64,000 bases of DNA from Patescibacteria group bacterium. GTDB taxonomy: Bacteria > Patescibacteriota > UBA1384 > XYA2-FULL-43-10 > 1-14-0-10-43-13. The first letter of the stretch is position 1; each line of letters starts with the position of its first letter. The stretch is from positions 67,581 through 131,580 of the forward strand of contig JBAZNP010000001.1 of assembly GCA_041649155.1 (NCBI GenBank). The letters run 5' to 3'. The position numbers were made by a program, and so were the translations under genes. The notes beneath the pieces were generated by a model. The model saw only the letters and a list, made by a program, of their open reading frames with translations, did no database searches and had not been told where the DNA came from. Positions 1-64,000 of the stretch are shown piece after piece.

Positions 1-31
1 CAAAAATATAGAAGCAAAGATTAACGCAGAC

Positions 32-145
32 TGTCATCCTGAAATTGTCCGTCCTGAGCGAGGCCGAAGGGTTTCAGGATCTGGCAATCATAATCCTGGA
101 TTCCAGATCCAAGCCTGCCTGCCGGTAGGCAGGTCTGGAATGACA
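32..145. repeat. MITE-like palindromic element bounded by inverted TGTCATCC / GGAATGACA termini. It has an internal long hairpin (cctgcctgccggtaggcagg).
   Basis: Terminal inverted repeats are read directly from the sequence. Related copies occur at 55354-55455, 24974-25015 and 51584-51670. Confidence 0.45.
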
Positions 146-269
146 ATTAAATTCTTGGATGAAGACTTCAAAAAAGAAAATGGATATTTACGTTCTATAG
201 AGCTCTCTAAAAAATATGGTTTATATAGACAGAATTATTGCGGCTGCCAATACTCGCTACAAAACTCAA

Positions 270-303
270 ACCACTAAAAAAATGACGTCCCGTGCGTCAT
301 TCT
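270..303 (-). terminator. Rho-independent terminator downstream of smpB. On the minus strand it reads aatgacgcacgggacgtcatt followed by ttttttt.
   Basis: 7-bp perfect stem with a T-tract on the minus strand, immediately 3' of the smpB stop. Confidence 0.4.
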
Positions 304-356
304 AAACCAGTAATTTGCTGACAACTGGTTTACTTATTTACCACTTTTTATATCTT

Positions 357-812
357 TTATCTTTGATTTTTCAAACTAATATTAATATCTCTCTCAATAT
401 CTTTCGCTTTAATTTTCTCTTTTTTATCATACTTTTTCATACCTTTGCCGACACCCAGTTCTAACTTTGCTTTCCCTCTCGATAAATACATCTTTAACGG
501 AATTAAGCTGAATCCCTGTTCGGCTGTTTTCCCCATTAATTTATCAATTTGGGATTTATGCAACAACAACTTTCTGGTTCTCTGTCTGTCACCGCCCTCA
601 ATATTTATATTCGCACCAATCCAAAAAACTTCGCCGTTTAATATTTTTGCGTATGATCCTGTCATATCTACCCGTTTTGCCCTGATTGCTTTGATCTCTT
701 CTCCAGTTAAAACAATTCCTGCTTCCAACGAATCGGTTATATCATAATCAAAACGGGCTTTTTTATTATAAAACTCTCGTTTTAATGATTTAGGGGATGA
801 CTTCTTATTCAT
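357..812 (-). CDS. smpB: SsrA-binding protein SmpB
   Basis: 151-aa ORF of typical SmpB length with a basic C-terminal tail; recognised from the translated sequence. Confidence 0.85.
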   Translation of the reverse strand: MNKKSSPKSLKREFYNKKARFDYDITDSLEAGIVLTGEEIKAIRAKRVDMTGSYAKILNGEVFWIGANINIEGGDRQRTRKLLLHKSQIDKLMGKTAEQGFSLIPLKMYLSRGKAKLELGVGKGMKKYDKKEKIKAKDIERDINISLKNQR

Positions 813-1812
813 TCTTCTTAAAAGTTTCTTTTACTGTGGGCCATTCCTGAACAATTACCGACAATGAAGCTGCAATCGGAACAGCCAATATTGCTCCAAC
901 AATACCAAGCAGTTTGGCTCCGGTTAAAATGGCAAGAATGATTATAACAGGAGAAAGACCCACTGCTTTCTGCATTACTTTTGGCACAATAAATGAATTT
1001 TCAGCTTGCTGTATTACAAGATAAAGGATAAAAACTAAAAGTGCTTTTAACGGAGAAACACTTAGAGTAACTAAAACTGCGATAGTACCAGCAATTAATG
1101 GACCGATTGTTGGAACTATTTCCATAACAGCAGAGATGATAGCAAGCGTCAGTGCATAAGGCGCCCCAATAATCAAAAGACCAATTAATTCAAGCACTCC
1201 AATAATCCCCCCTAATATCATTTGACCCCTAAACCAACGTCCTACTTTTTCTGAAATTTTCTTCATTAAAGAAAGCACGGGTTCTTGCTGATCAGGAGAA
1301 ATAGTTGATTTAATGAACAGGTGAATACCATTTTTATCCAAGAGTAAGTAAATTGTCATTATTATGGCAGTAAGAAAAGCGACGACCCCGCCAAATATCC
1401 CAGTTGTAATAGAAACAAAACCATTAGTAATATTTCCCGCGTTCTTAGTTAAAGTGTCTATGCCGTCACTAAGACTTGGAACATACTCTTTAATAAAAGA
1501 GTGTTGATTTAAAATATCAGGAATATTGTCAATTAACTGCTTAGTTTGAGAAATAACCGGCGGCACTACCAAATAGACCACTAAAACCAGGATAAATATA
1601 ATTGAAATTATTAAAGCTACCACTGATAACGGTCTACCTATTTTTTTCTCCCACCTGTTTACAACCGGACGAAAAGCCGCTGTTAGAACCAGAACAAGAA
1701 AAAATAACCCAATAATGTCTTTAATCAAAAATAATAAATAAAAGACAATCCCGACTAAAAATATTTTGGCGATTGACCAAAATGGTATATCCAATTTAAC
1801 TGTCTGGTTCAT
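805..1812 (-). CDS. AI-2E family transporter (PerM/UPF0118 permease)
   Basis: 335 aa with about 8 TM segments. The topology and conserved central region are typical of AI-2E permeases. Confidence 0.7.
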   Translation of the reverse strand: MNQTVKLDIPFWSIAKIFLVGIVFYLLFLIKDIIGLFFLVLVLTAAFRPVVNRWEKKIGRPLSVVALIISIIFILVLVVYLVVPPVISQTKQLIDNIPDILNQHSFIKEYVPSLSDGIDTLTKNAGNITNGFVSITTGIFGGVVAFLTAIIMTIYLLLDKNGIHLFIKSTISPDQQEPVLSLMKKISEKVGRWFRGQMILGGIIGVLELIGLLIIGAPYALTLAIISAVMEIVPTIGPLIAGTIAVLVTLSVSPLKALLVFILYLVIQQAENSFIVPKVMQKAVGLSPVIIILAILTGAKLLGIVGAILAVPIAASLSVIVQEWPTVKETFKKNE

Positions 1813-1824
1813 AATCCTCCTTTT

Positions 1825-2469
1825 TTACTCTTTTATGACTTTTGCAAAATTAAATTTTAACTGCTCTCCGGACGGAATTTCAATACTCTCTCTTTCTAGA
1901 ATAACAAATTTAATATCTTTTGTCGTAATTTGATCTACAATTCCACCTTTTCTTTCCATCGCGGACTTAAGAAGATTACTGTTTCCTAAAACTTTAACCT
2001 CATAATATTGCATATTACTATATTGATCCAGAGTGGTATTTAGCACAAGACGCTTATCATTTATAGAAATTATTTCTGCCCCAACATTTTTAATCGCATT
2101 TACAAGATCAACTAATTGCGGAGTTGTTAAATTACCCCTGATTTGTATTACCACCCCTTGTCCGGTTTTCGATCCCGCGCCATTAATACTATCCAGACGT
2201 TCGGAATCAATCAAGTATTGATCGTAAGATTTTTGACGGGACTCAGTGGAATTATTGTAAGTTTCTAAATCCAAAGTTAGATCCTGAACCTCATTTCTTA
2301 GATCTGCATTTGATTTTGTTAATTTTGAAACTTCCAACGCCAAAACCGCATTATTTTCCGGTTGTATCACTGCTTTATATTCTTTCCCTGAATAATATTG
2401 TGAAATTAAAAAAATACCAAGAAAGAAACAAATTATGGATATGATTATGTAATCTGTTTTTTTAAACAT
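1825..2469 (-). CDS. DUF881 family protein (YlxW-like)
   Basis: N-terminal TM and coiled coil, with a C-terminal DUF881-like region (…VVIQIRGN…ISINDKRL…). The start overlaps the upstream paralog's stop. Confidence 0.55.
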   Translation of the reverse strand: MFKKTDYIIISIICFFLGIFLISQYYSGKEYKAVIQPENNAVLALEVSKLTKSNADLRNEVQDLTLDLETYNNSTESRQKSYDQYLIDSERLDSINGAGSKTGQGVVIQIRGNLTTPQLVDLVNAIKNVGAEIISINDKRLVLNTTLDQYSNMQYYEVKVLGNSNLLKSAMERKGGIVDQITTKDIKFVILERESIEIPSGEQLKFNFAKVIKE

Positions 2470-3209
2470 TAACTTGCTGCCTTAATTTTTGTTTCAAAGC
2501 TACCATCGAAAATCGGCAATGTGATATCATTGTTTTTTTCTGCCTGAAAAATTAATCCTGAATTCTTTCTTTGGTGTATGCTTGACAATATGGAACGATC
2601 CGAAATTCGATCATACATTAAAGCTTGATTTCCGACGGCTTCTACACGAAACGGCGTTGATAGCCTAATATCGTTAACCAAAATAGTATTAACTATGCAA
2701 TCAATCGCTGTATTTATAACCACCCTTTGACCGTTTATTGAAATACCCTCTGCGCCAGATCTCCAAAGCAAATTAGTGATATCTCTAAGATCGGCAGCGT
2801 GCACTATTGAATCTTCAGTATTTGGACCAGTTTTACTATCATCAAGAGTTATAATAATACCGGCACCATTTAATTTAGTTAAACCGGCCAAAGATTTTTT
2901 ATCATTCAAATCGGAAAGCTCTTTTTTAGTCAAGGTAATGTCTTCTGATTGGCCCTGAGTTTTTTCGATTGAGGTCTGCAAATTTTTAATTTCCTCTTTT
3001 AATTGCGCCTGTTCTTCGTATAAAGATTCTTTTGTATCTTTCAAGCTAGAATAAGGAGCAACAGGATTTGTAACTCTGGTTGGAATTGAACGCCATTGAG
3101 CAGTAATCAAAACACCAATGGCGACACTTAAAAGCGCAACAAAAGAACGGACCGCAATGGTCTTTGCGCTTTTAATTTTAATTAAGTTAAGTTTAGAAAT
3201 ACGAGACAT
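2469..3209 (-). CDS. DUF881 family protein (YlxX-like paralog)
   Basis: Same architecture as the adjacent gene (…GAEGISINGQRVVINTAIDC…FRVEAVGN). The DUF881 pair arrangement is common. Confidence 0.55.
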   Translation of the reverse strand: MSRISKLNLIKIKSAKTIAVRSFVALLSVAIGVLITAQWRSIPTRVTNPVAPYSSLKDTKESLYEEQAQLKEEIKNLQTSIEKTQGQSEDITLTKKELSDLNDKKSLAGLTKLNGAGIIITLDDSKTGPNTEDSIVHAADLRDITNLLWRSGAEGISINGQRVVINTAIDCIVNTILVNDIRLSTPFRVEAVGNQALMYDRISDRSILSSIHQRKNSGLIFQAEKNNDITLPIFDGSFETKIKAAS

Positions 3210-3323
3210 TAATTAAAATCCAAGTTCCAAGTTCTAATAAAAGATGGCTGTGCCACATGAATTGAGTCAAGTTTCTGAAGGAAAGTCACGTAAAAATCTC
3301 ATTTTAAAAACTCGATTTTTACG

Positions 3324-3399
3324 TGGTACCCGCGGCAGGAATCGGACCTGCGACGCCCGCCTTAGGACGGCGGCGCTCTATCCACTGAGCTACGCGGGC
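3324..3399 (-). tRNA. tRNA-Arg (anticodon CCT)
   Basis: Manual cloverleaf: acceptor GCCCGCG/CGCGGGU, anticodon stem CCGCC/GGCGG, loop GUCCUAA, T-loop, and an encoded CCA. Confidence 0.8.
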
Positions 3400-3529
3400 A
3401 TATTTACAAACTAGCACAAACAGTCTCGGACTTATGTTATCAAATATTGAGTAAATTTGCCACAATTAAAAAAAGCCAAAATTACTAAGGCTTTTTTTAA
3501 TATAGATATTTGATCTGAGTGAATACTAC

Positions 3530-3802
3530 TTATTTAACTTTGCTTCTCAAATTTCTAGAAGGCTTGAATCTAGGCATCTTAGCAGCAGGAATATTGATCG
3601 GATCGCCGGTTCGTGGATTAACACCAGACCTTGCTTTTCTCTTTCCAACATCAAACGTGCCAAAACCTGTCAAGGTAACTTTGTCTCCGCTCGCAATCTC
3701 CTTGGCTATAAGATCAAGCATTGTTTGAACTCCAGCTTCAGCTTCTCTTCTCGACAAGCCGGTTTTTCTTGCTACTTCATTGATAAGATCATTTTTGTTC
3801 AT
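3530..3802 (-). CDS. hup: HU family DNA-binding protein
   Basis: 90 aa, MNKNDLINEVA…GFGTF…RNPRTG, a canonical HU/IHF fold signature. Confidence 0.9.
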   Translation of the reverse strand: MNKNDLINEVARKTGLSRREAEAGVQTMLDLIAKEIASGDKVTLTGFGTFDVGKRKARSGVNPRTGDPINIPAAKMPRFKPSRNLRSKVK

Positions 3803-3823
3803 TTCATCTCCTTCTATTAAGCC

Positions 3824-4630
3824 CTAAATTGATTTTAGGATTTTTGATATTCTTTTTATTTTTTCTGCTTTTTTTGTTTTAACATTTATTTCAACAATAA
3901 CTGCATTAAACATACTGTCTCCACTGGCTATTTTATGTGATTGAGGAAGTTGTGTCAAGAATTTTTCTATAATGATTTCCTTCTTAACGCCTAAGACTGA
4001 ATTCTCAGGTCCGCACATTCCCACGTCGGAAATAAATGCAGTTCCGTTTGATAAAACTTTTTCATCTGCAGTCTGTACGTGCGTATGCGTGCCAAACACG
4101 GCTGAAACATATCTATCAAGATAGTAACCCAAGGCCATTTTCTCACTCGTCGCTTCAGCATGAAAGTCAATTATGATTATGGAATTTTGGTGATCTTCAA
4201 CTATATTTTTACCGATTATGAAAGGACTTTCAATGTCATCTCTCATAAAAACCCTGCCCTGGAGATTAATTAAAGTCAAATCAACGTCTTTGACTTTAAA
4301 AGTAGTCACACCTCTTCCAGGAGAAGACTGGGGATAATTAGCCGGCCTCAACACTTTTATTCTTTGGTCATTTAAACATGAAATAAAGTCCGCATTATTC
4401 CAAATATGATTGCCCGAAGTGAAGTAATCGACGCCCGCCTTAATCATTTCGTCATATTTTTCAAAAGTCATTCCCTTACCCGAAGCCAGATTTTCCCCAT
4501 TTGCAATTACAAAATCAATTCCTTCTTCTTTTTTGATCTCAGGAATAAAATGAGCAACAGCTCTTCTTCCGGGCTTGCCTACAATGTCACCTATGAACAA
4601 TATTTTAATAAATTCTGATTTTTTTTGCAT
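3824..4630 (-). CDS. ymdB: YmdB-like metallophosphoesterase (TIGR00282)
   Basis: N-terminal ILFIGDIVGKPGR with GNH and GTHTH metal-binding motifs. It sits immediately downstream of rny, as in Bacillus. Confidence 0.8.
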   Translation of the reverse strand: MQKKSEFIKILFIGDIVGKPGRRAVAHFIPEIKKEEGIDFVIANGENLASGKGMTFEKYDEMIKAGVDYFTSGNHIWNNADFISCLNDQRIKVLRPANYPQSSPGRGVTTFKVKDVDLTLINLQGRVFMRDDIESPFIIGKNIVEDHQNSIIIIDFHAEATSEKMALGYYLDRYVSAVFGTHTHVQTADEKVLSNGTAFISDVGMCGPENSVLGVKKEIIIEKFLTQLPQSHKIASGDSMFNAVIVEINVKTKKAEKIKRISKILKSI

Positions 4631-4771
4631 TATTATAATTTAACTTATACAGTTTTCGCCTGATCTGACATTGAATAACGAATCACGAATTATGAATTAT
4701 GGTTTCTTTAAAAATATTTATCCTTGATTCATGATTCTGACTTCATGATTCACAAATAAATCGCTTGCGAT

Positions 4772-6295
4772 TTATTTCGCGTATTCAATCGCTCTTGTTT
4801 CTCTAATAACATAAATTTTAACTTGACCAGGATATTGCACTTCTTCTTCAACTTTCTTAGCAATCTCTTTAGACATTTTCTCTGCCATTAAATCATCCAC
4901 CTCTTCCGGTCTTACGAATATTCTAACTTCTCTACCCGCCTGAATGGCATATGATTTTTCCACGCCGTCGAATGAATTAGCAACCCGTTCCAACTCCTGA
5001 AGACGCTTGATATGAAGATCAAGAGACTCTCTCCTGGCACCAGGTCTGGCCGAAGAAATTGCATCAGCTACCTGAATAATTGCCGCTTCGACTGAAGCTA
5101 TCTCGACGTCTTCATGGTGAGCTTCAATAGCATGAATTAAATCTTTTGGAAGCTTAAATTTTCTTGCAATGTCGGCCGAAATCACAGCGTGTGACCCAGG
5201 TACTTCGTGATCGACTGCCTTACCTAAGTCATGAAGCAAACCTGCTCTTTTAACCAAGGCTGTATCTGCCCCAACTTCTTCAGAAACCAATGCTGCCAAA
5301 CGAGCAACTTCAATTGCATGCTGCAATTGATTTTGGCCGAAAGAAGTTCTGAATTTTAATCGTCCCAAGACTTTCAAAATTTCCGGTGGCAAACCTGTAA
5401 CACCAACTTCATAAGCTGCCTCTTCTCCTGATTTCTTAACGTCAGCAGCTACAATTTTCTTTGCTTTCTCAAAAGCATCTTCAATTCTAGCCGGATTAAT
5501 TCTTCCATCATTGACCAATTCAGACAATGTGACTTTCGCCACCTGTTTTCTAATCGGATCAAAAGTCGAAATTACTACTGCCTCGGGAGTATCGTCAATG
5601 ATCAAATCAACACCAGTTAATTTTTCAAATGACTGAATATTTCTACCCTCACGACCAATAATTCTACCTTTCATCTCATCGGAAGGAATGTTAATAGTAG
5701 AAATTGTTGATTCGGCAGCTGTTTCAGCGGCTACTCTTTGCATCGCAGTAACAACAACTTTTCTGGCTGCCACATCTGCATTATCTTTTACGTATAAATC
5801 AACTTCTTTAATTTTCTTAACCAATTCTTCCTTGCCCTCTTTCTCAATAAGATCAAAAAGAACTTTTTTCGCTTCGTCCTTTGTCATTTTCGCAATTCTC
5901 TCAAGACTTTCTTCCTGCTTCTTTCGCAAATCCCGAAGCATCTGTTTTGTTTCGTCAATTTGTTTTTCTTTTAAAGATATCTCCTTGCGGGATTTTTCTA
6001 CTTCTGTAAAACGAAAGTCAATGTTTGACTCTTTCCTCCTTAAATCCTGCTCGGTTTTTTCCAAATACTTAGACTTTGACTCATACTCTCTCTTAGCGCC
6101 CTCTTTCTCTTTCAGTGCCTCATCTCTGGCTTGTAACAGCACTTCTTTACTCTTTGTTTCTGCGTCCGCTATCACTTTTTCTGCCTTTGCCTTGGCGTTC
6201 GCAATTTTCTTGTTTGTAGTTACGTTGAATAATACAAACGCCAAAATTCCGCCAGACAGGAGACCTGCGACAACAGCTAGAATAAGGTTGATCAT
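4772..6295 (-). CDS. rny: Ribonuclease Y
   Basis: N-terminal TM, coiled coil, KH domain (GRIIGREGRNI) and HD domain (HHEDVE…GK). The start is set at MINLIL (ATG at 6295) with an AAAGGA RBS; the track's longer N-terminus is rejected. Confidence 0.85.
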   Translation of the reverse strand: MINLILAVVAGLLSGGILAFVLFNVTTNKKIANAKAKAEKVIADAETKSKEVLLQARDEALKEKEGAKREYESKSKYLEKTEQDLRRKESNIDFRFTEVEKSRKEISLKEKQIDETKQMLRDLRKKQEESLERIAKMTKDEAKKVLFDLIEKEGKEELVKKIKEVDLYVKDNADVAARKVVVTAMQRVAAETAAESTISTINIPSDEMKGRIIGREGRNIQSFEKLTGVDLIIDDTPEAVVISTFDPIRKQVAKVTLSELVNDGRINPARIEDAFEKAKKIVAADVKKSGEEAAYEVGVTGLPPEILKVLGRLKFRTSFGQNQLQHAIEVARLAALVSEEVGADTALVKRAGLLHDLGKAVDHEVPGSHAVISADIARKFKLPKDLIHAIEAHHEDVEIASVEAAIIQVADAISSARPGARRESLDLHIKRLQELERVANSFDGVEKSYAIQAGREVRIFVRPEEVDDLMAEKMSKEIAKKVEEEVQYPGQVKIYVIRETRAIEYAK

Positions 6296-6570
6296 CTCGA
6301 TCCTTTCAAAACCCCTCAGCCAAAAATAGAACAATTATAACTTGATCTCAGACTCAATTGATAATGCTGGACTAATTAAATTCATCATTTTGGTTGATAT
6401 ATGGGGTGTAATTTCTAAATTAATAATTTTGTTAAAATAACAGTTACAATACTACTCTTTTTCGCAAAAAAAAGCAACGAAATCATGTTACCACAGAACA
6501 ATTGATTATTTTATAGAATTGGATAATTCAATATGCTATATTTAAGCTAAAATAGCGCAAAGGAGGCAAC

Positions 6571-6942
6571 ATGGGTAGTTTTATTGAAATAAACGACACT
6601 TTACAGATCAGCAAAGAACAGGGTTTTCCAACTGAATTGGAAATTGATAAACATCTTGAAAAGTCTTATGTTCTAGATAATCTGAAAAATAAAGTTTTTG
6701 AATTCTCTAATAAACCAGGTATTAGATTTTACCATCAACCTCCGGTTAGAGTTTTTCTTGTTGAAAATATAAACGGTAAGTGGCTTTACTGGGGACTTGC
6801 TCACATTTTATCTGTTACTCACGATTACATTAACAAAACCACGTCTGGTGAATTTAAAATTATTTATATCAACACCCCAGAAGAGATGAAAAAAGCTCAC
6901 GACCTGATCGATAGAAACCCAGATACAAATTATTTTAATTAA
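6571..6942 (+). CDS. hypothetical protein
   Basis: 123-aa ORF with a strong RBS (AAAGGAGG) 6 nt upstream. No recognisable domain. Confidence 0.5.
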   Translation: MGSFIEINDTLQISKEQGFPTELEIDKHLEKSYVLDNLKNKVFEFSNKPGIRFYHQPPVRVFLVENINGKWLYWGLAHILSVTHDYINKTTSGEFKIIYINTPEEMKKAHDLIDRNPDTNYFN

Positions 6943-7051
6943 TCTTTTCCATAGTAACCTACTAGAACAAGCTTTTATTTTTTTGTTAAAGTATTGAAAT
7001 TAGCCGATCTTGTTTTTATCAGTGAAATTTGGTATAAAATATAAGTGAATT

Positions 7052-7127
7052 GGGTTGCTAGCTCAATTGGTAGAGCAGTGCCCTCTTAAGGCATTGGTTC
7101 TGGGTTCGAGTCCCAGGCAGCCCACCA
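7052..7127 (+). tRNA. tRNA-Lys (anticodon CTT)
   Basis: Cloverleaf by hand: loop CUCUUAA, T-loop TTCGAGT, CCA encoded. Confidence 0.85.
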
Positions 7128-7230
7128 AACTTCGCCCTCGGGGCTTCGCTTGGCAAGCCATGAGAAAAGAGAAGTTTGTCCAGCGTAGCTATTAGCGAAG
7201 TTGGACAGCCCAACTTCCAATTTACGTTAT

Positions 7231-7305
7231 GGCCTCATCGTCTAGTGGTTAGGACACCACGCTTTCAATGTGGTAACAGGGGTTCGATTCCCCTTGAGGC
7301 TACCA
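7231..7305 (+). tRNA. tRNA-Glu (anticodon TTC)
   Basis: Cloverleaf by hand: anticodon stem CCACG/UGUGG, loop CUUUCAA, T-loop TTCGATT, CCA encoded. Confidence 0.8.
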
Positions 7306-7313
7306 TGAAAAGT

Positions 7314-7338
7314 GCATCACGCAAGTGGTGCTTTTTTC
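7314..7338 (+). terminator. Rho-independent terminator after the tRNA-Lys/tRNA-Glu pair
   Basis: gcatca-cgcaag-tggtgc hairpin followed by TTTTTT. Confidence 0.5.
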
Positions 7339-7537
7339 ATGGTGATTTTCAGGAATCGAAGATTCCCCCTTGCTTGCCGTCCGAAGCTTTAGCGAAGGAT
7401 GGAGTATTTTTTTGTTATTGCTGATTTTGACAACAAAACACAAAAAATGTCCTGTAAAATTTACATTCTGGACATTAAGTTTAAAGCTCATTCATGCAAT
7501 GATTTATTCGCATATTAATTAAACCAAGGAAAAGAAA

Positions 7538-7804
7538 ATGGGATGGATTATAACAATAATTGTCGGCGGCATCATCGGCTGGATAGCTAGCCTGATTGCA
7601 GGTACAGATTACGAACAGGGATTATTTTTAAATATCCTGATCGGTATTATCGGCTCCCTTCTCGGTAAATGGATATTCTCCGATATCCTAAAGATCGGCG
7701 GGGCCTCTGCGGCAGGCACATTTAGCATCTGGGGAATAATCTGGGGAATAATCGGGGCTGTCATCTTAATCGCCATCTTAAAATTATTCCACGTGCTCAA
7801 GTAA
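7538..7804 (+). CDS. GlsB/YeaQ/YmgE family stress-response membrane protein
   Basis: [20 protein letters not shown]… is the characteristic N-terminus of this family. 88 aa with 3 TM segments. Confidence 0.85.
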
Positions 7805-7809
7805 AGGAT

Positions 7810-7989
7810 GTGATTAAGTTGATAAAAATTAACAGGCGCGGATTTGCCTCAATGAGCGAAGAAAAACGAAAAGAAATTGCAAAAAAAGGCGGAATTGCCT
7901 CTCATCAGAAAGGCACCGCTCATGAATTTACCTCGGCAGAAGCAAAACGCGCAGGCAAAAAAGGCGGAAAGTCAAAAAAGAATATTTAA
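7810..7989 (+). CDS. KGG-repeat stress-induced protein (YciG/Con-10-like). It is absent from the ORF track, which has a 60-aa cut-off.
   Basis: GTG start 5 nt after an AAAGGA RBS. It encodes …SEEKRKEIAKKGGIASHQKG…AKRAGKKGGKSKK, a tandem KGG motif. Confidence 0.55.
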   Translation: MIKLIKINRRGFASMSEEKRKEIAKKGGIASHQKGTAHEFTSAEAKRAGKKGGKSKKNI

Positions 7990-7994
7990 ATAAC

Positions 7995-8399
7995 TTATCG
8001 ATTATTTGTGACATATTTAAACCAGTTTTTGTTGAGCCATTTTTTTTCTTTTTTTAGTAAATCCAAGAGACCCCTTTGAATAAGTTCCTTGTCTACTGTT
8101 CCTCCTTTGTGAGGGAATCTCGAGAGCTGAGGAAGAGGAGAAGAAAATCCATGAGCGTAATGGCATAGTTCATGAACTATTGTTGCATCAAGAATATAGC
8201 GGGGTATTTTTTTGTCTTTAAAATAGCCATTTAGGGTAATGACTGTATCTGTTTCATCAATTTTCTGTCTGATACTCCCCAGTCTTTTTACTGCTTTTCT
8301 ACCAAACTTAATATGAACTTTGTTTGATTTCAAAACATCAGTAAAATATTTCCTCCACAAAAAATCCAAGCGATCACTTAAAAAAGTGTCATCTCTCAT
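7995..8399 (-). CDS. SprT-like / DUF45-type zinc metallopeptidase-like protein
   Basis: A HELCHYAHG (HExxH) motif followed by a short C-terminal region; 134 aa. Confidence 0.5.
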   Translation of the reverse strand: MRDDTFLSDRLDFLWRKYFTDVLKSNKVHIKFGRKAVKRLGSIRQKIDETDTVITLNGYFKDKKIPRYILDATIVHELCHYAHGFSSPLPQLSRFPHKGGTVDKELIQRGLLDLLKKEKKWLNKNWFKYVTNNR

Positions 8400-8670
8400 C
8401 TATTTAGAACTCCTTTTTGTAATTAGGCATAAAAAATCGGTCTCAATATTTAATCCGATCATGATTACTTATAACATGCCGCGCGCGCTCAACCAAGCTC
8501 ATCATCTAGAGATAAAGATATTGTCAATTTTGTAATAGATATATTTAAAAAAAATAATTGTTGAGATTAAAGTGCTCAAAACTTATCTTGGCACATTTTC
8601 CAATGAACAAATCAGGCTGATCGGTTATTGTAAGTAATTGTTTTAACAATATTAAATAAAGGAATTAAAA

Positions 8671-9057
8671 ATGGGTTGGATTGTAACCATAATCGTCGGG
8701 GGAATAATTGGCTGGATTGCTAGTTTAATAATGAGAACAAAACAGGGAGTGATCGCCGATATTATAATCGGGATATTAGGATCCATCCTTGGTGTCTGGC
8801 TGTTCGCCGAGGTATTTGGGTTTGGACCAGTAATAGCCACGCCTGGAACGTTATCTCTTTTAAACGTAATCTGGGGTATAATTGGCGCTATAATTGTAAT
8901 TGCCTTAATCGAAGCTGTTTCATATGAAACAAGAGGTATGAAAAGGTATGAAAATGACAAAGATCAATATTCCAAAGGCGTCGCCCACGAATACGAAGAA
9001 GACAAAGGTGAAGAAGTTATAATAGTTAAGAAAAAACGTCCTACAAAGAGAAAATAA
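8671..9057 (+). CDS. GlsB/YeaQ/YmgE family membrane protein (paralog with a charged C-terminal extension)
   Basis: [20 protein letters not shown]… is nearly identical at the N-terminus to 7538..7804. It has an extra ~40-aa acidic/basic tail. Confidence 0.8.
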   Translation: MGWIVTIIVGGIIGWIASLIMRTKQGVIADIIIGILGSILGVWLFAEVFGFGPVIATPGTLSLLNVIWGIIGAIIVIALIEAVSYETRGMKRYENDKDQYSKGVAHEYEEDKGEEVIIVKKKRPTKRK

Positions 9058-9131
9058 TATCCTGTAATCCCGCCTGTCATACTGAGCCCCGAAATAGACC
9101 CTTTTGGGTTGAATAATTTGATTTTTGGCAT

Positions 9132-9162
9132 AAAAAAATCCCGCTTTTAGCGGGGTGTTTTT
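9132..9162 (+). terminator. Rho-independent terminator (cccgc-tttta-gcggg followed by a T-tract)
   Basis: Hairpin plus TTTTTT downstream of the second GlsB paralog. Confidence 0.5.
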
Positions 9163-9311
9163 TAAATACCCCCTTTTCAGCGTTACTCATATTGTGCTGT
9201 GTATTATAATGGATTTGTGGTTATTTTGATCATGACTTAATTTAAATGAAAGTGTTTAGCTGATTTACTTTTAGGCTAATTTATGTTAAAGTTTACTAGT
9301 GAAAATAATAT

Positions 9312-9387
9312 GGCGGCCATGGTGAAGTGGTTATCACGCTAGTTTGTGGCACTGGAGTCATGGGTTCAATTCCCGTTGGCCGCCCCA
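9312..9387 (+). tRNA. tRNA-His (anticodon GTG) with an encoded G-1
   Basis: An extra 5' G pairs with discriminator C73. Anticodon loop UUGUGGC, T-loop TTCAATT. Confidence 0.8.
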
Positions 9388-9436
9388 TTAAATTGATCAT
9401 TTTGAACTACTGGTGTTATAATGAGCATATAACATA

Positions 9437-10123
9437 ATGGGGGTTCAAATGAAGTTAAGGTTAGAAGAAAAGAGAGAGGCCATTAAATTACGTCGAGATG
9501 GCTACTCTTACAATGAAATTCGTCAGATTATTCCTGATTTATCTAAGGGAACCCTGTCTGGGTGGCTAAAGAATATCGAATTAAATTCTGTTCAAAAAGC
9601 AAGAATTATATCAAAAATAAATTCAGGAGCCGCAAAAGGTCGCATCAAAGGCGCTTGGACAAATAAAAACAAGGCCATTGATAGAATAAAAAGAATTAAA
9701 TTGGCTGCAGCAAAAGAATTTGATGGACACGCCCTAAACCCAATCTTTAGTATCTTTTTAAGTCTTTATTGGGCTGAAGGAGCAAAAAAATCACGCTGTT
9801 TTCAGTTTGTTAATTCTGACCCTGAGATGGTAAAAATAGTTTTGAAATGTTTAAGAACACTGTTTAATATACCTGAAGAAGAAATTAAAATAAGAATTTT
9901 CATTCATGAAGTATATTCAAATGAGAATTGTGAAGAATTTTGGTCAAAAATAACCAATATTCCAATCAGCTCCTTTAAGAAAACTGTTTACAAGCCGACA
10001 ATACATAACATTAAAAAAAATATTGATTACAAGGGATGCTGTCGGTTGGAATTAAAGGGAAGTGAATTTTACTGGAAAGTTCAAAAGTGGATTGATATGA
10101 TGATTTTGAAATGTAATAATTAG
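9437..10123 (+). CDS. hypothetical protein with an N-terminal HTH and a possible LAGLIDADG-like motif (FLSLYWAEG), embedded in a tRNA cluster
   Basis: 228-aa ORF. The N-terminus …RRDGYSYNEIRQII…GTLSGWLK resembles an HTH. The stop codon overlaps the first base of the downstream tRNA-Arg. Confidence 0.45.
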   Translation: MGVQMKLRLEEKREAIKLRRDGYSYNEIRQIIPDLSKGTLSGWLKNIELNSVQKARIISKINSGAAKGRIKGAWTNKNKAIDRIKRIKLAAAKEFDGHALNPIFSIFLSLYWAEGAKKSRCFQFVNSDPEMVKIVLKCLRTLFNIPEEEIKIRIFIHEVYSNENCEEFWSKITNIPISSFKKTVYKPTIHNIKKNIDYKGCCRLELKGSEFYWKVQKWIDMMILKCNN

Positions 10124-10201
10124 CCCCCGTAGCTCAATTGGATAGAGCGCTTGTCTTCGGAACAAGAGGTTTTACAGGTTCAAATCCTGTCGGGGGTACC
10201 A
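10123..10201 (+). tRNA. tRNA-Arg (anticodon TCG). It has an unusually long (79-nt) class I fold with a 7-nt variable region.
   Basis: Acceptor GCCCCCG/CGGGGGU, anticodon stem CUUGU/ACAAG, loop CUUCGGA, T-loop TTCAAAT, CCA encoded. Confidence 0.7.
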
Positions 10202-10214
10202 AATAATATTATAT

Positions 10215-10290
<76 letters not shown>

Positions 10291-10748
10291 AGTGAGCCGC
10301 TAATGTTTTCAAAGCTCGATATTTGGCTGTAGAACTGACTAATTTGTGGGTTGGAATAGCCATTTTCGCCCCATATGAGTCCAGAGGGGAATATCGAACA
10401 CAAGAGCGTGCGCTTCTCTTGTAACTCGGAATCTTTGTATGTTTGCAAAAGATTGCCGAGCTTATTTTTTATAAAGACGGTTATATCCGCCAAATTATAT
10501 ATGAGGTAGACCAGAAACTCTTTCGCAATTTGTTCAAAGCGAAGTTAAAAATTGAGTATTTCGTTCAAAGTTGGTGATTGTGTCGGCGATAAATGCACAA
10601 TATTCCATTTCTCCCCGCCATTGCTTTCTAGTTTAGGTCTATCATAAAAAGTCATACTATGCAAAGCGCAGCATTAATAGTATTGAATGGTTCCTCAGAT
10701 CTTTATTTTTTTAGTACTGAAAGCCAAGATTAAATAGAACGCAAACAA

Positions 10749-11171
10749 TTAGTCCGTTTTTTTCTCTTCTCTAGCGGAATGTTTGCCTTCTACCAGTTCA
10801 GTTACCCTTTTAACAAGCTGATCAGGCATAATCTCGATTTTTAGAATGTAATCATCGGCTTTATTAGAGAGCTTTTCTTCTTCTCCTTTGAAAAAGTTTA
10901 GGGCAGTAAGAACCACAACCTTAATGTCTTTAGTTTTTGGATCGCTTTTTATAATTTTGAGAAATTCATCACCTTGCATCTTTGGCAACATAATATCCAA
11001 GAGCATTGCATCGGGTTTGTATTTATCGTCTTTTAATATCTCAATTGCTTTTTCAGCTGAGAAAGCAACTTCAACCTGCCACCTATCTAATTCAAAGCGC
11101 ATTTTGTATAGTTCGCAGCACCCTCTGCTGTCATCCACTATGAGTAATTTGTAGGACATTTTATCCTCCAT
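10749..11171 (-). CDS. Stand-alone response-regulator receiver (CheY-like REC) protein
   Basis: LLIVDD…D…LDIMLP…K motif set; 140 aa with no output domain. It lies downstream of the sensor kinase. Confidence 0.8.
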   Translation of the reverse strand: MEDKMSYKLLIVDDSRGCCELYKMRFELDRWQVEVAFSAEKAIEILKDDKYKPDAMLLDIMLPKMQGDEFLKIIKSDPKTKDIKVVVLTALNFFKGEEEKLSNKADDYILKIEIMPDQLVKRVTELVEGKHSAREEKKTD

Positions 11172-11205
11172 GCGGAGTTTGTATTAAGTTTTTCTTAAAA
11201 TTAAT

Positions 11206-12864
11206 TTAAAGAACTCTTAAGTTAGTTCCATCAGAATGAATCTTCACTGTCTGCTTAATCTCTTTATACTCTAGTGGCAAAGAAAAGTAAAAAGTGGATC
11301 CCTTTCCTTTTTCTGACTCGAGCCAGATTTTGCCGCCATGAAGCTCAATAATGTTTTCAGATATATATAGACCCAAACCAGAGCCTTGCTGTTCCTGGGG
11401 GTTTTCCGGATCAAAACGACCTACTTGATAGAATTTTTCAAAAAGATGTTTTTGATCATCTTTATCAATACCGACACCGGTATCAGCCACAGAAATGATT
11501 ACGTTATCGTCTTTGACCTTTGACGTAACTGCAATTTTACCGTTTTCTGTGAATTTATTGGCATTACTGATTAAATTTGATATTACTTCACCAATTTTGC
11601 TTTGATCAAAGGTTAATTTGGGAAGATCTTTGCTTAATTTAATGTACGCAATCGAATTACTTTTTTCTTTAGTCTTAACTTCAAATCCTGAGACTATAGA
11701 AGCTATTAAAGCATCAAGATCAGACTCAGCTGCATTTACTTTTAATCTATGCTGATCAATTCTTGATACATTTAAAATATCTTTAGACAATCCTGCCAAG
11801 CGCATGGTATCAGTTAGAATTGGTTTAAAGAAATTTTTTTGCTCTTCATCCAGATGACACAGATTCTCTTCGACCGCCATGTTCAATTTACCTTGAATTA
11901 CCGTGATTGGAGTATTGAGCTCGTGGGTAGCCATTTGCAAAAACTCATCTTTCATGCGATCAAGATCGACAAGATCTTTCTTGTCTTTTTCGAGCTGGTG
12001 CGTTAAATTTTGCAATTGTTTGTTCTGAATAATTTCTTTTTTGACCGAAGTGATAATTAGATAACCGCCGTAAATAACAACCACTAATATAGAACCGTTT
12101 ACCAATCCTTTATTAATATCTTCGGACATCAGCGTTTGAACCAAAAGCGCCAGAGCAACTATCGTAACAGCAAGTTCAGTTAAAATAACTTTAATTTGTA
12201 AAAACCCGCGCTCAATAATTGCATAAGAGGCAAAAGCTAAAAAAATGACAACACTGTAAATTCCCCACCGATAAATATTTTCGTAGCTAGTAATCATTGG
12301 CATAACAAGGCTGAAAAATAAAGCCAAAACAGCGAACGCTGATGCTCCCAGCAAAACATAATAAATCTGGTCTCTTGTTATGCCTTTGTTTGTCTTAAAC
12401 TTAACTATAAGAGCCACGATGCTTATTGCAACATAGATTAATAAAAAGATTGAGTAAGGAATATAGAAAGGTCCGGAAGACACTTTGAATCCAACACTTA
12501 CACTTGGAATAGCTACCGCTACTTTGCCAGCTACTGAGAGAATAAAGAAAATTACCGGAAGCACTAGTGCTATGTGCCACCATCGATTTATGCTGTCGGT
12601 CTTGTTAGGAAAAGAAATGCAAAACATCATAAAAAAATAAACCAGCAATGATGCTGCAGCAAAGCCTAAATTCACATAGGGCTGGACAGTATTAATGGAA
12701 GAATATTTGGCAACCAAGCTAGAAAATATCCATATTGAAGTGAATAAATTGAATGCAAAAAACAATTTATTGCTGATATTCTTATATCCGCTAATTAGAA
12801 CTAAAAAACCCAGTGATAGACTGATGATCGCAACTAATATAGTAATTATTGAGTCAAAATCCAT
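11206..12864 (-). CDS. Sensor histidine kinase with a multi-TM N-terminal sensor domain
   Basis: About 8 TM helices, then HisKA (MATHELNTP) and HATPase_c (N-box, DTGVGI, GSGLGL) motifs. Confidence 0.85.
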   Translation of the reverse strand: MDFDSIITILVAIISLSLGFLVLISGYKNISNKLFFAFNLFTSIWIFSSLVAKYSSINTVQPYVNLGFAAASLLVYFFMMFCISFPNKTDSINRWWHIALVLPVIFFILSVAGKVAVAIPSVSVGFKVSSGPFYIPYSIFLLIYVAISIVALIVKFKTNKGITRDQIYYVLLGASAFAVLALFFSLVMPMITSYENIYRWGIYSVVIFLAFASYAIIERGFLQIKVILTELAVTIVALALLVQTLMSEDINKGLVNGSILVVVIYGGYLIITSVKKEIIQNKQLQNLTHQLEKDKKDLVDLDRMKDEFLQMATHELNTPITVIQGKLNMAVEENLCHLDEEQKNFFKPILTDTMRLAGLSKDILNVSRIDQHRLKVNAAESDLDALIASIVSGFEVKTKEKSNSIAYIKLSKDLPKLTFDQSKIGEVISNLISNANKFTENGKIAVTSKVKDDNVIISVADTGVGIDKDDQKHLFEKFYQVGRFDPENPQEQQGSGLGLYISENIIELHGGKIWLESEKGKGSTFYFSLPLEYKEIKQTVKIHSDGTNLRVL

Positions 12865-12958
12865 TGAAAAATCTAGGTATTAATCATTAATTCATTATTT
12901 ATTATACAATACCCAAATCAGTGTTTACAATTTTAACAAAAAAATCGGGCCAACCGCG

Positions 12959-13651
12959 TTAAGCAGTCGGCCCTTGATTTGCTAGTGCTAAGCTAGCGCC
13001 CCAAGTGGGGTTGAGTTGTTCGATCAATACACTGAAGCCACAGGATCCAGGATCTCCGCCTCCTTCCACATAATTCCGGAAGATAACCGAAGGTTCAATA
13101 ACTTTGAAGCCGTAGTTTCCCAAAACTCTGAGTTCAGGGTCAAGCGGCCTTCCATTGCGCTGACTATTTACATATTTTTCGGGACTCATCTTGTCCTGAA
13201 AACGATGATAGCCAGGCATTCGGGTTATAAACCTGCATCCGCGCTTCCTCTCTGCTACTGCGTAGCCGAATAGGTAGCTGATCAGGCACTCGGTCATGCC
13301 GGCTCGACAACCTTTAGATGTTACTGCGAGGCCAACTCCATGAAGCCATTCACCGTATGGGTTATGAGTCCTTGTGATGTGGCCAGAATCAGTCGCTTCG
13401 TTCCATGTGGGGCAGAGTATGAGATTGTCATTTGCAAGTTGCACGGAAACATAGCCTTCAATGTTGCCATCGATCTCACCAACAACAATTCCGCATTCAG
13501 GGAATGTTGTGATGCGATCAATAAACATCTGCTCATTTCCTTGCCAAATGCTCTTCCATGCTTGGTCACAAACTCGAATGACATCATCAACATCGGTCAC
13601 CACTGCGGGTCTTACTTTCATGTTCATTTTACACCTCTGTCTCCACCGCAT
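12959..13651 (-). CDS. GNAT-like N-acetyltransferase (weak), GC-elevated and divergent from the peptide/rSAM pair
   Basis: …HGVGLAVTSKGCRAGMTECL… resembles the GNAT motif A (R/Q-x-x-G-x-G/A). GC is clearly higher than in the flanking genes. Confidence 0.4.
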   Translation of the reverse strand: MRWRQRCKMNMKVRPAVVTDVDDVIRVCDQAWKSIWQGNEQMFIDRITTFPECGIVVGEIDGNIEGYVSVQLANDNLILCPTWNEATDSGHITRTHNPYGEWLHGVGLAVTSKGCRAGMTECLISYLFGYAVAERKRGCRFITRMPGYHRFQDKMSPEKYVNSQRNGRPLDPELRVLGNYGFKVIEPSVIFRNYVEGGGDPGSCGFSVLIEQLNPTWGASLALANQGPTA

Positions 13652-13838
13652 TGGTGGGATGTCGTTCTTAGTATCTCAAGTTGCCTAATTATGGAGGCAG
13701 CCCGAGTTACCTGGACATTACTTTGTCCAAGCTTTTCTGCTGCCATAGGCAACTCCTTTCAGTTTTCAATGTACTCTAAGCTCATTATACTATATACAAT
13801 AGCGAAGATGTGTTGTATTCTACCACAATTACTCTTAT

Positions 13839-13882
13839 TTGTCAATCGTAGTGTTGACAAAATCGTCATTTAGTGATATTAG
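13839..13882 (+). promoter_or_regulatory. Sigma70-like promoter (TTGACA, 17 bp, TGaTATTAG) overlapped by a perfect inverted repeat TTGTCAA-N8-TTGACAA. This is a candidate operator.
   Basis: Read directly. The -35 box sits inside the right arm of the palindrome, about 50 nt upstream of the peptide ORF. Confidence 0.4.
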
Positions 13883-13932
13883 TATTATAGAATTGCTGGT
13901 TGCAATTCAAAAACTGCAGTAGGAGATCTTCT

Positions 13933-14028
13933 ATGAAAAGAAAGTTCCGCATCCTTAATCGTGGTAACGCCTCAGTTGTCGTTCTGACGAAGGAATCCCA
14001 AGGCGTCATGTATTACCGGGGCCAGTAG
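13933..14028 (+). CDS. Candidate RiPP precursor peptide (31 aa, MKRKFRILNRGNASVVVLTKESQGVMYYRGQ), not in the ORF track
   Basis: ATG 6 nt after an AGGAGA RBS. It lies directly upstream of, and co-oriented with, the RRE-rSAM gene, with a terminator-like hairpin between them. Confidence 0.5.
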   Translation: MKRKFRILNRGNASVVVLTKESQGVMYYRGQ

Positions 14029-14055
14029 TCCCATGGGCGTAAGCCCAGCCAACCT

Positions 14056-14092
14056 GGCGAGGCTGATTCCGATCACGCCTCGCCATTTTTTT
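14056..14092 (+). terminator. Intrinsic terminator/attenuator hairpin (ggcgaggc…gcctcgcc followed by 7 T) between the peptide ORF and the rSAM gene
   Basis: 8-bp GC stem with a T-tract. This precursor-then-leaky-terminator layout is typical of RiPP operons. Confidence 0.55.
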
Positions 14093-14111
14093 CAGAAAGG
14101 GAGCTATTTAG

Positions 14112-15542
14112 ATGAACGTGAGCCTGTCTGAAAAGCCATCGATCGATTATCGAGGCGATTTAGCAGTGGTGATATTCCCTTCTAAACCTTACTGGTTCTC
14201 TGCAACAAAAGAAATTGCAGATATCCTCGAAGCCTTTGAATTAGAGGAGGAAGGTAAAATCACCAGCAGTATCGCAGACAGTTTACAGGTCTCTGTAGAA
14301 GAAGCAAGAGAAATCTATGCAGAGACTACGGATCTGCTTTATTCGTCCGGTGTATTATCTATAGATGGAAGGTACGCCAAGACAACAGAGTTTGCGCCAA
14401 ACTTCCAAGTCAATGATGTCGAAAACGTGCTTGTCATCGCTACTACTCAGAAATGCAATATGGAGTGTGAGATGTGCTATGCACACGCAAGAAAACCACT
14501 TCCCAATGAGATGGCAACGGGAGAAATCAAGACTATTATCGATCAACTCTCCGAAATGCCTTGGCAAAACGGTATTTCTCGCGTTGCTTTGACTGGTGGA
14601 GAGTTGTTTACCCGTCCAGATGCTATCGATCTGATTGGTTATGTCCACGAGCATGGATTCTTTGCTCAAGTGAATACCAATGCGACTTTACTTGATGACA
14701 GTCAAATCAAAAGGCTTGCCGAGTTTCCGCGACTTAAAATGTCGATTTCGCTAGATGGCTGCAGGCCCGAGACACATGACTTCATCAGAGGCGCAGGGGC
14801 ATTCGATACAACCGTCCGGAACATTCGCCTGCTATGTGAAAATGGCGTGTCGGTAGCGATCAACATGTTTGTTCATCGGGACAACATTGGAGAGATCAAG
14901 GAAACACTTCTTCTGGCTGATTCATTGGGAGTCGAAGGGTTTAATTGCCTGAATATGATGAACGTTGGGCGAGGAAATAGCAAAAAGGCAAAACGACTCC
15001 TAGTCGCAGTTCCAGTAGCAGAATTCTATCGCAAGGTTTTTGACGCCGTCCGCGAAGATCATCGGTTGCAAAAGCTGATGATGAATTCCACTTTTGCCAA
15101 TCAACTCATGGGAATTGCCGGAGGAGTTAAGAGCTTCGGTTGTGGAATAGGCACTAACCGAGCTGTCTACGTGAAAGCCGATGGCTCTATCTATCCCTGT
15201 GCCGATACTGCTTTACCGGCATTTCGCCTAGGAAACCTACGCACTGACAGTATGTCTGAAATTTGGGAGAATTCGCCGATCTTAGAGAAGCTTCGCTCTC
15301 TTAATATCGACACCATGAATCCAAAATGTTCGGCATGCGATGTTCGGTATCTCTGTGCGGGCAACTGTCGCGGAGAGAATTATCAGACAACCAAGAATAT
15401 AAAAAGTCCCCATTTCAAGTGTGACGAGATACATACCTCCATCCTCGAGTTGATGTGGATCCTTACCGAAGAGCCCGATCTCTTCAAGTGTAAAGTTGAC
15501 AACCTTTATGCAACAGTGAACTCACATGCTTCAACAGCATAA
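14112..15542 (+). CDS. Radical SAM/SPASM-domain peptide-modifying enzyme with an N-terminal PqqD-like RRE domain
   Basis: CNMECEMC (CxxxCxxC) at about residue 115. A C-terminal Cys-rich SPASM region (CGIG…YPC…CSACDVRYLCAGNC…KC). The first ~95 aa resemble the PqqD/RRE fold pattern. RBS AAAGGGAG. Confidence 0.8.
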   Translation: MNVSLSEKPSIDYRGDLAVVIFPSKPYWFSATKEIADILEAFELEEEGKITSSIADSLQVSVEEAREIYAETTDLLYSSGVLSIDGRYAKTTEFAPNFQVNDVENVLVIATTQKCNMECEMCYAHARKPLPNEMATGEIKTIIDQLSEMPWQNGISRVALTGGELFTRPDAIDLIGYVHEHGFFAQVNTNATLLDDSQIKRLAEFPRLKMSISLDGCRPETHDFIRGAGAFDTTVRNIRLLCENGVSVAINMFVHRDNIGEIKETLLLADSLGVEGFNCLNMMNVGRGNSKKAKRLLVAVPVAEFYRKVFDAVREDHRLQKLMMNSTFANQLMGIAGGVKSFGCGIGTNRAVYVKADGSIYPCADTALPAFRLGNLRTDSMSEIWENSPILEKLRSLNIDTMNPKCSACDVRYLCAGNCRGENYQTTKNIKSPHFKCDEIHTSILELMWILTEEPDLFKCKVDNLYATVNSHASTA

Positions 15543-15585
15543 AAACAAGAGAGATATATTACAACAATCGCTTAGGTCAAATGGT

Positions 15586-16281
15586 CTAAGCGATTTTCTT
15601 TACTATTAAGATTAACCTAGGACTATATATCGAGTATTCCCTAAAATCATAATCCCCAATAACCTTTTGAATAGAAAACTTTGATTTTTCCATCCATTGT
15701 TCCCAAATCGGCAAAGGCGGATATGGGATATCTAATTTTTTCTTGTCGTCTATAAGTTTGAATTCAGTGGCATCAAACTTATAATTAGAATCAGGGTTCT
15801 TTAGAAGATAGGAAATAATTCTAAAGATATTATCGGTATCAAAAAGAACCATGCCGCCAATTTCGATATTATTACTAATCGAGTTTATTGCCGTAGGAAT
15901 ATCAATATTCGCTAAATCTGAAAAAAACCAATAGGCTTTGTTGTACTTCTTGGACAATTTTAGGCTCATAATATCAGAAATAAAATATTCTGATTTCTCT
16001 CCTTTTAATCCAACGGCGGATTCTTTGGCTTTTTTGATTAGGTGCTCAGAAAAATCTGTACCATCGACATGATAGCCCCTCTGGGCAAGATAGTTAGTGT
16101 GTCTGCCCTGTCCACAAGCGATGTCTAAAATCTTGTCATCTTGCTTTAAGCTTAAAGCTTTAACTAAAAAGTCAGTGTCTTTTTCAAGATTTGCAGAATC
16201 TAAAAAAAGACGATGATCAGTTAAATACTCACCTGAAGATCCATAATATTTTTTTAGATAATTGTTTGTCATAATGCCCAA
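15586..16281 (-). CDS. Class I SAM-dependent methyltransferase
   Basis: Motif I LDIACGQGR, plus acidic motifs II and III. Confidence 0.75.
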   Translation of the reverse strand: MGIMTNNYLKKYYGSSGEYLTDHRLFLDSANLEKDTDFLVKALSLKQDDKILDIACGQGRHTNYLAQRGYHVDGTDFSEHLIKKAKESAVGLKGEKSEYFISDIMSLKLSKKYNKAYWFFSDLANIDIPTAINSISNNIEIGGMVLFDTDNIFRIISYLLKNPDSNYKFDATEFKLIDDKKKLDIPYPPLPIWEQWMEKSKFSIQKVIGDYDFREYSIYSPRLILIVKKIA

Positions 16282-16286
16282 TTATT

Positions 16287-17186
16287 TTATCTTCTAGTAC
16301 TATGTTTGTCAAGAATTCGTAGGAACTCCTGAAGCCATGTTTTAGTCCAAGCAGTATTAGGAGTATCAGTAAGTAATTCAGGTAAAATCTGCGAAATTGT
16401 TTGGAGAAGAAAATTGTACTCAATAGCGATTTCGTCGACTGAATCCTGATTTGGGAGTTGGAACTCTGAATTTCCAGCCGTTAATCTCTCTGTGTTCAAC
16501 AAAGTTGATAAGTCATAATGATTATTGTTCACCTGGCAGTTTTCCCAGTCTAATATGTATAATTTCTGATTTGCTCTTATAGCGTTACCGTGCCAAAAGT
16601 CTCCGTGAGTCAGTACCTGTGGTAAATTGTTTAAATATTCGAGCATAATCGAGAATGCTTCTTCGTTGTTTTTAATTAATGTAGTTAACTCCCTGTATGC
16701 TAAATTTTCTTCAAGACTAGTACAAATCTGATTTAGATAAGCAAGAAATTGTGCTTCATTATCATATTCGCCTGCCATAATTTGACTATATGAATCAGGT
16801 ATCTCAATTTTTTGAATTGCCGGCAAAACATCCAGCATGCCATGGGGATCAACTGTCCCATCTGATTCAAGATATTGGAATATTTCAAATCCCTCTATTT
16901 CTCCAATTAGGTCTGGAATACTATCAGATAAGTCATTTGAGAAATGATGGTAGAACAATAACTCTCTATCCTGACCATTTACTAATAAAGGAGAGCTATT
17001 CCGCGGTTTCTTGCATATATATTGTTGCAAACGTCCTTCCTTATCGTCACCAGCAATTAACAGAATATTTTGTTGGAGACGAGAAATTCTAGCTTGTTGA
17101 ATATTCAATTTTTCAGCTATTACATCGGTTATGTTTGGCTCTTCCTCTTCTTGCATAATTCCGTTATTTTCTATCTCTGCCATCAT
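16287..17186 (-). CDS. Aminoglycoside/choline-kinase-like phosphotransferase (APH family)
   Basis: HGDFWHGN catalytic loop and a DWE metal-binding motif. Confidence 0.7.
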   Translation of the reverse strand: MMAEIENNGIMQEEEEPNITDVIAEKLNIQQARISRLQQNILLIAGDDKEGRLQQYICKKPRNSSPLLVNGQDRELLFYHHFSNDLSDSIPDLIGEIEGFEIFQYLESDGTVDPHGMLDVLPAIQKIEIPDSYSQIMAGEYDNEAQFLAYLNQICTSLEENLAYRELTTLIKNNEEAFSIMLEYLNNLPQVLTHGDFWHGNAIRANQKLYILDWENCQVNNNHYDLSTLLNTERLTAGNSEFQLPNQDSVDEIAIEYNFLLQTISQILPELLTDTPNTAWTKTWLQEFLRILDKHSTRR

Positions 17187-17509
17187 AAATTCCTGTTTAG
17201 TTGTTTAGTATTGCAAAAAAACACTATATAAATATATTAGCATTTTTTAAAAATAGTAGCATTAATTTGCAGTGGTTTGGCACATCAAGCACGTTTCGTT
17301 TATAGTGCTTTCTTAAGATTTTCTTAATGTTGTTTTGCTATGCTTGATAATAGATGTTTTTAAAAAATATTCTCTAATCAATTTTATATATCAAGCTCTA
17401 GACCAAACAAAACCCAAACTTGTCCACAAAATTCAAACTTGAGCAAAAGCAAATTTGAGAGCAGTATTTAAGGGATTTTCAAGACAATAAAAAAACAATA
17501 CCAACTATT

Positions 17510-17728
17510 TTGACAACATCGCAAAAACTTTCAACAGGTGTTGACGCGCGAAATATTCGTAATATCGTCCTGATGCGCCCTGTTAATTCAATGATTGAAT
17601 TCAAACAAATCGTGGGGCGAGGAACACGATTTTTTGACGGCAAAGAATACTTTACAATTATCGATTGGATGCCTATCATCATTTTTCTGATCCAGCATGG
17701 AGTGGGGTACCAGGTAAAAATTGAATAA
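17510..17728 (+). pseudogene. Fragment of an SF2-helicase C-terminal domain (Type I HsdR / Type III Res-like), with no N-terminal part
   Basis: Motif V (LSTGVDARNIRNIVLMRP) and motif VI (QIVGRGTR) followed by the …YFTIIDW box typical of HsdR. The frame is opened by a TGA at 17456. Only about 72 codons remain. Confidence 0.55.
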
Positions 17729-17885
17729 TTTTGTAATAAAAACGGCTAGAAACCGTTTTTTTTGAAATCTAGCTAAATCCAAACGATATAGCTTGCTATC
17801 ATTACGTCTAGATACTCTCGAATTTATCGTCTGGTTGGTGGTATATTAATATTAGCAATTAAAAAATAATTCAACGAGGAAAATC

Positions 17886-19028
17886 ATGGATTATGATAAA
17901 AAATCACTGAAAGCGCATCGACAAAAAAATGTACTGAAAGTAAAACCTAATGTTAAATTAATAAATAAAAACGACCTGTCTGTTTACTACACACCTGGAA
18001 TTGCAGCAGTGTCCCGAAAGATTGCCGAGAAAAATAATCGGGTATTTGATTATACAATGAAGCGAAATTCTGTTGCAATAATAACTGATGGATCAGCAGT
18101 ATTAGGCTTGGGCAATATCGGACCAGAAGCAGCTTTGCCGGTGATGGAGGGTAAAGCATTATTATTCAGTAAATTTGCCAACATTGACGCTTTTCCGATT
18201 TGTTTAAATACCCAAAATGTTGATGAGATTGTCCGGACTGTGGAAATTATTGCACCAACTTTCGGCGGAATTAATCTTGAAGATATTTCAGCACCCAGAT
18301 GCTTCGAAATTGAGGAACGCTTGCAAAATCTTGACATTCCAGTAATGCATGACGACCAGCATGGTACGGCAATCGTGGTTTTAGCTGGTTTAATTAACTC
18401 GCTAAAAGTTATCAACAAAAAGATTGATGAAGTTAAAATTATTATTTCAGGCGTAGGCGCAGCCGGTACAGCAATTGCCAGATTGATTTATTCTTATTCA
18501 AAAGAAAAAGCTCTGATAATTACAGTTGACAGCAAAGGAGCAATTTGCAATCTTCGCAGCGATTTAAATAAAGAAAAAACAAAACTTCTGCGATTAATCG
18601 GAAATCAAGAATGCGGCTCTCTAGAGGATGTTATTAAAGGCGCCAATGTTTTTATTGGCGTATCAGCACCAAATATTCTTTCAAAAAAAATGGTGGAATC
18701 AATGGCAAAAGATCCGATTATTTTTGCAATGGCAAATCCAATTCCCGAGATTAATCCAAAATTAGCCAAAGAAGCGGGGGCCGCGATTATTGCTACTGGT
18801 CGATCTGACAATCCAAATCAAATCAACAATGTGTTAGCTTTTCCAGGCATTTTTCGAGGTGCTTTGGATGGGCATGCTAAGACAATCTCGGAGAATATGA
18901 AATTTTCAGCCTCTTTAGCTCTGGCTAATTTAGTTTCAAAACCGACTCCCGAAATGATTATTCCCGATGCATTAGACGCTAGTGTTGTATCAGCAGTGGC
19001 AGAAGCTGTTAAATCAGAAATTATTTGA
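17886..19028 (+). CDS. NAD(P)-dependent malic enzyme (short form)
   Basis: …YTPGIA…IITDGSAVLGLGNIGP…MHDDQHGTA…GAGAAG… are malic-enzyme signatures. Confidence 0.85.
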   Translation: MDYDKKSLKAHRQKNVLKVKPNVKLINKNDLSVYYTPGIAAVSRKIAEKNNRVFDYTMKRNSVAIITDGSAVLGLGNIGPEAALPVMEGKALLFSKFANIDAFPICLNTQNVDEIVRTVEIIAPTFGGINLEDISAPRCFEIEERLQNLDIPVMHDDQHGTAIVVLAGLINSLKVINKKIDEVKIIISGVGAAGTAIARLIYSYSKEKALIITVDSKGAICNLRSDLNKEKTKLLRLIGNQECGSLEDVIKGANVFIGVSAPNILSKKMVESMAKDPIIFAMANPIPEINPKLAKEAGAAIIATGRSDNPNQINNVLAFPGIFRGALDGHAKTISENMKFSASLALANLVSKPTPEMIIPDALDASVVSAVAEAVKSEII

Positions 19029-19083
19029 TAGAATCTCCTGTCTGATTGCTAACGCTTAGATATTAACAATACGTTTAATTTTA

Positions 19084-19443
19084 TTGAATAATAGTCAAGG
19101 AGGAATATTGATTAGAGAAAAAATAATGCATTGGACACCCAGAGTGTTGTCTGCGCTTCTTACTCTTTTTTTTCTAAGTTTTGTGTTAGAGACCTTTTCA
19201 CCGCAATTTAGTTGGCAAGATGGTCTTTCTCACTTAATACTGGGTCTTCTGACCCTTGGCATTACTATACTAGCGTGGAAAAAACCTCAAGCAGGCGGAA
19301 TGATTTTCATGCTCATTGGCGGAAGTTTTCTTATTGCAATTAAGGAAAATACTCCGGCATTTTGGATAATCGGTTTAGTACCCCTTACCATAGGACTGCT
19401 TTTCTATCTATCAGAGACAAGGGGAAAGGATCAGAAAGTTTAA
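19084..19443 (+). CDS. hypothetical membrane protein
   Basis: 119 aa, 3-4 TM segments, RBS AAGGAGG. Confidence 0.5.
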   Translation: MNNSQGGILIREKIMHWTPRVLSALLTLFFLSFVLETFSPQFSWQDGLSHLILGLLTLGITILAWKKPQAGGMIFMLIGGSFLIAIKENTPAFWIIGLVPLTIGLLFYLSETRGKDQKV

Positions 19444-19568
19444 AGCAATAAAACAAGAATAATATTTGTTATTTCTCAATAAACTCCAATGACTAAGCGA
19501 GAATACTTTGCTAATTTTAATCTAAAAGATAAAAGTAAAAGGAGGCTCATGGGAGGTGATTACGAAAT

Positions 19569-19925
19569 ATGAAAAAAAATCTGGTAAGCTTGCTACTCTT
19601 GCTCGTCATAGTTATTGGGGTTGGCGCGTTAGCTGTATCCGGCATAGCTCTTTCCCAGAAATCTCCACAGCAAAATCAAACTGTTTCACCGCAACAATAT
19701 CTGAAAGATCAGGCTCAAATGATGACTGATAGTGGTTCAATGATGCAGGACATGGCTAAAACAATGACAGAAAACGGCAGTTTAATGCAACAAAAAGGCT
19801 CCCAGTATCAGGATTCTGAATTAAAGAATAAAGGAGACGAAATGATAACTGACGCCCAAAAAATGCAGGATGAAGCTACAAATATGTTGAATTCAGGTCA
19901 GGAATTTTCAAATAAAATACAATAA
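19569..19925 (+). CDS. hypothetical secreted/anchored Q,M-rich protein
   Basis: Signal-anchor followed by a low-complexity Gln/Met-rich region. RBS AGGAGG. Confidence 0.5.
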   Translation: MKKNLVSLLLLLVIVIGVGALAVSGIALSQKSPQQNQTVSPQQYLKDQAQMMTDSGSMMQDMAKTMTENGSLMQQKGSQYQDSELKNKGDEMITDAQKMQDEATNMLNSGQEFSNKIQ

Positions 19926-19945
19926 AAAAAATTATTGAATAATTT

Positions 19946-19972
19946 AAAAAGAGCCTCCTAGAGGCTCTTTTT
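19946..19972. terminator. Bidirectional intrinsic terminator (aaaaagagcctc-ctag-gaggctcttttt)
   Basis: Perfect 7-bp stem flanked by A- and T-tracts. Confidence 0.6.
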
Positions 19973-20051
19973 AAATGCACAGGATTGATATTTTTATAAA
20001 AAGTGATATTATCATAATAAGCATCAGCTACCATACAAGGAGGAACAGGAT

Positions 20052-20399
20052 ATGCTAATGTTTTTTGTAATGTTATGGATATTCGGCATTGTCGTCGTGT
20101 TTGATGGAGCAAGGCACATTGATGATAAAGTAAGGAGCGTCAATGATGAACCAGATGCTGACAGAATCTGGCGAATAATTGAATTTTGCCTTGGATCGAT
20201 CATTGCACTAGCAGGCAATATTAGTGTCTGCATATGCATTACAATTTCGATGAAACTATCGACATTGTTAGCAGTTATACTTGGAATAGTGTTTACGCTA
20301 TTCGGAATCGTTTTGTCCTTTTGTATTATCGCGATCATGGTCTTCATGCTCTCTTGCTTCAATCTTACACCAAGAAAAAAAGCAGGCACACCTGCCTAA
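20052..20399 (+). CDS. hypothetical membrane protein
   Basis: 115 aa, 3 TM segments, RBS AGGAGG 8 nt upstream. Confidence 0.5.
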   Translation: MLMFFVMLWIFGIVVVFDGARHIDDKVRSVNDEPDADRIWRIIEFCLGSIIALAGNISVCICITISMKLSTLLAVILGIVFTLFGIVLSFCIIAIMVFMLSCFNLTPRKKAGTPA

Positions 20400-20650
20400 A
20401 ACAAATTCCCTCGCTTTCCCAATGAAAGTATTGCAACGCTGGCCAACTCTTGTTTGGCCAGCAGTTTTTTATATGACAATCATTTTTTGTAACTTTTTCT
20501 TTCTAATATTCAAGAAGAATTGTTCTTAATCAAAATTATATAGCAAAAGACGTTAAGAAAGGATTAAGAAAATTTTGACTACGATAAAATTGACTTTGTT
20601 GTGATTTTTAGGTATTATTTTACTGTTATTTTCAAGTAAGAAAATTTTGT

Positions 20651-20727
20651 CGGGGAGTGGCTCAGTTGGCTAGAGCACCGCGTTTGGGACGCGGGGGTCG
20701 GAGGTTCGAGTCCTCTCTCCCCGACCA
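20651..20727 (+). tRNA. tRNA-Pro (anticodon TGG)
   Basis: CGGGGAG acceptor, loop UUUGGGA, T-loop TTCGAGT, CCA encoded. Confidence 0.8.
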
Positions 20728-20728
20728 T

Positions 20729-20803
20729 GCGGGTATCGTATAATGGTTATTATGCCTGCTTTCCAAGCAGGACATAGGGGTCCGATTCCCCTTACCCGCT
20801 CCA
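20729..20803 (+). tRNA. tRNA-Gly (anticodon TCC)
   Basis: GCGGGUA acceptor, loop UUUCCAA, T-loop TCCGATT, CCA encoded. It lies 1 nt after tRNA-Pro. Confidence 0.8.
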
Positions 20804-20807
20804 TAAA

Positions 20808-20840
20808 AAATAACCATCGAAAGATGGTTATTTTTTATTG
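20808..20840 (+). terminator. Intrinsic terminator (aataaccatc-gaaa-gatggttatt followed by ttttt)
   Basis: 10-bp stem plus T-tract after the tRNA pair. Confidence 0.6.
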
Positions 20841-20852
20841 AAATATTTACTT

Positions 20853-21584
20853 CTATTTATACTTCCCTGCTAATAAATTTTTCTTTACCTGCTTAGCGTC
20901 TTTTATCATACGGAGACCGTCCTTGATTGGATTGACGGTTGAATGTGGATCATCATACCATGTAATACCGCACTCTTTAATCCAAAATTTAAGATTTTTA
21001 GCAATAGCCAGAAGTTCAATATCAAAGGAAAAACGGTCAAATGTCTGCCTTTTAAAGATTTCTTCTGCTACCTTCGCTTTAAAAAGTTTAAAACCGCATT
21101 GAGTATCTTTAATCCCCGGAGCAGCCAAAGACTGGATTATGTGATTCAACACTCTGCTACCAAGAACACGATAAAAAGGCTGCGGCCTGGCCAACTTGCC
21201 ACCATCGTTATATCTTGAACCAATTACAACATCATACGTTTCACCATCTTTCAAGAGCTTATCAACTTGATGAAGCGGCGTTGAATTATCGGCGTCAGTG
21301 AAAAGAATAAATTCACCTTGTGCCGCAAGCACTCCCTCTTTAACACTATATCCCTTACCTTTGTTCTCTTTTCTGTCAATTACCTTGAAATTATTTATCT
21401 TTCCTTCATATTTTTTAGCTGCCAGAGCAGTATCATCGGGAGACCCGTCAACAACAACAATTGTCTCAGTCGCAAAATCATGATTGTCCTGATATTTAAT
21501 AACCGCATCAAGAATTTTGTGAATTCTATCCTCTTCTTTATAAGCCGGAATTACTATCGATAAATGTATTTTTCCTGTTGTCAT
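20853..21584 (-). CDS. GT2 glycosyltransferase (dolichyl/polyprenyl-phosphate hexose synthase-like)
   Basis: LSIVIPAYKEE…VVDGSPDDT…DAD are GT-A signatures. 243 aa. Confidence 0.8.
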   Translation of the reverse strand: MTTGKIHLSIVIPAYKEEDRIHKILDAVIKYQDNHDFATETIVVVDGSPDDTALAAKKYEGKINNFKVIDRKENKGKGYSVKEGVLAAQGEFILFTDADNSTPLHQVDKLLKDGETYDVVIGSRYNDGGKLARPQPFYRVLGSRVLNHIIQSLAAPGIKDTQCGFKLFKAKVAEEIFKRQTFDRFSFDIELLAIAKNLKFWIKECGITWYDDPHSTVNPIKDGLRMIKDAKQVKKNLLAGKYK

Positions 21585-23425
21585 AATTCCACCTGTATTT
21601 CTTCCTGATCAAGACTACCCGCAGAATCAATGGTTGTTATTGGATAAGGAGAAACTGGAGGATGATTTATGAGATCCTGAGAAGTAATATGGAATACCAA
21701 GATTGAGCCCCCAATCTCAGCTTCCGGCTTATAAGTGTCCAGCCAACCATACGACCACTTCCCCTCTTTCTCGCCATATAATTTGGATGATTGATAAAAA
21801 GTTGCCGAAACTGCAATCCAGCCGGTTGTCGGACCATAGGAACTATGCCAAGGAATTTGTTGTGGAATATAGTAGCTGGGAACAGAACCGCCAAAATAGT
21901 CAACTTTAATCTGTTTAATATCATTATCGTCGACATATTTTTTCAGACGTAATAAATCCTGACCCCAGTCGAGCGAAGAATCGACTAAATAATTATATCT
22001 TTGATCGCGTGGAACAAATTCATTAAAGTATCCAATATAATTTGGGAAGTAAGACAGAGTTGAATACGCCATGAACAAGACTAATATTCCAACTACATAT
22101 TTTGGTATTTTATTCTTTGAACTAAAGAGCAAATGTAAGAAGTATCCAATAATAAGCAGAACAAATGGAACAGTCGGCATTAAGTGGCGGATTCCGATGT
22201 TCAATGAACCTCTCATTGTAATAGCCCAATAAACCAGCCAAGGCATTAACAATACACTCAAAACCCAAAACTTCTCTTTGCTTTTCCAAAATTTACTCCA
22301 GATAATTCCGATTACCGACCAGACAGACAAGATAATGATAGTAATCGGGGTTTTGACCAACCAGGCAAATGGAAAAAACCATGAAATCGACTTGTCCGAC
22401 AAGTGCCCAAGCGCAAATGTTGCATTACCACCAGCTACTCGAGCAAAGACAAGCATGACACCAAGGAGATAGTGGCCAATGGCACGAGTAAACGGATTCC
22501 CTTCTAATCCATGTAGAAAATTACGAAGCGGCAAAGTTCTAGCATCCTCTGTCAGATTTCTAGTAATCACTTCATGTTCAATGTTAACTGGAGTTTTCCA
22601 GACAAACGGAAGATAAACCAACCAGACAACGCCAAGAGAGATTAAACAAGTCCAAAAGTATATCTTGAAATTTACCCAAAGCGCCGACCGAAATCCTTTT
22701 TCCTTTCGATCCAGAATTGCTCGAATTAAAACCAAGGCCAGAAATACGCCAAAAAGCAAAAAGGATGAGAATTTTAATAGTTGTGCTATACCAAAGGCAA
22801 TTCCAGCAAAAATAGTCGATTTTGTAGTTTTATTGCGAATTGCCCTGTCAAAATAATATGAGGCCAAGACAAAACCAAAAGCTGCGGCCACATCTGTTGT
22901 AACAAGCCGTCCATGAGCTATTACATCGGGATAAAGCGCATATAGCAAAAGAACAACCAGGCCAACCTTTCGTCCAAAAAGCTCCGCCGCCCATTTATAT
23001 ATGAGTAATCCCAATCCGATCATTAGGAGCATCATCGGAAGACGGGACCAGAGAAGTATATGAGCAGGATTGTTGCCAGCTTCATAGAGCATATACCAGC
23101 CAGCTTCCCACTGATTTATACCATCCCAGCTCCAATCATCCTTTATGCCTTTAATACCACTTTGAAGTGCCAATGGTAGTCCGGCAAGAGCCTTTGCCAA
23201 CGGCGGATGCTCTGGATTCATACGGTAGTCCATATATTTATCATATGAATATCCAGCCGGAATATGAGCAATCTCATCAACTATGCCTGAGTCCCCCGGA
23301 TCACCAAAAATACCTTTTGATGAAAAAAGGGCGATCAGGAACATCATGAGCATTATTAGACCGACTAGGACACCAGAATAAATCTTTTTCTCCCTAAGAG
23401 AAAAATCTTTTTTGAAGAAATTCAT
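21581..23425 (-). CDS. GT39/ArnT-like polyprenyl-phosphate-dependent membrane glycosyltransferase (PMT family)
   Basis: DEIAH…PPLAKALAG motif with about 12 TM segments. Its stop overlaps the GT2 start, giving an operon. Confidence 0.75.
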   Translation of the reverse strand: MNFFKKDFSLREKKIYSGVLVGLIMLMMFLIALFSSKGIFGDPGDSGIVDEIAHIPAGYSYDKYMDYRMNPEHPPLAKALAGLPLALQSGIKGIKDDWSWDGINQWEAGWYMLYEAGNNPAHILLWSRLPMMLLMIGLGLLIYKWAAELFGRKVGLVVLLLYALYPDVIAHGRLVTTDVAAAFGFVLASYYFDRAIRNKTTKSTIFAGIAFGIAQLLKFSSFLLFGVFLALVLIRAILDRKEKGFRSALWVNFKIYFWTCLISLGVVWLVYLPFVWKTPVNIEHEVITRNLTEDARTLPLRNFLHGLEGNPFTRAIGHYLLGVMLVFARVAGGNATFALGHLSDKSISWFFPFAWLVKTPITIIILSVWSVIGIIWSKFWKSKEKFWVLSVLLMPWLVYWAITMRGSLNIGIRHLMPTVPFVLLIIGYFLHLLFSSKNKIPKYVVGILVLFMAYSTLSYFPNYIGYFNEFVPRDQRYNYLVDSSLDWGQDLLRLKKYVDDNDIKQIKVDYFGGSVPSYYIPQQIPWHSSYGPTTGWIAVSATFYQSSKLYGEKEGKWSYGWLDTYKPEAEIGGSILVFHITSQDLINHPPVSPYPITTIDSAGSLDQEEIQVEL

Positions 23426-23431
23426 TTTGTT

Positions 23432-24958
23432 TTACTCCGATATATCGGAGCCCTCCATTGTAAAAGACCTTTTTGTTGATTTCTTAGTAACCCTGAACAC
23501 TTCTAAATATCTACCAAACATTAAACGTGTTTGTGATTCCAACGCCGGCAGAGAAGAGAAGAAAATATTCGAAAACGGCATGATAATCGGGGTTAATATC
23601 CAATCCAGTGCAATTCTTCTGAAAGGCTTTTTTCCTTTACGAGGTGGAACCAAAAGAGTGGAGAGTGTTAAAGTTGTAATCATTCCTGTCCAAGCGATTC
23701 CTGCCAACCATGAATATATTGTGGGAAAGTTGAAAGCCAGAACTGTTTCTCTAAAATCAGGATTTAGTGCCAATGGCAGCCATGAAGATGTAGCCAAAAT
23801 AATAGAGGTAGTTGACCATGAAATATGAGATTCCCAAAGAATTAAAGCATTGGACCAACGATCAATAAACGGAATATTTTTATTGCCGATTGTATGCTCC
23901 ATTACATAAGCGATGTCTGATACACCCCACGACCAACGTCTTTTTTGTAAATATTGCTCGTACAATGTCTCTTTTAGATTATCTCCCAAAACCGCATCTT
24001 GGTAAATAGGTGTATACATCGGGATCACTTCATGAAGTCCATTAAACTTAAAATAAGTTCTCCAGAACTGATGCCCGTCTTCAACAATCGTTTTAGTAGA
24101 CCAGAATTCAACCTTAACCAACGCCTCCAAACTTTGTGCGTGAGCAGAAAAGTTCCTCAAACGCGACGGCCTTGTTGCAACAACAAGTTGCCAGAAAGAG
24201 GAACCCATTGCGATTAGCCTCATGGGCATTGGCACGTCCCAAATATTATTAAAATACATTGGAAGAGGCTGAAAACTTTTGTGCACAGGATCGGCATCTG
24301 AAATATATTTATAGGTCAAACAAGCAAGATATCTTCGATCCAGACGGTTATCTGAATCCATAGTAGTTACAATCACATTTTCAAAAGGAATATTTTTCTT
24401 TTGAAAATACGGAACCATCTGTTTTCCAGCATGAGTGATATTCGGTCCCTTACCAATGACTTCTCCAGGAATATCTTTCGGATGCATTATTGTAATGAAA
24501 TCATGAAGTTTGCCCGCATATTTTTTGTGAAGAGTCCTGCTAATATTCTCAGCATTTTCCTTGTCCCGCTCCTCAATAGCAAGAACAAAAATAATTTTAT
24601 CTAGCGGATAAGCTGAATTAATTACAGACTCGACTGAAAATTCCAAAATACTTATGTCTTCTTTGTAAGTCGGCACGATAATAAGGTGGTAAATTTCTTT
24701 CCATGCATTAGCAGGAGCAAGTTCATCCAACTTTTTCAACCAGTCGATCTTGGTGTCTTGCTTGTAATTTTTATATCCCAATATAAGACGATAAGACATA
24801 AAAAATATCTTGGTCAGCCAATAGCAAAGAAAAAAGATCATAAAGATTGCAAGTGATCTTGGATACCATATTGAAAGTGCAACAGGAAAAAGAATAATGA
24901 ACCAGACTATTGCGCCCGGAAGAATTTCGAACAACCTTTTATATTTCCAATGTGTCAT
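23432..24958 (-). CDS. Membrane GT2 processive glycosyltransferase (cellulose-synthase-like)
   Basis: D, DxD and QKRRW (QxxRW) motifs with flanking TM helices. Confidence 0.7.
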   Translation of the reverse strand: MTHWKYKRLFEILPGAIVWFIILFPVALSIWYPRSLAIFMIFFLCYWLTKIFFMSYRLILGYKNYKQDTKIDWLKKLDELAPANAWKEIYHLIIVPTYKEDISILEFSVESVINSAYPLDKIIFVLAIEERDKENAENISRTLHKKYAGKLHDFITIMHPKDIPGEVIGKGPNITHAGKQMVPYFQKKNIPFENVIVTTMDSDNRLDRRYLACLTYKYISDADPVHKSFQPLPMYFNNIWDVPMPMRLIAMGSSFWQLVVATRPSRLRNFSAHAQSLEALVKVEFWSTKTIVEDGHQFWRTYFKFNGLHEVIPMYTPIYQDAVLGDNLKETLYEQYLQKRRWSWGVSDIAYVMEHTIGNKNIPFIDRWSNALILWESHISWSTTSIILATSSWLPLALNPDFRETVLAFNFPTIYSWLAGIAWTGMITTLTLSTLLVPPRKGKKPFRRIALDWILTPIIMPFSNIFFSSLPALESQTRLMFGRYLEVFRVTKKSTKRSFTMEGSDISE

Positions 24959-24973
24959 GTTATGTAATCACCC

Positions 24974-25015
24974 ACTGTCATCCCGAGCCCCCTCTACTGT
25001 CATCCCGAGCGTTAG
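24974..25015. repeat. Two direct copies of CTGTCATCCCGAGC plus a hairpin, belonging to the TGTCATYCC element family
   Basis: Read directly. It sits between the GT2 start and the upstream small membrane gene. Confidence 0.45.
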
Positions 25016-25026
25016 TCGGGGGATCT

Positions 25027-25359
25027 TTACGAATTTATTAAATAAAATATTTCCAAAATAAATATTAATGTTGAGACACCAATACTGGCCGATAACAGCA
25101 AATAACTAATTTCCTTTTCCTTATCATAAGAAAATAGTCCCAAAGTAGTATTTATTAATAATACTATCACTAAATAGCGCAACGGGTAAATGCCCAAGCG
25201 TTCATATAAGAATAATTCTCTCTTAGCTAATATATATTTCCATATTATTGTGTCAGTTAAAACCAAAATAATAGTACCTGATACAAGGCACAGGTTCACA
25301 TGGTCGTCAAATAATGCTTTTTTAATCGCCCCGAAGCCATCTGCAAAATAATTTTTCAC
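25027..25359 (-). CDS. hypothetical small membrane protein
   Basis: 110 aa, 3 TM segments. Confidence 0.45.
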   Translation of the reverse strand: MKNYFADGFGAIKKALFDDHVNLCLVSGTIILVLTDTIIWKYILAKRELFLYERLGIYPLRYLVIVLLINTTLGLFSYDKEKEISYLLLSASIGVSTLIFILEIFYLINS

Positions 25360-25382
25360 TACAACCCCCTGTACTTAATATT

Positions 25383-25458
25383 TGGAGCCGATGAGAGGAT
25401 TTGAACCTCCGACCTCTTCTTTACGAAAGAATTGCTCTACCAGCTGAGCTACATCGGC
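25383..25458 (-). tRNA. tRNA-Thr (anticodon CGT)
   Basis: Reverse complement folds as GCCGAUG…loop UUCGUAA…T-loop TTCAAAT…CCA, with a 27:43 mismatch in the anticodon stem. Confidence 0.7.
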
Positions 25459-25459
25459 A

Positions 25460-25533
25460 TGGAGCGGGTAACGGGAATCGAACCCGTGACTCATCCTTGG
25501 GAAGGACGCATTTTACCACTAAACCATACCCGC
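25460..25533 (-). tRNA. tRNA-Gly (anticodon CCC)
   Basis: Reverse complement gives GCGGGUA…loop UUCCCAA…T-loop TTCGATT…CCA, 1 nt from tRNA-Thr. Confidence 0.75.
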
Positions 25534-25680
25534 AATACAAGATTCAATCTATCATTTCCAGCTCAAAAAGACAATAAAATGAGTCTGAATCCGAGCTTTT
25601 ACTATTGACTTTTCCATTGTTTTGTGATATTATATTAAACATACTGAGGGAAAGGTGGTTGATATTAAAGGAGATTAATT

Positions 25681-25857
25681 ATGATCAAACTGATAATATC
25701 AATCATTTCAGTATCACTAATGATAGACGCCAAAGTCCTGAACAGAATAATGGCGCACTCCGCGACTCCCGAGCTCGCTCCCGTTGTAGCAGGCACGTTC
25801 CTGCTCGGACTGGCCGGAGCTGTAATAAGTATTCCTTCCTTGCTTCAAAGCAGGTAA
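25681..25857 (+). CDS. hypothetical 58-aa hydrophobic peptide (alternative to the track ORFs in this region)
   Basis: ATG 7 nt after an AAGGAGA RBS. It has an AT-rich 5' part and a GC-rich 3' part. A promoter-like TTGACT-17-TATTAT lies upstream. Confidence 0.35.
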   Translation: MIKLIISIISVSLMIDAKVLNRIMAHSATPELAPVVAGTFLLGLAGAVISIPSLLQSR

Positions 25858-26159
25858 ACAGAGCACTGGTCGGTCTTGCATTTCAATGTGAGACCGACCC
25901 AACCTTGAGCCCCCATCCGCCAGTCGGTAGTTCGAGGCTTGAGCGTTGAAAAATGTTCTTCTCCTTATTAAGGAGAAGTTAGATGAGGTAAAATTATCAT
26001 TCCCAATATCTCCCGCGAGTCAAAGCTAGAAGTAAGTTATTAAACTAAGTACTCAAAGCTTATCGCTAGCTTGACTCACAGGAAATAGTTTTTCCATGAT
26101 GAGAAGCCTACTGACTAAAGTCAGAGGCGCGGCTAATACCCGCAAGAGGATAAGGGAGA

Positions 26160-26786
26160 ATGCTTCGTCTGATTAAAGTTATTGGATTAAGTTTGGGCTT
26201 CATGGTCGTTGTCTGCGGCCTTTTCGCCGTAGCGGCTCGCGCCGACACCAACGACCCAGTCGGCTGGAAAGTAGTTTTCAGCCTCAGTTGTTCCTCTGGA
26301 ACAGTTGAATTCGGGGCCAATGACGCCGGCTCTGGCTATGCAAGAGGATTTGTAGACGGTCCAGTAAGGATGGACCGTGAAGCTGGATATACCAGCATCA
26401 TCCATCTTGGGGCAAACACAATATTTCAAGAAAATCTGATAATCGAGCCCCAGGCAAACGCTCCGGACAGTTTTATCCTAAGTTGGACAACCTTCAACTG
26501 GGACAAGGATTGGTTGTATCGGCCCGGAAATATCGGTCGGTCGATTTACGGCCGACTGCCGATACCTGGAGAAGCTGAGCGATGGCTTGATCTGTCCAAA
26601 TCCGGAAGCACAACTCTTGGCAGCAGCAACCAGTGGTATCACTACGCAAATGGCGATCCGCTGCTTCAGATGCCAATTTTCGCCAATCAGGCTGTTCCCG
26701 AGCCTAGCAGCATTTTTGCCTTAGGCGGCGGATTTGGAGCTATGCTCCTTCGCCGCTATCGTTTCAGAGCTTGGTCTAGAAAATAG
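26160..26786 (+). CDS. PEP-CTERM sorting-domain protein (putative exosortase substrate)
   Basis: N-terminal signal peptide. The C-terminus reads …VPEPSSIFALGGGFGAMLLRRYRFR, i.e. PEP motif, TM segment and Arg cluster. GC is well above the window average. Confidence 0.75.
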   Translation: MLRLIKVIGLSLGFMVVVCGLFAVAARADTNDPVGWKVVFSLSCSSGTVEFGANDAGSGYARGFVDGPVRMDREAGYTSIIHLGANTIFQENLIIEPQANAPDSFILSWTTFNWDKDWLYRPGNIGRSIYGRLPIPGEAERWLDLSKSGSTTLGSSNQWYHYANGDPLLQMPIFANQAVPEPSSIFALGGGFGAMLLRRYRFRAWSRK

Positions 26787-26805
26787 GACTAAGCCAAGAT
26801 CAAAC

Positions 26806-26836
26806 GCCTACCCCGAAGGGGTGGGCGTTTTTCTTA
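26806..26836 (+). terminator. Intrinsic terminator (cgcctacccc-gaag-gggtgggcg followed by ttttt)
   Basis: GC-rich stem plus T-tract. Confidence 0.6.
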
Positions 26837-26876
26837 TTGATTTTTTGATCAATAATTGTTATAATTCATTCATTGC

Positions 26877-26953
26877 GGGGTCGTAGTTCAGTTGGTTAGA
26901 ACGCCACACTGTCACTGTGGAGGTCGCCGGTTCGAGTCCGGTCGATCCCGCCA
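26877..26953 (+). tRNA. tRNA-Asp (anticodon GTC)
   Basis: GGGGUCG acceptor, loop CUGUCAC, T-loop TTCGAGT, CCA encoded. Confidence 0.8.
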
Positions 26954-27057
26954 GTAAAAAACCGTTAGTGCATTGCAAATGTACTGGCGGTTTTTTATTG
27001 CTATTTTTGCAAATTATTGTTATACATGTAGCGAGATTAGCAAAGGGGGCATGTGAC

Positions 27058-27384
27058 ATGCTTACTGGAATTTTATACCGGCTATCGGGATTGATTTATG
27101 GCAAATACGTTTGCGTCCGTTGCGGTAAACAGTTTCCAAACAGGTTGATCAAAAAAGTGCTAAACCAATGGATTGCTGCAAAATGGCACGAAGATATGTC
27201 GACAACAGCCGGATCTGTTCATCGAGTCTGCCTCCAATGTTGCGAATTGGCCAAAAGTTGGGATGGCACAGAATCTGGATATGATCCAAAAAATGATCCG
27301 GCAGCCGGACTTGGTTTGGGTCCAATCGCATCCGATCTACTTAGAATGATCGAGGATGCTCAGGAAACTTTGAAAGGAAAGTAG
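27058..27384 (+). CDS. hypothetical zinc-ribbon protein (CxxC…CxxCC)
   Basis: In-frame ATG 9 nt after an AAGGGGG RBS. The track's 5' extension runs through tRNA-Asp and is rejected. CVRCGK…CLQCC. Confidence 0.5.
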   Translation: MLTGILYRLSGLIYGKYVCVRCGKQFPNRLIKKVLNQWIAAKWHEDMSTTAGSVHRVCLQCCELAKSWDGTESGYDPKNDPAAGLGLGPIASDLLRMIEDAQETLKGK

Positions 27385-27406
27385 TGATGACATTGAAGCG
27401 GCGAAT

Positions 27407-27440
27407 CATCAGCCAAAGACCGAACATCTGAGTTCGGTCT
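27407..27440 (+). terminator. Intrinsic terminator (aaagaccgaac-atctga-gttcggtct followed by tttttttt)
   Basis: Perfect stem plus T-tract. Confidence 0.65.
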
Positions 27441-27586
27441 TTTTTTTATTAAACATGAACTTTTGGTCGATTGGACAAAAAAGCTTAAAAAATAGTTATT
27501 TTTTTATAGAAATAGCTAATAAAATATCATCTTTATTAAGAGATGATATTTTTGCCTGCGGGCGAATATGATACTGGAGGGAAAAA

Positions 27587-28444
27587 ATGAAAAAGAGCTT
27601 GATTTTGTGTTTGATCACAGTTGTAAGCGTGGGCATATTGGCACCCACTCCAATCAGAGCAAGTGAAGAAGGACGACGCAATGTTGCTTATCTGACAGGC
27701 GTATTGCTTGGCGGAGCGATTTACACCGGTAATCCATATGCAATCGGAGCAACAGGATCCGGAACGCTTTATTCCTTGAAACGATTGGGCGATGAAATCA
27801 ATAATCGCCACCAGCGGGAGAAATATTATCAGCCACAAGCCCGTCAACCTCAGAACTGTCCATCTCCATGCCAACAGCCAGCATATTGTCCTGCACAATA
27901 TCAACAAGTAGCATGCTGTCCGACTTGCGGTCAAAGTCAGACATACTCAAATTGCGGACCAAGAGGACAAAATTGTTCTGTCAACCAGCCTCCGCAGTAT
28001 GTCTATTACCCGACCACAGCTCAATGCAATAACTACGACAGTCGTGACCCTGACGAGTTAATTCCCAATACGGCTTCAGAGTCTTCGCATCAGAATTTCT
28101 CGGTTGGATACAATGGCAACAATCCAACATTTCGCTTCAATCGCTCAGGAGGGCAACGCACAAGCTATGTCCGCAGAGGAAACAAACAAAAACAATCGCA
28201 AAAAGCGCAAAAAGTGATAGTGGTCTATGTAGATGCTAATGGTTATCCGATACAGCAAAATGCCGGTTATCAGCCGCAACCAACATATCAACGTGACCCC
28301 GATCAGTTGGTTCCTGTCAGCGCTTCAGATTCATCTCATCAGAATTTCTCGGTTGGATACAACGGTAACAATCCAACATCTTACCTCAATCGTTCAGGCG
28401 GTCAACGCATAAGTTATGCTCGCAGAGGCAACTTAAGAAATTAA
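27587..28444 (+). CDS. Secreted protein with a Cys/Gln/Pro-rich linker and two ~75-aa tandem repeats
   Basis: Signal peptide. Internal repeats …RDPDELIPNTASESSHQNFSVGYNGNNPT…RSGGQR.SY.RRGN occur twice. Confidence 0.6.
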   Translation: MKKSLILCLITVVSVGILAPTPIRASEEGRRNVAYLTGVLLGGAIYTGNPYAIGATGSGTLYSLKRLGDEINNRHQREKYYQPQARQPQNCPSPCQQPAYCPAQYQQVACCPTCGQSQTYSNCGPRGQNCSVNQPPQYVYYPTTAQCNNYDSRDPDELIPNTASESSHQNFSVGYNGNNPTFRFNRSGGQRTSYVRRGNKQKQSQKAQKVIVVYVDANGYPIQQNAGYQPQPTYQRDPDQLVPVSASDSSHQNFSVGYNGNNPTSYLNRSGGQRISYARRGNLRN

Positions 28445-28466
28445 TACGCAAACCGCCAACGAACTC

Positions 28467-28498
28467 AAATAGGCTCCGATATATCGGAGCCTATTCTT
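28467..28498 (+). terminator. Intrinsic terminator containing the palindrome GGCTCCGATATATCGGAGCC
   Basis: Hairpin read directly. The same 16-nt core also occurs at 23440. Confidence 0.5.
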
Positions 28499-28523
28499 CA
28501 AGATTTAGCGCAAATATTAAATC

Positions 28524-29660
28524 TTACTTTTGTGACGAAGGCATAATCTTCCAGAAATTCATTCCCAGAATTCCCAATGAAAGTAAGAATAAGAGAACAA
28601 TTGTTACCCAACCGATTATTGGAACAAGACTAATCAAAGTAAGGGAAACCACTCCGACCAAGGCAGAAAGCCAGTCAACTTTGAGATCTTTATCCTTTTT
28701 AATTAGTTTAATAATGTAGCTTCCAGCAACCAGAGGAGACAAAAGCGTTGAAAGCAGTAATAACAATCCATAAATTAAGCAAACAATAATTGCCAGTTTT
28801 ATCCCAATTATAGTCACCATCAAGAATATGCTGGCAATCGGAACTATGATAATAGTAAGTAATCCCCAGCCAATTTTAGCCCAATAATTCTTAAACGCAC
28901 TTTCCACCACCGATTTGGCAGGCTTGGGAAACATTAACACTAGCACTAGCAGAGTTATAAATGATATCAAAATACTATAAATCACTTCTGTGGCTCGCAT
29001 TGACTTCCATACATGCTCGCCTGTGCTGATTTCTTTATAATCAACACTTCCGGTTATTGATGCGTTGGAAGATATATTTGCCTCATTTGGCGAAGAATAA
29101 GAAAGTTTGCCATTAATCTTTGCATTATCACCAATAGTTAAATCGCTCACGTTTTTTATGACAACGTCTCCGCTAATTTCGCCATTTATGGAGATTTTCT
29201 CACCGGAGGCATATACTTTGCCTTTAATGTTACCATTAATATTTACAAGGCTTCCGGCGATTATAAGATCGCCATCTATCTCGCTGTTTTTATCCAAATC
29301 AACAGAATTACCGGCAACTGTTAAATCCTGACCAATTTTTCCGCTCACAGAAACGCTTCCACCGGCTACTCTGGCATTTTTACCGATATCCCCTTTTATA
29401 TTCAACGTTCCGCCGGCAGCTAAAAGATCATCTTCGATCTTATTGTTAATAACTACTGTACTACCAGCTGCGACCAAGTCGCTTTTTATCTCTCCGTCAA
29501 CGTTAACCGTGTTGCCCGCAACATAGAGATTTTTTAAAACCTCATTCTTACCGATTACAACTGTGGCATCTGCCTCTTTTGAGCTTCTAAACTCGGCAGC
29601 AAACACCATCGTTGGTGCTAAAACTAGCAACCCAAGCAAAAGAACAAATAGCTTTTTCAT
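28524..29660 (-). CDS. Beta-helical repeat protein (bactofilin/DUF342-like repeats) with an N-terminal signal peptide and a C-terminal multi-TM domain
   Basis: Repeated …G.V.V.G.I.GDL.AAG… units over about 180 aa. The N-terminus MKKLFVLLLGLLVLAPTMVFA is a signal peptide. Four TM helices at the C-terminus. Confidence 0.5.
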   Translation of the reverse strand: MKKLFVLLLGLLVLAPTMVFAAEFRSSKEADATVVIGKNEVLKNLYVAGNTVNVDGEIKSDLVAAGSTVVINNKIEDDLLAAGGTLNIKGDIGKNARVAGGSVSVSGKIGQDLTVAGNSVDLDKNSEIDGDLIIAGSLVNINGNIKGKVYASGEKISINGEISGDVVIKNVSDLTIGDNAKINGKLSYSSPNEANISSNASITGSVDYKEISTGEHVWKSMRATEVIYSILISFITLLVLVLMFPKPAKSVVESAFKNYWAKIGWGLLTIIIVPIASIFLMVTIIGIKLAIIVCLIYGLLLLLSTLLSPLVAGSYIIKLIKKDKDLKVDWLSALVGVVSLTLISLVPIIGWVTIVLLFLLSLGILGMNFWKIMPSSQK

Positions 29661-29750
29661 GATACTCCTTATGTCTATTTTTCTTTATTTTATGTTTTTT
29701 GGTTCAATAAAACAATGCTAAAGCTTATAAGCGCTAAAATGGTAAATTGA

Positions 29751-29918
29751 TTAGATAAATCTCCGCTCATCGAACATCTCGTCAAACAACTTTACAACCT
29801 CATAACCAACCTGCACCAAGTCATAATCATTGCGAGAATTCTGATGAGTTTGAATTATATCGTTGACAGATTTTGTAAATTCACGGCAAAGACCGTTGTT
29901 CCAGATTTCTTGTTCCAT
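29751..29918 (-). CDS. hypothetical small acidic protein (55 aa)
   Basis: ORF MEQEIWNNGLCREF…; the RBS is weak (AAGGGG, 10-nt spacer). Confidence 0.25.
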   Translation of the reverse strand: MEQEIWNNGLCREFTKSVNDIIQTHQNSRNDYDLVQVGYEVVKLFDEMFDERRFI

Positions 29919-30101
29919 ATAATAAATACCCCTTGTTATTTAGATTAATTAGATCGGAATGAGAATTTATCATAATCTTAGTTAAGAAAAATTAAATAAA
30001 AGTTAAAGATTTTCTTAAGAAATTATTTACTGTTCTGGATAATTTTGACAAGGAGGAAGGTTAATAATACAATGTTATTGATTAATGATTTGAGGTATTA
30101 A

Positions 30102-30770
30102 ATGAAAATTCTACTAATAGACGATGATGAATCTATAAGAAATTTCCTAAAATCAGCCCTAGAATCCGAATGTTTTGAAGTTGATTTGGCTGAAGACGGA
30201 GAAAAAGGATCTTTTTTGAGTCGGACAAATGATTATGACGTTATCATTTGTGATTATTCTCTCCCCAAGAAAAACGGACAACAGATTTGTGAAGAAATAC
30301 GAAAAGACGAAAAAGACACTCCTATTCTAATGCTGTCGGTAGAAGGAGAATCGCAAATGAAGGCTGATTTGTTGAACATTGGAGCGGATGACTATCTCAC
30401 CAAGCCTTTTTCATTGGAAGAATTGCTGGCCAGAGTCAGGGCGCTTCTTAGAAGACCAAACCAGATTAAAAACGATATTCTTAAAATTGATGATCTAATC
30501 ATTGATACAAAAAAGCACTTGGTAAAGCGGGGTGAAAAAGAAATTTATCTAACAATGAAAGAGTTTATGCTTCTGGAATATCTAATGCGTAGTAGAGGCG
30601 CTGTCCAATCCAGAGCTATAATTCTTGAACATGTTTGGGACATGAATGCAGATTTATTTTCGAACACAATTGAAGCGCATATTTCTAATTTAAGACGCAA
30701 AATAGACACTAAAGGTAAAAATAAACTTATCCACACCATTCCAGGTCGTGGATATAAAATCGATATATAA
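30102..30770 (+). CDS. OmpR-family response regulator (REC plus winged-helix)
   Basis: ILLIDDD…D…K, then a C-terminal trans_reg_C region (…IHTIPGRGYKI). Confidence 0.9.
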   Translation: MKILLIDDDESIRNFLKSALESECFEVDLAEDGEKGSFLSRTNDYDVIICDYSLPKKNGQQICEEIRKDEKDTPILMLSVEGESQMKADLLNIGADDYLTKPFSLEELLARVRALLRRPNQIKNDILKIDDLIIDTKKHLVKRGEKEIYLTMKEFMLLEYLMRSRGAVQSRAIILEHVWDMNADLFSNTIEAHISNLRRKIDTKGKNKLIHTIPGRGYKIDI

Positions 30771-30899
30771 TTTAACAATTTCTTAATCTTTTCTTAATAT
30801 TGTTTTAAGGATAATTTAAAAAACGGGCATTTTAAACTTCATTGAATTCTAGGTCGAAGGATTCTTTCTCTATGCTCGAATAATGTTAAGGAGGGAACC

Positions 30900-31013
30900 A
30901 TGAAAGAAGTTATGGCACAAATGCTTACTGACAAAAGCATGCGGTCAAAGGAAGCTGCAAAAGAAGCTGCTGTAAAATACGCAGCAGAACCATTTACTTA
31001 CTGGGCCTACTAA
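30900..31013 (+). CDS. 37-aa peptide ORF (MKEVMAQMLTDKSMRSKEAAKEAAVKYAAEPFTYWAY) between the RR and HK genes. It is a candidate signalling-peptide precursor.
   Basis: Perfect AGGAGG RBS 6 nt upstream, an aromatic Trp-containing C-terminus, and a 12-bp stem-loop immediately downstream. Not in the ORF track. Confidence 0.5.
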   Translation: MKEVMAQMLTDKSMRSKEAAKEAAVKYAAEPFTYWAY

Positions 31014-31020
31014 TATGATA

Positions 31021-31050
31021 AGCAAACAAGGCAACTTTGCCTTGTTTGCT
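31021..31050 (+). promoter_or_regulatory. Perfect 12-bp stem-loop (agcaaacaaggc-aacttt-gccttgtttgct) between the peptide ORF and the kinase gene
   Basis: Read directly. There is no T-tract, so this is a possible attenuator or processing/stability element. Confidence 0.5.
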
Positions 31051-31063
31051 TACTAAAAAAACA

Positions 31064-32440
31064 ATGCTAAAAAATATATTTTATAGACTTATTAAACACA
31101 GACCAGAGAAAAGAGGTGACCAGGTTATATATCTTTTATTATTAATATTCTTAATAATCGCTTTTTCCTGTTTTTCCATAGTATTAGCAAGTAATTTAAT
31201 TGGCCACGGCGGTTCAGTAATACTCTCTCTTACCTTTGTTCTACTAATAATCTCTGCGATTTATGCCTTTCAAGCTGGATATATAAAAATTGTAAATTAT
31301 TTTTTCTTATTTCTAATCCTCTTTGGCTATTACAATATTGTTCATAATTCTGGTGTTGAAAATTTATTTGCCATATTGCTGATGGTCTTCTACATTATCA
31401 TCTCAGCTATAATGTTTAAAAGCAGATCATTCCTCGTCAGCATTCTGGTCCTATTTTTTATTTTCATAACTCAAAGCCGGCTAGAAATTAAGGGTTTAGT
31501 CTCTCCGGATTTAAGCTGGCGCGCTTCGACAACTACCATTTCAGACATAGCTGCAATAAGCGTCATCCTTTCACTAATCATATTTATTTCATGGTTATTT
31601 AACCGTGAAATAAATAGTTATATTCATCAGTTAGAAGAATCTCAAAAGCTGCTCAGAAAAGAAAGAGATCTTTTGGAAATAAGAGTTAAGGAGAGAACAA
31701 AACAATTACAAAAAGAACAATTAGATAGACTGTCTGAGCTGTCGAAATTTGCGGAATTTGGGAGGTTAGCACAAGGACTCTTTCATGATCTTGCTAATCC
31801 GCTGACTGCACTTTCTCTTAATTTAAATCAAATAAAGAAAAAAAAGGATTCTTCTAAGATTAAAGTATATATGCAAGAGACAAATGCAGCAGCAGAGAAT
31901 ATGAAAAAATTGATAGACTCAACTATGATTTATTCTCAAAACAAATTAATCAAAGGATCATTTTCAATTATTGAAGAATTAAAAAATGCGCAATTGATTT
32001 GTAATTATAAATCAAGACAAACAGGAGTAAGTCTACATTTCCAAGATAAAAATGATATTAAATTATTCGGCAATAGAACAAGATTTTCACAATTAATATG
32101 CAACATGGTATTGAATGCTATTGAAGCTTACGAGGAACAAAAATCAAAGATCAACGAAAGTGATGAAAAGGAAATTAGTATTAGTTTTAGTAAGACAGAC
32201 AATGATGTGACAATAATTATAAAAGATAACGCTCTCGGTATGCCGGAAAAAATTAAAGAGAATATTTTCAGACCATTTTATAGCACAAAAAAACATATGG
32301 GAAACTCTGGCATTGGTCTTTCTATGTGCAAGGACATTGTTGAGAGTGATTTTATGGGAAAAATAGAACTAAACAGCCAGCATCATAAGGGTACCGAATT
32401 TATTATTACCATACCATTGGTGGTACAGGAAAAAAATTAA
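31064..32440 (+). CDS. Sensor histidine kinase (multi-TM sensor, HisKA, HATPase_c)
   Basis: 6 TM helices, FHDLANPLT H-box, and N/G boxes (NAIEAY…GIGLSMC). The start is taken at ATG 31064; the track's TTG start at 31037 lies inside the hairpin. Confidence 0.85.
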   Translation: MLKNIFYRLIKHRPEKRGDQVIYLLLLIFLIIAFSCFSIVLASNLIGHGGSVILSLTFVLLIISAIYAFQAGYIKIVNYFFLFLILFGYYNIVHNSGVENLFAILLMVFYIIISAIMFKSRSFLVSILVLFFIFITQSRLEIKGLVSPDLSWRASTTTISDIAAISVILSLIIFISWLFNREINSYIHQLEESQKLLRKERDLLEIRVKERTKQLQKEQLDRLSELSKFAEFGRLAQGLFHDLANPLTALSLNLNQIKKKKDSSKIKVYMQETNAAAENMKKLIDSTMIYSQNKLIKGSFSIIEELKNAQLICNYKSRQTGVSLHFQDKNDIKLFGNRTRFSQLICNMVLNAIEAYEEQKSKINESDEKEISISFSKTDNDVTIIIKDNALGMPEKIKENIFRPFYSTKKHMGNSGIGLSMCKDIVESDFMGKIELNSQHHKGTEFIITIPLVVQEKN

Positions 32441-32441
32441 A

Positions 32442-34376
32442 ATGTCTGATAGAGGAAATCTTGATCACGCCATTTTAAAGAGCATCAAATTCATAACAGA
32501 ACAGCAAAATCCAGACGGCTCATTTAATAGCTATTCACACAAGGAGTCTAACCCTGCAAAAACAGAGTCATTTGTGACTATTTTTTACACATCGTTGATT
32601 TTATATAGCATATCTCAAATTAAAAATTCAAAGCTTTCAAAAATAAAAGACACGGCTTGTAATTTTTTATTAAGCGAAAAAAATAAGGACGGGACTTATA
32701 ATTATTGGGCAAAGAGTTTTTCAAAATACAAAACCGAATCATGCCCAAATGATCTAGATGATACTTCGTGTGCCTTATCAGCATTGTTTGCATGCGATCA
32801 AAATTTAATAAAAGAGGACGCATTAGCCCAAATTACTCAAGTTCTAATAAACTCAGAATATGAAGAAGGTGGGCCTTATTTTACTTGGATTGTTCCTAAA
32901 AATGCCGACTCAAAATGGAAAGACATCGATCTTGCAGTCAATACAAACATTGGGCTCTTTCTTTCGATGCTTGGAATAACATTACCGAATATTGAAAAAT
33001 TAATCGAAAATGCAATAGAAAAAGAAGAATTTTCTTCAACATACTATCCCAATTATTCAACTTTGTACTTCATTTCAAGATTTTACAAGGGAAAATTAAA
33101 AGAAAAATTAATACAATTTATACAAAAGGAAAACTCCAAGCCTTTTAAAAATTCTCTGGAATGCGTTTTACTTGGAATTTCATTATTAAATTTAGAAGAA
33201 GAACAAGCCAAAGTCCAAAATAATATTGACTATCTATTAAAAAACCAGCAAAAAAATGGTTCTTTTGGTTCTCACGTATTTATCATCGAACGATCATACA
33301 AAAAAGATAAACGGCTTTCAGGATCAGAAGCCTTTACTGCAATATTGGCGATAGAACTAATGACTAAATATCAGGAACCTAAAATAGATAAAAAAAGTGT
33401 GATAAAATATGATAAATTTTCCAACTTAAAAAATTTAGTCGCCAATCATGCTAGCGAATTAATCAAAAGCAGATTTAAAGATGATTTAGCAGATCAATTT
33501 AATATTTTTCTAAAGAAAATTATTAGTTCTGATCATGATGGACAAATTATTATTCACCCATATCTATTCATAAACTCGCTTAAGAAAAGAACTTTTTTAT
33601 TTAAAGAAAATGAAAAAGTTTTACTCGACACAGCAGTTGCCGGAATGTTCGGCTGGCTCTCCTATACAATATTTGACAATAATATCGATGAAAAAAAAGA
33701 TTTAGATAAACTCCCCTTAGCGATAATTTGCAACAGAGAACTGGAAGAATTATTTTGTAAAAACAATCCCGATTTTAAACCAATTTTCCGAATGCTAATA
33801 GACAGAGTAGATTATGCTAATTTTTATGAATTTAAATATGCTCGCCTTGATAATAAGTCGAATTATTCTTTAGAGAAAATTTACCCGAATGTTGAATTTA
33901 TTGCAGAAAAATCCATTGCTCATTGCCTTGGACCATTGTCGATCATGACCAAACTCGGTTTTTCTCCTGAAAGTCAGGAGTTTAAGGATTTGTTCTCTTT
34001 CTACCAAAATTATTTAATTGCAAGACAACTAAACGACGATGCTCATGATTGGGAAGAAGACTTTACGCGAGGACAAATTAATTATGCAGGAGAAATTCTG
34101 CTAAGAGATTTTAAGAAAATAAATAACAGAAAAGCCGATATTTCAAAAGATCTTCTTGAACTGAGAAAATTATTTTGGGACAAGACTATTCTGGAAGTCT
34201 GCAACATAATTAAAAATAAAATTACAGAAGCAAAAGCAAACCTACTTTCGCTTTCTGGGATATTAGATCAAAATTATCTCAAAAACAAGCTAGACGAACT
34301 AGAAAGATCTGCGGAGAAAGCCATCAAAGAAAGACTAAAAACAAAGCAGTTTCTAAATGCTTTAGATTTAGACTAG
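32442..34376 (+). CDS. Two-domain protein. The N-terminal half has prenyltransferase/squalene-cyclase-type repeats (QQNPDGSF, KDGTYNYW). The C-terminal half is isoprenoid-synthase-like with Asp-rich motifs (IFDNNIDE … NDDAHDWEE).
   Basis: Q/K-x-x-DG-S/T-F/Y repeats are typical of alpha/alpha-barrel prenyltransferase/terpene cyclase folds. The C-terminal motifs are spaced about 120 aa apart, like the DDxxD and NSE/DTE motifs of class I isoprenoid synthases. The ATG is 1 nt after the kinase stop. Confidence 0.4.
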   Translation: MSDRGNLDHAILKSIKFITEQQNPDGSFNSYSHKESNPAKTESFVTIFYTSLILYSISQIKNSKLSKIKDTACNFLLSEKNKDGTYNYWAKSFSKYKTESCPNDLDDTSCALSALFACDQNLIKEDALAQITQVLINSEYEEGGPYFTWIVPKNADSKWKDIDLAVNTNIGLFLSMLGITLPNIEKLIENAIEKEEFSSTYYPNYSTLYFISRFYKGKLKEKLIQFIQKENSKPFKNSLECVLLGISLLNLEEEQAKVQNNIDYLLKNQQKNGSFGSHVFIIERSYKKDKRLSGSEAFTAILAIELMTKYQEPKIDKKSVIKYDKFSNLKNLVANHASELIKSRFKDDLADQFNIFLKKIISSDHDGQIIIHPYLFINSLKKRTFLFKENEKVLLDTAVAGMFGWLSYTIFDNNIDEKKDLDKLPLAIICNRELEELFCKNNPDFKPIFRMLIDRVDYANFYEFKYARLDNKSNYSLEKIYPNVEFIAEKSIAHCLGPLSIMTKLGFSPESQEFKDLFSFYQNYLIARQLNDDAHDWEEDFTRGQINYAGEILLRDFKKINNRKADISKDLLELRKLFWDKTILEVCNIIKNKITEAKANLLSLSGILDQNYLKNKLDELERSAEKAIKERLKTKQFLNALDLD

Positions 34377-34410
34377 TCATGTTTTATTGAAATGTTGCTC
34401 AATACAATAA

Positions 34411-34437
34411 ATAGAGCAAAAAAATTTGCTCTATTTA
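34411..34437 (+). terminator. Intrinsic terminator (aatagagcaaa-aaaat-ttgctctatt followed by T-rich sequence)
   Basis: Perfect 10-bp stem. Confidence 0.55.
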
Positions 34438-34516
34438 TTTAAGCTAAACATTTAATCTGTCCAAGATCATTCTCCCCTCTCGATTGAGGGGAGATGGCTC
34501 GAAGCATGCAGCACAG

Positions 34517-34909
34517 CTATTGAAGCGCATACTGCACGTCGTTTTTAAATATCATTGAGGATTTAGTTATCCCCAAAATGTTGAGCACCCTATATGGCCT
34601 GCTTGAGTTACTACATATGATCACTCCGCGGCAATCATTGTCCATAACCTTACGGATGCATGCCAATATAGTTTTTACCCCTTCACTGTCGATAAAGGAC
34701 AGATCGTTTAAATTAAAAAACCAATCCGATTCCCCATCATTGTTTTCTTCAAAAGCCTGACTCACTACATCACAAACACTGAAATCTACATATCCACATC
34801 CAAAAGTCATCATCTTAATGCCCTCGGAAATATCAGTTATTTTGATCTCAGCCGGTTTTGACTCTGTCTCCGAGTCATTGCTCATCCCGAGTTCCTCCAT
34901 ACTAATCAC
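34517..34909 (-). CDS. STAS-domain protein (anti-sigma-factor antagonist-like)
   Basis: …LNDLSFIDSEGV…VLNILGIT… matches the SpoIIAA-like STAS pattern. Confidence 0.6.
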   Translation of the reverse strand: MISMEELGMSNDSETESKPAEIKITDISEGIKMMTFGCGYVDFSVCDVVSQAFEENNDGESDWFFNLNDLSFIDSEGVKTILACIRKVMDNDCRGVIICSNSSRPYRVLNILGITKSSMIFKNDVQYALQ

Positions 34910-35164
34910 TCTTCTCCCCCCCCGTCATGTTTTTGAATTCCCTATGTCAATTAAGACATCAAATTCATGATGACCAAAATCGCCTTCCATTTCACTTGCA
35001 TTTTAAATAAAAAATAACAAAATAAATTTTATATTTTGTTTATTATTACAAAAATACAGTTTCATTCTTGAAAAAAGCAGCTAAAGCCTGATATAATACT
35101 AGATATTGAGCAATATGATATCTCAATTATTAATTAATTTGCGCTAACTAAACAAGGAGACTAA

Positions 35165-36451
<1,287 letters not shown>

Positions 36452-36512
36452 CTTCTTTGTTGTTTTTAATTTAGAAATTATAATTTAAGATTTACGACCA
36501 AAGGGAGTTTGT

Positions 36513-37136
36513 ATGGCTTATTTAGTGCTGGTACGTCACGGACAATCAGAATGGAACCTTTTAAATAAATGGACCGGACATGTTGATGTGGAATTAACAG
36601 AAAGAGGCAAGGAAGAAGCCAAGAAAGCAGCACTTTTGCTGAAAGATATTCCTCTTCACAAGGCTCACACCTCAGATCTTAAGCGGGCGCAAAAAACTCT
36701 TGAGATAATATTGGATGAGTTAAATTCGAAAGATATTGATGTAAAAAAAGATGCCGCCATAAAAGAACGTGACTATGGTGATCTTACAGGTATGGATAAG
36801 GGGGAAGCAAGAAAAAAGTTTGGAGAAGAAAAGTTTATGCTTTACAGAAGAAGCTGGGACGTAGCTCCCCCAAAAGGAGAAAGTCTTAAGGATACTGCTG
36901 ATAGAGCAATTCCATATTATGAAAATCATGTATTAAAGGATCTCAAAAACGGAAATAATGTTATTGTTGCTGCTCATGGAAATACATTACGAGCGATCAT
37001 TAAACATCTTGAAGATGTCGCTGAACACGAAATCCCTAGTTTGGAAATTGGAACAGGTGTTGTTTATGTATATGAAATCGACGAAAAAGGAAAAATTATA
37101 TCTAAAGAAATAAGAGATCACTCAAAAGAGCAATAA
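36513..37136 (+). CDS. gpmA: 2,3-bisphosphoglycerate-dependent phosphoglycerate mutase / histidine-phosphatase family
   Basis: LVRHGQSEWN (RHG motif) and a distal His. It follows eno. Confidence 0.75.
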   Translation: MAYLVLVRHGQSEWNLLNKWTGHVDVELTERGKEEAKKAALLLKDIPLHKAHTSDLKRAQKTLEIILDELNSKDIDVKKDAAIKERDYGDLTGMDKGEARKKFGEEKFMLYRRSWDVAPPKGESLKDTADRAIPYYENHVLKDLKNGNNVIVAAHGNTLRAIIKHLEDVAEHEIPSLEIGTGVVYVYEIDEKGKIISKEIRDHSKEQ

Positions 37137-37158
37137 AATTTACAAAACCAGATTTAAA

Positions 37159-37190
37159 AAATGCTCTCGCTTGAGAGCATTTTTTAAATA
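37159..37190. terminator. Bidirectional intrinsic terminator (aaaaaatgctctc-gcttga-gagcatttttt)
   Basis: Perfect stem flanked by A- and T-tracts, between the convergent gpmA and PPIase operons. Confidence 0.6.
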
Positions 37191-37315
37191 TTTTTGAATT
37201 ACGAATTGTGAGCCCTTGTCAAATTTCGACGGTTGCAACCCAGATATGACATCGGGGCTAGAAATTTGATGAAGGTGAGCGTAATTTCGTAATTGAAAGT
37301 AATATGTAGATTGAC

Positions 37316-37438
37316 TTATCTTATCTCTTTTTCCTGCCTTACAGGCTCTCCTGCCACATTCTTTTGCCATTTAATAACCCCGAAAACCGCAAATCCAATG
37401 GCCAACAAAGCAATTACGGTAAGAATGGTTTTTTTCAT
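37316..37438 (-). CDS. hypothetical 40-aa membrane peptide, translationally coupled to the upstream PPIase gene (stop and start 1 nt apart)
   Basis: ATG lies 1 nt after the TAG of 37440..38480. It encodes MKKTILTVIALLAIGFAVFGVIKW…. Confidence 0.3.
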   Translation of the reverse strand: MKKTILTVIALLAIGFAVFGVIKWQKNVAGEPVRQEKEIR

Positions 37439-37439
37439 A

Positions 37440-38480
37440 CTATTTAATAAACTTGAGAACTAAGCTTTTCTTTTTTAAAGCATCAAGCCAATCACCGAAA
37501 GATTTTTCAATCTCACCCGTTTTTGCTTCCACTTTGATAATATGCCAACCAAATTCACTTCTGACGGGTTCTGATATTTCGCCGACTTTAGTTGAAAAAG
37601 CGGCCGTCGAAAACTCAGATACCATCTCTCCTACTGCGAATGGCTCAAGTGCTCCGCCTTGTTCTGCACTACCAACATCTTCTGAATACTTCTTTGCTGC
37701 CTCGGAAAAATCAAGGCCACCTTTTATCTCGTTCAGATATCCGTCAATCTTGGCTTTTCCCTCGGCAACTTTATCATCAGGCGCATTCTCATCAACACGA
37801 ACCAAAATATGACTGACTGTAACCTTTGCTATTAAATCGTTATCGAGTTTATCTCTTACCATTTGGGTTTTAACTAAGTTCTTGAATTGTTTTAGGTTTA
37901 ACCCATATAAATCAGAAAGAACCTTATCAACTTTTTCCTGACCGCCATTCTGATCGATTATTTCCTGAACTGCAGAATCAACATCTTCCTTGCTTACACT
38001 CGACTTGTTTAAGAAAGCCTGAAATCCGATTAATTTATTCTCGATTAGCTGATCAAGAATTTGCTTGTCAATTTCAGTAAAGTCCACATTGTCCTGCTCG
38101 GTTGCATTATAGAAGTGATGTATGTAATCCTTCTCGTGTAAATAGTCATTGTAAGTTACAAAATCCTGATTAGCTATCGCTACAGGAAATGGTATAATTT
38201 TTGAAACAATTCTTGTAGCTTTATCTTCAGATTTAAACCCATACACTAAAATTCCGAACACGATCTGCACCAAAACAATCAGTATTATCAAGAATAAACA
38301 TATTCTCTGGGTTACTTTAGAAGTTAAAAAAGATTTTACTTTTTCACTCGTAAAAAAGCTTTTAATTGAAACTGTTACCCTAAGAGCAACAGTCTTTGTC
38401 TTAATCCAAAAAGCTTTTATCCAGTTGATAACTTTTCCGTTTCTTAAGAAATTGGTAATGTTTTTCATTTTTTTCTCCAC
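37440..38480 (-). CDS. PpiC-type peptidyl-prolyl cis-trans isomerase (PrsA/SurA-like) with an N-terminal TM anchor
   Basis: Parvulin core …VSHILV…GGALEPFAVGEMV…GWHIIKV… preceded by a chaperone-like region. Confidence 0.8.
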   Translation of the reverse strand: MEKKMKNITNFLRNGKVINWIKAFWIKTKTVALRVTVSIKSFFTSEKVKSFLTSKVTQRICLFLIILIVLVQIVFGILVYGFKSEDKATRIVSKIIPFPVAIANQDFVTYNDYLHEKDYIHHFYNATEQDNVDFTEIDKQILDQLIENKLIGFQAFLNKSSVSKEDVDSAVQEIIDQNGGQEKVDKVLSDLYGLNLKQFKNLVKTQMVRDKLDNDLIAKVTVSHILVRVDENAPDDKVAEGKAKIDGYLNEIKGGLDFSEAAKKYSEDVGSAEQGGALEPFAVGEMVSEFSTAAFSTKVGEISEPVRSEFGWHIIKVEAKTGEIEKSFGDWLDALKKKSLVLKFIK

Positions 38481-38515
38481 ATAATAAACTCATTATACTA
38501 AACAACCGCAGAAAA

Positions 38516-39082
38516 TCAAATCGCCCCACCCCACGACGAAGATACAAACAGCATTAAAATGATCAATATAGCAATTATAACATATGTAGCCAGTTTGCCA
38601 GAATGCCTAGCTAAAACGGTATATGAAAAGCCGACAAACAAATAACTGACGATCGCTATTATTAAGCTTTTACTCAATGGACTTATTAGAAAATAACTTA
38701 AACCAAGAAATATCTCCAGAATGATAATGCAAAATAAAACTAAATAAATCAATCTTTTGTTGCCAAGAATACCGATCTTTTGTTCAACATAAAGGTAAAC
38801 ATATCCGAAGATCACAAGAAGACCCAACATTATAAGCCAGACTGGAAGGTTATATTGAAAAAGAAAGCCGTAAAATGCATAGGCTGAGGTAAAAGAAAGA
38901 TAGATAAGTAAGAATATTGGCGCTGTTTCCATCAACGCTAAGATTAAAGCAAAAAACCCGAACGATATTATCAATATTTTTGTTGAAGGATTTTGATTAA
39001 GCTGATAAAAAGAAATAACGCCCCACAATATAATGAGACTGAGCAGAAATTTTCGACTTATTTTATTGTACAGGAAAGCCAT
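38516..39082 (-). CDS. hypothetical polytopic membrane protein
   Basis: 188 aa, about 6 TM segments. Confidence 0.45.
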   Translation of the reverse strand: MAFLYNKISRKFLLSLIILWGVISFYQLNQNPSTKILIISFGFFALILALMETAPIFLLIYLSFTSAYAFYGFLFQYNLPVWLIMLGLLVIFGYVYLYVEQKIGILGNKRLIYLVLFCIIILEIFLGLSYFLISPLSKSLIIAIVSYLFVGFSYTVLARHSGKLATYVIIAILIILMLFVSSSWGGAI

Positions 39083-39210
39083 TTAGGATCCTGATTACAG
39101 GATAGATATTAATAAGTTAAGTAGCCCTTTAGGGAGCATAAAGATAATGTGCAGCTTATTTTGTGATGGGCTCATGGCTTGCTATAGAACATGATGCTCT
39201 TTATATTCTT

Positions 39211-40608
39211 TTACGAGCTAGCGCTAAAATCATCTCCAATAATTATTGAGATGTCAACACTATCACCGGTGTTGCGAGTTCTTTGGATAACTTTTGTATT
39301 ATATTTTTTCTCCAGGAAACTAATCGCAGACTTATTCGTGCCTCCACTATAATCATAAATTTTAGTTGTCTTAGATTTTTCCTCAGCAGTCTTAACTGTG
39401 ACAACATCAAACTGAGAATTTACTTTGAGTTCTGATGCTATCTTACTGGCCTGACCAGAGATTTTTGATGCATTCAACACTTCAACTTTTAATGCAGTTT
39501 TATTTGACGCATCTTCCGAAAAGATATTTTTAACCATGTCTTTTATCGCATCGAAATTTCCAGTCTTAGGCTTTAAGTAAAAGGTGCCAGAACTGGAATC
39601 GGAAACCAAATAGCTATCGTTTGCACTTGATAAGACTTTTGTAACCATGGTATTTTGATCAATACCGTTTATCATTTCAGCCAAAATTTTTAATTCCGCA
39701 GGAGTAAAATTTGTTCTTAAATGATTGCCGACTATTGTCACTAAATCCAGAACTGTTTTAGGATTAGCTAAAACTCCGGCCTTCAACATTTTATCCCTAA
39801 CCGCAGAAATAACCTGTTGCTGTCGTCTGGATCGGTCAAAATCAGATGTTGTTTCTCTTGAACGGGAGTATTTAAGAGCAAGTTCTCCATCCATATGTTG
39901 CTGCCCTGCTTTTATATACAGGGGGTCATATCCCTTCATTTCCTTATCTGGATAAAGAGGGTCATAAATGGCTTTATCAACATAAATATCGACTCCGCCC
40001 AACTTGTCCACTAATTGTTTGAATCCTTCAAAATCGATCATAACGTGATATTGAACAGGTATGCCCAATACATTAGAAACAGTTTCTCTGGTAAGCTGTG
40101 CACCGGCTATTGAAGCATCATCGACACAGTCAGACTGCTTCTTTTTCTTACAATTATCGCTTAAATAATCCTTGTACCCATAAGCAAAAGCAGCATTTAT
40201 TTTGTCACTTCCATGGTTCTTGATTGGAACATAAAGATCGCGAGGTACTGATATTAATGCCATCTTCTTATTCTTTACGTCAATGCTTGCAACCAATAAC
40301 GAATCAGTTAAAAGCCCACCAGGATGATTGTCACCCCCTCTACCCATTAAGAGAATATTGACGCGACCATCTTCCTCACCATTCAATTTATCACCTTTGA
40401 TCGCACGAACTAACGAGCTACCGCCAATTCCGTTTTCAAAAATCTTTGATCCCGTAGCATATATGTAGGCAAGAAATGAGGCAAGACATATTAGGAGAAT
40501 GCCAAATATGACAAAAAACACTTTCCACCCCTTCTTTTTGTAGAATGGTTTTTTAATGTTAGTACTATTTGGTTTAGGGGAACGTTTAAAAGATTTAATG
40601 AAACTCAT
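39211..40608 (-). CDS. LytR-CpsA-Psr (LCP) family protein
   Basis: N-terminal TM, then RVNILLMGRGG…DSLLVASID…ISVPRDL, plus a LytR_C-like tail. Confidence 0.85.
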   Translation of the reverse strand: MSFIKSFKRSPKPNSTNIKKPFYKKKGWKVFFVIFGILLICLASFLAYIYATGSKIFENGIGGSSLVRAIKGDKLNGEEDGRVNILLMGRGGDNHPGGLLTDSLLVASIDVKNKKMALISVPRDLYVPIKNHGSDKINAAFAYGYKDYLSDNCKKKKQSDCVDDASIAGAQLTRETVSNVLGIPVQYHVMIDFEGFKQLVDKLGGVDIYVDKAIYDPLYPDKEMKGYDPLYIKAGQQHMDGELALKYSRSRETTSDFDRSRRQQQVISAVRDKMLKAGVLANPKTVLDLVTIVGNHLRTNFTPAELKILAEMINGIDQNTMVTKVLSSANDSYLVSDSSSGTFYLKPKTGNFDAIKDMVKNIFSEDASNKTALKVEVLNASKISGQASKIASELKVNSQFDVVTVKTAEEKSKTTKIYDYSGGTNKSAISFLEKKYNTKVIQRTRNTGDSVDISIIIGDDFSASS

Positions 40609-40664
40609 TTTTGTTTTTTAGTTATAATTTTCAATAAGTTAATTTTAGCAAAACCTTAATAGGT

Positions 40665-41081
40665 TTAGCAATGCTTGTTCTTGGTAATATGCGGAGGATT
40701 TTTATAAAAAGGAACAACCGCATTCTCAAATTTTTTGCCCTGTCCCTTCAACTCTTTCTTTGTCTTATCAGCAATTTTCTTGTCGTTTAGTCTACCGCAA
40801 TATCCGATTACCGGAATATTTAGGGAACATGCAATCAGATTGGCCGTTGCCAGGCTTATTCTTAATCCCGTATAAGAACCGGGACCCTGATTAACAACTA
40901 TGCCGTTAAGATTTTCTTTTTTTAAATTGCCTGAATTTAAAAAAGTGTCAATATTTATCAACATTTTCTCCGATAAATCATTTCTGACTTCAAACTGTTC
41001 CCTTCTGACAAAATTATAATCATTATCAAAAAGGCTTAAGATCATTTCATCTATCTCGGAATTATCAATCAACAAAATCAT
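40665..41081 (-). CDS. tsaB: tRNA t6A biosynthesis protein TsaB (short form)
   Basis: …GPGSYTGLRISLATAN… is the inactive Kae1-like N-lobe. Adjacent to tsaE. Confidence 0.7.
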   Translation of the reverse strand: MILLIDNSEIDEMILSLFDNDYNFVRREQFEVRNDLSEKMLINIDTFLNSGNLKKENLNGIVVNQGPGSYTGLRISLATANLIACSLNIPVIGYCGRLNDKKIADKTKKELKGQGKKFENAVVPFYKNPPHITKNKHC

Positions 41082-41524
41082 CTATCCTCCAAATTGTCGG
41101 GTATTAACATTTTTCTTGTTTTATCATCGATATATTCAAACCTTAGCTCTACTGTCCTTGATGGCAGAATTTCTTTTATTTTATCGGGCCATTCCAGTAA
41201 AATGACAGCATCTTTATTTTCGAAAAGTTCATCTATTCCAATAGAATAGGCATCCTGTATTGATCCCATTCTATAACAATCAATATGAACTAAAAAACTG
41301 ATTTTTTGCTGATTTTCCGGCAAAGAATATTTTTTTAGTATGACAAAAGTTGGGCTGGTGATATTTTCTTTTATGCCCAAAGCACTAGCAAATCCCTTGG
41401 TAAATGTTGTTTTTCCACTTCCCAAGTCACCTTCCAGAGCAAAAACATCGCCTGGCTTCGCTTTAAAAGCTAAATCGCGGGCAATTTTAAAAGTTTCCTC
41501 TTCGCTTTTAGAAATATATTCCAT
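41078..41524 (-). CDS. tsaE: tRNA t6A biosynthesis ATPase TsaE
   Basis: Walker A GDLGSGKTTFTKG, 148 aa. Confidence 0.85.
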   Translation of the reverse strand: MEYISKSEEETFKIARDLAFKAKPGDVFALEGDLGSGKTTFTKGFASALGIKENITSPTFVILKKYSLPENQQKISFLVHIDCYRMGSIQDAYSIGIDELFENKDAVILLEWPDKIKEILPSRTVELRFEYIDDKTRKMLIPDNLEDR

Positions 41525-42744
41525 AGTATTGTTATAAATAAACCGATAGCTGGGTATATTAGTTGCTCTTCTCCTGCCCTGGGCAATTGATCTTCCGAGG
41601 CCACTATTTTAACATCATCTTGATCAATTGGCAAGATTCGATATTCATCTTTATATTGCGAAACGATCCCTGCAACTTCAACCTGATCACCTTTTTTCAT
41701 CTTAGGCTTGTTAATGCCCGTGGTTTTATTTATTACAACTTTAATTTCTGATTTGCCATCGCTAATATAAAATGTGTTCCCAGATGTTTCCGTTACAATT
41801 CCTGCCGTCTTAATATATGCGCCTTCATTTTCTTCGCCGATGTCAGATATCGTAATCTCTGTTGGGGTAACTGGATCAGTATGATTTAGTATGACGATAC
41901 TATCGGCACTACTAATTTTAACCCTTCTTTCATTATTTATTTGCGAAAGTTCACCAGTTACAGAAACCACATCCCCCAAAGAAAGCGTGGGGAAGTTTTT
42001 GCCATAACAATAAACCTGTATCCCTCCAGTTTCATCCTGTATATAGAAATATTGCGACGACAAAACCCCCGGCAAAGTTGTTACCGTACCTGTAACTATA
42101 ACATCTTCACCATCCTCCAAAGCCCTTGTGTCTTTAATATTCAAGGTTTCATCCGAAACTTCATCCGGATCATCTACAATTTCATCCACAATCTCTCGAT
42201 ATTCCGATCCGGGCGTCGGCAACGCTGGGACAAAATCAATGCTGTTATTGCCAGTAACTAAAGCATTTAGTTTTCTGGTAATAGATTCATTTGTTTTAGG
42301 AGCTTCGGCATTTTCCGATATATTATTTAAGACATCTTTGTCTTCATAGTCTCCATAAAATACCTTGTCTACGATCGTTGAATTAATTTTGTCTTTTAAT
42401 ATCATGCAATCGCCGCTATCATTCAAACCAGAAAAATAAATAACAGTATACTCTCCAGACCCCAAAACTCCGTTCAATTCATGTGGTTTATGATTATTAT
42501 CCTCCAGCGTATAATCAGACGAATCAACACTCTCCTCAGTGGGATTAAAAAGTTCAATCCATTCACCATTTTCGCAACTTGATTTTGTGCATAGCTCATT
42601 TATTAAAATATGATCCGCAATACTACCATCTGCAGCAGAAACACTTTTTGAACCCAAAAATATCGCTGCTAAAAAAGCGATAATATAAAATAGCGGTTTA
42701 ATAGCTATCTTAACCCGTCCCCTCCTAAACATAATCCACCTCAA
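41470..42744 (-). CDS. Secreted lamin-tail-domain (LTD) protein
   Basis: Signal peptide and the LTD signature …HILINELCT…NGEWIELFNPTE…. Its 3' end overlaps the annotated tsaE start by 55 nt. Confidence 0.55.
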   Translation of the reverse strand: MRWIMFRRGRVKIAIKPLFYIIAFLAAIFLGSKSVSAADGSIADHILINELCTKSSCENGEWIELFNPTEESVDSSDYTLEDNNHKPHELNGVLGSGEYTVIYFSGLNDSGDCMILKDKINSTIVDKVFYGDYEDKDVLNNISENAEAPKTNESITRKLNALVTGNNSIDFVPALPTPGSEYREIVDEIVDDPDEVSDETLNIKDTRALEDGEDVIVTGTVTTLPGVLSSQYFYIQDETGGIQVYCYGKNFPTLSLGDVVSVTGELSQINNERRVKISSADSIVILNHTDPVTPTEITISDIGEENEGAYIKTAGIVTETSGNTFYISDGKSEIKVVINKTTGINKPKMKKGDQVEVAGIVSQYKDEYRILPIDQDDVKIVASEDQLPRAGEEQLIYPAIGLFITILWNIFLKAKRKLLKLPAI

Positions 42745-42831
42745 ACGTTCTTTAATTAATTCGATAATTAAAGAATAATCGACAGGACATTAAGAAAAGT
42801 TAAAAATTATTAGAATTCAATGCTCTTAAAT

Positions 42832-42869
42832 ATCCTAAATAACAAGCTATAGCATACTAATCGGGATAC
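42832..42869. repeat. Copy A of the AAGCTATAGC…TAATCGGGATA palindromic repeat family
   Basis: tatcctaaataacaagctatagcatactaatcgggata, read directly. Related copies at 43433, 43716 and 44846. Confidence 0.45.
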
Positions 42870-42886
42870 CATGATAAAATGTTAAT

Positions 42887-43420
42887 ATGCGAATGTCGAA
42901 AAACCAAAAAAATGTGCTAAAAATAATTGGCAAGAGCATTGTTCTAGCATCGGCACTGTTTGCTCCAAATATTATCCAGATAATGAGACCTAAAAATGCC
43001 AGGGAGAAATACAAGCACAGCAGAACTATCAAAAAGCTTTTTGATGATGAAATTATATACCTGTTCGGCGAAGAAATAAGGCTGACTAAAAAAGGGAAAG
43101 AATTGCTTGGCGTTATTCAGATTGAGGACATTCAAATATTCCCAAAAGATGAATGGAATGGAGTCTGGCATATAGTTTGTTATGATGTGCCAGAAGGCAA
43201 AAAGACAGCCAGGGATTATTTTCGAGCGAAGTTAGCTGAGGTTGGTTTTAAGTTTATTCAAGACAGCATGTGGGTTTATCCATATGAGTGCAAAGAGGAA
43301 ATCGCCATTATCTCTCAAAATCTGGGCATTGCCCCTTTCGTTGCGTACCTTAACACCGACTATCTACCCCAACAAGAGAGGCTAATTCGTCACTTTCAAC
43401 TCAAAAAAAAGAATCTATAA
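42887..43420 (+). CDS. Membrane-anchored protein with a PaaX_C-like (Cas2-fold) domain
   Basis: …WNGVWHIVCYDVPEGKKTARDYFRAKLAEVGFKFIQDSMWVYP… matches the W..W.(I/L)V.(Y/F)D(V/I)PE…R…L…GF…Q.S(V/M)W pattern of PaaX C-terminal/Cas2-like domains. An N-terminal TM segment precedes it. Confidence 0.45.
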   Translation: MRMSKNQKNVLKIIGKSIVLASALFAPNIIQIMRPKNAREKYKHSRTIKKLFDDEIIYLFGEEIRLTKKGKELLGVIQIEDIQIFPKDEWNGVWHIVCYDVPEGKKTARDYFRAKLAEVGFKFIQDSMWVYPYECKEEIAIISQNLGIAPFVAYLNTDYLPQQERLIRHFQLKKKNL

Positions 43421-43432
43421 TTTTATTAATAA

Positions 43433-43472
43433 CTATCCCAAATAGCATGCTATAGCTTGTTAATCGGGATAG
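43433..43472. repeat. Copy B of the AAGCTATAGC…TAATCGGGATAG repeat, with inverted CTATCCC/GGGATAG ends
   Basis: Read directly. Confidence 0.45.
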
Positions 43473-43561
43473 TTGAGAATTAGAAATATTAGAATGAAGG
43501 GATTTGAATGTTGGAATTTTGGACCGAAGATGTGTTGAAGATGTTCGGGATGTGTTCGGTT

Positions 43562-43658
43562 TTATCCACAGCCCTGCGCACAAATTATAGACAATATCAT
43601 ATATTTGAGATCAAATAGAGCAATTCATGTGTTCGGTTTCTGTTCGCACTTATCCACA
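43562..43658 (+). promoter_or_regulatory. Two perfect-consensus DnaA boxes (TTATCCACA at 43562-43570 and 43650-43658). Each is preceded by a GATGTGTTCGGTTT-like iteron.
   Basis: Exact 9-mers in the same orientation, about 88 bp apart, in a repeat-rich non-coding stretch. Confidence 0.4.
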
Positions 43659-43672
43659 GGCGATGATTTTTA

Positions 43673-43760
43673 TTTAATTCCATAATACCATATCTGGCTT
43701 GAGTACAAAGTATACTAAATAAGAAGCTATAGCTTGTTAATCAGGATAGTTGAGGATTAA
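43673..43760. repeat. Copy C of an ~88-bp repeat (ttaattccataataccatatctggcttg.gtacaaag.ata.caaataagaagctatagc…taatc.ggatag)
   Basis: About 90% identical to 44797-44885. Confidence 0.55.
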
Positions 43761-43879
43761 AAATATTGGAATATTGGAATGTTAGAATTATTGAATTATT
43801 TTTTTTAAATTAATCATAAAACGCGAAATTTCGAGCTTGCAGGAGAACCCCTTATCCCGCTCGATTACAGTGGGTGTAG

Positions 43880-44251
43880 CTAACTTGGCCAAATGACGCC
43901 GATAATGACCGTGATAGCAAATAAAACAAGAGAAATAAGCGCCATTACTTTTGCATTTTTCTTTTGCTCAGAAAAACGGCTTAAAATAAGCAGAAATATA
44001 GACAACAAGATTATTCCGGGAATATTTAACCCAACAGAATAAACCCAATTTGGGAAGTCATGATAACTGTTTGAGTTTATAGTTTTAACGGTCATGATCA
44101 TAAGCAAGATATTCGAAATTACAAAACCAATAAATACTAGGTAGGTTATAAACTTTGTAATTACTAAAACAGCACCGGGCTTACTCTTTTGTGGTTCTGG
44201 TGCTTGATTGCTTTGAGATAAACCTTGATAAGGGTCGTTTTGTGTCTCCAT
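43880..44251 (-). CDS. hypothetical membrane protein (Q/P-rich N-terminus, 3 TM segments)
   Basis: 123 aa, with the same architecture as 44392..44796. Confidence 0.5.
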   Translation of the reverse strand: METQNDPYQGLSQSNQAPEPQKSKPGAVLVITKFITYLVFIGFVISNILLMIMTVKTINSNSYHDFPNWVYSVGLNIPGIILLSIFLLILSRFSEQKKNAKVMALISLVLFAITVIIGVIWPS

Positions 44252-44324
44252 CTTCCTCCTTTTTTATTTGTCCTTATTTTACCATTTTCATAATGTTATT
44301 AATGATTTTTGTTGAGTTATTTTC

Positions 44325-44385
44325 TTAAATATTTTCAAAAAGCCTAATCTCGTGCTTGCGAGAGAACGTCCACGAAAGCTCAGTA
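44325..44385. repeat. R-repeat copy 1 (aaatattttcaaaaagcctaatctcgtgcttgcgagagaacgtcc…)
   Basis: About 80% identical to 44962-45025. Both lie at the 3' ends of minus-strand small genes. Confidence 0.45.
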
Positions 44386-44391
44386 ACTTTT

Positions 44392-44796
44392 TTAGCCGAA
44401 TGCGCCCATAAACAATAAAACTCCTGCAATATACAAAACAAATAGAACTATGATTTGAATTAAGGGTTTTAACAACCATTTCCAAGCCTTATTTTTAATA
44501 GCCAAGATTATACCTGCAACTAGATATATTGACTGCAGCAAAAATAAAAATTCTATTATATATCCCAAACCATCAGTCAAATCTATAAATGGAAAGAATG
44601 TAGATATGAATAAAAAAGCCCACAAACACGATAGTACAATAAAGGCTGTATTGAATATCTTTTCCCAAAACCGTGGACCAATCGAACCTAAAACCTTTGA
44701 ATTGTTATTTTGCTGTCCGCCCGATGCGTTGGGCTGCACTTGCTGGTCGTATTGCAATGGTTGATTTATTGGATCTTCTGTCATTTCCCTCCTCAA
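44392..44796 (-). CDS. hypothetical membrane protein (Q/N-rich N-terminus, 3-4 TM segments)
   Basis: 134 aa. A possible paralog of 43880..44251 at the architectural level. Confidence 0.5.
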   Translation of the reverse strand: MRREMTEDPINQPLQYDQQVQPNASGGQQNNNSKVLGSIGPRFWEKIFNTAFIVLSCLWAFLFISTFFPFIDLTDGLGYIIEFLFLLQSIYLVAGIILAIKNKAWKWLLKPLIQIIVLFVLYIAGVLLFMGAFG

Positions 44797-44885
44797 TAAT
44801 TTTATTTAATTCCATAATACCATATCTGGCTTGGGTACAAAGCATACCAAATAAGAAGCTATAGCATACTAATCGGGATAGCGGT
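44797..44885. repeat. Copy D of the ~88-bp repeat
   Basis: See 43673-43760. Confidence 0.55.
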
Positions 44886-44961
44886 AGAGATTAAAGTCTT
44901 ATTTTAGAGCAGGTAAGATAAGAAATAAGACGAGAAAAATGAAGTGTCGTCAAAAAACACA

Positions 44962-45025
44962 AGAAATTTACTCAAATATTTTCAAAAATCCTAATTTTGT
45001 GCTTGTGAAAAAACGTCCCCTAAGC
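44962..45025. repeat. R-repeat copy 2
   Basis: See 44325-44385. Confidence 0.45.
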
Positions 45026-45214
45026 TCCACTTTCGGTTTCTGATTTTTGTTTATGTTCCTTACAGTTTTCACAATTAAATATCTCGTCTCTATGAAATTC
45101 GTGGTTGCATTTTGGGTATTTATAAACCGTTTTTGATTCAAAAATTGTACCTGGTGCACCATCATTTTTTTCAAGTTCTACTTCGCTAAGGTATATGCAA
45201 TCTTTCTTATACAT
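45020..45214 (-). CDS. 64-aa zinc-ribbon-like small protein
   Basis: Cys/His cluster C…CNHEFH…CENC. RBS AGAGGA. Confidence 0.45.
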   Translation of the reverse strand: MYKKDCIYLSEVELEKNDGAPGTIFESKTVYKYPKCNHEFHRDEIFNCENCKEHKQKSETESGA

Positions 45215-45228
45215 GCTTGTCCTCTATT

Positions 45229-45393
45229 TTAATTTTTTTCTATATCTAAATATTCCAGATCGTTTTTATATTCTGGTTTGGTGTCACCATTATCGTAAAC
45301 AAAATCAAGAATGTGAGTTTTCGGATTCGCCCATGATTCAATTTCACAATGCCCAATCACTCCGTCACTATTTTTAACTTTCACTGAGACCAT
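45229..45393 (-). CDS. 54-aa hypothetical small protein
   Basis: GGAGGG RBS 5 nt upstream of the ATG. MVSVKVKNSDGVIGHCEIESW… Not in the ORF track. Confidence 0.4.
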   Translation of the reverse strand: MVSVKVKNSDGVIGHCEIESWANPKTHILDFVYDNGDTKPEYKNDLEYLDIEKN

Positions 45394-45412
45394 AATTACC
45401 CTCCAAAAATTA

Positions 45413-45577
45413 CTATAATAATTTTTTAATATTGCTTAATTCACATTTATTAGTATGGACGAAATCGATCATTCCACATGATGGACATTTTAATGTTGAG
45501 TCACCTCTTTCTCCATTAGTCTGAAAATCAAGACTCTCTTCGTGTAAATAATCTTCGTACTCTTTATTTAGCTTCAT
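45413..45577 (-). CDS. 54-aa zinc-ribbon small protein (CPSCG…C)
   Basis: AAGGAG RBS 5 nt before MKLNKEYEDY… The track's longer N-terminus is rejected. Confidence 0.45.
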   Translation of the reverse strand: MKLNKEYEDYLHEESLDFQTNGERGDSTLKCPSCGMIDFVHTNKCELSNIKKLL

Positions 45578-45731
45578 TTTTCTCCTTTTTTGCGAAAAAC
45601 AATTCAACCATTTAACTATTCAACAAGTTAACGGACCCATTATGCCAAACATACCCCAAACAGAGCAAGTTGTTTTCTTATCGCCAAAACCGTATTTAAT
45701 AGAAAACCGTCCCCTAAACTACTTGTTCACC

Positions 45732-46367
45732 CTAGAATTTCCCTTCAATTTTAGATGTTGTCCTTTTGACATTTATATTGCCGTGGCGACCTCTTTCTCT
45801 CGGATTATTAAAATAATTTCCGTTTAACTCACTGCCTCTGTTGAGTATTGCTAGTAAAGCAGTGCCAGTATGATCCCTCATATCATCGTCAGGTGCAGGT
45901 GCTGAAGTTCTATTCTGATATACGTATACCAATTCATGGTTCTCGTTGTTGTTCCGGCATATGTTGGCAATTAGGTTATAAGAACCGGACCTCTGAGTGT
46001 AAAGATTTACTTTAATAGAAGTTAAGCTTTGTTTGATTTCAATTACGGTTGGGTATTTTGTTTTTTCCTTGTCGTAACTGCTAGTGAGAAAGCCCTCGTA
46101 TCTACCGTTAACATTTGGGATTCCAACCAATTTTTTTATTAAAGGAAGTTTCCATAAATAAACATTAAACAGCCAAAAGAAAAGCAACAAAATCAATAGT
46201 GTCGTTGGAGCTTCAAACAAACCGAAAGAATAAATTTTGTAAAGATAATTTTCGTGCGGTAATTTTTCTATCCAAAAAATTAGACCTGACGATACCCATG
46301 ACGCTGGGGCAGTAAACACGACACAAAAAATAAAATAAAATTTACTCGTTAGGCGGAATGGCTTCAT
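45732..46367 (-). CDS. CBASS-type effector: two N-terminal TM helices plus a beta-rich C-terminal domain (Cap15-like)
   Basis: Two hydrophobic helices in the first 80 aa, then a polar beta-rich domain. It lies 11 nt downstream of the SMODS cyclase gene. Confidence 0.55.
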   Translation of the reverse strand: MKPFRLTSKFYFIFCVVFTAPASWVSSGLIFWIEKLPHENYLYKIYSFGLFEAPTTLLILLLFFWLFNVYLWKLPLIKKLVGIPNVNGRYEGFLTSSYDKEKTKYPTVIEIKQSLTSIKVNLYTQRSGSYNLIANICRNNNENHELVYVYQNRTSAPAPDDDMRDHTGTALLAILNRGSELNGNYFNNPRERGRHGNINVKRTTSKIEGKF

Positions 46368-46378
46368 AAATCTCCCTG

Positions 46379-47242
46379 TTAAATATTAAAGGCTTTGTCC
46401 CAAGCAGTTACAGCTTCTTGAGCCGTGGTTGCCCTATAGGCAGCTAGGCTTTGCACTAAAGAACTAGCAAGAGTATTTCTGAATAATTGGCTATCCCAAT
46501 TATTTGTAATATGTTCAGTGCCGCAAACGCTTGGCACTTGAGTTTCCTGTGCTAGTGATTCTAAAATATGGCTCCCAACCAAAATGAATGAACTAACATG
46601 GTCGTTGGCGAAATTTTCATTGGGGGACGCATGAACCAGAGACTCTATTTGGTATGAAGAAACAACATCCGCATCCCCAAAATGATTTTTTGACCAATTT
46701 TTAAACATTCGAACGACAGGCTTAAAGTTTTCATTAGTTTTATTGTGTTTTTCCGCTCCATTTTTGATGTGAGTGCGAGGACTGTTAACTTTTTCCAAGC
46801 CGGTTTTGAAGGAATATATGGCAATGGGATCCGTCATTATGTCATGGGTGATTTTTACTGCGGGGACAACGTCTGCCTTAAATGTCGATGTTGAAACTTC
46901 TATGCATTTCCCGCTATCGCTTCGTTTTATAGTCCAGTCATAACGATTTTGATTCTCGAGTTTTTCCTCGATTTCTGCAAAAATACACTCCCATGCTATG
47001 CTAGTTGGACAGACTATTCCAGAATGAACACTGCTAAAAGTATCTTTTCGTATGGCGACAATATCAACATCATTGATATCTGAAATCGAGGTATCGTTAG
47101 CATAAGATCCCTGTAGGAATGTTTGATGGTCGACGAGTAATTCTTGGATGTAGTTTTGAAGATTGGCAACTTCTCTCCGTTTTGTATCAGAGATGCTTTT
47201 TGTATGTTTTAGAACATGCTGAACAGGCACATTGTGAGTCAT
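46379..47242 (-). CDS. SMODS-domain nucleotidyltransferase (CD-NTase-like cyclic-oligonucleotide synthase)
   Basis: LQGSYANDTSISDINDVDIVAI fits the GS-x(10)-DxD pattern, with a third acidic residue in …FKADVVPAV…. RBS GGGAGGGAG. Confidence 0.7.
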   Translation of the reverse strand: MTHNVPVQHVLKHTKSISDTKRREVANLQNYIQELLVDHQTFLQGSYANDTSISDINDVDIVAIRKDTFSSVHSGIVCPTSIAWECIFAEIEEKLENQNRYDWTIKRSDSGKCIEVSTSTFKADVVPAVKITHDIMTDPIAIYSFKTGLEKVNSPRTHIKNGAEKHNKTNENFKPVVRMFKNWSKNHFGDADVVSSYQIESLVHASPNENFANDHVSSFILVGSHILESLAQETQVPSVCGTEHITNNWDSQLFRNTLASSLVQSLAAYRATTAQEAVTAWDKAFNI

Positions 47243-47259
47243 TGCTCCCTCCCTTTCAA

Positions 47260-47904
47260 TTAAATTAGTTTCGGTTTTTTAATGACTTGGATGACTTTAC
47301 CGCAGATAGAATAGTTTTCCATCTCATCAATTCCAATAAATATTGGTGGAAAGTTTTTTGTTGACTCTGGCATTAAGACGATCTGTTCGTTTTCTCTGTC
47401 TTCGAAATACTTTTTTATATTTGCCATGCCATCAATTATGGAAACAATGTAGTCCCCATTACGAGGTTGCTGATACTCCGAATCAACGACAACATAGTCG
47501 CCATTTTCGATGTTTTTATCGCCGTTAACCTTAGCCTTGTTCATCGAATCGCCGGATGCTTCAAGGATAAAAATATTCCTGGTTTTGGTTAACAACTTTT
47601 TTGATACCTTAAGGTACCCTTCGACATAATTGTCTGCAAAATGAGTAGCGAATCCGCAATCTGCTGCGCCATATATTGGCAGAGACAATAAACCCTCGGA
47701 ACTTTCGGAGAGTTTTTTAACTACATCAATCTTTTTAGAATCAGGATTATATTTAACAAGACCTCTTTTTTCCAGCTGATCAAGGTGATGTTTTACATTT
47801 TGTGGGTGGTTAATCCCTGCCAGAATACCAAGCTGTCTCAGGGTAACATCCCCAATTTTATTGTCAGTTAAAAGTTCTAACAGTTTTTTTTGTGTTGAAT
47901 GCAT
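47260..47904 (-). CDS. LexA-like repressor (wHTH plus S24 peptidase)
   Basis: N-terminal winged helix (…RQLGILAGINHPQNVKHHLDQLEKRGLV…). C-terminal S24 fold with an ASGDSM nucleophile motif and a downstream Lys. Confidence 0.75.
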   Translation of the reverse strand: MHSTQKKLLELLTDNKIGDVTLRQLGILAGINHPQNVKHHLDQLEKRGLVKYNPDSKKIDVVKKLSESSEGLLSLPIYGAADCGFATHFADNYVEGYLKVSKKLLTKTRNIFILEASGDSMNKAKVNGDKNIENGDYVVVDSEYQQPRNGDYIVSIIDGMANIKKYFEDRENEQIVLMPESTKNFPPIFIGIDEMENYSICGKVIQVIKKPKLI

Positions 47905-48098
47905 TAATTCTCCTTATGGTTCAATTATAGCAAACTAAACATTATCTGTAAAGTTATGTTATCTATTGACAGACTATTAGTTTTTAAAATAAACTGAAAA
48001 TTAAGAGGTCGCTGAGTTAGCATTTTTACATCTAACTTGGAGGTGGACAGCGTTTGGTCGGTCCTCAGATTATCAGTAATTCAAAGGAGAATTGAAAG

Positions 48099-48383
48099 AT
48101 GTTATCCAATGGATTTTCAGCTGAGATTGTAGAAAAAGTTTGGCAAAAAGGTTTAATTGTCTTGGGACAAAACTCCAACCTTATGCGCAAAGATGCTTGT
48201 GGCGCTTTCATAAAGAGAAATCTTTATGGGGTAAGGGATGGGCAATCTGGCAATGGTTGGGAAATAGACCACATTGACCCGAACGGTTCCGACGATCTCA
48301 GTAACCTTAGGCCGTTACAATGGTACAACAACGTTACCAAAAGTGATGGTGTGTTAAAATGCGCAGTGAGAGCTAGTGCTTAG
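48099..48383 (+). CDS. HNH endonuclease (small)
   Basis: …EIDHIDPNGSDDLSNLRPLQWYNN… is the HNH motif. 94 aa. Confidence 0.7.
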   Translation: MLSNGFSAEIVEKVWQKGLIVLGQNSNLMRKDACGAFIKRNLYGVRDGQSGNGWEIDHIDPNGSDDLSNLRPLQWYNNVTKSDGVLKCAVRASA

Positions 48384-48390
48384 CGCAACC

Positions 48391-48425
48391 AAAAAGCAGG
48401 TGGGTAATTTGCCTGCTTTTTGAAT
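48391..48425 (+). terminator. Intrinsic terminator (aaaaagcagg-tgggtaatt-tgcctgcttttt)
   Basis: Perfect stem plus T-tract. Confidence 0.65.
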
Positions 48426-48860
48426 TCAAATATTAATAATTACAAACCAAAAAACAAAAGATAAACCGGCAACAAAACTTAGCCAAAAAAGCCAAAAAAA
48501 GAACACATAAAATATGGTTTGTGCTTTACCCGGCTTCTTTTCTTCTATGAATTTTGTTGCCGTCATATATTCATGAGGTGATTTCTCGTAGTCCAATAGA
48601 AAATTTTGTTTATTCAGATCAATAATCGAAATTTCACTTAGCAAATACCTCATTACTATATTGCTAAGAGTGCATACCAATAGTGCAATCCATGCAGATT
48701 TTAGTAGATTTACCTCTACTGGAGTTTCAAAGTAATTCAAAAGAGATAGGCTTGATACTAGGGCGCCAGCAGAGATTGTTAATATTGCGTTAAACAAGGC
48801 ATCCCTATTCGTCATGACCATTCGCCTTGATAAATTGAGTTCTTTATACCTCTCGTCCAT
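48426..48860 (-). CDS. hypothetical membrane protein
   Basis: 144 aa, 4 TM segments. Confidence 0.45.
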   Translation of the reverse strand: MDERYKELNLSRRMVMTNRDALFNAILTISAGALVSSLSLLNYFETPVEVNLLKSAWIALLVCTLSNIVMRYLLSEISIIDLNKQNFLLDYEKSPHEYMTATKFIEEKKPGKAQTIFYVFFFWLFWLSFVAGLSFVFWFVIINI

Positions 48861-48863
48861 AGG

Positions 48864-49142
48864 TTAAACAATCTTGTTAATCTCTTTCATAATTCTGTCT
48901 GTTTCAGCAAGAGCAATGATTATCTTTTGGTAATGCTCAATATCTTCGGAATTTAATGTTCTATTTTTGCGGTCTTTAAGCCACTTTTGAGCTGGTTGAT
49001 AGCCACCAATATAAGAATTCCATGCAGCTTCTGGAACATTGCCAAAATATTGACTACCATTTATGTAGACTCTGACGGCGCTAAACTCAATTTTCTTAAT
49101 TCCCTTGATCATTTTTGCAAAACATGAAAGAAAAAATCTCAT
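48864..49142 (-). pseudogene. C-terminal remnant of a Type IIG/Type ISP restriction-modification enzyme
   Basis: …VPEAAWNSYIGGYQPAQKWLKDRKNRTLNSEDIEHYQKII… matches the conserved extreme C-terminus of Type ISP/IIG enzymes. About 90 codons remain, with no catalytic domains. Confidence 0.55.
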
Positions 49143-49175
49143 TTTTCATCTTTATTGCTTTGATTTCCCTGTCAC

Positions 49176-49976
49176 TTAGATTATTACCTTTGCTTCTTCA
49201 TAAAGCATCGGCAAACAATTTTGCCTTAATCTGAATTTGGTACCGTGGTTATGGCCAGATCTGGCATCAAAATCCACAAGAACACAAGAATCTTCTATCG
49301 CCTTCAGGAAACCCTCAAAATTAAACTTCCTTAGCATCATAACTTTTGAATATTTATAGAACTCCCTTTTTCTTTCTGTCTTGACCTCAGCTTGAACATA
49401 AAAACAGTTAAGCAACTTGGTTCCAGCTTTATGTTTAAGATCATCAAAACCCCAGTAAGGTTGTGGGTCTAGTTCCTTGAACCCTATTTTTTCTTTAACA
49501 GAATCTAGCCATGCCCTATGTTTATCGTCGACTTTAGATGAATCAAAAGATACTAAAATCTTTTGTTCTTTGCGATCCACCTTAACCATGAACCCCCTAT
49601 CGGTCGGAGCATTACCGTTTATTGTCTGCCTAAAACTCATCTCTTCCAGCGAATATTTTCCACCCGCTTCTTGATGGTTCCATCCGTACTTAGGTAACAA
49701 CATTTGTGCGACAAAACCTACTGCCCTTGGCGATGGTTCCATGTGAAATAGAGTGGTTAGGGAACAGGTATTTAAACGCTGAGTTTTTAACTCCCACTCT
49801 GCAGCATTTGGAATTGGCAAATTATTTTCCTTGATACCGAGTAAATCTTCGAGAGTATTTCCTATGCCCCCACTATTTCCATGCCTTCCGTTTTTCACCC
49901 ACCCCATCTCAGAGATTTCTTTTAATCGCTTTATCAATGATTCCTTGGTATACAGTACTGGATCACTATTTTTCAT
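49176..49976 (-). CDS. MvaI/BcnI-family Type II restriction endonuclease
   Basis: GNTLEDLLGIKENN…AEWELK…TLFH..P block and the C-terminal …SGHNHG…LY pattern, as in R.BcnI/R.MvaI. Placed directly downstream of an m4C methylase. Confidence 0.6.
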   Translation of the reverse strand: MKNSDPVLYTKESLIKRLKEISEMGWVKNGRHGNSGGIGNTLEDLLGIKENNLPIPNAAEWELKTQRLNTCSLTTLFHMEPSPRAVGFVAQMLLPKYGWNHQEAGGKYSLEEMSFRQTINGNAPTDRGFMVKVDRKEQKILVSFDSSKVDDKHRAWLDSVKEKIGFKELDPQPYWGFDDLKHKAGTKLLNCFYVQAEVKTERKREFYKYSKVMMLRKFNFEGFLKAIEDSCVLVDFDARSGHNHGTKFRLRQNCLPMLYEEAKVII

Positions 49977-49982
49977 AATTCC

Positions 49983-50732
49983 TCATATATTTAATGTTGC
50001 TTGAGCAGTATGTCTTTTAATTCTTTTTTTAGACATTTCGCAATATTCAGGAGAAATATCAATGCCGATATAATCTCTTTTAGAATTAATTGCTGAAATG
50101 GCAGTTGTGCCAGAGCCCATAAAGGGATCCAGAATGACTTTGGCACTTGTTGATGAAACGATACGGTCGATTAATTTAACTGGAAAAGGCGCAGGATGGC
50201 CATTTCTCATTTCTTGAGTAAACTCCCATATATCGCCATAAGCATTTACCTTTGGGGCTAGCTTGAATTTGGGTTTAGCAATTAGATAAATTACTTCATA
50301 GGTAGGCAAGAAATAGCCAGCATTAAAATTTAGTCCGCCTTTTCTTCTCCAAATAATAATTTGTCTAACAGGAAAACCAACAACAATATCTTGCCTGTCT
50401 TGCAATAATCCTGCCTGAACTCGCCACTTATGGTTATAAAAAATGGCTCCAGTGTCGGGAATGATTCGTAACATTTCCGTTAAACAATCTCTTTGCCATT
50501 TCACATACTCCTCATGCGGCATACAATCATCATGATTTGTGTAACCATTTTGAAGTGCAGCATTGGCCCACTTACCACCTCGTCCATCTTTCATTCCATT
50601 ACCAGTGGAATTTTTTAGATTATATGGCGGAGAAGTCACAATTAAATCAACAGCTCCATCAGGAATCTGCTTCATTATTTCAACCGCATCACCACAAACA
50701 ATTTTGTTTAAAAAGTCTTCTGGATAGTTCAT
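49983..50732 (-). CDS. DNA N4-cytosine methyltransferase (beta-class, SPPY)
   Basis: DLIVTSPPYNL (motif IV) precedes FMGSGTT (motif I). Confidence 0.8.
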   Translation of the reverse strand: MNYPEDFLNKIVCGDAVEIMKQIPDGAVDLIVTSPPYNLKNSTGNGMKDGRGGKWANAALQNGYTNHDDCMPHEEYVKWQRDCLTEMLRIIPDTGAIFYNHKWRVQAGLLQDRQDIVVGFPVRQIIIWRRKGGLNFNAGYFLPTYEVIYLIAKPKFKLAPKVNAYGDIWEFTQEMRNGHPAPFPVKLIDRIVSSTSAKVILDPFMGSGTTAISAINSKRDYIGIDISPEYCEMSKKRIKRHTAQATLNI

Positions 50733-50796
50733 TGCTTTAAAAATTAATATCTACAATAAAATACTATCACCTTACGCTTGGATGGTAAACCATCAC

Positions 50797-51921
50797 TCAG
50801 GCCATCAACATCGCATCGCCATAGGAGAAGAAGCGGTATTTTTGCTCAATTGCTTCTTCGTACGCTTTTTTAATATTTTTACTGCCGGCGAATGCTGAAA
50901 CCAGCATAAGCAAAGTTGATTTGGGTAAATGAAAGTTAGTGATTACACCGTCGATACATTTAAATTTGTAGCCCGGATAGATGAAAATGTTGGTCCAACC
51001 GGAGAAGTTGAGAGTGGAAAGTGGAGAGTGGAGAGAGCTAAAAACAGTCTCCAGAACACGGGTGGAAGTGGTACCGACGGCGATGATTCTGCGGCCTTCT
51101 TTTTTGGCTTTAATAATTTTATCTGATTCTTCCTTTTTAACCGTATAATATTCCGAATGAATTTTATGATCCTCTATATTGCCTGCTTCAACTGGTGCAA
51201 AAGTGCCAAGACCAACGTGCAAAGTAACCTCGACAATTTCTATGCCCTTGGCTTTTATTTGATTTAATAATTCTTTGGTAAAATGAAGCCCGGCAGTTGG
51301 AGCAGCGGCACTACCGACTGGCTTAGCGTAAACTGTTTGATAATCTGTTTTGTCTTTTTCCGTATCATTTTTTCTTATATATGGCGGAAGCGGAGTGTGT
51401 CCGATTTTTTCAATTTCTTTAAAAAATTCTTCCCCGATGAGATTAAATTGAATTTTTGAAATTTTATTTTCGTTGCTAAGAACTTTTGCTTCTAGACACG
51501 AATCTTCAAAATTAATTTTCGTGCCTGGTTTTAAGTTTTTGCCAATAACTTCCCAAATGGAAGATTTACCATCTTGGATCCCCGCCTTCGCGGGGATGAC
51601 AGAATGAGAAGTGGGAATGACAAAGTGGGGGGCAGATATAACAGAATGAGAAACTTCTGAAATATTTTTGTTTAACAATATCTCTACCTTCCCGCCCGTG
51701 TCTTTTCTAAATCCGAATAATCTTGCCGGAAATACTTTTGAATTATTGACTACCAGCACGTCTCCACTTTTTAGGAAATCTATAATTTCATAAAAAGTAT
51801 GATGATTGACCGCACCGTTTTTCTTATCTAAAACTAAAAGCCGCGAATGATCTCGTGGCTTTGATGGCGATTTCGCAATCAGTTCCAGCGGCAAGTTGTA
51901 ATTAAAATCCGACAATTTCAT
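50797..51921 (-). CDS. queA: S-adenosylmethionine:tRNA ribosyltransferase-isomerase QueA, carrying an in-frame ~28-aa repeat-element insertion
   Basis: MKLSDFNYNLPLELIA… canonical start. The internal …SHSVISAPHFVIPTSHSVIPAKAGIQDGK… is encoded by copies of the TGTCATYCC hairpin element (51584-51670). Confidence 0.85.
   Translation of the reverse strand: MKLSDFNYNLPLELIAKSPSKPRDHSRLLVLDKKNGAVNHHTFYEIIDFLKSGDVLVVNNSKVFPARLFGFRKDTGGKVEILLNKNISEVSHSVISAPHFVIPTSHSVIPAKAGIQDGKSSIWEVIGKNLKPGTKINFEDSCLEAKVLSNENKISKIQFNLIGEEFFKEIEKIGHTPLPPYIRKNDTEKDKTDYQTVYAKPVGSAAAPTAGLHFTKELLNQIKAKGIEIVEVTLHVGLGTFAPVEAGNIEDHKIHSEYYTVKKEESDKIIKAKKEGRRIIAVGTTSTRVLETVFSSLHSPLSTLNFSGWTNIFIYPGYKFKCIDGVITNFHLPKSTLLMLVSAFAGSKNIKKAYEEAIEQKYRFFSYGDAMLMA
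51584..51670. repeat. TGTCATYCC-family repeat copies (hairpin atccccgc-gaag-gcggggat plus two TCTCATTCTGT units) inserted in-frame within queA
   Basis: Read directly. It shares the GGRATGACA core with the elements at 32-145, 24974-25015 and 55354-55455. Confidence 0.5.
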
Positions 51922-52686
51922 TTAAATATCAATCTGTCTACCCTCTTCTAGTGTTCCTTCTTCAATACCTTTTTGATTCTGACCATCCAATGTTTTCTTA
52001 ACTTCATCTTCGCCAGCTCTGTCTTCATATTTTTTCACAATATCGGTTTTTACCTCTTCTGGTTTTTTCTGATCTTTCTCTTCTCCAATATTCTCCTCTA
52101 AAGAGTACCCCTTTATTTCTAATTGTTCATTATTTCTTGACTCTAATTCTTTGTTTTTGGTCTTGTTCCTGCCGACACTGGATTCATGCAGATCCATAAT
52201 CTTCTTTGAAACTGAATAAGGATGTGGCACTGAATCGAATATAAAGTTTTCCGTTTCTCCGGCTGTCTGGATAATGACTTGACCATAATGAAGCGTTGTC
52301 GGAAAAAAACCGTCAACCTTAGCTTTAACATCCTGAACTTCCCGCAGATAAAGCTCTGAAATTTGACGATGAAAAAAGCCATTCTGCTCAATATCCACCA
52401 CTCTTCTGTCAGTAACGATGTAGATATCCAGATAGTAATCAACTATGCCATAAAGAAAAAGCGCCAGAGAAATGAGACCGTAAATACTTTCTCCTAAAAT
52501 AATGATATTACCAGTAACAGAAGAAATATTTTGACCATACGCCCAATAAATAAGCACTCCTATAGCAGGAAGCGCTAAAATAAAAGCAAGAAACCAAAAT
52601 ATAGCATAGGTAAACCAATGCTTTCTGATTAACAGGAAGACCTTTTCTGATTCTTCTTGTGCCGGAAATAGTTTTTTATGTGCCAT
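51922..52686 (-). CDS. Membrane-flanked bacterial PH-domain protein (bPH_2/YdbT-like)
   Basis: Two TM helices, then …YIVTDRRVVDIEQNGFF…YGQVIIQTAG…. Confidence 0.6.
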   Translation of the reverse strand: MAHKKLFPAQEESEKVFLLIRKHWFTYAIFWFLAFILALPAIGVLIYWAYGQNISSVTGNIIILGESIYGLISLALFLYGIVDYYLDIYIVTDRRVVDIEQNGFFHRQISELYLREVQDVKAKVDGFFPTTLHYGQVIIQTAGETENFIFDSVPHPYSVSKKIMDLHESSVGRNKTKNKELESRNNEQLEIKGYSLEENIGEEKDQKKPEEVKTDIVKKYEDRAGEDEVKKTLDGQNQKGIEEGTLEEGRQIDI

Positions 52687-52694
52687 TTTAATAC

Positions 52695-52904
52695 CTAAAA
52701 ATTAGTTGCCATAGACCAGTCTCTGGTAACAATTGAAATTAATGAGATAACTATTATCAGAATGGACAGAAAAGAATAGATAAATATTATGGGTTTGGTC
52801 AGATCTCCTGCATAGCCGAACCTCCATAAATGATAGATTCCAGCTGCACTATACGCTACAAATCCCAACAAAAAAACAAAATATAATATCAATAAATATG
52901 TCAT
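52695..52904 (-). CDS. hypothetical small membrane protein
   Basis: 69 aa, 2 TM segments. Confidence 0.4.
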   Translation of the reverse strand: MTYLLILYFVFLLGFVAYSAAGIYHLWRFGYAGDLTKPIIFIYSFLSILIIVISLISIVTRDWSMATNF

Positions 52905-53073
52905 AATTAATCACCTAATTAATTTAGATAAGCACCGATCTCTTAAATCCAAAATCCTAATTTCAAATTTCAAATAAAATGTCCAATTATTAAATTTCTA
53001 AATTTTGTTATTTGGATTTTATATTTTTGTTTGTCATTAGACATTTAGATTTAGAAATTATGGAATAACTTTG

Positions 53074-53658
53074 TTATTCCAGTCTTCCTTCTTCCAGAGA
53101 ATCATCGCACCCGCAATATTTCGGTATGGACAGATCATGAGTTCTGGCAAAATTTCTGCCAGTCCAATAACCCTTTCTAAAATCTTTATAAAATAAATTT
53201 AATTTATTTGCAACACCTAATTCCAATGACATATTCCATATCTCATCATGATCTTTATAAGGGGAACAAAGCATTGAAGTAGTGAAATACTTCAAATGAA
53301 GTTGCTTGGTCTTTTTTACAATACTATTAATTAATAAAGCAATACATAATTGACATCTTTTTCTTCGATATCTTTTTTTGTCCGAAATAAATTTAATCGA
53401 ATTTTTATCCTGATATGGTAATAGCGGTGAAAAAAATTCCTGAATATCATATGGTGGAACGATCAACTTAATTTCTTTCCCGTCACATAACTTTTTAACA
53501 TCTGCAAGGCGCTTTTCGTATTCTGCCTTTCCATGAACTTCCGGATTGTAATAATATGCAACTATTTCAAAATTTTCCTTTTCCAACTCAGAGAAAACAT
53601 AACTAGCACAAGCAGCGCAACATACATGTACCAGAATTTTTCTTTTATGTGTAGTCAT
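53074..53658 (-). CDS. queH: Epoxyqueuosine reductase QueH (DUF208)
   Basis: ILVHVCCAACAS Cys motif near the N-terminus, plus the downstream Cys cluster of QueH. About 190 aa. Confidence 0.7.
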   Translation of the reverse strand: MTTHKRKILVHVCCAACASYVFSELEKENFEIVAYYYNPEVHGKAEYEKRLADVKKLCDGKEIKLIVPPYDIQEFFSPLLPYQDKNSIKFISDKKRYRRKRCQLCIALLINSIVKKTKQLHLKYFTTSMLCSPYKDHDEIWNMSLELGVANKLNLFYKDFRKGYWTGRNFARTHDLSIPKYCGCDDSLEEGRLE

Positions 53659-53664
53659 TTTTCC

Positions 53665-54702
53665 TCAAATGAGCTTTTTGGCTATGCCTTCTTTTTTAAT
53701 ACCTAAATGTATATAAGCTGACTCGTTTGCAATACGACCTTTTGGCGTTCGATCAATAAAACCAAGCTGAATTAGGTATGGTTCTATTACATCCTCAATT
53801 GTATCTTTATCCTCTGCAGTGGCAGCAGAAATTGTCTCAAGACCAACTGGACCGCCATTAAACTTCTCGATGACGGTTTTCAGATAGTCCCTATCATTAC
53901 GATCAAGTCCGATTTCATCAACATCTAGTCTTTTTAATGCTTCGTCAGCGATTTTTTTATCAACCTTACCATTATGCTTTACTTCTGCATAATCCCTAAC
54001 CCTTTTTAAGATACGGTTCGCAATTCTTGGTGTACGTCTTGATCGCTTGGCGATCTCCTGTATGCCAAGCTTATCGATCTCGACATTAAGAATTTGTGAA
54101 GATCTTCTAATAATATCCGAAAGTTCTTTTTCGGAATAAAATTCCAACCGGTGGATTGCCCCGAAACGGTCCCTCAGCGGCGAAGACAAGGCGCCGATTT
54201 TTGTAGTCGCCCCGATTAAGGAAAATTTTGGCAAATCAATTCTCATCGTTTTTGCCGAAGGACCTTTCCCTAATATTAAATCAATGGCAAAGTCTTCCAT
54301 CGCAGGATAAAGAACTTCTTCGACGTTGCGATTAAGACGATGTATCTCATCAATAAAAAGCACGTCACCTTCTGACAAGTTTGTTAAGATTGAAGCCAAA
54401 TCGCCAGCTCTCTCAATAGCCGGGCCAGAGGTAACCCTAATATTAACACCTAGTTCATTGGCGATAATGTTTGAAAGTGTTGTCTTGCCTAGGCCTGGAG
54501 GACCATATAGCATTAGGTGTTCAATCGGCTCGCCACGCTTTTTGGCAGCCTGAATGTAAATCATTAGATTATCTTTAATCTGAGTCTGTCCAATATAGTC
54601 ATCAAATCTTTTCGGTCGCAAAGTAAATTCAAACTCTTCTTCTTCAAGAATAGAATCTGCAGTCAAATCAGTCTCTAGATTTTCTATTTCGTTTTCATCC
54701 AT
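53665..54702 (-). CDS. ruvB: Holliday junction branch-migration helicase RuvB
   Basis: [10 protein letters not shown] Walker A, DEIHRL Walker B, full-length RuvB pattern. Confidence 0.95.
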
Positions 54703-54771
54703 ACAAGAAAATTAGCCTTATTGTTAAAAGCACTTGTATTATAGATCAAATACAACCAATGAGCAATATTG

Positions 54772-55338
54772 TCACTTTCTAATATTTTTGATCAACCACC
54801 GAACTTTGTCTTCAGTTGTTAAACATTCTGCCGGAATTTTAGGGAAAAGTCTGGCCACTTCAGTATTTTTGTATCCGAGCGATTGCAGCGCATCAAACAC
54901 TTCGCCACTCTGATCCATGTGTCCAATTATTCCAGCACCATCTATACCGGCAATTTTCCCTCTTAAATCCAGTATTATTTTAGCTGCTACTTTTTTGCCA
55001 ATGCCAGAAATTGATTGGAAGAAAGTTAAATCTTCATTTAAAATCGCCTTAGCTATTCTGTCTGTGTCAGTTGATGACATAATTAACATGCCAACCTTAG
55101 GACCGACACCGTTAACAGAAATCAGTTGTTCAAAAAGACCCAACTCTTCGTAAGAGCTGAATCCATACAAATCGTCAGAGTCTTCTCTAATATGCTCATG
55201 AATAAAATAATTGGCAGAAACACCTTCTTTTATCTCGTCCTTAATGGCAATGTTAATTTTATATCCCACACCATTAACATCAAGAATGACCATTCCGTTT
55301 TTGTGAAATAAAATTTTTCCTGATAGGTGGGCGATCAT
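54772..55338 (-). CDS. ruvA: Holliday junction DNA-binding protein RuvA
   Basis: MIAHLSGKI… start and HhH motifs (GVGPK, GIGKK). Confidence 0.9.
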   Translation of the reverse strand: MIAHLSGKILFHKNGMVILDVNGVGYKINIAIKDEIKEGVSANYFIHEHIREDSDDLYGFSSYEELGLFEQLISVNGVGPKVGMLIMSSTDTDRIAKAILNEDLTFFQSISGIGKKVAAKIILDLRGKIAGIDGAGIIGHMDQSGEVFDALQSLGYKNTEVARLFPKIPAECLTTEDKVRWLIKNIRK

Positions 55339-55353
55339 AAAATACCTTTGTCA

Positions 55354-55455
55354 TTCCGGACTGTAGCTTGAGATCCGGAATCTATATAAATAGTTAATTA
55401 TAAATAATTAATTTCTGGATCCCAGACCTGCCTGCCTACCGGCAGGCAGGTCTGG
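55354..55455. repeat. MITE-like element with TGTCATTCC / GGGATGACG inverted termini and a 16-bp perfect internal palindrome (cccagacctgcctgcc-taccgg-ggcaggcaggtctggg)
   Basis: Read directly. It is the sibling of the element at 32-145 and lies intergenic between ruvA and the mutase gene. Confidence 0.5.
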
Positions 55456-55463
55456 GATGACGA

Positions 55464-56831
55464 TCATTTATTGCTTTCAATAAATTCGACCACTTCCGCT
55501 TTTTTTTGTTCCAAGAGTTCTGCTGATTTTGCTTCTAAATTTAATCTCAAAAGTGGCTCGGTGTTTGAACTTCGCAGATTAAAACGCCAGTCTGAATATT
55601 CGCAAGAAACTCCGTCGAGATGACTAATTTCACTGTCAACATATTTTTCTTCCGCTTTAGCCATTATCTCCTTAGCCTTTTCTGTAGTAAAATTAATTTC
55701 ACCGGTAATAAAATATTTGCTCTGGACATCACTTAATAGTTCCGATAAAGATTTATCCTCTTTTGATAATATTTCCAAAATCTGTAAAAGTGGAATCATG
55801 CCTGAATCTGCAAACCAAAAGTCGCGATAGTATGTATGACCGCTGGATTCACCGGAGAAAACTGCGTTTTCTTGTCTCATTAAAGTTTTGATAAAAGAAT
55901 GTCCAACTCGTCCGATAATTGATGAGCCGCCAGCATTTTTGGCAGCATCAATTAGTGCCCAAGTATATCTGGGATCGTATACAATTTTTGATGAAGGATT
56001 TTTCAGAAGCATATACTTGATTAGTAGTGTATTGGCAAAATACGAGTCTACAAATCTTCCATCTTCCGTAAAGAAAAACACACGATCTGCATCAGCATCC
56101 CATGCGACTCCTAAATCCGGTTTTTCTTTTTTGATTAATTCTATGGTTTCGATTCTGTTTTCAGGGACAAAAGGGTCTGGTCTACCTTTAGGAAAGTTGC
56201 CATCAGGCTCAGCGTTTAGCGGAACCAATGTTAAGGGTAGTTTCCCAATTTCAATCACTTTTTTGAGAACTTCTCCTTCAAAACCAAAATTAGCGTTATA
56301 AACTAACGATAACGGTTTTATCTTAGTTGCATCGATCCAAGTTAACACATAGTTGCAAAAATCATCTAAAACGTCTTTTTTGGTTACTGTTCCTTTTTTA
56401 TCTGATGAGATTTTTTCGCCAGTTGCGACAAAATCTCTGATTTCCTGTAAACCGGACTCGCTGGAAATTGGTTCCGCTCCTTCTTTTACCATTTTTGCGC
56501 CATGCCACTCAGCTGGATTATGGGAAGCTGTAACTTGAATACCTCCACCATAACCATAATTACCGGTAGCAAAATAGATCATTTCCGTTGAGATCAGACC
56601 GATGTCAACGACATCGACCCCAGCATCGATCAAGCCTTGGACCATGGCATCTTTTAGCTCTTCGGAATGCAATCGAACATCATAACCAATCACAACTGGT
56701 TTAGTCGGATTGCTCACCGAGACATAACCCTGCCCTATTGCATAAGCAATATCTTTGTCGATTTGATCAGGATAAATTCCCCTTATGTCATAAGCTTTAA
56801 AAATTGTTGGATCAAAATTTTCTCTGGACAT
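55464..56831 (-). CDS. Phosphoglucomutase/phosphomannomutase (alpha-D-phosphohexomutase)
   Basis: Active-site TASHNP, metal-binding DADADR, and sugar-binding GESSGH loops. Confidence 0.85.
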   Translation of the reverse strand: MSRENFDPTIFKAYDIRGIYPDQIDKDIAYAIGQGYVSVSNPTKPVVIGYDVRLHSEELKDAMVQGLIDAGVDVVDIGLISTEMIYFATGNYGYGGGIQVTASHNPAEWHGAKMVKEGAEPISSESGLQEIRDFVATGEKISSDKKGTVTKKDVLDDFCNYVLTWIDATKIKPLSLVYNANFGFEGEVLKKVIEIGKLPLTLVPLNAEPDGNFPKGRPDPFVPENRIETIELIKKEKPDLGVAWDADADRVFFFTEDGRFVDSYFANTLLIKYMLLKNPSSKIVYDPRYTWALIDAAKNAGGSSIIGRVGHSFIKTLMRQENAVFSGESSGHTYYRDFWFADSGMIPLLQILEILSKEDKSLSELLSDVQSKYFITGEINFTTEKAKEIMAKAEEKYVDSEISHLDGVSCEYSDWRFNLRSSNTEPLLRLNLEAKSAELLEQKKAEVVEFIESNK

Positions 56832-56849
56832 TTCACTCTCCGTAATTAT

Positions 56850-58007
56850 TTATTTAACTAAATCAAAAGCGATATCCAAATATTCTTTTGAAACTTTCGG
56901 CCATAAAATATTTTTTCCTAAAATTTCACTTGCTCTTTTTTTACTTTTATAATCTTTGTCATCAGCAAGCAAATCAAGAACCGCTTTTGCTATAGCATTT
57001 GGATTCTTAACAGGTACTATGGAACCAGCTTTTTTCAAAAATTCTTTAGCATGAATTGTTGGTGTTGATATGACAACACTTCCGGCAGAAAGAGCATATG
57101 CGAGTGTGCCGCTACTATGTAATCCTAAGTTTCTCTGAGCCGTAATATAAATGTCCGATATTTGAAGATATTTTCCAATATCTTCCTGTGGAATAAATTT
57201 ATTTATAAAAATTATTTTATCATCTAAATTAAGATTTAAAATTATTTTTTTAATTTTAGCAATATATCCGGTAGTTTGCTCCGCACCCGCCAACAAAAGC
57301 TTTACATTGGTATTATCTTTCTGAATTATTTTAATCGACTTAATAATTTCTTCTATCCCTTTGTCTTCCCGTAATACACCGTAAGTGAAAACAATCTTAT
57401 CTGTCTGGGAAAAACCAAGCTTTTTTCTTAAACGAACTTTTTCAATCGTAGAAATTTTCTTAAATTCAGGTGCTCCATGATAGATCTGATTTACAGCGGT
57501 CGATTTGAACTTTAAATCATCAACCAAAAAGTTTTCAGCTGCTTTTGTCATAGTAACAACTTCGATATTTCTAATTGCAAACTGCTTTAATAGCGCCTGT
57601 TTTGCTGCCAAGCCAGACTGTTCCTTTAACATTGCGACCGAATGCAAGACAACTAGAATCGGTTTTTTTACATTATCGATAAACTCTAAAATCATATTAC
57701 CGCCATCTCCGTAAATAGCGTTAATGAATTGAATTACAACTAAATCAATATTTGAGTTATTTATTAATTCGGCCGCTTTTTTGTAATCTTCTTTTTTGTC
57801 AAAAGATATCTCTGTTAGTATCTTATTCGAATACAAAACTTTTTTTTGGGGAAGCCATTTTACTCTAATTACAGACCAATCAATTGAATAATTCTTGTAT
57901 GATTTCGGAAGATTTAGGGTTAGATTTTCACAAAATGTTGAAATACCATCCGTTAGTTCCGGCCAAGTCGAAAGAAATGCAATTTTTATTTTTTTCTTAT
58001 CAAACAT
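56850..58007 (-). CDS. GT4 glycosyltransferase
   Basis: GT-B C-terminal half with the E-x7-E-like region. 385 aa. Confidence 0.7.
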   Translation of the reverse strand: MFDKKKIKIAFLSTWPELTDGISTFCENLTLNLPKSYKNYSIDWSVIRVKWLPQKKVLYSNKILTEISFDKKEDYKKAAELINNSNIDLVVIQFINAIYGDGGNMILEFIDNVKKPILVVLHSVAMLKEQSGLAAKQALLKQFAIRNIEVVTMTKAAENFLVDDLKFKSTAVNQIYHGAPEFKKISTIEKVRLRKKLGFSQTDKIVFTYGVLREDKGIEEIIKSIKIIQKDNTNVKLLLAGAEQTTGYIAKIKKIILNLNLDDKIIFINKFIPQEDIGKYLQISDIYITAQRNLGLHSSGTLAYALSAGSVVISTPTIHAKEFLKKAGSIVPVKNPNAIAKAVLDLLADDKDYKSKKRASEILGKNILWPKVSKEYLDIAFDLVK

Positions 58008-59118
58008 TTTCTATAATTTTGTTTAATTTCTCTGCCATATTTTCCCATGAATTTTCTCTTGCAGCATATTCGTAGGCTGCAAGGCCATATTTTTCTGCTT
58101 TTTCTGGGTTATTTAAGAGATCAATTATACTATTTTTCAAAGAATCGACATCGCCTTTCTTCGCAACTTTACCGAACTTATTTTCTATCGTTGATGCTTC
58201 AGGAAAAATATCAGTTACTACAACTGGTTTTTTGAAAGCATATGCGATGTTCAAAACTCCGCTTTGTGAAACCTGAGTATAGGGCAAAACAACAACATCA
58301 GCAGCCTTAAATATTGGCTCTATCTCCGATGAAGAAACATATTTTTTGATAAGCTGAATACTATCCGCCACTCCCGTTCTACCAATCATTTGGAATAATT
58401 CTTTTAATTGAGGGCTATAGTTTAGATCTGTAGAAATGTAAAGCCATGCATCTTTTACTTCTTTTCTGACGCCCTTAAATGCTTTGATCAAATATTTTAG
58501 CCCCTTGTGAGGCCTTAAAAATCCAAAAAATAAAATTACTTTTTTGTCAGCAGGAATTCCCAATTGTTTTTGTGCAGTCTTTTTATCAAATTTATGATTA
58601 TTAAATATCGTATAAGGACCATGATTAATAATCGTAATCTTGTCTTCGGGAACTTGAAAATAAAGCTGTAATTTCTCCGATTCTGCCACGGACCCTACTA
58701 TGTAGTGGTCCATACAACTATACAAAAGTTCAATGGCCGAAGGATTAATATAAAATGATTCAAAAGGCATCACGTCATGAATAGTACCGATGACTTTTAT
58801 TCCGGCTAACCTTGCTTTAGATAATAGAGCTATATAGTGCATATGATATTTGCGTGCAGTCGTAGCTACATGAAAATTAATATGCGTGATCTTTTTTTCT
58901 TCTAAAAACTTAAGTGTTTCAATAATACTTGAGGCATCATTATTTTTAATTAAAGGATAGACTTCATTAATATTTTCGCGAACTATATCATCAATCATTA
59001 CATCAGCATAAGTAATGTAAAATGGATTGACATATTTCTGAAGAGGACCGTATAGCTGAGTACCATAATGCGCCAATCCTCCTCTAGCTGAAGTAATCAT
59101 TGCCAAGTTTTTTTTCAT
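58000..59118 (-). CDS. GT4 glycosyltransferase
   Basis: Same family as the previous gene and overlaps it by 8 nt, giving an operon. Confidence 0.7.
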   Translation of the reverse strand: MKKNLAMITSARGGLAHYGTQLYGPLQKYVNPFYITYADVMIDDIVRENINEVYPLIKNNDASSIIETLKFLEEKKITHINFHVATTARKYHMHYIALLSKARLAGIKVIGTIHDVMPFESFYINPSAIELLYSCMDHYIVGSVAESEKLQLYFQVPEDKITIINHGPYTIFNNHKFDKKTAQKQLGIPADKKVILFFGFLRPHKGLKYLIKAFKGVRKEVKDAWLYISTDLNYSPQLKELFQMIGRTGVADSIQLIKKYVSSSEIEPIFKAADVVVLPYTQVSQSGVLNIAYAFKKPVVVTDIFPEASTIENKFGKVAKKGDVDSLKNSIIDLLNNPEKAEKYGLAAYEYAARENSWENMAEKLNKIIENV

Positions 59119-59193
59119 AATTCTCCTTTAAAAGGATTAATATCATAACAAACGCCAACATATCAATGGCCTTTTTTATGATTATATCAAAAG

Positions 59194-60240
59194 TTAACTT
59201 GTTTTGCCCTTAATCTCCGGAAAGACAATGTCAATAATTTCTTTAGCGACATTTCTGGGCTTTCCCTTATAAGGAAAATGATGCATGCTAATCATTGGAC
59301 TAGCGTTAATTTCAATAATAGCATATGAATCTTTCGTTTGCTCTTTTGTAATGTCTTTGGTAATAAAATCAACTCCGCCATAAGGCAACTCAGGAATAGA
59401 ATTAATCGCTTTTATTGCGATTTCTTTTACTGAGGAATGTGCGATGTCTGTGCAATCAATGCTATCTCCTCCTGTTGAAAGATTGGAATTACTTCGCAAA
59501 AATATCTGCTTACCGGAAGAAATAACACTATTTAAAGATAATCTTTGATTCTTTAAAGAACTTCTTACAACATTATCAATTTCTATTTTTAAAAGAGGCT
59601 TTTTGTAATCATGACCACCTCTCCGAGAATCACTGTTTTTTATCTCAATTAACTCTTTTACAGTGTGTTTTCCATCACCTATGACATTTGCCGGTACGCG
59701 ACAAATAATCCCGACTACATTATTTCTTGAAGCCAATATCCTGTATTCCAAACCGCCAACAAATTGTTCCTCAACAATAACTTCTCTATGCCCTCGTTTT
59801 TTACACTGTCCTACTTTTTTGAGCAGGTCAGAAGCTTTTTCAATATTAACCATCACACATTCGCCTCCATAGGTATCATTGGCAGGCTTAACGACTAAAG
59901 GCTTGGTTAACTGCTCATAAGCGTCAAGGATACTCTTCCTGTTTGAAACGCTTAGCTTGACTCCGCTAGAAACACTTAGTCCTGCTCTTTTTAAAAATAT
60001 TTTTGTTTGATGTTTGTCATTGAGTATTTTTACCGCATGAGAACTAAATCCCAAACTATTGTTATCAATTCTAAGAGTTCTTACTTTGTCATTATGACGG
60101 AGAATAAAAAAATCGCTCCCCTCAACATGCTCTGACTGAATCCCGCGATTTATCGCTTCCTCCAAAATTAGAAAGGAATTTAAACTGGGAGACGAGTTGG
60201 ACATGGCAGGCTTTAATTTAAAAAAATCATCTTTATTCAT
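59194..60240 (-). CDS. ATP-grasp domain protein
   Basis: …KPLVVKPANDTYGGECV… and …VIVEEQFVGGLEYRIL… are ATP-grasp B/C subdomain patterns. Confidence 0.5.
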   Translation of the reverse strand: MNKDDFFKLKPAMSNSSPSLNSFLILEEAINRGIQSEHVEGSDFFILRHNDKVRTLRIDNNSLGFSSHAVKILNDKHQTKIFLKRAGLSVSSGVKLSVSNRKSILDAYEQLTKPLVVKPANDTYGGECVMVNIEKASDLLKKVGQCKKRGHREVIVEEQFVGGLEYRILASRNNVVGIICRVPANVIGDGKHTVKELIEIKNSDSRRGGHDYKKPLLKIEIDNVVRSSLKNQRLSLNSVISSGKQIFLRSNSNLSTGGDSIDCTDIAHSSVKEIAIKAINSIPELPYGGVDFITKDITKEQTKDSYAIIEINASPMISMHHFPYKGKPRNVAKEIIDIVFPEIKGKTS

Positions 60241-60322
60241 ACGGTTTATTGTCCTTACGATTGATTAATATACCAAAATCAGCTATAATATTTAAAGCTT
60301 TCCTAGTAAGAGTATACAAAAA

Positions 60323-61858
60323 ATGGAAGAATTTAAAAAGGTTCAAAGAAAATTAAAACTCAATAAGAGACTAGCAAACTTCAACTATCGAGGAGAGCGA
60401 ACTTTTGTTGTACTTTCTGGCCTTAATCACAGCAATCGAAACCTCAAGTCCATTAAGGGATTGTCTTTTTATGAAGAAAGAATGCTCTTTTTCCTTTTTC
60501 TATTACGATATAAAAGAACTAAAATTATTTACATAACCTCAAAAGGTTTTAATAAAGAACTATTTGATTACTACTTGGATCTTATATCTGATAACGAAAA
60601 AGATTTTCTAGAAAAGAAAAAACGCTTAACTTGCATCGAAGTCGATGATAAAAGACCAGTAGCCCTTGCACAAAAAATGATAGACGATTCACAATCTATT
60701 GAAAAAGTGATTAATTCAATTACTGATCATAAAACTGCATTACTGCGCTGCTATAACCCAACCAATCTCGAAAGATCTTTGGCCGTTAAACTAAACGTAC
60801 CTCTTTTTGCCTCTGAAGAAAAACACGATTTTGTCGGATCAAAAAGTGGTGGGCGAAAAGTGTTTAAATTGTCAGGAGCAAATTTGATACCGGGATACAG
60901 TTACTTAAAAAATTCAGATGAATTGTTTTTAGCTATGGCTCGTTTAACAAAAAAACATCCAGAAACTAAAAAAATGATGGTTAAGATTAATTATGCCGCT
61001 TCTGGACAGGGAAACTGCATATTTAGATTAGATGATTTTATAAAAAAAACTGAGGTTATAATTACAAAAACATCAGTTGAATCTTTGTCTGAGTTGATAA
61101 GAAGAAATTTTGACAACCATGCTGATTTTGAGATTAAAGGCTTGGCTGCCGCTAAATATTTGCAAATGTTTGAATCAAAAGGGGGCATAGCTGAGTTGTT
61201 TATATCTGGCGAAACCAAATACTCGCCAAGCGTACAAATATCAATTAATGCAGAGGGGAAACCAACCGTTTTATCTACTCATGAACAGATCTTGGGAGGT
61301 CAGGACAAACAAAAATATCTTGGCTGCACTTTTCCCAGTCTAACGTCACATCGCAAACTCATTATAAAAGAGGGTAATAAAATTGCTGAATGGATGGCCA
61401 AAAAAGGAATTATTGGTAATTTTGCAATCGATTTTGTTGTGGTCCACCCTGAGGGATCAAAAAATCCCATAGTTTACCCGATTGAAATCAATCTAAGAAA
61501 AGGCGGCACAACTCATCCTTTTAGAATTGCCTTCTTCTTAACTGGAGCAAAATACAACAAAAACAGAGGTATTCTGCATTGCGGTAAAGTTCTGATCCAT
61601 TATCTATCTATGGACATAATTGAATCCGAAAAATACAAAAAGATAAAACCGATGAAATTAATAGAACTTGTTCATAATAGTAAAATTAGTTTTAATAAGA
61701 ATACCAAAAAAGGCGCTTTGGTTTATATGCCCGGAATGGTCAAAGAATTTGGAAGATTTGGGGCAATTTGCATTGGTCATAGCGATTCCGAAGCGAAGCG
61801 CATATATAATAAAATGATAAAACTAATAGAAGCTAATATTGAGCTCCTAGAAAAATAG
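60323..61858 (+). CDS. ATP-grasp-like hypothetical protein (511 aa)
   Basis: …GNFAIDFVVVHPEGSKNPIVYPIEINLRKGGTTHP… resembles the ATP-grasp C-terminal lobe. The remainder is unassigned. Confidence 0.35.
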   Translation: MEEFKKVQRKLKLNKRLANFNYRGERTFVVLSGLNHSNRNLKSIKGLSFYEERMLFFLFLLRYKRTKIIYITSKGFNKELFDYYLDLISDNEKDFLEKKKRLTCIEVDDKRPVALAQKMIDDSQSIEKVINSITDHKTALLRCYNPTNLERSLAVKLNVPLFASEEKHDFVGSKSGGRKVFKLSGANLIPGYSYLKNSDELFLAMARLTKKHPETKKMMVKINYAASGQGNCIFRLDDFIKKTEVIITKTSVESLSELIRRNFDNHADFEIKGLAAAKYLQMFESKGGIAELFISGETKYSPSVQISINAEGKPTVLSTHEQILGGQDKQKYLGCTFPSLTSHRKLIIKEGNKIAEWMAKKGIIGNFAIDFVVVHPEGSKNPIVYPIEINLRKGGTTHPFRIAFFLTGAKYNKNRGILHCGKVLIHYLSMDIIESEKYKKIKPMKLIELVHNSKISFNKNTKKGALVYMPGMVKEFGRFGAICIGHSDSEAKRIYNKMIKLIEANIELLEK

Positions 61859-61860
61859 GC

Positions 61861-62856
61861 CTAGTCCTTCTTTACGCCTTTTAAGTAATCTGCGGCCTCT
61901 TCCGGCGACATCACATTTATAATGACCTCACTACCTAGTTCAAACCCACCAAAATTTGAGACTCTTGGTATGATCTCTAAATGCCAATGGTAGGAAGCGG
62001 CATCTTCTAAAATGGTTGGAAGCGTATGAATATATAGGTTCAACGGCGGATTTTTTAGCGTCTTGTCTAATTTATAAAGCGTTTCCATCAAAGCGTCTGC
62101 CAGGTCTGCCATGCTCTTTTTTGAAGTCATTTCGAATTGGCTCTCATGCTTTTTAGGGTAGATCCAAGTTTCAAATGGAAATCTGGCAGCAAAAAATGTG
62201 ATTGCGACAAAATTTTCATTTTCATAAACAATTCTGGCTTTTTCTTTTAGTTCATGCGCTATAATATCGCAAAAAACACAATTTCCATTTATGCCAAAAT
62301 AACGATCAGCGCCATCAAGCTCTTTGCCGACAGTGTTTGCGATAACACCTGAAGCAAATATCTGAGCATGTGGATGATCTATAGAGGCACCAGCTTCCGC
62401 TCCGTGGTTATAAATCGGCATGATTGAAGCTAATTTTTCATTTTCCTTCATCCAAAGATAACGATCACGAATAACTTCAAGAAGTTCCTTGGCTATGTTC
62501 TTCGGCAATTTGTTCAATGAAAGATCATGATTTTTAATGACCACTACCTCATGATCACCGATTGATTCTTTGGCGCGATAAAACCCTTCTTCGGGATAAA
62601 AACTTCTAAGGCTTGCCTTGTTTCCTTTTTCAATAAAAGCAGGAAATTTATTTTCAATGACATAAATATTTTCAGTAGATGCTTTTTTAACTTTTTCGTT
62701 TAGAATATATTTTTCAGTACCAGCACAAAAAGGGCATTTTGTCTTGTCAGACACTTTAATGCTTTCCGGCATTACAAAATCCTGTGGCCTTTTTGCTCTC
62801 TCCGGAGCAATAACTACCCAATCACCTGTTATGATATTTTGTCTAAGTTGTGGCAC
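61861..62856 (-). CDS. galT: Galactose-1-phosphate uridylyltransferase (GalT, HIT superfamily)
   Basis: CPFCAG zinc site and HPHAQIF (HxHxQ) active site. Confidence 0.8.
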   Translation of the reverse strand: MPQLRQNIITGDWVVIAPERAKRPQDFVMPESIKVSDKTKCPFCAGTEKYILNEKVKKASTENIYVIENKFPAFIEKGNKASLRSFYPEEGFYRAKESIGDHEVVVIKNHDLSLNKLPKNIAKELLEVIRDRYLWMKENEKLASIMPIYNHGAEAGASIDHPHAQIFASGVIANTVGKELDGADRYFGINGNCVFCDIIAHELKEKARIVYENENFVAITFFAARFPFETWIYPKKHESQFEMTSKKSMADLADALMETLYKLDKTLKNPPLNLYIHTLPTILEDAASYHWHLEIIPRVSNFGGFELGSEVIINVMSPEEAADYLKGVKKD

Positions 62857-62896
62857 GAACCCTCCTTTTTGTCGGGAATTTTTAATTTAAAATTAA

Positions 62897-63391
62897 CTAT
62901 TTCTCAATCCACTTTGCTGTTTGGGCATGCGTAATTGCAATGGCCAGCGCATCTGCGGCATCATCCGGCTTTGGACACTCTTTCAGTGAACAGGTCATGC
63001 GAACCATTTCCTGCATTTGTTTTTTGTCGGCTCTGCCATAACCAGTCAGCGCTTGTTTTACCTGCAGCGGAGTGTATTCGTAAACTTCTAAACCATTAGA
63101 CATCGCTGCAATAATAGCGACACCTCTTGCCTGAGCCACGCTCATCACTGTTTTCTGATTTTTAAAGAAAAATAAATCTTCAATTGCTATACAATCAGGT
63201 TTATTTTTTTTAATTATATCACACAAAGAATTGTAAATTATCAAAAGCCGGTCCGGCAGCGGAGAATTGGCCAGAGTTCGGACGCAACCATATTTTAAAG
63301 GCTTGATTTTGCCTTTGGAGTCCTTTTCGATCAGTCCCCAACCAAGAATTCCAGTTCCAGGATCAATACCTAGAATTTTTATGTTTTTCAT
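62897..63391 (-). CDS. ruvC: Crossover junction endodeoxyribonuclease RuvC
   Basis: ILGIDPGTGILGWGLIE start plus distal acidic residues. 164 aa. Confidence 0.9.
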   Translation of the reverse strand: MKNIKILGIDPGTGILGWGLIEKDSKGKIKPLKYGCVRTLANSPLPDRLLIIYNSLCDIIKKNKPDCIAIEDLFFFKNQKTVMSVAQARGVAIIAAMSNGLEVYEYTPLQVKQALTGYGRADKKQMQEMVRMTCSLKECPKPDDAADALAIAITHAQTAKWIEK

Positions 63392-63525
63392 AAGAAAAAA
63401 TTTTCACAAATGAATGGCTAATCTGTACTAATAACTAATTTACTAATATTAACCTCACCCAACCTCTCCTTCGTAAGGAGAGGGGCCATTCGTATATTGG
63501 CCATTGGTTCAAATTCGTCATCCAT

Positions 63526-64000
63526 TTATAAGTTCAAATTTGTAAAAACATTGTTGATGTCATCCAGGTCATCGATTTTATCCATCAAGCTCAAGATCGA
63601 TTTTTTCTTATCTTCCGGTAGATCTATTAAATTTTCTGCAATTTGAGTAAACTCCGCAGAATCAATTATTATACCAGCATCCTCCAAAGCTTTTTTCACC
63701 GGATGCAATGACTGAAAAGTTGTTTCAATAACATATAAATTTTCTTCTTTTTCAAAATTTTCAGCACCAGAATCAATAATTGCCAACTCCAAGTCTTCGC
63801 CCTTGAGCGAATTTTTGTCTTCCTCAATGATTAACTGGCCAATTTTTTTAAACTGAAATGCCACGCTTCCTGAAGTGGCAAGCGAACCGCTTGCTTTATT
63901 TAAAAGCGCTTTGATTTCGCCAAGAGTTCTATTTTTATTGTCGGTTAAACATTCAATCAGCATTGCAACGCCAAAAGGCGCATAGGCTTCATAGATGATT
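63526..64000 (-). CDS. yebC: YebC/PmpR family transcriptional regulator (C-terminal part; the gene continues past the window end)
   Basis: …ECLTDNKNRT…SVAFQFKKIG… is a YebC signature. The open frame runs to the window edge. Confidence 0.8.
   Translation of the reverse strand, partial: IIYEAYAPFGVAMLIECLTDNKNRTLGEIKALLNKASGSLATSGSVAFQFKKIGQLIIEEDKNSLKGEDLELAIIDSGAENFEKEENLYVIETTFQSLHPVKKALEDAGIIIDSAEFTQIAENLIDLPEDKKKSILSLMDKIDDLDDINNVFTNLNL

Follow-up and report, generated by a model that had tools for sequence, protein, structure and literature searches.

The question raised by this locus, which lies in a 64,000-nt window (the whole stretch of DNA analyzed), is whether a short unannotated ORF and the radical-SAM enzyme gene that follows it form a peptide-modifying system and, if so, where on the peptide the chemistry would take place. 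The initial annotation had proposed a RiPP system in which a precursor gene and an attenuating hairpin lie upstream of the gene for an RRE-fused rSAM/SPASM maturase. Our analysis supports that proposal and adds a third gene to it: the precursor, the maturase and an adjacent methyltransferase are likely to act together as one RiPP cassette.

The precursor peptide gene (13933..14028, plus strand) encodes the 31-aa sequence MKRKFRILNRGNASVVVLTKESQGVMYYRGQ and is preceded by an AGGAGA ribosome-binding site (13921..13926) 6 nt before the ATG, as originally read; among the 26 loci whose start codon could be inferred, 24 have a 4-6 nt Shine-Dalgarno match ahead of it. The ORF is present upstream of the rSAM gene in all ten loci retrieved via close homologs of the enzyme (the window, L001-L005 and L011-L014), and a peptide-first metagenome scan uncovered further loci in which the peptide lies directly upstream of the same radical-SAM gene (33/33), for a total peptide-enzyme linkage of 43/43. 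It is in frame in every homologous locus examined. Pairwise differences among 30 distinct versions of the peptide gene number 3082, 1730 and 6878 at codon positions 1, 2 and 3, respectively, and this third-position excess supports a coding gene under purifying selection. The 31-aa ORF is a genuine gene, found as a single copy in the window (chance expectation 0) and with no match in a search of Rfam. None of the nine family loci that came with gene calls has it annotated, and the precursor would thus escape catalogues compiled from such annotation. The leader, or recognition part, is presumed to be the N-terminal half (about F5-L18) and the core to span T19-Q31, with the peptide ending in Y-Y-R-G-Q.

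A dedicated promoter would give a short transcript for this precursor. The putative promoter read from the sequence (13854..13882, plus strand) combines a -35 box TTGACA (13854-13859), a 17-nt spacer and a TGn-extended -10 box TATTAG (13877-13882). A consensus promoter scan, which does not list this promoter (its -10 box ends in G), lists instead an 11/12 match on the minus strand (13845..13817) that faces a divergent 230-aa gene and uses the opposite arm of a palindrome. The site had been described as a near-consensus promoter embedded in that palindrome; the palindrome is present and even longer, extending to TTTGTCAA-N8-TTGACAAA (13838-13861), whereas the plus-strand promoter is weaker than near-consensus and fails the scan rule. 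The palindrome is specific to the window and not conserved in the other loci, while 15 of 30 loci have a TTGACA box 50-140 nt ahead of the peptide coding sequence. After the stop codon, the GC-rich stem and T7 tract that had been noted proved to be a hairpin whose 13-bp stem is interrupted by a single bulge and capped by a tetraloop (14055-14085), with the T7 tract occupying 14086-14092 (together 14055..14092, plus strand). Its fold energy is -21.2 kcal/mol (z = -5.9; 0/200 shuffles fold as well), and of 30 non-redundant loci at least 22 have a hairpin of 10-17 bp at the equivalent place, where the structure is kept and the sequence is not conserved. This element would serve as an intrinsic terminator or attenuator, as a stabilizer of the mRNA 3' end, or both; it would end or stabilize most transcripts, and the maturase would be expressed by read-through of a terminator that is presumably leaky.

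The gene for this maturase (14112..15542, plus strand) encodes a 476-aa RRE-rSAM-SPASM protein, identified from Pfam matches, an AlphaFold2 model, Foldseek searches and its cysteines. Radical_SAM (PF04055) is matched at residues 111-268 with 82 bits against a cut-off of 29.5, and SPASM (PF13186) at residues 344-410 with 44 bits against 21.5; the radical-SAM core is placed at residues 107-268 (14430-14915) and the SPASM domain at residues 344-437 (15141-15422). The CxxxCxxC site and Cys-rich tail of the initial annotation were confirmed as C115-x3-C119-x2-C122 and as a full 7-Cys SPASM, C344-x13-G358-x4-C363, C406-x2-C409-x5-C415-x3-C419 and C437, which fits the pattern C-x9-15-G-x4-C ... C-x2-C-x5-C-x3-C ... 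C. These cysteines are invariant across 52 homologs; the one exception is C115, kept by at least 90% of them. The full-length model (pLDDT 91.5) is best matched by CteB (479 aligned columns, TMq 0.66; ~20% sequence identity), followed by SkfB and SuiB; anSME, a good match for the enzyme core, ranks behind these, and the rSAM/SPASM epimerase EpeE is also among the structural matches.

The N-terminal domain (residues ~1-85; 14112-14366) was compared with the PqqD-like winged-helix fold of an RRE, i.e. three strands followed by three helices. When modeled in isolation (residues 1-98, pLDDT 91.9) it adopts a beta-beta-beta-beta-alpha-alpha-alpha arrangement, and nearly every top-ranking Foldseek match is to an RRE domain, among them those of TbiB1, McbB, ThcOx, TbtB, lasso B1, CteB, MccB and PqqD, with TM-scores of 0.65/0.71 against leader-bound TbiB1 and a best E-value of 2e-3. 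Neither a Pfam PqqD search nor a comparison of the family profile with PDB sequences gave a match for this domain, and it is predicted to be an RRE at the level of the fold only. With the ORF in frame across homologs, an N-terminus that models as an RRE and an enzyme whose best full-length structural match is the RRE-containing CteB, ahead of anSME, none of the three outcomes that could have overturned the original proposal was seen.

The third constant gene of the cassette, presumed to be a tailoring enzyme, encodes a class-I SAM-dependent methyltransferase (15586..16281, minus strand; Pfam Methyltransf_25/11/31). It had been regarded as a possible bystander outside the GC-rich segment, a view at odds with its position: wherever the sequence extends far enough, it lies beside the rSAM gene, convergent or co-directional depending on the locus, with L034 the single exception. 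At L049, whose enzyme is only 34% identical to a sister-subfamily enzyme, a full-length methyltransferase homolog is present as well. The methyltransferase has a generic class-I fold, its best solved relatives are phosphoethanolamine N-methyltransferases, and its substrate may also be a small molecule. No protease or exporter gene accompanies the cassette in the flanks of the loci examined; nor are there PqqB/C/F-like or MftD/E/F-like genes or a conserved oxidoreductase in the vicinity, and the flanking genes change from locus to locus. The three genes stay together across a range that runs from Uhrbacteria and Magasanikbacteria to Parcubacteria/Paceibacteria, with recognizable relatives in Andersenbacteria and Berkelbacteria. 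The cassette is self-contained and typical of Patescibacteria (CPR bacteria). Neither Pfam nor NCBIfam has a family model for it, the literature searched does not describe it, and it is an uncharacterized family of a known kind.

Comparison with characterized systems shows both resemblances and differences. The enzyme reaches no NCBIfam equivalog cut-off, including those for anSME, heme-pathway enzymes and PqqE; its scores are 165 bits for StsB (the best; cut-off 625), 146 for WgkB, 146 for MftC (TIGR03962; cut-off 265), 96 for PqqE (TIGR02109; 381), 94 for anSME (TIGR03942; 349) and 92 for PapB (340). Some public annotations name family members MftC. The sactisynthases CteB (thermocellin), SkfB and the StsB family share the domain order of N-terminal RRE, radical-SAM barrel and 7-Cys SPASM, they include the best structural and the best NCBIfam match, and their short precursor is likewise encoded beside the enzyme. 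The cassette differs in having a core that is Cys-free in all 30 versions, with Cys found sporadically and at variable leader positions only, so that a sactionine thioether is impossible, in keeping with the earlier judgement that a thioether was unlikely; the Cys donor of sactipeptide and ranthipeptide cores is missing and the StsB and PapB cut-offs are missed.

The PQQ system (PqqA/PqqE) has in common with the cassette a conserved, Cys-free precursor of ~30 aa, an RRE-type module, an rSAM/SPASM enzyme and unchanging Glu and Tyr residues (PMC10906245). In contrast to PQQ, the RRE is fused here rather than a separate PqqD, the Glu and Tyr are spaced E-x6-Y rather than E-x3-Y, the partner is a methyltransferase, and no pqqB/C/D/F gene occurs in any flank; by score, the enzyme is no closer to PqqE than to StsB, WgkB or MftC. 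Mycofactocin (MftA/MftB/MftC) offers a short conserved precursor with a Tyr near its C-terminus on which an rSAM/SPASM enzyme acts, but the precursor here lacks the Gly-Val-Tyr end, the RRE is fused and mftD/E/F are absent. The streptococcal RaS-RiPP enzymes StrB/SuiB, WgkB, RrrB and TqqB, along with the triceptide synthases, are rSAM/SPASM proteins that form C-C or C-O crosslinks in Cys-free cores under RRE guidance. SuiB is a full-length structural match, and the residue pairs Tyr-Arg, Lys-aromatic and Ser/Thr-Gln all occur in the cassette core, as in RaS-RiPPs (PMC11851443). Those systems have variable cores or repeated short motifs, whereas the cassette has a single 13-residue core and a host range among CPR bacteria. 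With a CX3CX2C site, a 7-Cys SPASM, an RRE at fold level only and a co-localized precursor in 43/43 loci, the cassette is probably a RaS-RiPP system in which the enzyme is predicted to modify the peptide; the 31-aa peptide is very probably its substrate.

Conservation within the peptide suggests where this modification would occur. Relative to the window, identity averages 89% in the core, 64% in the leader, 61% in the enzyme and 46% in the methyltransferase, making the C-terminal half of the peptide the most conserved element of the locus. Y27, Y28 and R29 are invariant in 30/30 main-family versions. In three more distant enzyme subfamilies (four loci), the precursors keep only N12, E21, G24 and Y28, with T19 nearly so; R29 is replaced by K or N and Y27 by K or L, while the spacing of E21 and Y28 is fixed at E-x6-Y in all subfamilies. 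This pattern favors Tyr28 as the site of chemistry, with Glu21 as a possible second participant, over a Tyr-Arg link, and weakens the earlier suggestion of a Tyr-Arg or three-residue cyclophane product. The RRE of the maturase would bind the N-terminal half of the peptide (F-R-I-L-N-R-G-N...V-V-V-L), the radical-SAM site would generate a 5'-deoxyadenosyl radical that takes a hydrogen atom from the core (T-K-E-S-Q-G-V-M-Y-Y-R-G-Q), with the electron passing to the two auxiliary clusters of the SPASM domain, and the product would then be methylated by the adjacent methyltransferase. We slightly favor, over its absence, an intramolecular crosslink onto the ring of Tyr28. Among possible partners the side chain of Glu21 ranks first, a tentative proposal by analogy with PqqE, which forms a Glu-Tyr C-C crosslink in a 29-aa peptide with the aid of an RRE partner (PMC10906245); the invariance of Glu21 and Tyr28 could also reflect binding instead of chemistry.

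The invariance of Y27, Y28 and R29 in the main family would suit a ryptide-like C-C crosslink between Tyr28 and Arg29, or a triceptide-type cyclophane from the Tyr27 ring to the C-beta of Arg29. We counted in its favor the precedent of RrrB, which joins Arg-C-delta to Tyr-C3, and of related rSAM enzymes that form cyclophanes on three-residue motifs (PMC11851443), as well as the place of WgkB among the better NCBIfam matches. The loss of R29 and Y27 in the related subfamilies, where Y28 and E21 stay, and the failure to reach the NCBIfam cut-off of a characterized family make this outcome unlikely.

A change other than macrocyclization, such as EpeE-like epimerization, hydroxylation, cleavage or side-chain chemistry on Tyr, Met or Thr followed by a methyltransferase cap, is rather improbable in our estimate. 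The reaction type is fixed by nothing in the sequence data and EpeE is a structural match; against this, the closest full-length structure and profile matches are the crosslinkers CteB, SkfB, SuiB, StsB and WgkB, and two residues that are invariant in all subfamilies at fixed spacing suit a pairwise link. To a similar degree we doubt that the peptide is a scaffold, later degraded, for a redox cofactor as in PQQ or mycofactocin. A near-invariant core conserved above the enzyme, the universal Glu and Tyr, the lack of an exporter or protease and the appearance of MftC and PqqE among the matches would all speak for such a pathway, but the genes for its later steps are absent from the variable flanks, the PqqE and MftC cut-offs are missed widely, and the entire 13-residue core is conserved, not two residues alone.

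The product is more likely to have a conserved cellular or signaling role than to be a fast-evolving antibiotic, because conservation is higher in the core than in the enzyme and no protease or exporter belongs to the cassette. In most RiPP systems the enzyme is conserved above the core; the opposite order here suggests that the molecule has a fixed partner. Patescibacteria have tiny genomes and very little biosynthetic capacity. A more specific reading, to which we give a low probability, is a Patescibacteria-specific, methylated peptide with a Glu-Tyr or other Tyr28-centered crosslink that acts as a cofactor-like molecule or as a conserved symbiosis signal or effector, and not as an antibiotic; if true, this would add a RiPP class with a novel crosslink topology (E-x6-Y) and join the very short list of biosynthetic products attributed to these bacteria with their reduced genomes. 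A 31-aa peptide and two enzymes are few enough for reconstitution in E. coli, where mass spectrometry could bring to light a novel peptide modification by a radical-SAM enzyme and provide an entry to CPR physiology.

Upstream, the divergent gene at 12959..13651 encodes the 230-aa protein to which a GNAT label had been given. The protein in the window has no Pfam or NCBIfam match; PF00583 is matched weakly by 3 of 15 homologs (best E 0.0018), and the family profile aligns with the CurA GNAT-like domain over 170 residues (E 0.0011), leaving the label weakly supported. The initial annotation had also taken the GC-rich segment to suggest horizontal acquisition. The elevation itself is clear (0.44-0.50 over ~12960–~15550 against 0.31-0.38 in the flanks, with steps at gene ends), and the 230-aa and rSAM ORFs both have a GC3 of 0.46, where the mean of 46 long ORFs in the window is 0.328 (sd 0.054) and a single further ORF is an outlier. 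However, the rSAM gene exceeds its surroundings in GC in 19 of 24 loci with measurable flanks (window included), and the 230-aa family exceeds its kinase neighbor in other genomes too; an elevation that recurs in the gene family is not clean evidence for a single acquisition, and that origin is not secure. That 12959-15542 is one acquired island in which the GNAT-like gene tailors the peptide is very improbable and for the most part already refuted. Adjacency and divergent transcription off the shared palindrome, along with a GNAT in tailoring position in the distant cassette relatives L051 and L052, might suggest it, but the genes for homologs of the 230-aa protein are in each case followed by one for a HisKA_7TM histidine kinase and have no rSAM gene nearby, the gene adjoins the peptide in none of the other loci, the protein is unrelated to the L051 GNAT, and locus L006 is collinear with the window over 11459-13859 (80% nucleotide identity), where the match ends. 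By these sequence comparisons the 230-aa gene is part of a separate histidine-kinase module, outside the peptide system.

There is only a very remote chance that the ORF is a conserved leader or regulatory peptide and that the enzyme acts on a protein or small molecule like anSME or heme-pathway SPASM enzymes: the scores of the AhbD, NirJ and anSME models are comparable to those of the peptide maturases and anSME fits the enzyme core well, but an RRE-fold domain is fused to the enzyme where anSME has none, the linkage to the peptide is complete, homologous residues are retained where the peptide has moved downstream of the enzyme (L048, L050), and the peptide C-terminal half is what the locus conserves most.

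At the downstream edge, an APH/choline-kinase-like phosphotransferase gene (16287..17186, minus strand; Pfam APH) is transcribed with the methyltransferase. It follows the methyltransferase gene only in the window, in L003 (39% identity) and in L035 (62%), as an occasional accessory. Between the convergent rSAM and methyltransferase genes, a hairpin at 15566..15595 with a 13-pair stem in the scan (z = -3.95) overlaps the methyltransferase gene 3' end and is a candidate bidirectional terminator.

The cassette in the window shares the architecture of a standard RRE-rSAM-SPASM RiPP system and represents an uncharacterised family of this type. The initial annotation had read the locus as a candidate RiPP system comprising precursor, hairpin and RRE-fused maturase; this central interpretation was right, with the composition of the cassette now corrected and its likely reactive residues narrowed. 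The precursor ORF (13933..14028, plus strand) encodes MKRKFRILNRGNASVVVLTKESQGVMYYRGQ and has an AGGAGA 6 nt before its ATG. Judged by comparison of related sequences, it is a genuine gene, as proposed, on the basis of its recurrence 5' of the rSAM gene and its third-codon-position bias. Rather than being absent or frame-shifted in homologous loci, it was found just 5' of the enzyme gene in 9 of 9 loci from a close-homolog search (5 genome loci and 4 further contigs), and a scan of metagenome contigs with the back-translated invariant core as query yielded 33 loci, every one with an rSAM gene ~60-200 bp 3' of the peptide. Pairwise differences among 30 distinct nucleotide versions number 3082, 1730 and 6878 at codon positions 1, 2 and 3 of the peptide, and 821, 505 and 3056 in the LTKESQGxMYYR segment. 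Of the 26 loci in which a start codon could be inferred, 24 have a Shine-Dalgarno match of 4-6 nt ahead of it, and the peptide pattern occurs once in the window, against a chance expectation of 0. Pfam and NCBIfam searches with the peptide gave zero matches, and gene calls, available for nine family loci, leave its position empty in every one. An RNA element was dropped as an explanation of the small ORF, since Rfam found no family in this region (E up to 1) and only tRNAs in the whole window. The viral contigs scanned contained 0 matches to the peptide pattern and so lend no support to phage carriage.

The 476-aa enzyme (14112..15542, plus strand) has Pfam Radical_SAM (residues 111-268) and SPASM (residues 344-410) domains. 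Its cysteines (C115/C119/C122; C344-x13-G-x4-C363; C406-x2-C409-x5-C415-x3-C419; C437) are invariant over 52 homologs except for C115, which is kept in at least 90%. These features bear out the CxxxCxxC site and full SPASM tail first noticed in the sequence. Many SPASM families score alike in NCBIfam (StsB 165 bits, TIGR04053 159, AhbD 148, WgkB 146, MftC 146, PqqE 96, anSME 94), though none of the cut-offs is approached, and the enzyme family is thus without a curated equivalog. The system is neither PQQ biosynthesis, from which it differs in score, spacing and neighbouring genes, nor mycofactocin, from which it differs in score and peptide C-terminus. Nor is the enzyme an anSME: placement with this or another non-peptide family is argued against by a score well below the anSME cut-off and by the full-length AlphaFold2 model (pLDDT 91.5), whose best structural match is CteB over 479 columns, followed by SkfB, SuiB, anSME, TigE and PqqE. 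Residues 1-98, modelled in isolation (pLDDT 91.9), adopt a strand-strand-strand-strand-helix-helix-helix layout, and nearly all of their top structural matches are RRE domains: TbiB1 with bound leader (TM 0.65/0.71), then McbB, ThcOx, TbtB, lasso B1, CteB, MccB, PqqD and SuiB. The E-values of these matches are weak (best 2e-3), Pfam and NCBIfam gave zero matches on residues 1-110, and a profile of the domain searched against PDB sequences returned only noise, leaving the RRE detectable by structure alone. For these reasons the proposed RRE pattern is upheld at the level of the modelled fold, though by structural matches that agree with one another.

Between the two genes, a 13-bp hairpin (14055-14085, plus strand; -21.2 kcal/mol, z = -5.9), followed by T7, lies 3' of the peptide stop. 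Of 30 non-redundant loci compared, at least 22 have a GC-rich hairpin of 10-17 bp right after the peptide stop; these hairpins are unrelated in sequence, and T runs follow many of them. The hairpin and T7 of the proposed terminator are confirmed, and the terminator would be leaky; a hairpin in this place is to be expected if far more precursor than enzyme transcript is needed. A second hairpin (15566-15595) separates the convergent rSAM and methyltransferase genes. Upstream, the perfect palindrome noted earlier (13838-13861; TTTGTCAA-N8-TTGACAAA) was read in the sequence, and the plus-strand promoter embedded in it proved moderate rather than near-consensus: TTGACA-17-TATTAG with a TGn extension, missing from the list of the consensus scan. 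The same promoter scan placed an 11/12 minus-strand promoter on the other arm, facing the gene for a 230-aa protein. The palindrome in the window is two back-to-back -35 boxes; its conservation was sought across the other loci and not found, and a family operator was accordingly rejected. Half of the loci (15 of 30) have a TTGACA box 50-140 nt 5' of the peptide's coding sequence.

A class-I methyltransferase gene adjoins the rSAM gene in every locus with enough sequence except L034 (L numbers denote loci from other genomes or contigs compared with the window), so that it is no unrelated neighbour, as had been allowed. Its orientation is convergent in the 'YYRGQ' type, the window included, whereas most 'YYRAE/YYRSE' loci have the two genes co-directional. 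Convergent to a distant Andersenbacteria enzyme, only 34% identical to the sister-subfamily enzyme P0136, lies a full-length methyltransferase homolog (25% identity, E 6e-16). An APH-like kinase gene follows the methyltransferase in the window, L003 and L035 only. Together the two might synthesize phosphocholine, as the best PDB matches of the methyltransferase are phosphoethanolamine N-methyltransferases; this reading is not favoured, because the match does not extend beyond the SAM-binding region and just 3 loci have the kinase. The PDB sequence search returned only generic class-I relatives, which point to no particular substrate. In its corrected form the cassette comprises the peptide, the hairpin, the maturase and the methyltransferase; the kinase is an optional member, and the GNAT-like gene falls outside it.

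That last gene encodes the 230-aa protein (12959..13651, minus strand), which the initial annotation had included as a divergent GNAT. It has just 15 database homologs. In the four loci L007-L010, which represent three independent contexts, these precede a HisKA_7TM histidine kinase without rSAM nearby. Such a kinase (11206..12864) also follows it in the window and aligns with the gene downstream of the homolog in L006. Nucleotide identity to L006 is 80% over 11459-13859 and then ends inside the palindrome. Given the kinase linkage and this end of collinearity, we assign the gene to a kinase module, reject it as a cassette member and place the left edge of the cassette at ~13860. The separate minus-strand module (10749-13651) comprises this GNAT-like orphan, the HisKA_7TM kinase and a response regulator, and the pairing of 230-aa protein and kinase recurs in L006-L010. 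The protein may tentatively be a GNAT, from a family-profile match to the CurA GNAT-like domain (E 1e-3) and weak Pfam GNAT matches in 3 of 15 family members. Because the homologs begin at MNMKVRP, translation probably starts at the ATG at 13627, for a protein of about 222 aa, and not at 13651. In the metagenome contig L010 (385-10588), the module sits amid T4SS/conjugation genes (TrwB/TraG-like, TrbC, T4SS pilin, PrgI, TraC-like), which suggests that there it rides on a mobile element.

The high-GC segment itself is real (0.44-0.50 at ~12960-15550 versus 0.31-0.38 on either side), with steps at the ends of two ORFs; the horizontal acquisition read from it is not secure. Among 46 long window ORFs (mean GC3 0.328, sd 0.054), three alone are outliers, including the 230-aa ORF (0.461) and the 476-aa ORF (0.460). 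Across the window (14112-16281) and loci L001-L047, flanks could be measured in 24 non-redundant loci; in 19 of these, the window included, the rSAM gene exceeds the rest of its locus in GC (mean excess ~+4.5 points; ~+9 in the window). The methyltransferase gene beside it always has the lower GC, by 10-20 points relative to the rSAM gene; the difference is also seen at third codon positions (GC3 0.494 versus 0.186 in L032) and even where the two are co-directional. In other genomes the 230-aa family likewise exceeds the adjacent kinase gene in GC. As the excess recurs in both families elsewhere, the islet is two adjoining, typically GC-rich genes from two modules and does not cleanly argue for a single transfer. 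There are nevertheless hints of some exchange: L035 has the closest relatives of the methyltransferase (70%) and the kinase (62%) of the window, whereas its rSAM is 69% identical to that of L035 versus 84% to the homolog P0002. In L012 an ISL3-family transposase (3203-4449) lies directly 5' of the peptide-rSAM-methyltransferase cassette, a position that fits occasional mobility.

In RiPPs, the core is usually less conserved than leader and enzyme. This family has the opposite pattern: mean identity to the window is 89% across the last 14 residues of the peptide, against 64% in the 13 residues preceding them, 61% in the enzyme and 46% in the methyltransferase. An exhaustive search collapsed the family to one 50%-identity representative (774 bits), beyond which lay a graded tail of full-length enzyme relatives, with contexts recovered for four. 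L049 (Andersenbacteria) has an upstream ORF ending ...IVCRGNRRRIVAHREALGAVKYKGQ and a convergent methyltransferase, and L051 has an ORF ending ...IICVGNRHVVVATREALGAQKYKSQ and a convergent GNAT; L052 (Berkelbacteria) has the same convergent GNAT, but a precursor-like ORF was not found there. In the sister subfamily (L048, L050) the precursor is downstream and reads ...VVRVTLEAQGTLLYN(S/G)E..., with a second rSAM gene upstream. In a joint precursor alignment N12, E21, G24 and Y28 alone are invariant and T19 nearly so; K20, Q23, M26, Y27 and R29 vary. The variation of Y27 and R29 among distant precursors weakens the Tyr-Arg link and the three-residue cyclophane (Tyr27-x-Arg29) proposed initially. 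Conservation points instead to Tyr28 as the reactive residue; its partner would most likely be Glu21, whose spacing from it is fixed (E-x6-Y). A precedent is PqqE, which joins Glu16 to Tyr20 of the 29-aa PqqA, helped by the RRE protein PqqD (PMC10906245). The system is not of the sactipeptide or ranthipeptide kind, as its core lacks Cys. The replacement of methyltransferase by GNAT at the same convergent position suggests that tailoring may cap a common nucleophile (amine or hydroxyl).

Several arrangements among these relatives vary further. In two distant relatives (L051, 1775-1907; L052, 4082-4451) a GNAT acetyltransferase takes the convergent place of the methyltransferase. In L051 the called rSAM start overlaps the true precursor ORF (1779..1907), which makes the annotated enzyme ~45 residues too long. 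The second radical-SAM gene of the sister subfamily lies directly 5' of the maturase (L048, 1215-2631; L050, 698-2161), with a precursor of 50-62 aa and no methyltransferase. In L049 (1-586 and 7314-9368) a C39-type peptidase is encoded ~3.4 kb upstream, and another methyltransferase gene and another rSAM gene lie downstream; these may be additional processing genes without counterpart in the main family.

Named members of the family come from Uhrbacteria, Magasanikbacteria, Parcubacteria, Paceibacterota and Peribacteraceae. Peptide and enzyme are without a Pfam or NCBIfam family model, neither the peptide nor the family is described in the 8 million papers searched, and literature searches on the peptide motif and on CPR RiPPs found nothing relevant. 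Confinement to CPR, a nearly invariant core and the lack of a protease or exporter are unusual features that make the cassette a good experimental target.

Elsewhere in the window, GC-rich ORFs at 26160..26786 (GC 0.51) and 27587..28444 (GC 0.46), without Pfam match, flank tRNA-Asp (26877-26953), and 26160-28444 may be another foreign insert beside a tRNA gene. A short ORF at 17510-17728, read from its translation, contains ...IEFKQIVGRGTRFFDGKEYFTIIDW; this resembles QxxGRxxR, the conserved C-terminal helicase motif, as in a restriction-enzyme or SF2 helicase subunit, and the ORF may be a gene remnant. Eleven tRNA genes lie in the 64 kb, several of them paired (Arg-Arg, 10123-10290; Pro-Gly, 20651-20803; Thr-Gly, 25383-25533).

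Follow-up and report, generated by a model that had tools for sequence, protein, structure and literature searches.

A probable two-gene PEP-CTERM surface-display operon with an exchangeable outer domain in a plasticity zone of a Patescibacteria genome

We describe here a conserved module in the genome of a Patescibacteria (CPR) bacterium that is probably a two-gene operon for the surface display of a PEP-CTERM protein with an exchangeable outer domain, situated in a plasticity zone between core tRNA genes. All positions refer to the window, i.e. the whole 64,000-nucleotide stretch of DNA analysed. The PEP-CTERM/exosortase system is defined as a trait of outer-membrane, exopolysaccharide-making bacteria, and a CPR case lies outside that range. 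The literature search turned up no paper that connects CPR/Patescibacteria with PEP-CTERM or exosortase, and the NCBI pipeline already labels these Patescibacteria proteins as PEP-CTERM automatically. Should the signal be processed in a one-membrane cell, the known range of the system would widen and a handle on surface decoration by ultra-small episymbionts would be gained; should the tail be a plain anchor, this would be an ordinary variable surface-protein locus. The fixed locus, the swappable outer domains, the small membrane protein and the leader hairpin are concrete, testable features that could aid the finding of surface proteins in other CPR genomes.

Results and discussion

The module spans positions 25605-26830 on the plus strand and comprises, in this order, a promoter, a 58-aa two-helix protein, a structured spacer, a secreted PEP-CTERM protein and a terminator. 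It is conserved, lying at the same locus in four relatives (L088, L089, L096 and the NCBI genome assembly L094), and reads as a two-gene surface-display operon whose co-transcription and surface role are predicted from the sequence. All features listed in a preliminary description of this DNA were found, among them the 58-aa hydrophobic ORF, the hairpin-rich leader, the PEP-CTERM tail, a tRNA-Asp gene and a CxxC...CxxCC ORF. The sigma-70-like promoter (25605-25633; TTGACT, 17 nt, TG-n-TATTAT) agrees with the consensus at 10 of 12 positions and has an extended -10 element, and its sequence is conserved beside tRNA-Gly in L088, L094 and L096. In the same three relatives the intrinsic terminator that closes the module (26802-26830; a 13-bp stem with 8 GC pairs, then a T run) is conserved 3' of the last PEP-CTERM gene. 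The small ORF (25681-25857) has an AAGGAG ribosome-binding site 7 nt upstream and encodes two membrane helices, with the conserved core ILNxILAHSxTPELxPxVAGTFLLGL. Its family has just seven members among 5.8 billion proteins. It is always the first gene of the module, being present in L088, L089, L094 and L096 as well as in L007, where its 3' end and the leader are found without the tRNA border, and its differences from the L088 copy, as read by eye, include synonymous third-position changes. We considered whether the small ORF is itself a degenerate PEP-CTERM sequence; no HMM matched, and the resemblance (TPELAP, then a Gly-rich helix) is visual alone.

The second gene (26160-26786, plus strand) encodes a 208-aa secreted, all-beta protein whose last part, encoded at 26694-26783, is by its sequence a genuine PEP-CTERM tail. 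As the preliminary description had it, the tail consists of VPEPSS, the membrane helix IFALGGGFGAMLL and RRYRFR, and together with the predicted signal peptide at the N-terminus (MLRLIK, a hydrophobic stretch, ARA|D) it gives the complete PEP-CTERM architecture. The protein passes TIGR02595 (23.2 bits, cutoff 16, residues 179-199 of 208) and falls just under the cutoff of Pfam PF07589 (18.7 against 20.7 bits); NCBI names it 'PEP-CTERM sorting domain-containing protein [Patescibacteria group bacterium]' (MFA4995612.1). The AlphaFold2 model (pLDDT 77.9) has an N-terminal helix (residues 2-25), 11 strands and a C-terminal helix (182-205). At least three unrelated outer domains occur at this locus, with only the tail in common. 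All three families pass TIGR02595 with 23-26 bits against the cutoff of 16 (23.7-26.3 for the paralogue families), no similarity among them goes beyond VPEP[GS]S and the tail, and VPEP[GS]S is invariant in all three as well as in distant family members. A Foldseek search gave no fold match for the outer domain (best E 0.11, TM at most 0.25), which makes adhesion a guess, and no homologue of the PEP-CTERM protein was found in 185,579 GTDB species genomes.

Is the tail then a working sorting signal? CPR bacteria (Patescibacteria) are thought to be single-membrane cells without an outer membrane. Together with the Patescibacteria taxonomy, this general knowledge suggests that the host lacks the second membrane with which the PEP-CTERM system is associated. 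The enolase of the window has its best matches in Berkelbacteria and Patescibacteria (73-78% identity), and an LCP wall-anchoring enzyme, 10 kb away, and a PrsA-like protein are encoded near the module, as expected for a single-membrane envelope. PEP-CTERM proteins have been described only in outer-membrane bacteria, which are exopolysaccharide producers, and genomes with a working system typically encode several of them, with a median of 8 (Haft 2006, PMC1569441). A crude pattern scan of 83 kb found one such tail; the related strains L005 and L006 have two in tandem. Nor was any exosortase or archaeosortase (PF09721, TIGR02602, TIGR04178) found in contig positions 57,951-140,985 (83 kb, less than 15% of the genome) using precomputed Pfam tables and scans of the window's multi-helix membrane ORFs; the preliminary description had likewise seen none in the window. 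A 188-aa six-helix protein (38516-39082) was considered as a hidden exosortase and set aside, as it matches no family and is conserved in the Berkelbacteria relative L008, whose syntenic locus lacks the module.

These findings, with the reduced genome and the rule that pairs PEP-CTERM with an outer membrane (PMC1569441), favour a reading in which the tail is an orphan, i.e. a plain C-terminal membrane anchor in a single-membrane cell with no dedicated sorting enzyme. However, a plain anchor would need no VPEP[GS]S motif, and it is this motif, not just the helix, that is invariant in three unrelated families; the exosortase search, moreover, reached less than 15% of the genome. We therefore regard the orphan tail as a reading to be taken seriously but on balance unlikely. 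We hold similarly tentative the most ambitious alternative, namely that a single-membrane CPR bacterium runs a working PEP-CTERM-type sorting system with an obligatory 58-68-aa two-helix partner and a new leader stem-loop of ~85 nt, at a cassette locus that swaps surface outer domains between strains and possibly varies host-cell attachment.

The locus shares with the PEP-CTERM/exosortase (EpsH, XrtA) system a signal peptide, an outer domain that scarcely resembles known proteins, a VPEP-helix-Arg tail passing TIGR02595, glycosyltransferase genes nearby and a long upstream intergenic region with a conserved cis element. PEP-CTERM genes are usually single-gene units behind large intergenic regions with a shared cis element (PMC1569441), and the long spacer before the PEP-CTERM gene is consistent with that description. 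However, the host here is a CPR bacterium with a presumed single membrane, no exosortase was seen in the 83 kb inspected, the pattern scan gave a single tail per locus examined, a conserved two-helix small protein always comes first, and a long spacer rich in hairpins takes the place of the proteobacterial motif as cis element. Nor does the locus carry the marks of the proteobacterial subtype, a PrsK/PrsR/PrsT set and an upstream sigma-54 site. The nearby kinase (31037-32440) scores 94.6 bits with TIGR02916 against a cutoff of 300, over its catalytic half only; the nearby response regulator is of the OmpR type. A scan for sigma-54 sites (TGGCAC-N5-TTGC, up to 3 mismatches) yielded matches no more often than chance would; neither the spacer nor the region before the small ORF holds one, and the sole match in 25534-26160 lies inside the small ORF at position 25787 with 3 mismatches. 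The LPXTG/sortase system of single-membrane (Gram-positive) bacteria resembles the locus in its C-terminus of motif, helix and basic cluster, in the envelope type expected for CPR and in the LCP enzyme 10 kb off, but the motif here is PEP, no sortase was seen, and TIGR01167 scores below cutoff on one paralogue (12.9 against 15.9).

In the surface-display operon as we propose it, the protein would be exported via Sec using its signal peptide, MLRLIK-hydrophobic core-ARA|D, and the C-terminal helix with the Arg cluster would hold it in the cytoplasmic membrane. The VPEP motif would then lie at the outer face of that membrane, where a putative exosortase-type enzyme may recognise it and cleave the outer domain or transfer it onto the cell surface. 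The outer domain is swapped between strains, an exchange that would proceed by recombination, with the conserved small ORF and spacer providing 5' homology, and the PEP-CTERM tail, the terminator and tRNA-Asp providing 3' homology. Such recombination would explain why a single locus has come to hold three or more unrelated outer domains. Indeed, L006 and L088 share 98.9% identity starting at the first base of the conserved spacer, yet their upstream genes differ.

The spacer between the two genes (25858-26159, plus strand; about 300 nt) is modular, and its modules could be aligned across 8 copies. It folds far better than expected (z -8.3 over 308 nt), the minus strand almost as well (z -7.8), and it contains the inverted repeats (26019-26031/26066-26077 and 26111-26124) for which it had been called a hairpin-rich leader. 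Directly 3' of the small-ORF stop codon lies a 14-bp hairpin with no U tract (25868-25899; -22.4 kcal/mol, z -6.5); in seven different sequences a perfect 10-14-bp stem occupies this position. It is followed by a near-invariant long stem-loop of ~85 nt (26008-26092), in which RNAalifold gives a stem of about 21-23 bp with a bulged A (GAGTCAAAGCTAG...CTAGCTTGACTC). Its nucleotides are 85-89% identical, against about 50% identity, or no relationship at all, for the proteins encoded downstream. A covariance model of this element has one match in 83 kb of this genome and, elsewhere, matches only before PEP-CTERM genes. Two small hairpins (26111-26143) stand just before the ribosome-binding site, the first of which covaries between loci (CUGAC/GUCAG, CCGAC/GUCGG, AUGCC/GGCAU and AUGCUC/GAGCAU at the same position). 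Rfam 15 gave no match in the leader at gathering thresholds, and at E up to 10 just a spurious match to a microRNA family (E 2.8, minus strand).

Most likely, judging from these patterns, the spacer hairpins act on RNA, in processing, stability or translation of the second gene. In the RNAalifold structure, one-sided changes in the long stem-loop yield G-U pairs on the plus strand; together with the covarying small hairpins they point to that strand. The long stem-loop itself barely varies, so that covariation cannot prove RNA action, and the long spacer must be dispensable since in L089 the small ORF is directly followed by the PEP-CTERM gene. The alternative is that the spacer acts at the DNA level, either as an attC-like recombination site for cassette exchange or as an operator, e.g. 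for the nearby OmpR-type response regulator. The near-invariance of the long stem-loop in sequence and not just in structure, the recombination breakpoint that coincides with the first base of the conserved spacer, the equally good folding of both strands and TCAAC...GTTGA boxes that by inspection recall the R''/R' boxes of attC all speak for it. However, there is no integron integrase or other recombinase nearby, the G-U pairs arise in plus-strand RNA only, the hairpins directly abut the ribosome-binding site, and a breakpoint there would also be expected from homologous recombination within any conserved sequence. Action at the DNA level is thus unlikely, and action on the RNA remains our preferred reading. 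Long structured 5' leaders exist on abundant surface-protein mRNAs, e.g. those of S-layer genes, which are likewise hairpin-rich, several hundred nt long and directly before a secreted surface-protein gene; here, however, the element lies between two genes, is modular and is nearly invariant in sequence.

The interval that holds the module is a hypervariable or plasticity zone of this CPR genome, bracketed by core tRNA genes. On its left border are tRNA-Thr(CGT) and tRNA-Gly(CCC) (25383-25533, minus strand; ARAGORN, Rfam), the latter also adjoining the module in L088, L089, L094 and L096. To the right of the module, tRNA-Asp(GTC) (26877-26953, plus strand; ARAGORN, Rfam) comes with a promoter of its own (26837-26865) and with a terminator-like hairpin (26953-26999), and is 91-93% identical in L006, L088 and L094. 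In L008, which is syntenic on both sides, tRNA-Gly, tRNA-Thr and tRNA-Asp are adjacent with nothing between them.

The preliminary description had proposed a horizontally acquired patch at a tRNA gene, and this stands in part. A genomic island recently integrated at tRNA-Asp would be in keeping with the atypical GC, GC3 and tetranucleotide composition, with the absence of the module from the syntenic L008 locus, and with the gene content 3' of tRNA-Asp, which differs even in the close relative L094. However, no ORF between 25.0 and 29.7 kb has an integrase or recombinase domain, there are no att-type repeats or direct repeats of the tRNA end, PHROG phage families gave no match, the composition is uneven along the stretch, and tRNA-Asp is a core gene. 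The module, moreover, occupies an unchanged position in several diverged relatives and retains its high GC3 despite about 50% protein divergence, as expected from long residence or from repeated exchanges inside the lineage and not from one recent event. A recent island is accordingly quite improbable. Since relatives carry the module in place with flanking proteins 72-84% identical (84% for the neighbouring glycosyltransferase of L094) and module proteins about 50% identical, the sequences indicate an inherited lineage feature in a plasticity zone and not a recent single insertion. The zone resembles tRNA-linked genomic islands in its atypical composition, its site between tRNA genes and its variable gene content, which among relatives spans anything from 96 nt to over 10 kb, but differs in having no integrase, no att duplication and a core module retained across the lineage.

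The raised GC reported for ~25700-28450 is borne out by recomputation, in which both GC and tetranucleotide composition were non-uniform. This segment has 45.8% GC against a mean of 36.2% in other windows of the same size (sd 2.3, z 4.2), the maximum of the 64 kb, and ranks second among atypical blocks by tetranucleotide distance (z 3.45); the most atypical block by that measure is another islet at 13-15.5 kb. We cannot uphold the idea of one GC-rich islet, as the core tRNA genes bracket a hypervariable interval in which GC is uneven. GC3 is 0.51 (z 4.8) for the 58-aa ORF and the PEP-CTERM gene, but only 0.39 (z about 1.8) in the two ORFs on the right, whose mild excess of GC is carried mainly by GC2, i.e. 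by amino-acid composition. At every locus the module genes have a GC3 of 0.48-0.59 against 0.30-0.35 in their neighbours.

The assembly is correct here, and the GC-rich patch is genuine. The other possibility raised at the outset, a chimera in which reads from a GC-richer organism were joined to a CPR contig, has a single point in its favour, namely that GC changes sharply near tRNA genes, where assemblies often break; several homologous contigs do end at tRNAs. However, four proteins encoded here (the PEP-CTERM protein, the zinc-ribbon-like ORF, the repeat protein and the product of the next gene) have identical counterparts in MFA4995612-MFA4995615, consecutive entries on a separate NCBI contig of 798,787 bp. 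Across the left GC boundary, a Logan contig from SRR8542065 matches 25459-26904 with 100% identity, and a strain contig with 96% identity (L003) covers the interior at 26158-27891. L003, L088, L094 and L096 each link module DNA with AT-rich CPR flanks, and for practical purposes the chimera is refuted.

The two genes to the right of tRNA-Asp are strain-specific members of the same plasticity zone and unrelated to the module. The first (27058-27384, plus strand; GC3 0.39) is a 108-aa zinc-ribbon-like Cys4 ORF of the pattern CxxC...CxxCC (C19xxC22, C57xxCC61); it has no Pfam, NCBIfam, PHROG or PDB match and was found only in the 96%-identical strain and the NCBI entry. The second (27587-28444, plus strand) encodes a 285-aa protein that is predicted to be secreted and has a high content of Gln, Pro and Cys; it matched no family and no PDB entry, and its protein cluster has one member. 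It had been described as having two tandem repeats of ~75 aa; secretion and duplication hold, and the repeat is a 51-aa (154-nt) core with an 83-aa period. Its copies (28043-28196 and 28292-28445) are 78% identical in nucleotides at a spacing of 249 nt, and by inspection they differ by all kinds of substitution and not only at adenines, for which reason we rejected a diversity-generating retroelement. At the right edge, between convergent genes, stands a perfect 14+14-nt palindrome (28468-28495), which from its sequence looks like a two-way terminator.

Composition and integrity of the islet

The GC-rich islet at 25700-28450 is best read as holding a surface-display operon specific to its lineage, whose outer domains can be swapped and which lies in a plasticity zone bracketed by tRNA genes in a CPR genome. 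Its unusual composition, noted in the preliminary description from the sequence alone, was reproduced on recomputation: GC content is 45.8% against a mean of 36.2% (sd 2.3) in windows of the same size (z 4.2), the top value within the 64 kb, and by tetranucleotide distance the islet ranks second (z 3.45) to another at 13-15.5 kb. An assembly chimera had been offered as one explanation of such a step. It is rejected, since proteins identical to the PEP-CTERM protein, the Zn-ribbon-like ORF, the repeat protein and the product of the next gene are consecutive NCBI entries (MFA4995612-MFA4995615) on a different contig of 798,787 bp labelled 'Patescibacteria group bacterium', whereas the window occupies positions 67,595-131,594 of a 603-kb ENA contig. 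Furthermore, a Logan contig (SRR8542065) is 100% identical across 25459-26904, spanning the left GC step, a contig of a near-identical strain (L003, 96% identical) spans 26158-27891, and several relatives also join GC-rich module genes to AT-rich CPR flanks.

The other explanation offered was a patch acquired at a tRNA gene. GC3 is 0.51 for the small ORF and the PEP-CTERM gene of the left half, compared to a gene background of 0.318 ± 0.04 (z 4.8), and just 0.39 for the Zn-ribbon-like ORF and the repeat protein of the right half, where GC2 carries most of the excess. In every related locus the module genes lie at 0.48-0.59 and their neighbours at 0.30-0.35; as judged from these sequences, the module therefore keeps its GC3 bias stably across ~50% protein divergence, which speaks against one recent acquisition whose composition has yet to drift toward that of the host. 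The pattern fits long-term maintenance and repeated exchange from a GC-richer gene pool equally well. In a relative's locus (L089 1-10691, Logan SRR22388223), inter-tRNA genes of GC3 0.57-0.59, which are metabolic (AIR synthase-like, OMP decarboxylase/PRTase, aminotransferase), stand alongside genes of GC3 0.21-0.30, and GC-rich insertions thus seem to recur in this lineage. The window's other GC-rich islet (12959-15542; GC3 0.46), its most atypical tetranucleotide block (z 4.96), encodes a 230-aa ORF without a Pfam family and a radical SAM/SPASM peptide-maturase-like gene (14112-15542).

The tRNA-bracketed interval

The closest matches of the enolase are from Candidatus Berkelbacteria (78%) and other Patescibacteria. 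In a Berkelbacteria locus syntenic with the window on both flanks (L008), tRNA-Gly(CCC), tRNA-Thr and tRNA-Asp are adjacent with no genes between them, and an empty 96 nt separates tRNA-Thr from tRNA-Asp. This marks the tRNAs as core genes, with a plasticity zone lying between and beyond them. The interval from tRNA-Gly(CCC) to tRNA-Asp measures 1.3 kb in the window, with the small ORF and the PEP-CTERM gene; 1.8 kb in L096, with the small ORF and a PEP-CTERM gene of another family; 2.2 kb in L088, with a pilin-like gene beside the small ORF and PEP-CTERM gene; 4.1 kb in L094, which additionally has TolB-like and PaaX-like genes; and >10 kb in L089, with many further genes. The tRNA-Asp(GTC) that had been reported in the islet is at 26877-26953. 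Of the proposed acquired patch, the variable zone and the atypical composition stand, but an integrase-type island and a single unit do not.

Beyond tRNA-Asp, both ORFs described earlier were recovered, namely the Zn-ribbon-like CxxC...CxxCC ORF (27058-27384) and the secreted repeat protein (27587-28444), whose internal duplication consists of 154-nt copies, 78% identical, at a spacing of 249 nt. Neither has a family, phage or PDB match, and both were seen only in L003 and the NCBI entry; in L094, a close relative, the gene that follows tRNA-Asp is unrelated to them. They are strain-specific genes of the same variable zone. The right-hand neighbour (28524-29660, reverse strand), of normal composition, is a DUF8173 'polymer-forming cytoskeletal' (bactofilin-like) gene whose product has a signal peptide and six C-terminal membrane helices.

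Several small features were also seen. Copies of a 34-nt promoter-like sequence (TTG...ATTGTTATA), 76% identical, flank tRNA-Asp, one before it (26830-26863) and the other before the Zn-ribbon-like ORF (26991-27024). At 24974-25010, between a membrane glycosyltransferase gene and a 110-aa membrane protein gene, lie two copies of a perfect 15-nt direct repeat, ACTGTCATCCCGAGC, 22 nt apart. L008 carries an RVT_1 reverse transcriptase (8575-9561, reverse strand) in the variable interval before enolase, for which the window has no counterpart.

The PEP-CTERM module

A strong sigma-70-like promoter (25605-25633) adjoins tRNA-Gly. Downstream of it come the 58-aa ORF (25681-25857; previously called and found again here) with its good ribosome-binding site, then a 302-nt spacer, the PEP-CTERM ORF (26160-26786) and a canonical terminator (26802-26830). 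Sequence comparison indicates that the small ORF is a genuine gene: seven relatives turned up among 5.8 billion proteins, and it is the first gene after tRNA-Gly(CCC) in every contig reaching that border, always with a PEP-CTERM gene downstream; its differences from the L088 copy include synonymous and conservative changes (DNA read by eye), and its product has two hydrophobic helices around a conserved core, ILNxILAHSxTPELxPxVAGTFLLGL.

The 208-aa PEP-CTERM protein ends in VPEPSS, a membrane helix and RRYRFR. As first described, this is a PEP-CTERM tail, scoring 23.2 bits with TIGR02595 (curated cutoff 16) and 18.7 with Pfam PF07589, slightly under the cutoff of 20.7. The family is rare, with 7 matches by indexed search, ~15 full-length relatives among 1.84 billion cluster representatives and no homologues in GTDB species genomes; every complete relative inspected also ends in PEP-CTERM, and one is cut short before the tail. 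An AlphaFold2 model (17 sequences, pLDDT 77.9) places an all-beta core of 11 strands between an N-terminal and a C-terminal helix, and had no match in a PDB fold search (best E 0.11). Relatives have two further outer-domain families at this locus, that of P0007/P0006 and a ~300-aa family in L094 and L096, which have nothing but the signal peptide and tail in common with the window protein; the tails of all families pass TIGR02595. Starting at the first base of the conserved spacer, two related loci, L006 and L088, share 98.9% identity, yet their upstream genes differ, which shows that modules have recombined.

The spacer, or leader, had been described as hairpin-rich with two inverted repeats; both are present, and the whole spacer folds with a z of -8.3. 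Alignment of the copies shows that it is built of modules. Immediately after the small-ORF stop codon comes a stable hairpin without a U tract, whose sequence differs among seven copies, each of them a perfect 10-14-bp stem (-18 to -25 kcal/mol). Then follow a conserved segment, CAACCT...GAGCGTTGAAAA, which holds a second hairpin, and further hairpins that are optional. A ~85-nt long stem-loop is near-invariant (85-89% nucleotide identity), even where the downstream proteins are ~50% identical or unrelated, and its few stem substitutions yield G-U pairs on the plus strand; the small hairpins that abut the ribosome-binding site show covariation from locus to locus. Searched with a covariance model of the long stem-loop (R1), 83 kb of this genome gave one match, and elsewhere the model's matches are limited to positions in front of PEP-CTERM genes. 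No Rfam family matches the leader, and a motif scan found no sigma-54 motif in it. The second leader module (25900-25953; L088 459-505), TCAAC...ATCATCAA-N4-TTGATGRT...GTTGA, bears a superficial likeness to the AAC/GTT boxes found in integron attC sites, and a recombination breakpoint falls on its first base; no integrase was found to go with it.

Sorting and envelope

The signal peptide and tail suggest that the PEP-CTERM protein would be exported, retained in the membrane and displayed. As VPEP[GS]S is strictly conserved across unrelated outer domains, an exosortase-type enzyme may process the protein. In agreement with the preliminary description, no exosortase was found among the scanned multi-helix membrane ORFs of the window or among the genes called at contig positions 57,951-140,985, where a crude pattern scan gave a single PEP-CTERM tail. 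Finding the cognate sorting enzyme, or showing its absence from a closed genome, would in either case heighten the interest of the locus.

CPR bacteria are generally inferred to have a single-membrane envelope, and an LCP wall-anchoring enzyme and a PrsA-like isomerase encoded 10 kb away agree with this presumption. A PEP-CTERM gene typically forms a unit by itself and follows a long intergenic region that bears a shared cis element, and the signal was reported only from bacteria with an outer membrane (Haft 2006, PMC1569441). The present locus likewise has a long intergenic region with a cis element before the gene; its host, however, is a presumed single-membrane CPR bacterium. We found no paper tying PEP-CTERM or exosortase to CPR. 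The NCBI pipeline already names these proteins as PEP-CTERM; the protein itself is of a known kind, and the novelty is the surrounding module in a presumed single-membrane lineage.

A two-component pair (30102-32440) adjoins the islet. The best NCBIfam match of its histidine kinase (31037-32440) is PrsK, the kinase that belongs to the XrtA/PEP-CTERM system; with 94.6 bits where the cutoff is 300, and with only the generic catalytic half covered, this match was given no weight. The response regulator is OmpR-type, not sigma-54-type. Directly after the pair, a gene at 32442-34376 encodes a 644-aa alpha-alpha-toroid protein with weak matches to TED, squalene-hopene cyclase and prenyltransferase families.

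Follow-up and report, generated by a model that had tools for sequence, protein, structure and literature searches.

A conserved four-gene module of Patescibacteria that may encode a prenylated and cyclised peptide signal

The genes at 30102-34376 of the window (the whole 64-kb stretch of DNA analysed) form a four-gene cassette on the forward strand, in the order response regulator, peptide, histidine kinase and enzyme, which is kept across hundreds of small-genome Patescibacteria. We assign a probability of about 0.55 to the reading that the cassette is a self-contained peptide-signal module which follows the ComQXPA logic with other protein families: a Trp of the peptide is prenylated, its prenyl group is cyclised, and the kinase senses the resulting product. 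What is observed is the gene order, a peptide conserved together with its Trp, the fold and motifs of each enzyme domain, and linkage to polyprenyl diphosphate synthases; the proposal of the initial annotation, an analogous prenylated-peptide signalling circuit, is supported. Its tandem of OmpR-type regulator, small ORF, polytopic histidine kinase and large enzyme was borne out by Pfam matches, transmembrane helices and coordinates (Table 1).

Table 1. Features of the module and its surroundings, with window coordinates.
Feature	Coordinates	Strand	Basis or remark
Sigma-70-like promoter candidate TTGACA-17-TACAAT, 5' of the regulator gene	30045..30073	+	Consensus scan, 11/12 matches
OmpR/PhoB-family response regulator (222 aa)	30102..30770	+	Pfam Response_reg 2e-29 and Trans_reg_C 7e-24
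Tandem direct repeat TTCTTAA-N4-TTCTTAA, 11-bp period	30780..30797	+	~100 nt 5' of the peptide ATG
Shine-Dalgarno AGGAGG	30889..30894	+	5 nt before the peptide ATG, read directly
Precursor peptide gene, 37 aa, MKEVMAQMLTDKSMRSKEAAKEAAVKYAAEPFTYWAY	30900..31013	+	Homologous ORFs in related loci
Perfect 15-bp stem-loop, loop ACTT	31019..31052	+	5 nt past the peptide stop, with an A-run rather than a T-run behind it
Polytopic sensor histidine kinase, 458 aa from ATG 31064	31064..32440	+	HATPase_c 3e-21, HisKA 3e-05
Enzyme N-domain, residues 1-312	32442..33377	+	Monodomain class II terpene cyclase
DLDDT (D104-T108), class II catalytic-acid motif of DxDD/DxDTT type	32751..32765	+	At least 90% conserved in the family
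Enzyme C-domain, residues 326-644	33417..34376	+	Trans-isoprenyl-diphosphate-synthase-fold prenyltransferase
FARM-like DNNID, residues 412-416 (family consensus YDDFxDE)	33675..33689	+	Aligns to LLIHDDxxD of canonical IPPS
QLNDDAHDWEED, residues 529-540: Gln and SARM (Q-x-x-DDxxD), extended by D540	34026..34061	+	Aligns to FQxxDDxxD of IPPS

The family of the 644-aa enzyme numbers ~1,460 clusters (E<=1e-30) and spans 334 species genomes, nearly all of them Patescibacteria. In nearly all of 86 related loci, with enzymes only 30-40% identical, the enzyme gene has a same-strand kinase homologue directly 5' of it. A regulator homologue on the same strand, at most 1.6 kb upstream of the kinase, was found in most of the 86 by phmmer with the regulator of the window as query. 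Clustering of the neighbours of the related loci gave a polyprenyl diphosphate synthase as the sole other recurrent gene, and revealed no conserved exporter, leader protease or immunity gene near the module, a lack that counts against the peptide-signal reading.

The small ORF, placed initially between the OmpR-type regulator and the kinase and behind an AGGAGG ribosome-binding site, was confirmed by its coordinates, as was its aromatic C-terminus (...EPFTYWAY) in the sequence. The peptide consists of a conserved leader, MKEVMAQMLTDKSMRS, a variable middle and Trp35 followed by AY. Conservation of the ORF and its C-terminal Trp had been proposed as a check: an ORF of 33-45 aa lies just 5' of the kinase in 76 of the 78 related loci with enough upstream DNA to be informative, many related loci having a GGAGG-like motif at the matching place. 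The related peptides share the leader consensus MKxLxKKxLTDKxxRN and a single Trp that is invariant, has 1-6 residues behind it, is never the last residue and is preceded by Pro in 71% of them.

A leader HMM covering the first 17 residues only, and therefore holding no Trp information, was run on 27,908 stop-to-stop pieces of the 86 loci. Matches at E<0.1 were obtained in 74 loci, all on the strand of the enzyme, and 69 of them are just 5' of the adjacent kinase; in L017, L031, L041 and L075 the match is just 5' of a kinase ORF adjoining the enzyme, and in L006 the peptide gene lies directly 5' of the enzyme gene, with no kinase or two-component system nearby. Every match at E<0.1 has a Trp within its last 9 residues, whereas chance matches (E>1) have none. 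Judged by this conservation, the 37-codon ORF is a real gene. Its description as unannotated is correct for the ENA and Logan gene calls of this genome, from which it is absent, but the exact peptide is present, nameless, in JGI/ENA protein sets. No Pfam or NCBIfam family matched the peptide, ComX included. In L002/L003, which stem from one organism, the enzyme and a related kinase are present while no peptide gene was detected, which counts against the peptide-signal reading.

The N-terminal half of the enzyme carries the repeats QQNPDGSF, EKNKDGTY and QQKNGSF. It is a terpene-cyclase domain of the alpha/alpha-toroid kind, with homology to monodomain class II cyclases. A repeat domain of the prenyltransferase beta-subunit type was considered and rejected in favour of a class II cyclase, whose DxDDT acid is conserved; the alpha/alpha-barrel repeats that had been attributed to either a prenyltransferase or a terpene cyclase are accordingly those of the latter. 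The best match of the domain is drimenol synthase, with whose PDDLDTTS the DLDDT motif aligns; in a second deposited sequence, 9m7d, Asn stands where D106 aligns, presumably as a deliberate mutation of the catalytic acid. Like MstE (6sbb) and the cyclase domain of AstC-type drimenol/drimenyl-PP synthase (9mhs, 8zg0), the N-domain is a single toroid with a DxDD/DxDTT acid motif at the aligned position. MstE reportedly cyclises a prenyl chain that is already on an aromatic ring. In the MstE/AstC-type proteins the toroid is paired with a HAD phosphatase domain or stands alone, whereas the N-domain is fused to a trans-IPPS-fold domain and presumably acts on a peptide. Two enzymes of the family, P0195 (542 aa, without DxDD) and P0208 (421 aa), have an eroded cyclase but retain the full prenyltransferase domain and the order regulator, peptide, kinase, enzyme.

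The C-terminal half adopts the trans-IPPS fold, its FARM and SARM aligning to those of IPPS, which answers the question raised earlier about its fold. The two Asp-rich boxes, noted initially for their class I spacing of about 120 aa, were confirmed: DNNID and QLNDDAHDWEED are ~117-120 aa apart, with D412 and D416 invariant among 40 family sequences and Q529, D532, D536 and D540 invariant in the family. Compared with canonical IPPS by hhalign, the domain keeps the FARM, a Lys-Ser (KT-like) pair and the Gln with the SARM. The RRG that follows the FARM in canonical IPPS is lost, as is the GK Lys, and the family consensus does not show an N-terminal motif of GGKRxR type. The closest structural neighbours of the enzyme are chain-elongating synthases, in which FARM and SARM are likewise both intact, a point against the peptide-signal reading, and fungal fusions of a prenyltransferase with a class II cyclase, such as PvCPS, are among the structural matches. 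Of 83 loci, 17 carry a canonical IPPS (polyprenyl-PP synthase) gene in the operon, which in 11 of these lies directly 3' of the enzyme and often overlaps its stop. None was found within the 64-kb window, and isoprenoid metabolism is limited in many Patescibacteria, both of which count against the peptide-signal reading. The operon-encoded IPPS, the pairing in L006 and the cyclase-eroded enzymes within full modules lend additional support to the initial interpretation. All characterised trans-IDS-like prenyltransferases target Trp, and the hallmark of the Trp-selective ones is the pairing of a Gln just before the SARM with that motif's first Asp, both of which contact the indole NH (PMC13290415).

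For the kinase, ATG 31064 is a more likely start than the TTG 31037 of the ORF list, which falls within the hairpin. The kinase has an H-box FHDLANP and ~6 transmembrane helices in residues 24-179, connected by loops of 8-20 aa, as expected for the sensor of a membrane-partitioning ligand. Its stop (TAA, 32438-32440) is separated by one base from the enzyme ATG at 32442, in agreement with the 1-nt gap reported initially. Two-component systems beside RiPP genes do not always sense the product, which counts against the peptide-signal reading. The best NCBIfam matches of the regulator are CopR/RppA/PhoB-like, every one below the cut-off.

The promoter candidate 5' of the regulator gene is weak evidence, because such sites are no commoner in the region than in shuffles. 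The repeat TTCTTAA-N4-TTCTTAA, a candidate site for binding by the OmpR-type regulator, has 3 exact copies in the window and, with at most 2 mismatches, 14 matches as against 3.6+-1.7 in shuffles, and is also found 5' of the peptide gene in L001. In many loci, the spacer between regulator and peptide is <50 nt and lacks the box, which again counts against the peptide-signal reading. The 70 nt past the peptide stop fold with -22.7 kcal/mol (RNAfold, z = -6.3), and a hairpin with z<-2 occurs at the same position in ~48% of the related loci. The hairpin of the window has no Rfam match and is a predicted attenuator or mRNA stabiliser.

Taken together, these features suggest the following route. 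The precursor, made up of leader, variable core and Trp35, would be the substrate of the enzyme, whose C-domain would act first and alkylate the Trp indole with an allylic polyprenyl diphosphate, probably C15-C20. The acid of the DxDDT motif would then protonate the attached chain and cyclise it, giving a peptide with a (poly)cyclic terpenoid. This lipopeptide may exit the cell, possibly once other factors have removed the leader, and would be sensed in the membrane by the 6-TM kinase, which would phosphorylate the regulator. The latter probably activates the peptide-kinase-enzyme transcript, and hence its own circuit, via the TTCTTAA-N4-TTCTTAA box, while the hairpin could make the mRNA of the peptide more abundant than that of kinase and enzyme.

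Such a circuit resembles Bacillus ComQXPA (isoprenyl transferase ComQ, pre-peptide ComX, kinase ComP, regulator ComA) in its four adjacent same-strand genes, its short precursor with a variable core and a Trp few residues from the C-terminus, its trans-IPPS-fold enzyme, its polytopic kinase without a large extracellular domain and cognate regulator, and its lack of a dedicated exporter or protease. It differs in gene order (Q-X-P-A in Bacillus), in the regulator (OmpR-type with Trans_reg_C rather than LuxR/GerE), in the kinase (HisKA-type with ~6 TM rather than HisKA_3 with 8-10 TM), and in the peptide, which is 33-45 aa long with a conserved leader and has no ComX (PF05952) match. The enzyme is twice the size of ComQ, includes an additional domain, the class II cyclase, and carries a true SARM instead of a pseudo-SARM. 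In a 2014 census comQXPA was found in Firmicutes only, whereas the module described here is found in Patescibacteria. The all-alpha trans-IPPS fold and the FARM, Lys and Gln one helical turn before the second motif are shared with StheQ/StheX, PalQ and the free-Trp farnesyltransferase Ord1, none of which has a cyclase domain; the acceptor Trp is at or near the peptide C-terminus in StheQ/StheX and PalQ. The ComQ homologue StheQ uses its FARM, K174 and Q212 to prenylate a Trp second from the C-terminus, and its pseudo-SARM (N215, D216, D219) binds no metal, while the family here has DDxxD and a further invariant Asp; that both Asp motifs are intact counts against a ComQ-like reading. PalQ, which also geranylates an N-terminal Trp, requires its C-terminal Trp to be the last residue, a position the Trp never takes here.

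Three other explanations were weighed. The same chemistry could yield an effector, either antimicrobial or a host-directed membrane-active lipopeptide, in place of a dedicated pheromone, with a two-component system that merely regulates production and senses another cue or, as in lantibiotics, the product as autoinducer. The literature treats the characterised cyclised-isoprenoid RiPPs as natural-product lipopeptides, and Patescibacteria attach to host cells, which makes a host-directed product plausible. Nisin and subtilin production is controlled by the OmpR-type regulator and kinase pairs NisRK and SpaRK, in autoinduced operons that likewise combine such a pair with a RiPP precursor and a maturase, and whose product is the inducer, as is proposed here; a hairpin after the precursor gene, which sets the transcript ratio in lantibiotic systems, is typical of RiPP operons and present in the module. 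Lantibiotic clusters, however, have transporter, protease and immunity genes and lanthionine chemistry, none of which is found here, and the absence of such conserved genes would be unusual for a toxic RiPP. Since, moreover, the four-gene core with its 6-TM short-loop kinase parallels comQXPA and even in very divergent lineages the kinase is hardly ever separated from the enzyme gene, we regard an effector as rather unlikely.

It is quite improbable that the enzyme is a bifunctional synthase of a free cyclic terpenoid such as a membrane lipid, whose prenyltransferase domain supplies or ionises a prenyl diphosphate for the class II domain to cyclise, the small protein being a kinase-associated regulator. 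The intact FARM and SARM, the chain-elongating synthases as nearest structures, the PvCPS-like fusions, the peptide-free L002/L003 and the best N-domain match, drimenol synthase, which uses free FPP, are in its favour. Against it, the RRG motif and the GK Lys are lost with no GGKRxR-type motif visible, a separate canonical IPPS is present in 17 loci, and P0195 and P0208 keep prenyltransferase domain, peptide and two-component system, which would be senseless for a cyclic-terpenoid pathway. L006, moreover, keeps peptide and enzyme together without a two-component system, the invariant Gln and Asp pair matches the reported Trp-recognition hallmark (PMC13290415), and the single invariant Trp close to the C-terminus is placed just as in the known acceptors. 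Highly improbable is an unmodified signalling or regulatory peptide, with the enzyme as a plain output gene of the two-component system: this leaves unexplained why the peptide is almost always linked to a Trp-type prenyltransferase domain, as well as the arrangement in L006 and the operon-encoded prenyl-PP synthases. Unmodified short peptides with C-terminal aromatic residues nevertheless do serve as pheromones in Firmicutes.

For the peptide-signal module that we favour, the nearest described enzymes are ChrPC and NctPC, fused prenyltransferase-cyclase RiPP maturases reported in 2024, in which MstE-like cyclase domains cyclise prenyl groups on the Trp of ribosomal peptides; the P domain of ChrPC is trans-IDS-like and transfers C10-C20 donors to an internal Trp before the C domain cyclises the prenyl group (summarised in PMC13290415). 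Compared by that summary, the enzyme here likewise combines in one protein a putative Trp prenyltransferase and an MstE-like monodomain class II cyclase, with both folds, the Gln and SARM pair and a neighbouring Trp peptide in common, and has its cyclase N-terminal to the prenyltransferase domain. The precursors of the ChrPC/NctPC paper (Hubrich et al., Chem 2024) are reportedly of proteusin, Nif11 and lasso types, in contrast to the short peptide here. The circuit had been called probably undescribed; this does not hold for the fused maturase type. A literature search found no published description of a two-component-coupled version or of a Patescibacteria-wide spread. Unlike what is described of ChrPC/NctPC, the fused enzyme and Trp peptide here are joined to a two-component system and are widespread in Patescibacteria.

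The window is part of a ~0.8-Mb contig of a Patescibacteria MAG, and the region in which the initial annotation, made by a model from the sequence alone, had seen a ComQXPA-like module holds every element listed there. A small ORF preceded by AGGAGG lies between the genes of an OmpR-type regulator and a histidine kinase, 129 nt downstream of the former, and the kinase stop codon is followed after one base by the 644-aa enzyme ORF (32442-34376), in which the reported Q/K-x-x-(D/N)G-S/T-F/Y repeats are present. With its Trp at position 35 of 37, the encoded peptide is a short precursor with a late Trp adjoining a kinase gene, as is ComX. No consistent family match was obtained with the peptide in Pfam and NCBIfam searches, and ComX (PF05952) gave no sequence match; DUF7895 was rejected as its family, the lone match (E 0.03) not being common to nine other family members. 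The ORF is absent from some gene calls of the source genome and present without a name in the JGI/ENA protein sets. Within it, the differences between the window and the related locus L001 include many third-codon positions.

The regulator scores 84 bits with Trans_reg_C and 16.5 bits with GerE (cut-off 23.5 bits). The kinase contains HATPase_c and a weak HisKA domain (PF00512), gave no match to HisKA_3 (PF07730), and has an H-box reading FHDLANP; about six transmembrane (TM) helices, with loops of just 8-20 aa, fall within the N-terminal 180 residues. Because the listed kinase start, TTG 31037, sits inside the hairpin that follows the peptide gene, ATG 31064 is preferred, in agreement with the Logan gene call of 458 aa. 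Models of defence systems (PADLOC) gave no match among the scanned module proteins or three flanking proteins.

Features of the module and of its candidate regulatory sites (positions in the window)
Feature	Position	Strand	Remark
OmpR-type response regulator	30102-30770	+	Response_reg 2e-29, Trans_reg_C 7e-24
Tandem box TTCTTAA-N4-TTCTTAA, 11-bp period	30780-30797	+	candidate regulator site
AGGAGG, 5 nt 5' of the peptide ATG	30889-30894	+	read from sequence
Precursor peptide ORF, 37 codons, MKEVMAQMLTDKSMRSKEAAKEAAVKYAAEPFTYWAY	30900-31013	+	read from sequence
Perfect 15-bp hairpin, 3' of the peptide stop	31019-31052	+	read from sequence
Second exact tandem box	17310-17327	+	with the third box, one of two exact copies besides 30780; possible regulator target
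Third exact tandem box	20553-20570	-	possible regulator target

Conservation of the peptide was assessed in 86 loci encoding relatives of the enzyme, 6 from metagenome assemblies and 80 from GTDB, the latter being the best 80 of 334 species genomes with an enzyme relative. These enzymes are mostly just 30-40% identical to that of the window. Almost every locus has an ORF of 33-45 aa in the regulator-kinase gap, with the pattern M-K-x-[LIV]-x-K-K-[IVL]-L-T-[DNS]-K-x-x-R-[NSK], some 15-20 variable residues, [P]-W and 1-6 final residues. As a control, an HMM of the first 17 peptide residues, which for that reason holds no information on the Trp, was searched in 27,908 stop-to-stop pieces from all six frames of the 86 loci. 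Matches with E<0.1 were found in 74 loci, every one on the enzyme strand and every one with a Trp within the last nine residues, a feature of none of the chance matches (E>1). The script scored 69 of the 74 as directly 5' of the adjacent kinase; four others (L017, L031, L041, L075), though not scored so, lie just 5' of the enzyme-adjoining kinase ORF, and that of L006 lies directly 5' of the enzyme gene.

Two further loci, L062 and L055, also carry the peptide; that of L055 (…TKKLLKKVFINKVIRDTMAISAFVVIIMETTLVWS, ~4400-4480) has no ATG, GTG or TTG 5' of the leader motif, which may reflect a non-canonical start, a sequencing error or decay. Eight of the ten loci without a peptide match end before the upstream DNA and are hence not informative, and in the other two (L002 and L003, one organism in two samples) the enzyme and a related kinase were found and the peptide gene was not detected. 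The peptide and its C-terminal Trp are thus conserved in the module operon of 76 of the 78 informative loci. Among the 74 unique peptides, Trp is always present, 1-6 residues from the end and never last; it is the single Trp in 71 and directly preceded by Pro in 71%. In three loci (L006 5817-5927, L010 4384-4494, L012 4368-4484) the peptide ends in PWCC or PWECC, and the paired Cys after the Trp might offer a second site for modification or lipidation.

Synteny was examined by phmmer with the window regulator, kinase and enzyme as queries. In nearly all of the 86 loci the enzyme gene is immediately preceded by a kinase homologue in the same orientation, and in most of these a regulator homologue, likewise co-oriented, lies 5' of that kinase. 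Seventeen loci (L010, L012, L016, L018, L022, L023, L028, L032, L035, L038, L044, L047, L048, L056, L057, L068, L081) come from MAGs labelled 'uncultured Gammaproteobacteria', Vitreimonas, Methylomirabilota or Sulfotelmatobacter. In gene content and contig size they look like Patescibacteria loci, so that mislabelling or misbinning is probable; genuine transfer outside the Patescibacteria (CPR) is the alternative.

A hairpin with z<-2 just 3' of the peptide stop occurs in ~48% of the related loci and a GGAGG-like motif just 5' of the peptide start in many. No known RNA family was found for the hairpin or the spacers in Rfam. The hairpin may govern how much peptide mRNA is present relative to kinase and enzyme mRNA. 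Three copies of the exact tandem box occur in the whole window, where ~0.005 would be expected by chance from base composition; the box is also kept 5' of the peptide gene in L001, and similar tandems were found in 19 of 69 spacers, compared with 7.3 in shuffles. One extra box is intergenic, between 16287-17186 (-) and 17510 (+)/17886 (+); the other lies just 5' of a TTGACT -35-like hexamer, followed by TATAAT on the minus strand, before tRNA-Pro/tRNA-Gly. Both are possible additional targets of the regulator. The first 27 kb of the window contain eleven tRNA genes (3324-26953), and a sub-threshold Rfam match to HPnc0260 antisense to tRNA-Asp (26916-27062; 42 bits, gathering score 59) is probably due to chance.

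An HMM of 40 members of the enzyme family retrieved 1,460 clusters at E<=1e-30 from 1.84 billion representative proteins; nearly all of the best 150 are 600-700 aa long and matched over almost their full length. AlphaFold2 gave confident models, with a pLDDT of 90.7 for the whole enzyme and 93.0 for the C-domain alone. A profile search showed the N-domain (residues 1-312) and the cyclase domain of drimenol synthase 9mhs to be homologous (E 1.7e-11), and the near-invariant P-x-D-L-D-D-T of the family aligns with PDDLDTTS of that enzyme. In the family, D104, D106, D107 and T108 each reach at least 90% conservation; the second deposited sequence, 9m7d, carries Asn opposite D106. With its alpha/alpha toroid and DxDD-type general acid the N-domain has the features of a monodomain class II cyclase, so that of the initial assignment to prenyltransferase or terpene-cyclase repeats the cyclase part stands and the prenyltransferase beta-subunit part does not.

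For the C-domain (residues 326-644), the best 50 Foldseek matches in the PDB are all trans-isoprenyl-diphosphate synthases (trans-IPPS) plus Ord1, bearing out the isoprenoid fold anticipated for this half. Both Asp-rich boxes are where they had been described (DNNID at 412-416, QLNDDAHDWEED at 529-540), and D412, D416, Q529, D532, D536 and D540 are invariant in the family. Alignment by hhalign to the canonical IPPS encoded in some module operons (E 9e-4) pairs four motifs: YTIYDDFxDE with LLIHDDxxD, the first Asp-rich motif (FARM); EKS with KT; ARQLNDDAHDW with FQxxDDxxD, the second Asp-rich motif (SARM); and DLxxG with DIxEGKxT. Both motifs, which in chain-elongating synthases sit on facing helices, are thus present, the consensus boxes of the family being YDDFxDE (FARM) and QLNDDAHDW (SARM). 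This pairing and the invariant residues identify the second box as SARM, not as the NSE/DTE metal motif for which it had been taken. A class I terpene cyclase was rejected, neither the (N/D)Dxx(S/T)xxxE motif nor nearest relatives among terpene cyclases being found.

Some basic motifs of chain-elongating synthases bind IPP. In the C-domain, the RRG after FARM is replaced by xxLP and the EGKxT after SARM by xGxIn, with loss of the Lys of the GK motif, and no GGKRxR-type motif is visible N-terminal of FARM in the family consensus. Since RRG and this Lys are lost and separate IPPS genes exist, a chain-elongating role is unlikely; from its motifs, the C-domain looks like an ionising prenyl-donor site lacking the basic motifs of such synthases. 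PF00348 gave no match in the window enzyme and a weak one (0.0096) in just 3 of 40 family members, ComQ-like NCBIfam models gave none, and a word-index search with the C-domain profile returned nothing but fragments and shortened members of this family, none of them a named relative or one from outside the CPR.

In the 2014 census of comQXPA (PMC4008528), ComQ is a single-domain protein of ~300 aa (PF00348/ComQ family), ComX carries its Trp within the last 5-10 residues, ComP has HisKA_3 (PF07730) and 8-10 TM helices, ComA combines a receiver with a LuxR/GerE domain (PF00196), and such loci were found in Firmicutes only. The window module has a ComX-type peptide and differs in its other components: its enzyme shares the trans-IPPS fold but has two domains and 644 aa, its kinase has HisKA and about six TM helices instead of HisKA_3 and 8-10, and its regulator has Trans_reg_C in place of GerE. 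The peptides also differ in length, with 33-45 aa in the module and 52-73 aa for ComX. On these domain assignments, the module shares the logic of ComQXPA without belonging to that system.

Trp is the target of every trans-IDS-like prenyltransferase characterised (ComQ, PalQ and the P domain of ChrPC), its indole NH being contacted by the first Asp of SARM and a Gln just before that motif (PMC13290415). ChrPC and NctPC (Hubrich et al., Chem 2024), as described in PMC13290415, are RiPP maturases in which a prenyltransferase is fused to an MstE-like cyclase, and Trp is prenylated up to C20 before the prenyl group is cyclised. The module enzyme likewise combines a trans-IDS-like prenyltransferase domain, with FARM and a Gln before SARM, and an MstE-like monodomain class II cyclase in one polypeptide, next to a gene for a ribosomal precursor with a candidate acceptor Trp. 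Its Q529/D532 pair, Lys-Ser pair, FARM and Trp peptide fit the published description of this class well; StheQ has a pseudo-SARM, whereas the module enzyme has a true one. Because these fusions share its domain make-up, the enzyme type, which had been thought probably undescribed, is of a kind described in 2024. Neither the two-component-coupled module nor its wide occurrence among Patescibacteria was found described in the literature on CPR, Patescibacteria or Saccharibacteria combined with ComQ/ComX, quorum sensing, terpene RiPPs or steromaze/MstE, and a homology-based census of CPR quorum-sensing genes mentions neither ComX nor ComQ.

When all neighbouring ORFs of 83 loci were clustered, the sole recurrent neighbour besides the two-component system was a canonical polyprenyl-PP synthase (IPPS, ~345 aa), present in 17. 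Its gene directly follows that of the enzyme in the same orientation, frequently with overlap of the enzyme stop, in 11 of these (L009, L023, L035, L039, L043, L051, L056, L074, L078, L079, L082), between regulator and peptide genes in four (L015, L034, L069, L081) and convergently in two (L040, L070); none occurs within the 64-kb window. The downstream type reads LLIHDDxxD with a small residue at -5, the upstream type SEDWLLIHDD with Trp at -5, which suggests products of different chain lengths. No exporter or protease is conserved in these neighbourhoods, ABC transporters occurring near some loci at inconsistent positions. A small STAS-domain protein (anti-sigma-antagonist-like) is encoded near the module in the window (34517-34909, -) and in two relatives, L001 (9025-9417) and L004 (3021-3365), whose enzymes are 70% and 34% identical to that of the window; clustering over the 83 loci did not pick it out as recurrent. 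Upstream of the module, 27587-28444 (+) encodes a secreted-looking protein of 285 aa with Gln/Pro-rich stretches and an internal duplication of ~45 aa (…DPD[EQ]L[IV]P…ASESSHQNFSVGYNGNNPT…NRSGGQR.SY.RRGN), without a Pfam or PADLOC match, and 28524-29660 (-) a protein of 378 aa with an N-terminal signal-like segment, G-x-[IV] beta-helix-like repeats and a polytopic C-terminus, assigned to DUF8173 by precomputed Pfam, the same gene adjoining the module in L001.

Our main reading, which we hold to be slightly more likely than not, is that the module makes and senses a peptide signal prenylated and cyclised on its Trp. A bolder reading, to which we give a probability of about 0.4, is a quorum-sensing or cell-cell signalling system widespread in CPR and their own, the pheromone being a ribosomal peptide with a cyclised terpenoid on its near-C-terminal Trp, made by the fusion enzyme and detected through a 6-TM kinase and OmpR-type regulator dedicated to it. 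It is unlikely, though to be taken seriously, that the same chemistry yields an effector lipopeptide and the two-component system is a mere regulator. We consider it distinctly improbable that the enzyme makes a free terpenoid with the peptide as a kinase accessory. The loss of the basic motifs and the separate IPPS genes weaken this proposal, as does L006, in which the two-component system is absent and a family peptide (…AGRPWCC) is retained with the enzyme. So do two shortened enzyme variants, P0195 (542 aa; L089 4001-5629), with an eroded cyclase domain, and P0208 (421 aa; L090 4001-5266), with a cyclase remnant of ~60 aa; both have lost the DxDD motif and kept the whole prenyltransferase domain, the regulator-peptide-kinase-enzyme order and an intact 35-aa PW peptide (…GQPWG and …GQPWI, respectively). 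They probably make a linear-prenyl, ComX-like product. Since these cyclase-eroded lineages retain all three, the constant core consists of peptide, prenyltransferase domain and two-component system. A peptide left unmodified, with the enzyme as no more than an output gene, is in our judgement very improbable.

In the signalling system that we favour, the precursor would bind via its conserved leader, and the C-domain would ionise an allylic diphosphate, presumably C15-C20, at FARM/SARM and alkylate Trp35. D106 of the N-domain would then, if the two reactions follow this order, protonate the prenyl chain and start cyclisation. The released lipopeptide would partition into the membrane and be sensed there by the 6-TM kinase, whereupon the OmpR-type regulator would switch transcription on. 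The interpretation offered by the initial annotation is supported in its main thrust and amended in its motif assignment and in what it took to be undescribed.

With genomes below 1 Mb, the mostly uncultured Patescibacteria live attached to other cells and comprise a large share of bacterial diversity. To our knowledge, essentially nothing is known of how they sense one another or their hosts. The retention of a compact four-gene module by hundreds of genomes this small implies that selection is strong, and the module is noteworthy both for its wide distribution in a radiation that is poorly understood and for being directly testable. If the bolder reading is true, CPR would have a peptide pheromone circuit of their own, the first known from them, and cyclic-terpene RiPPs a first role in signalling. 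This recently discovered chemistry would, on confirmation, gain a physiological role. Confirmation would extend ComX-type signalling by Trp prenylation, known as a signalling system only from Firmicutes, with ComQ-like enzymes on record for Sphaerobacter and Paenibacillus as well, to a distant radiation, in a system whose kinase and regulator apparently come from other families. It would also provide a natural library of Trp prenyltransferase/cyclase pairs for biocatalysis, ~1,460 enzyme clusters with cognate variable peptides, and possible handles to cultivate or manipulate CPR bacteria.
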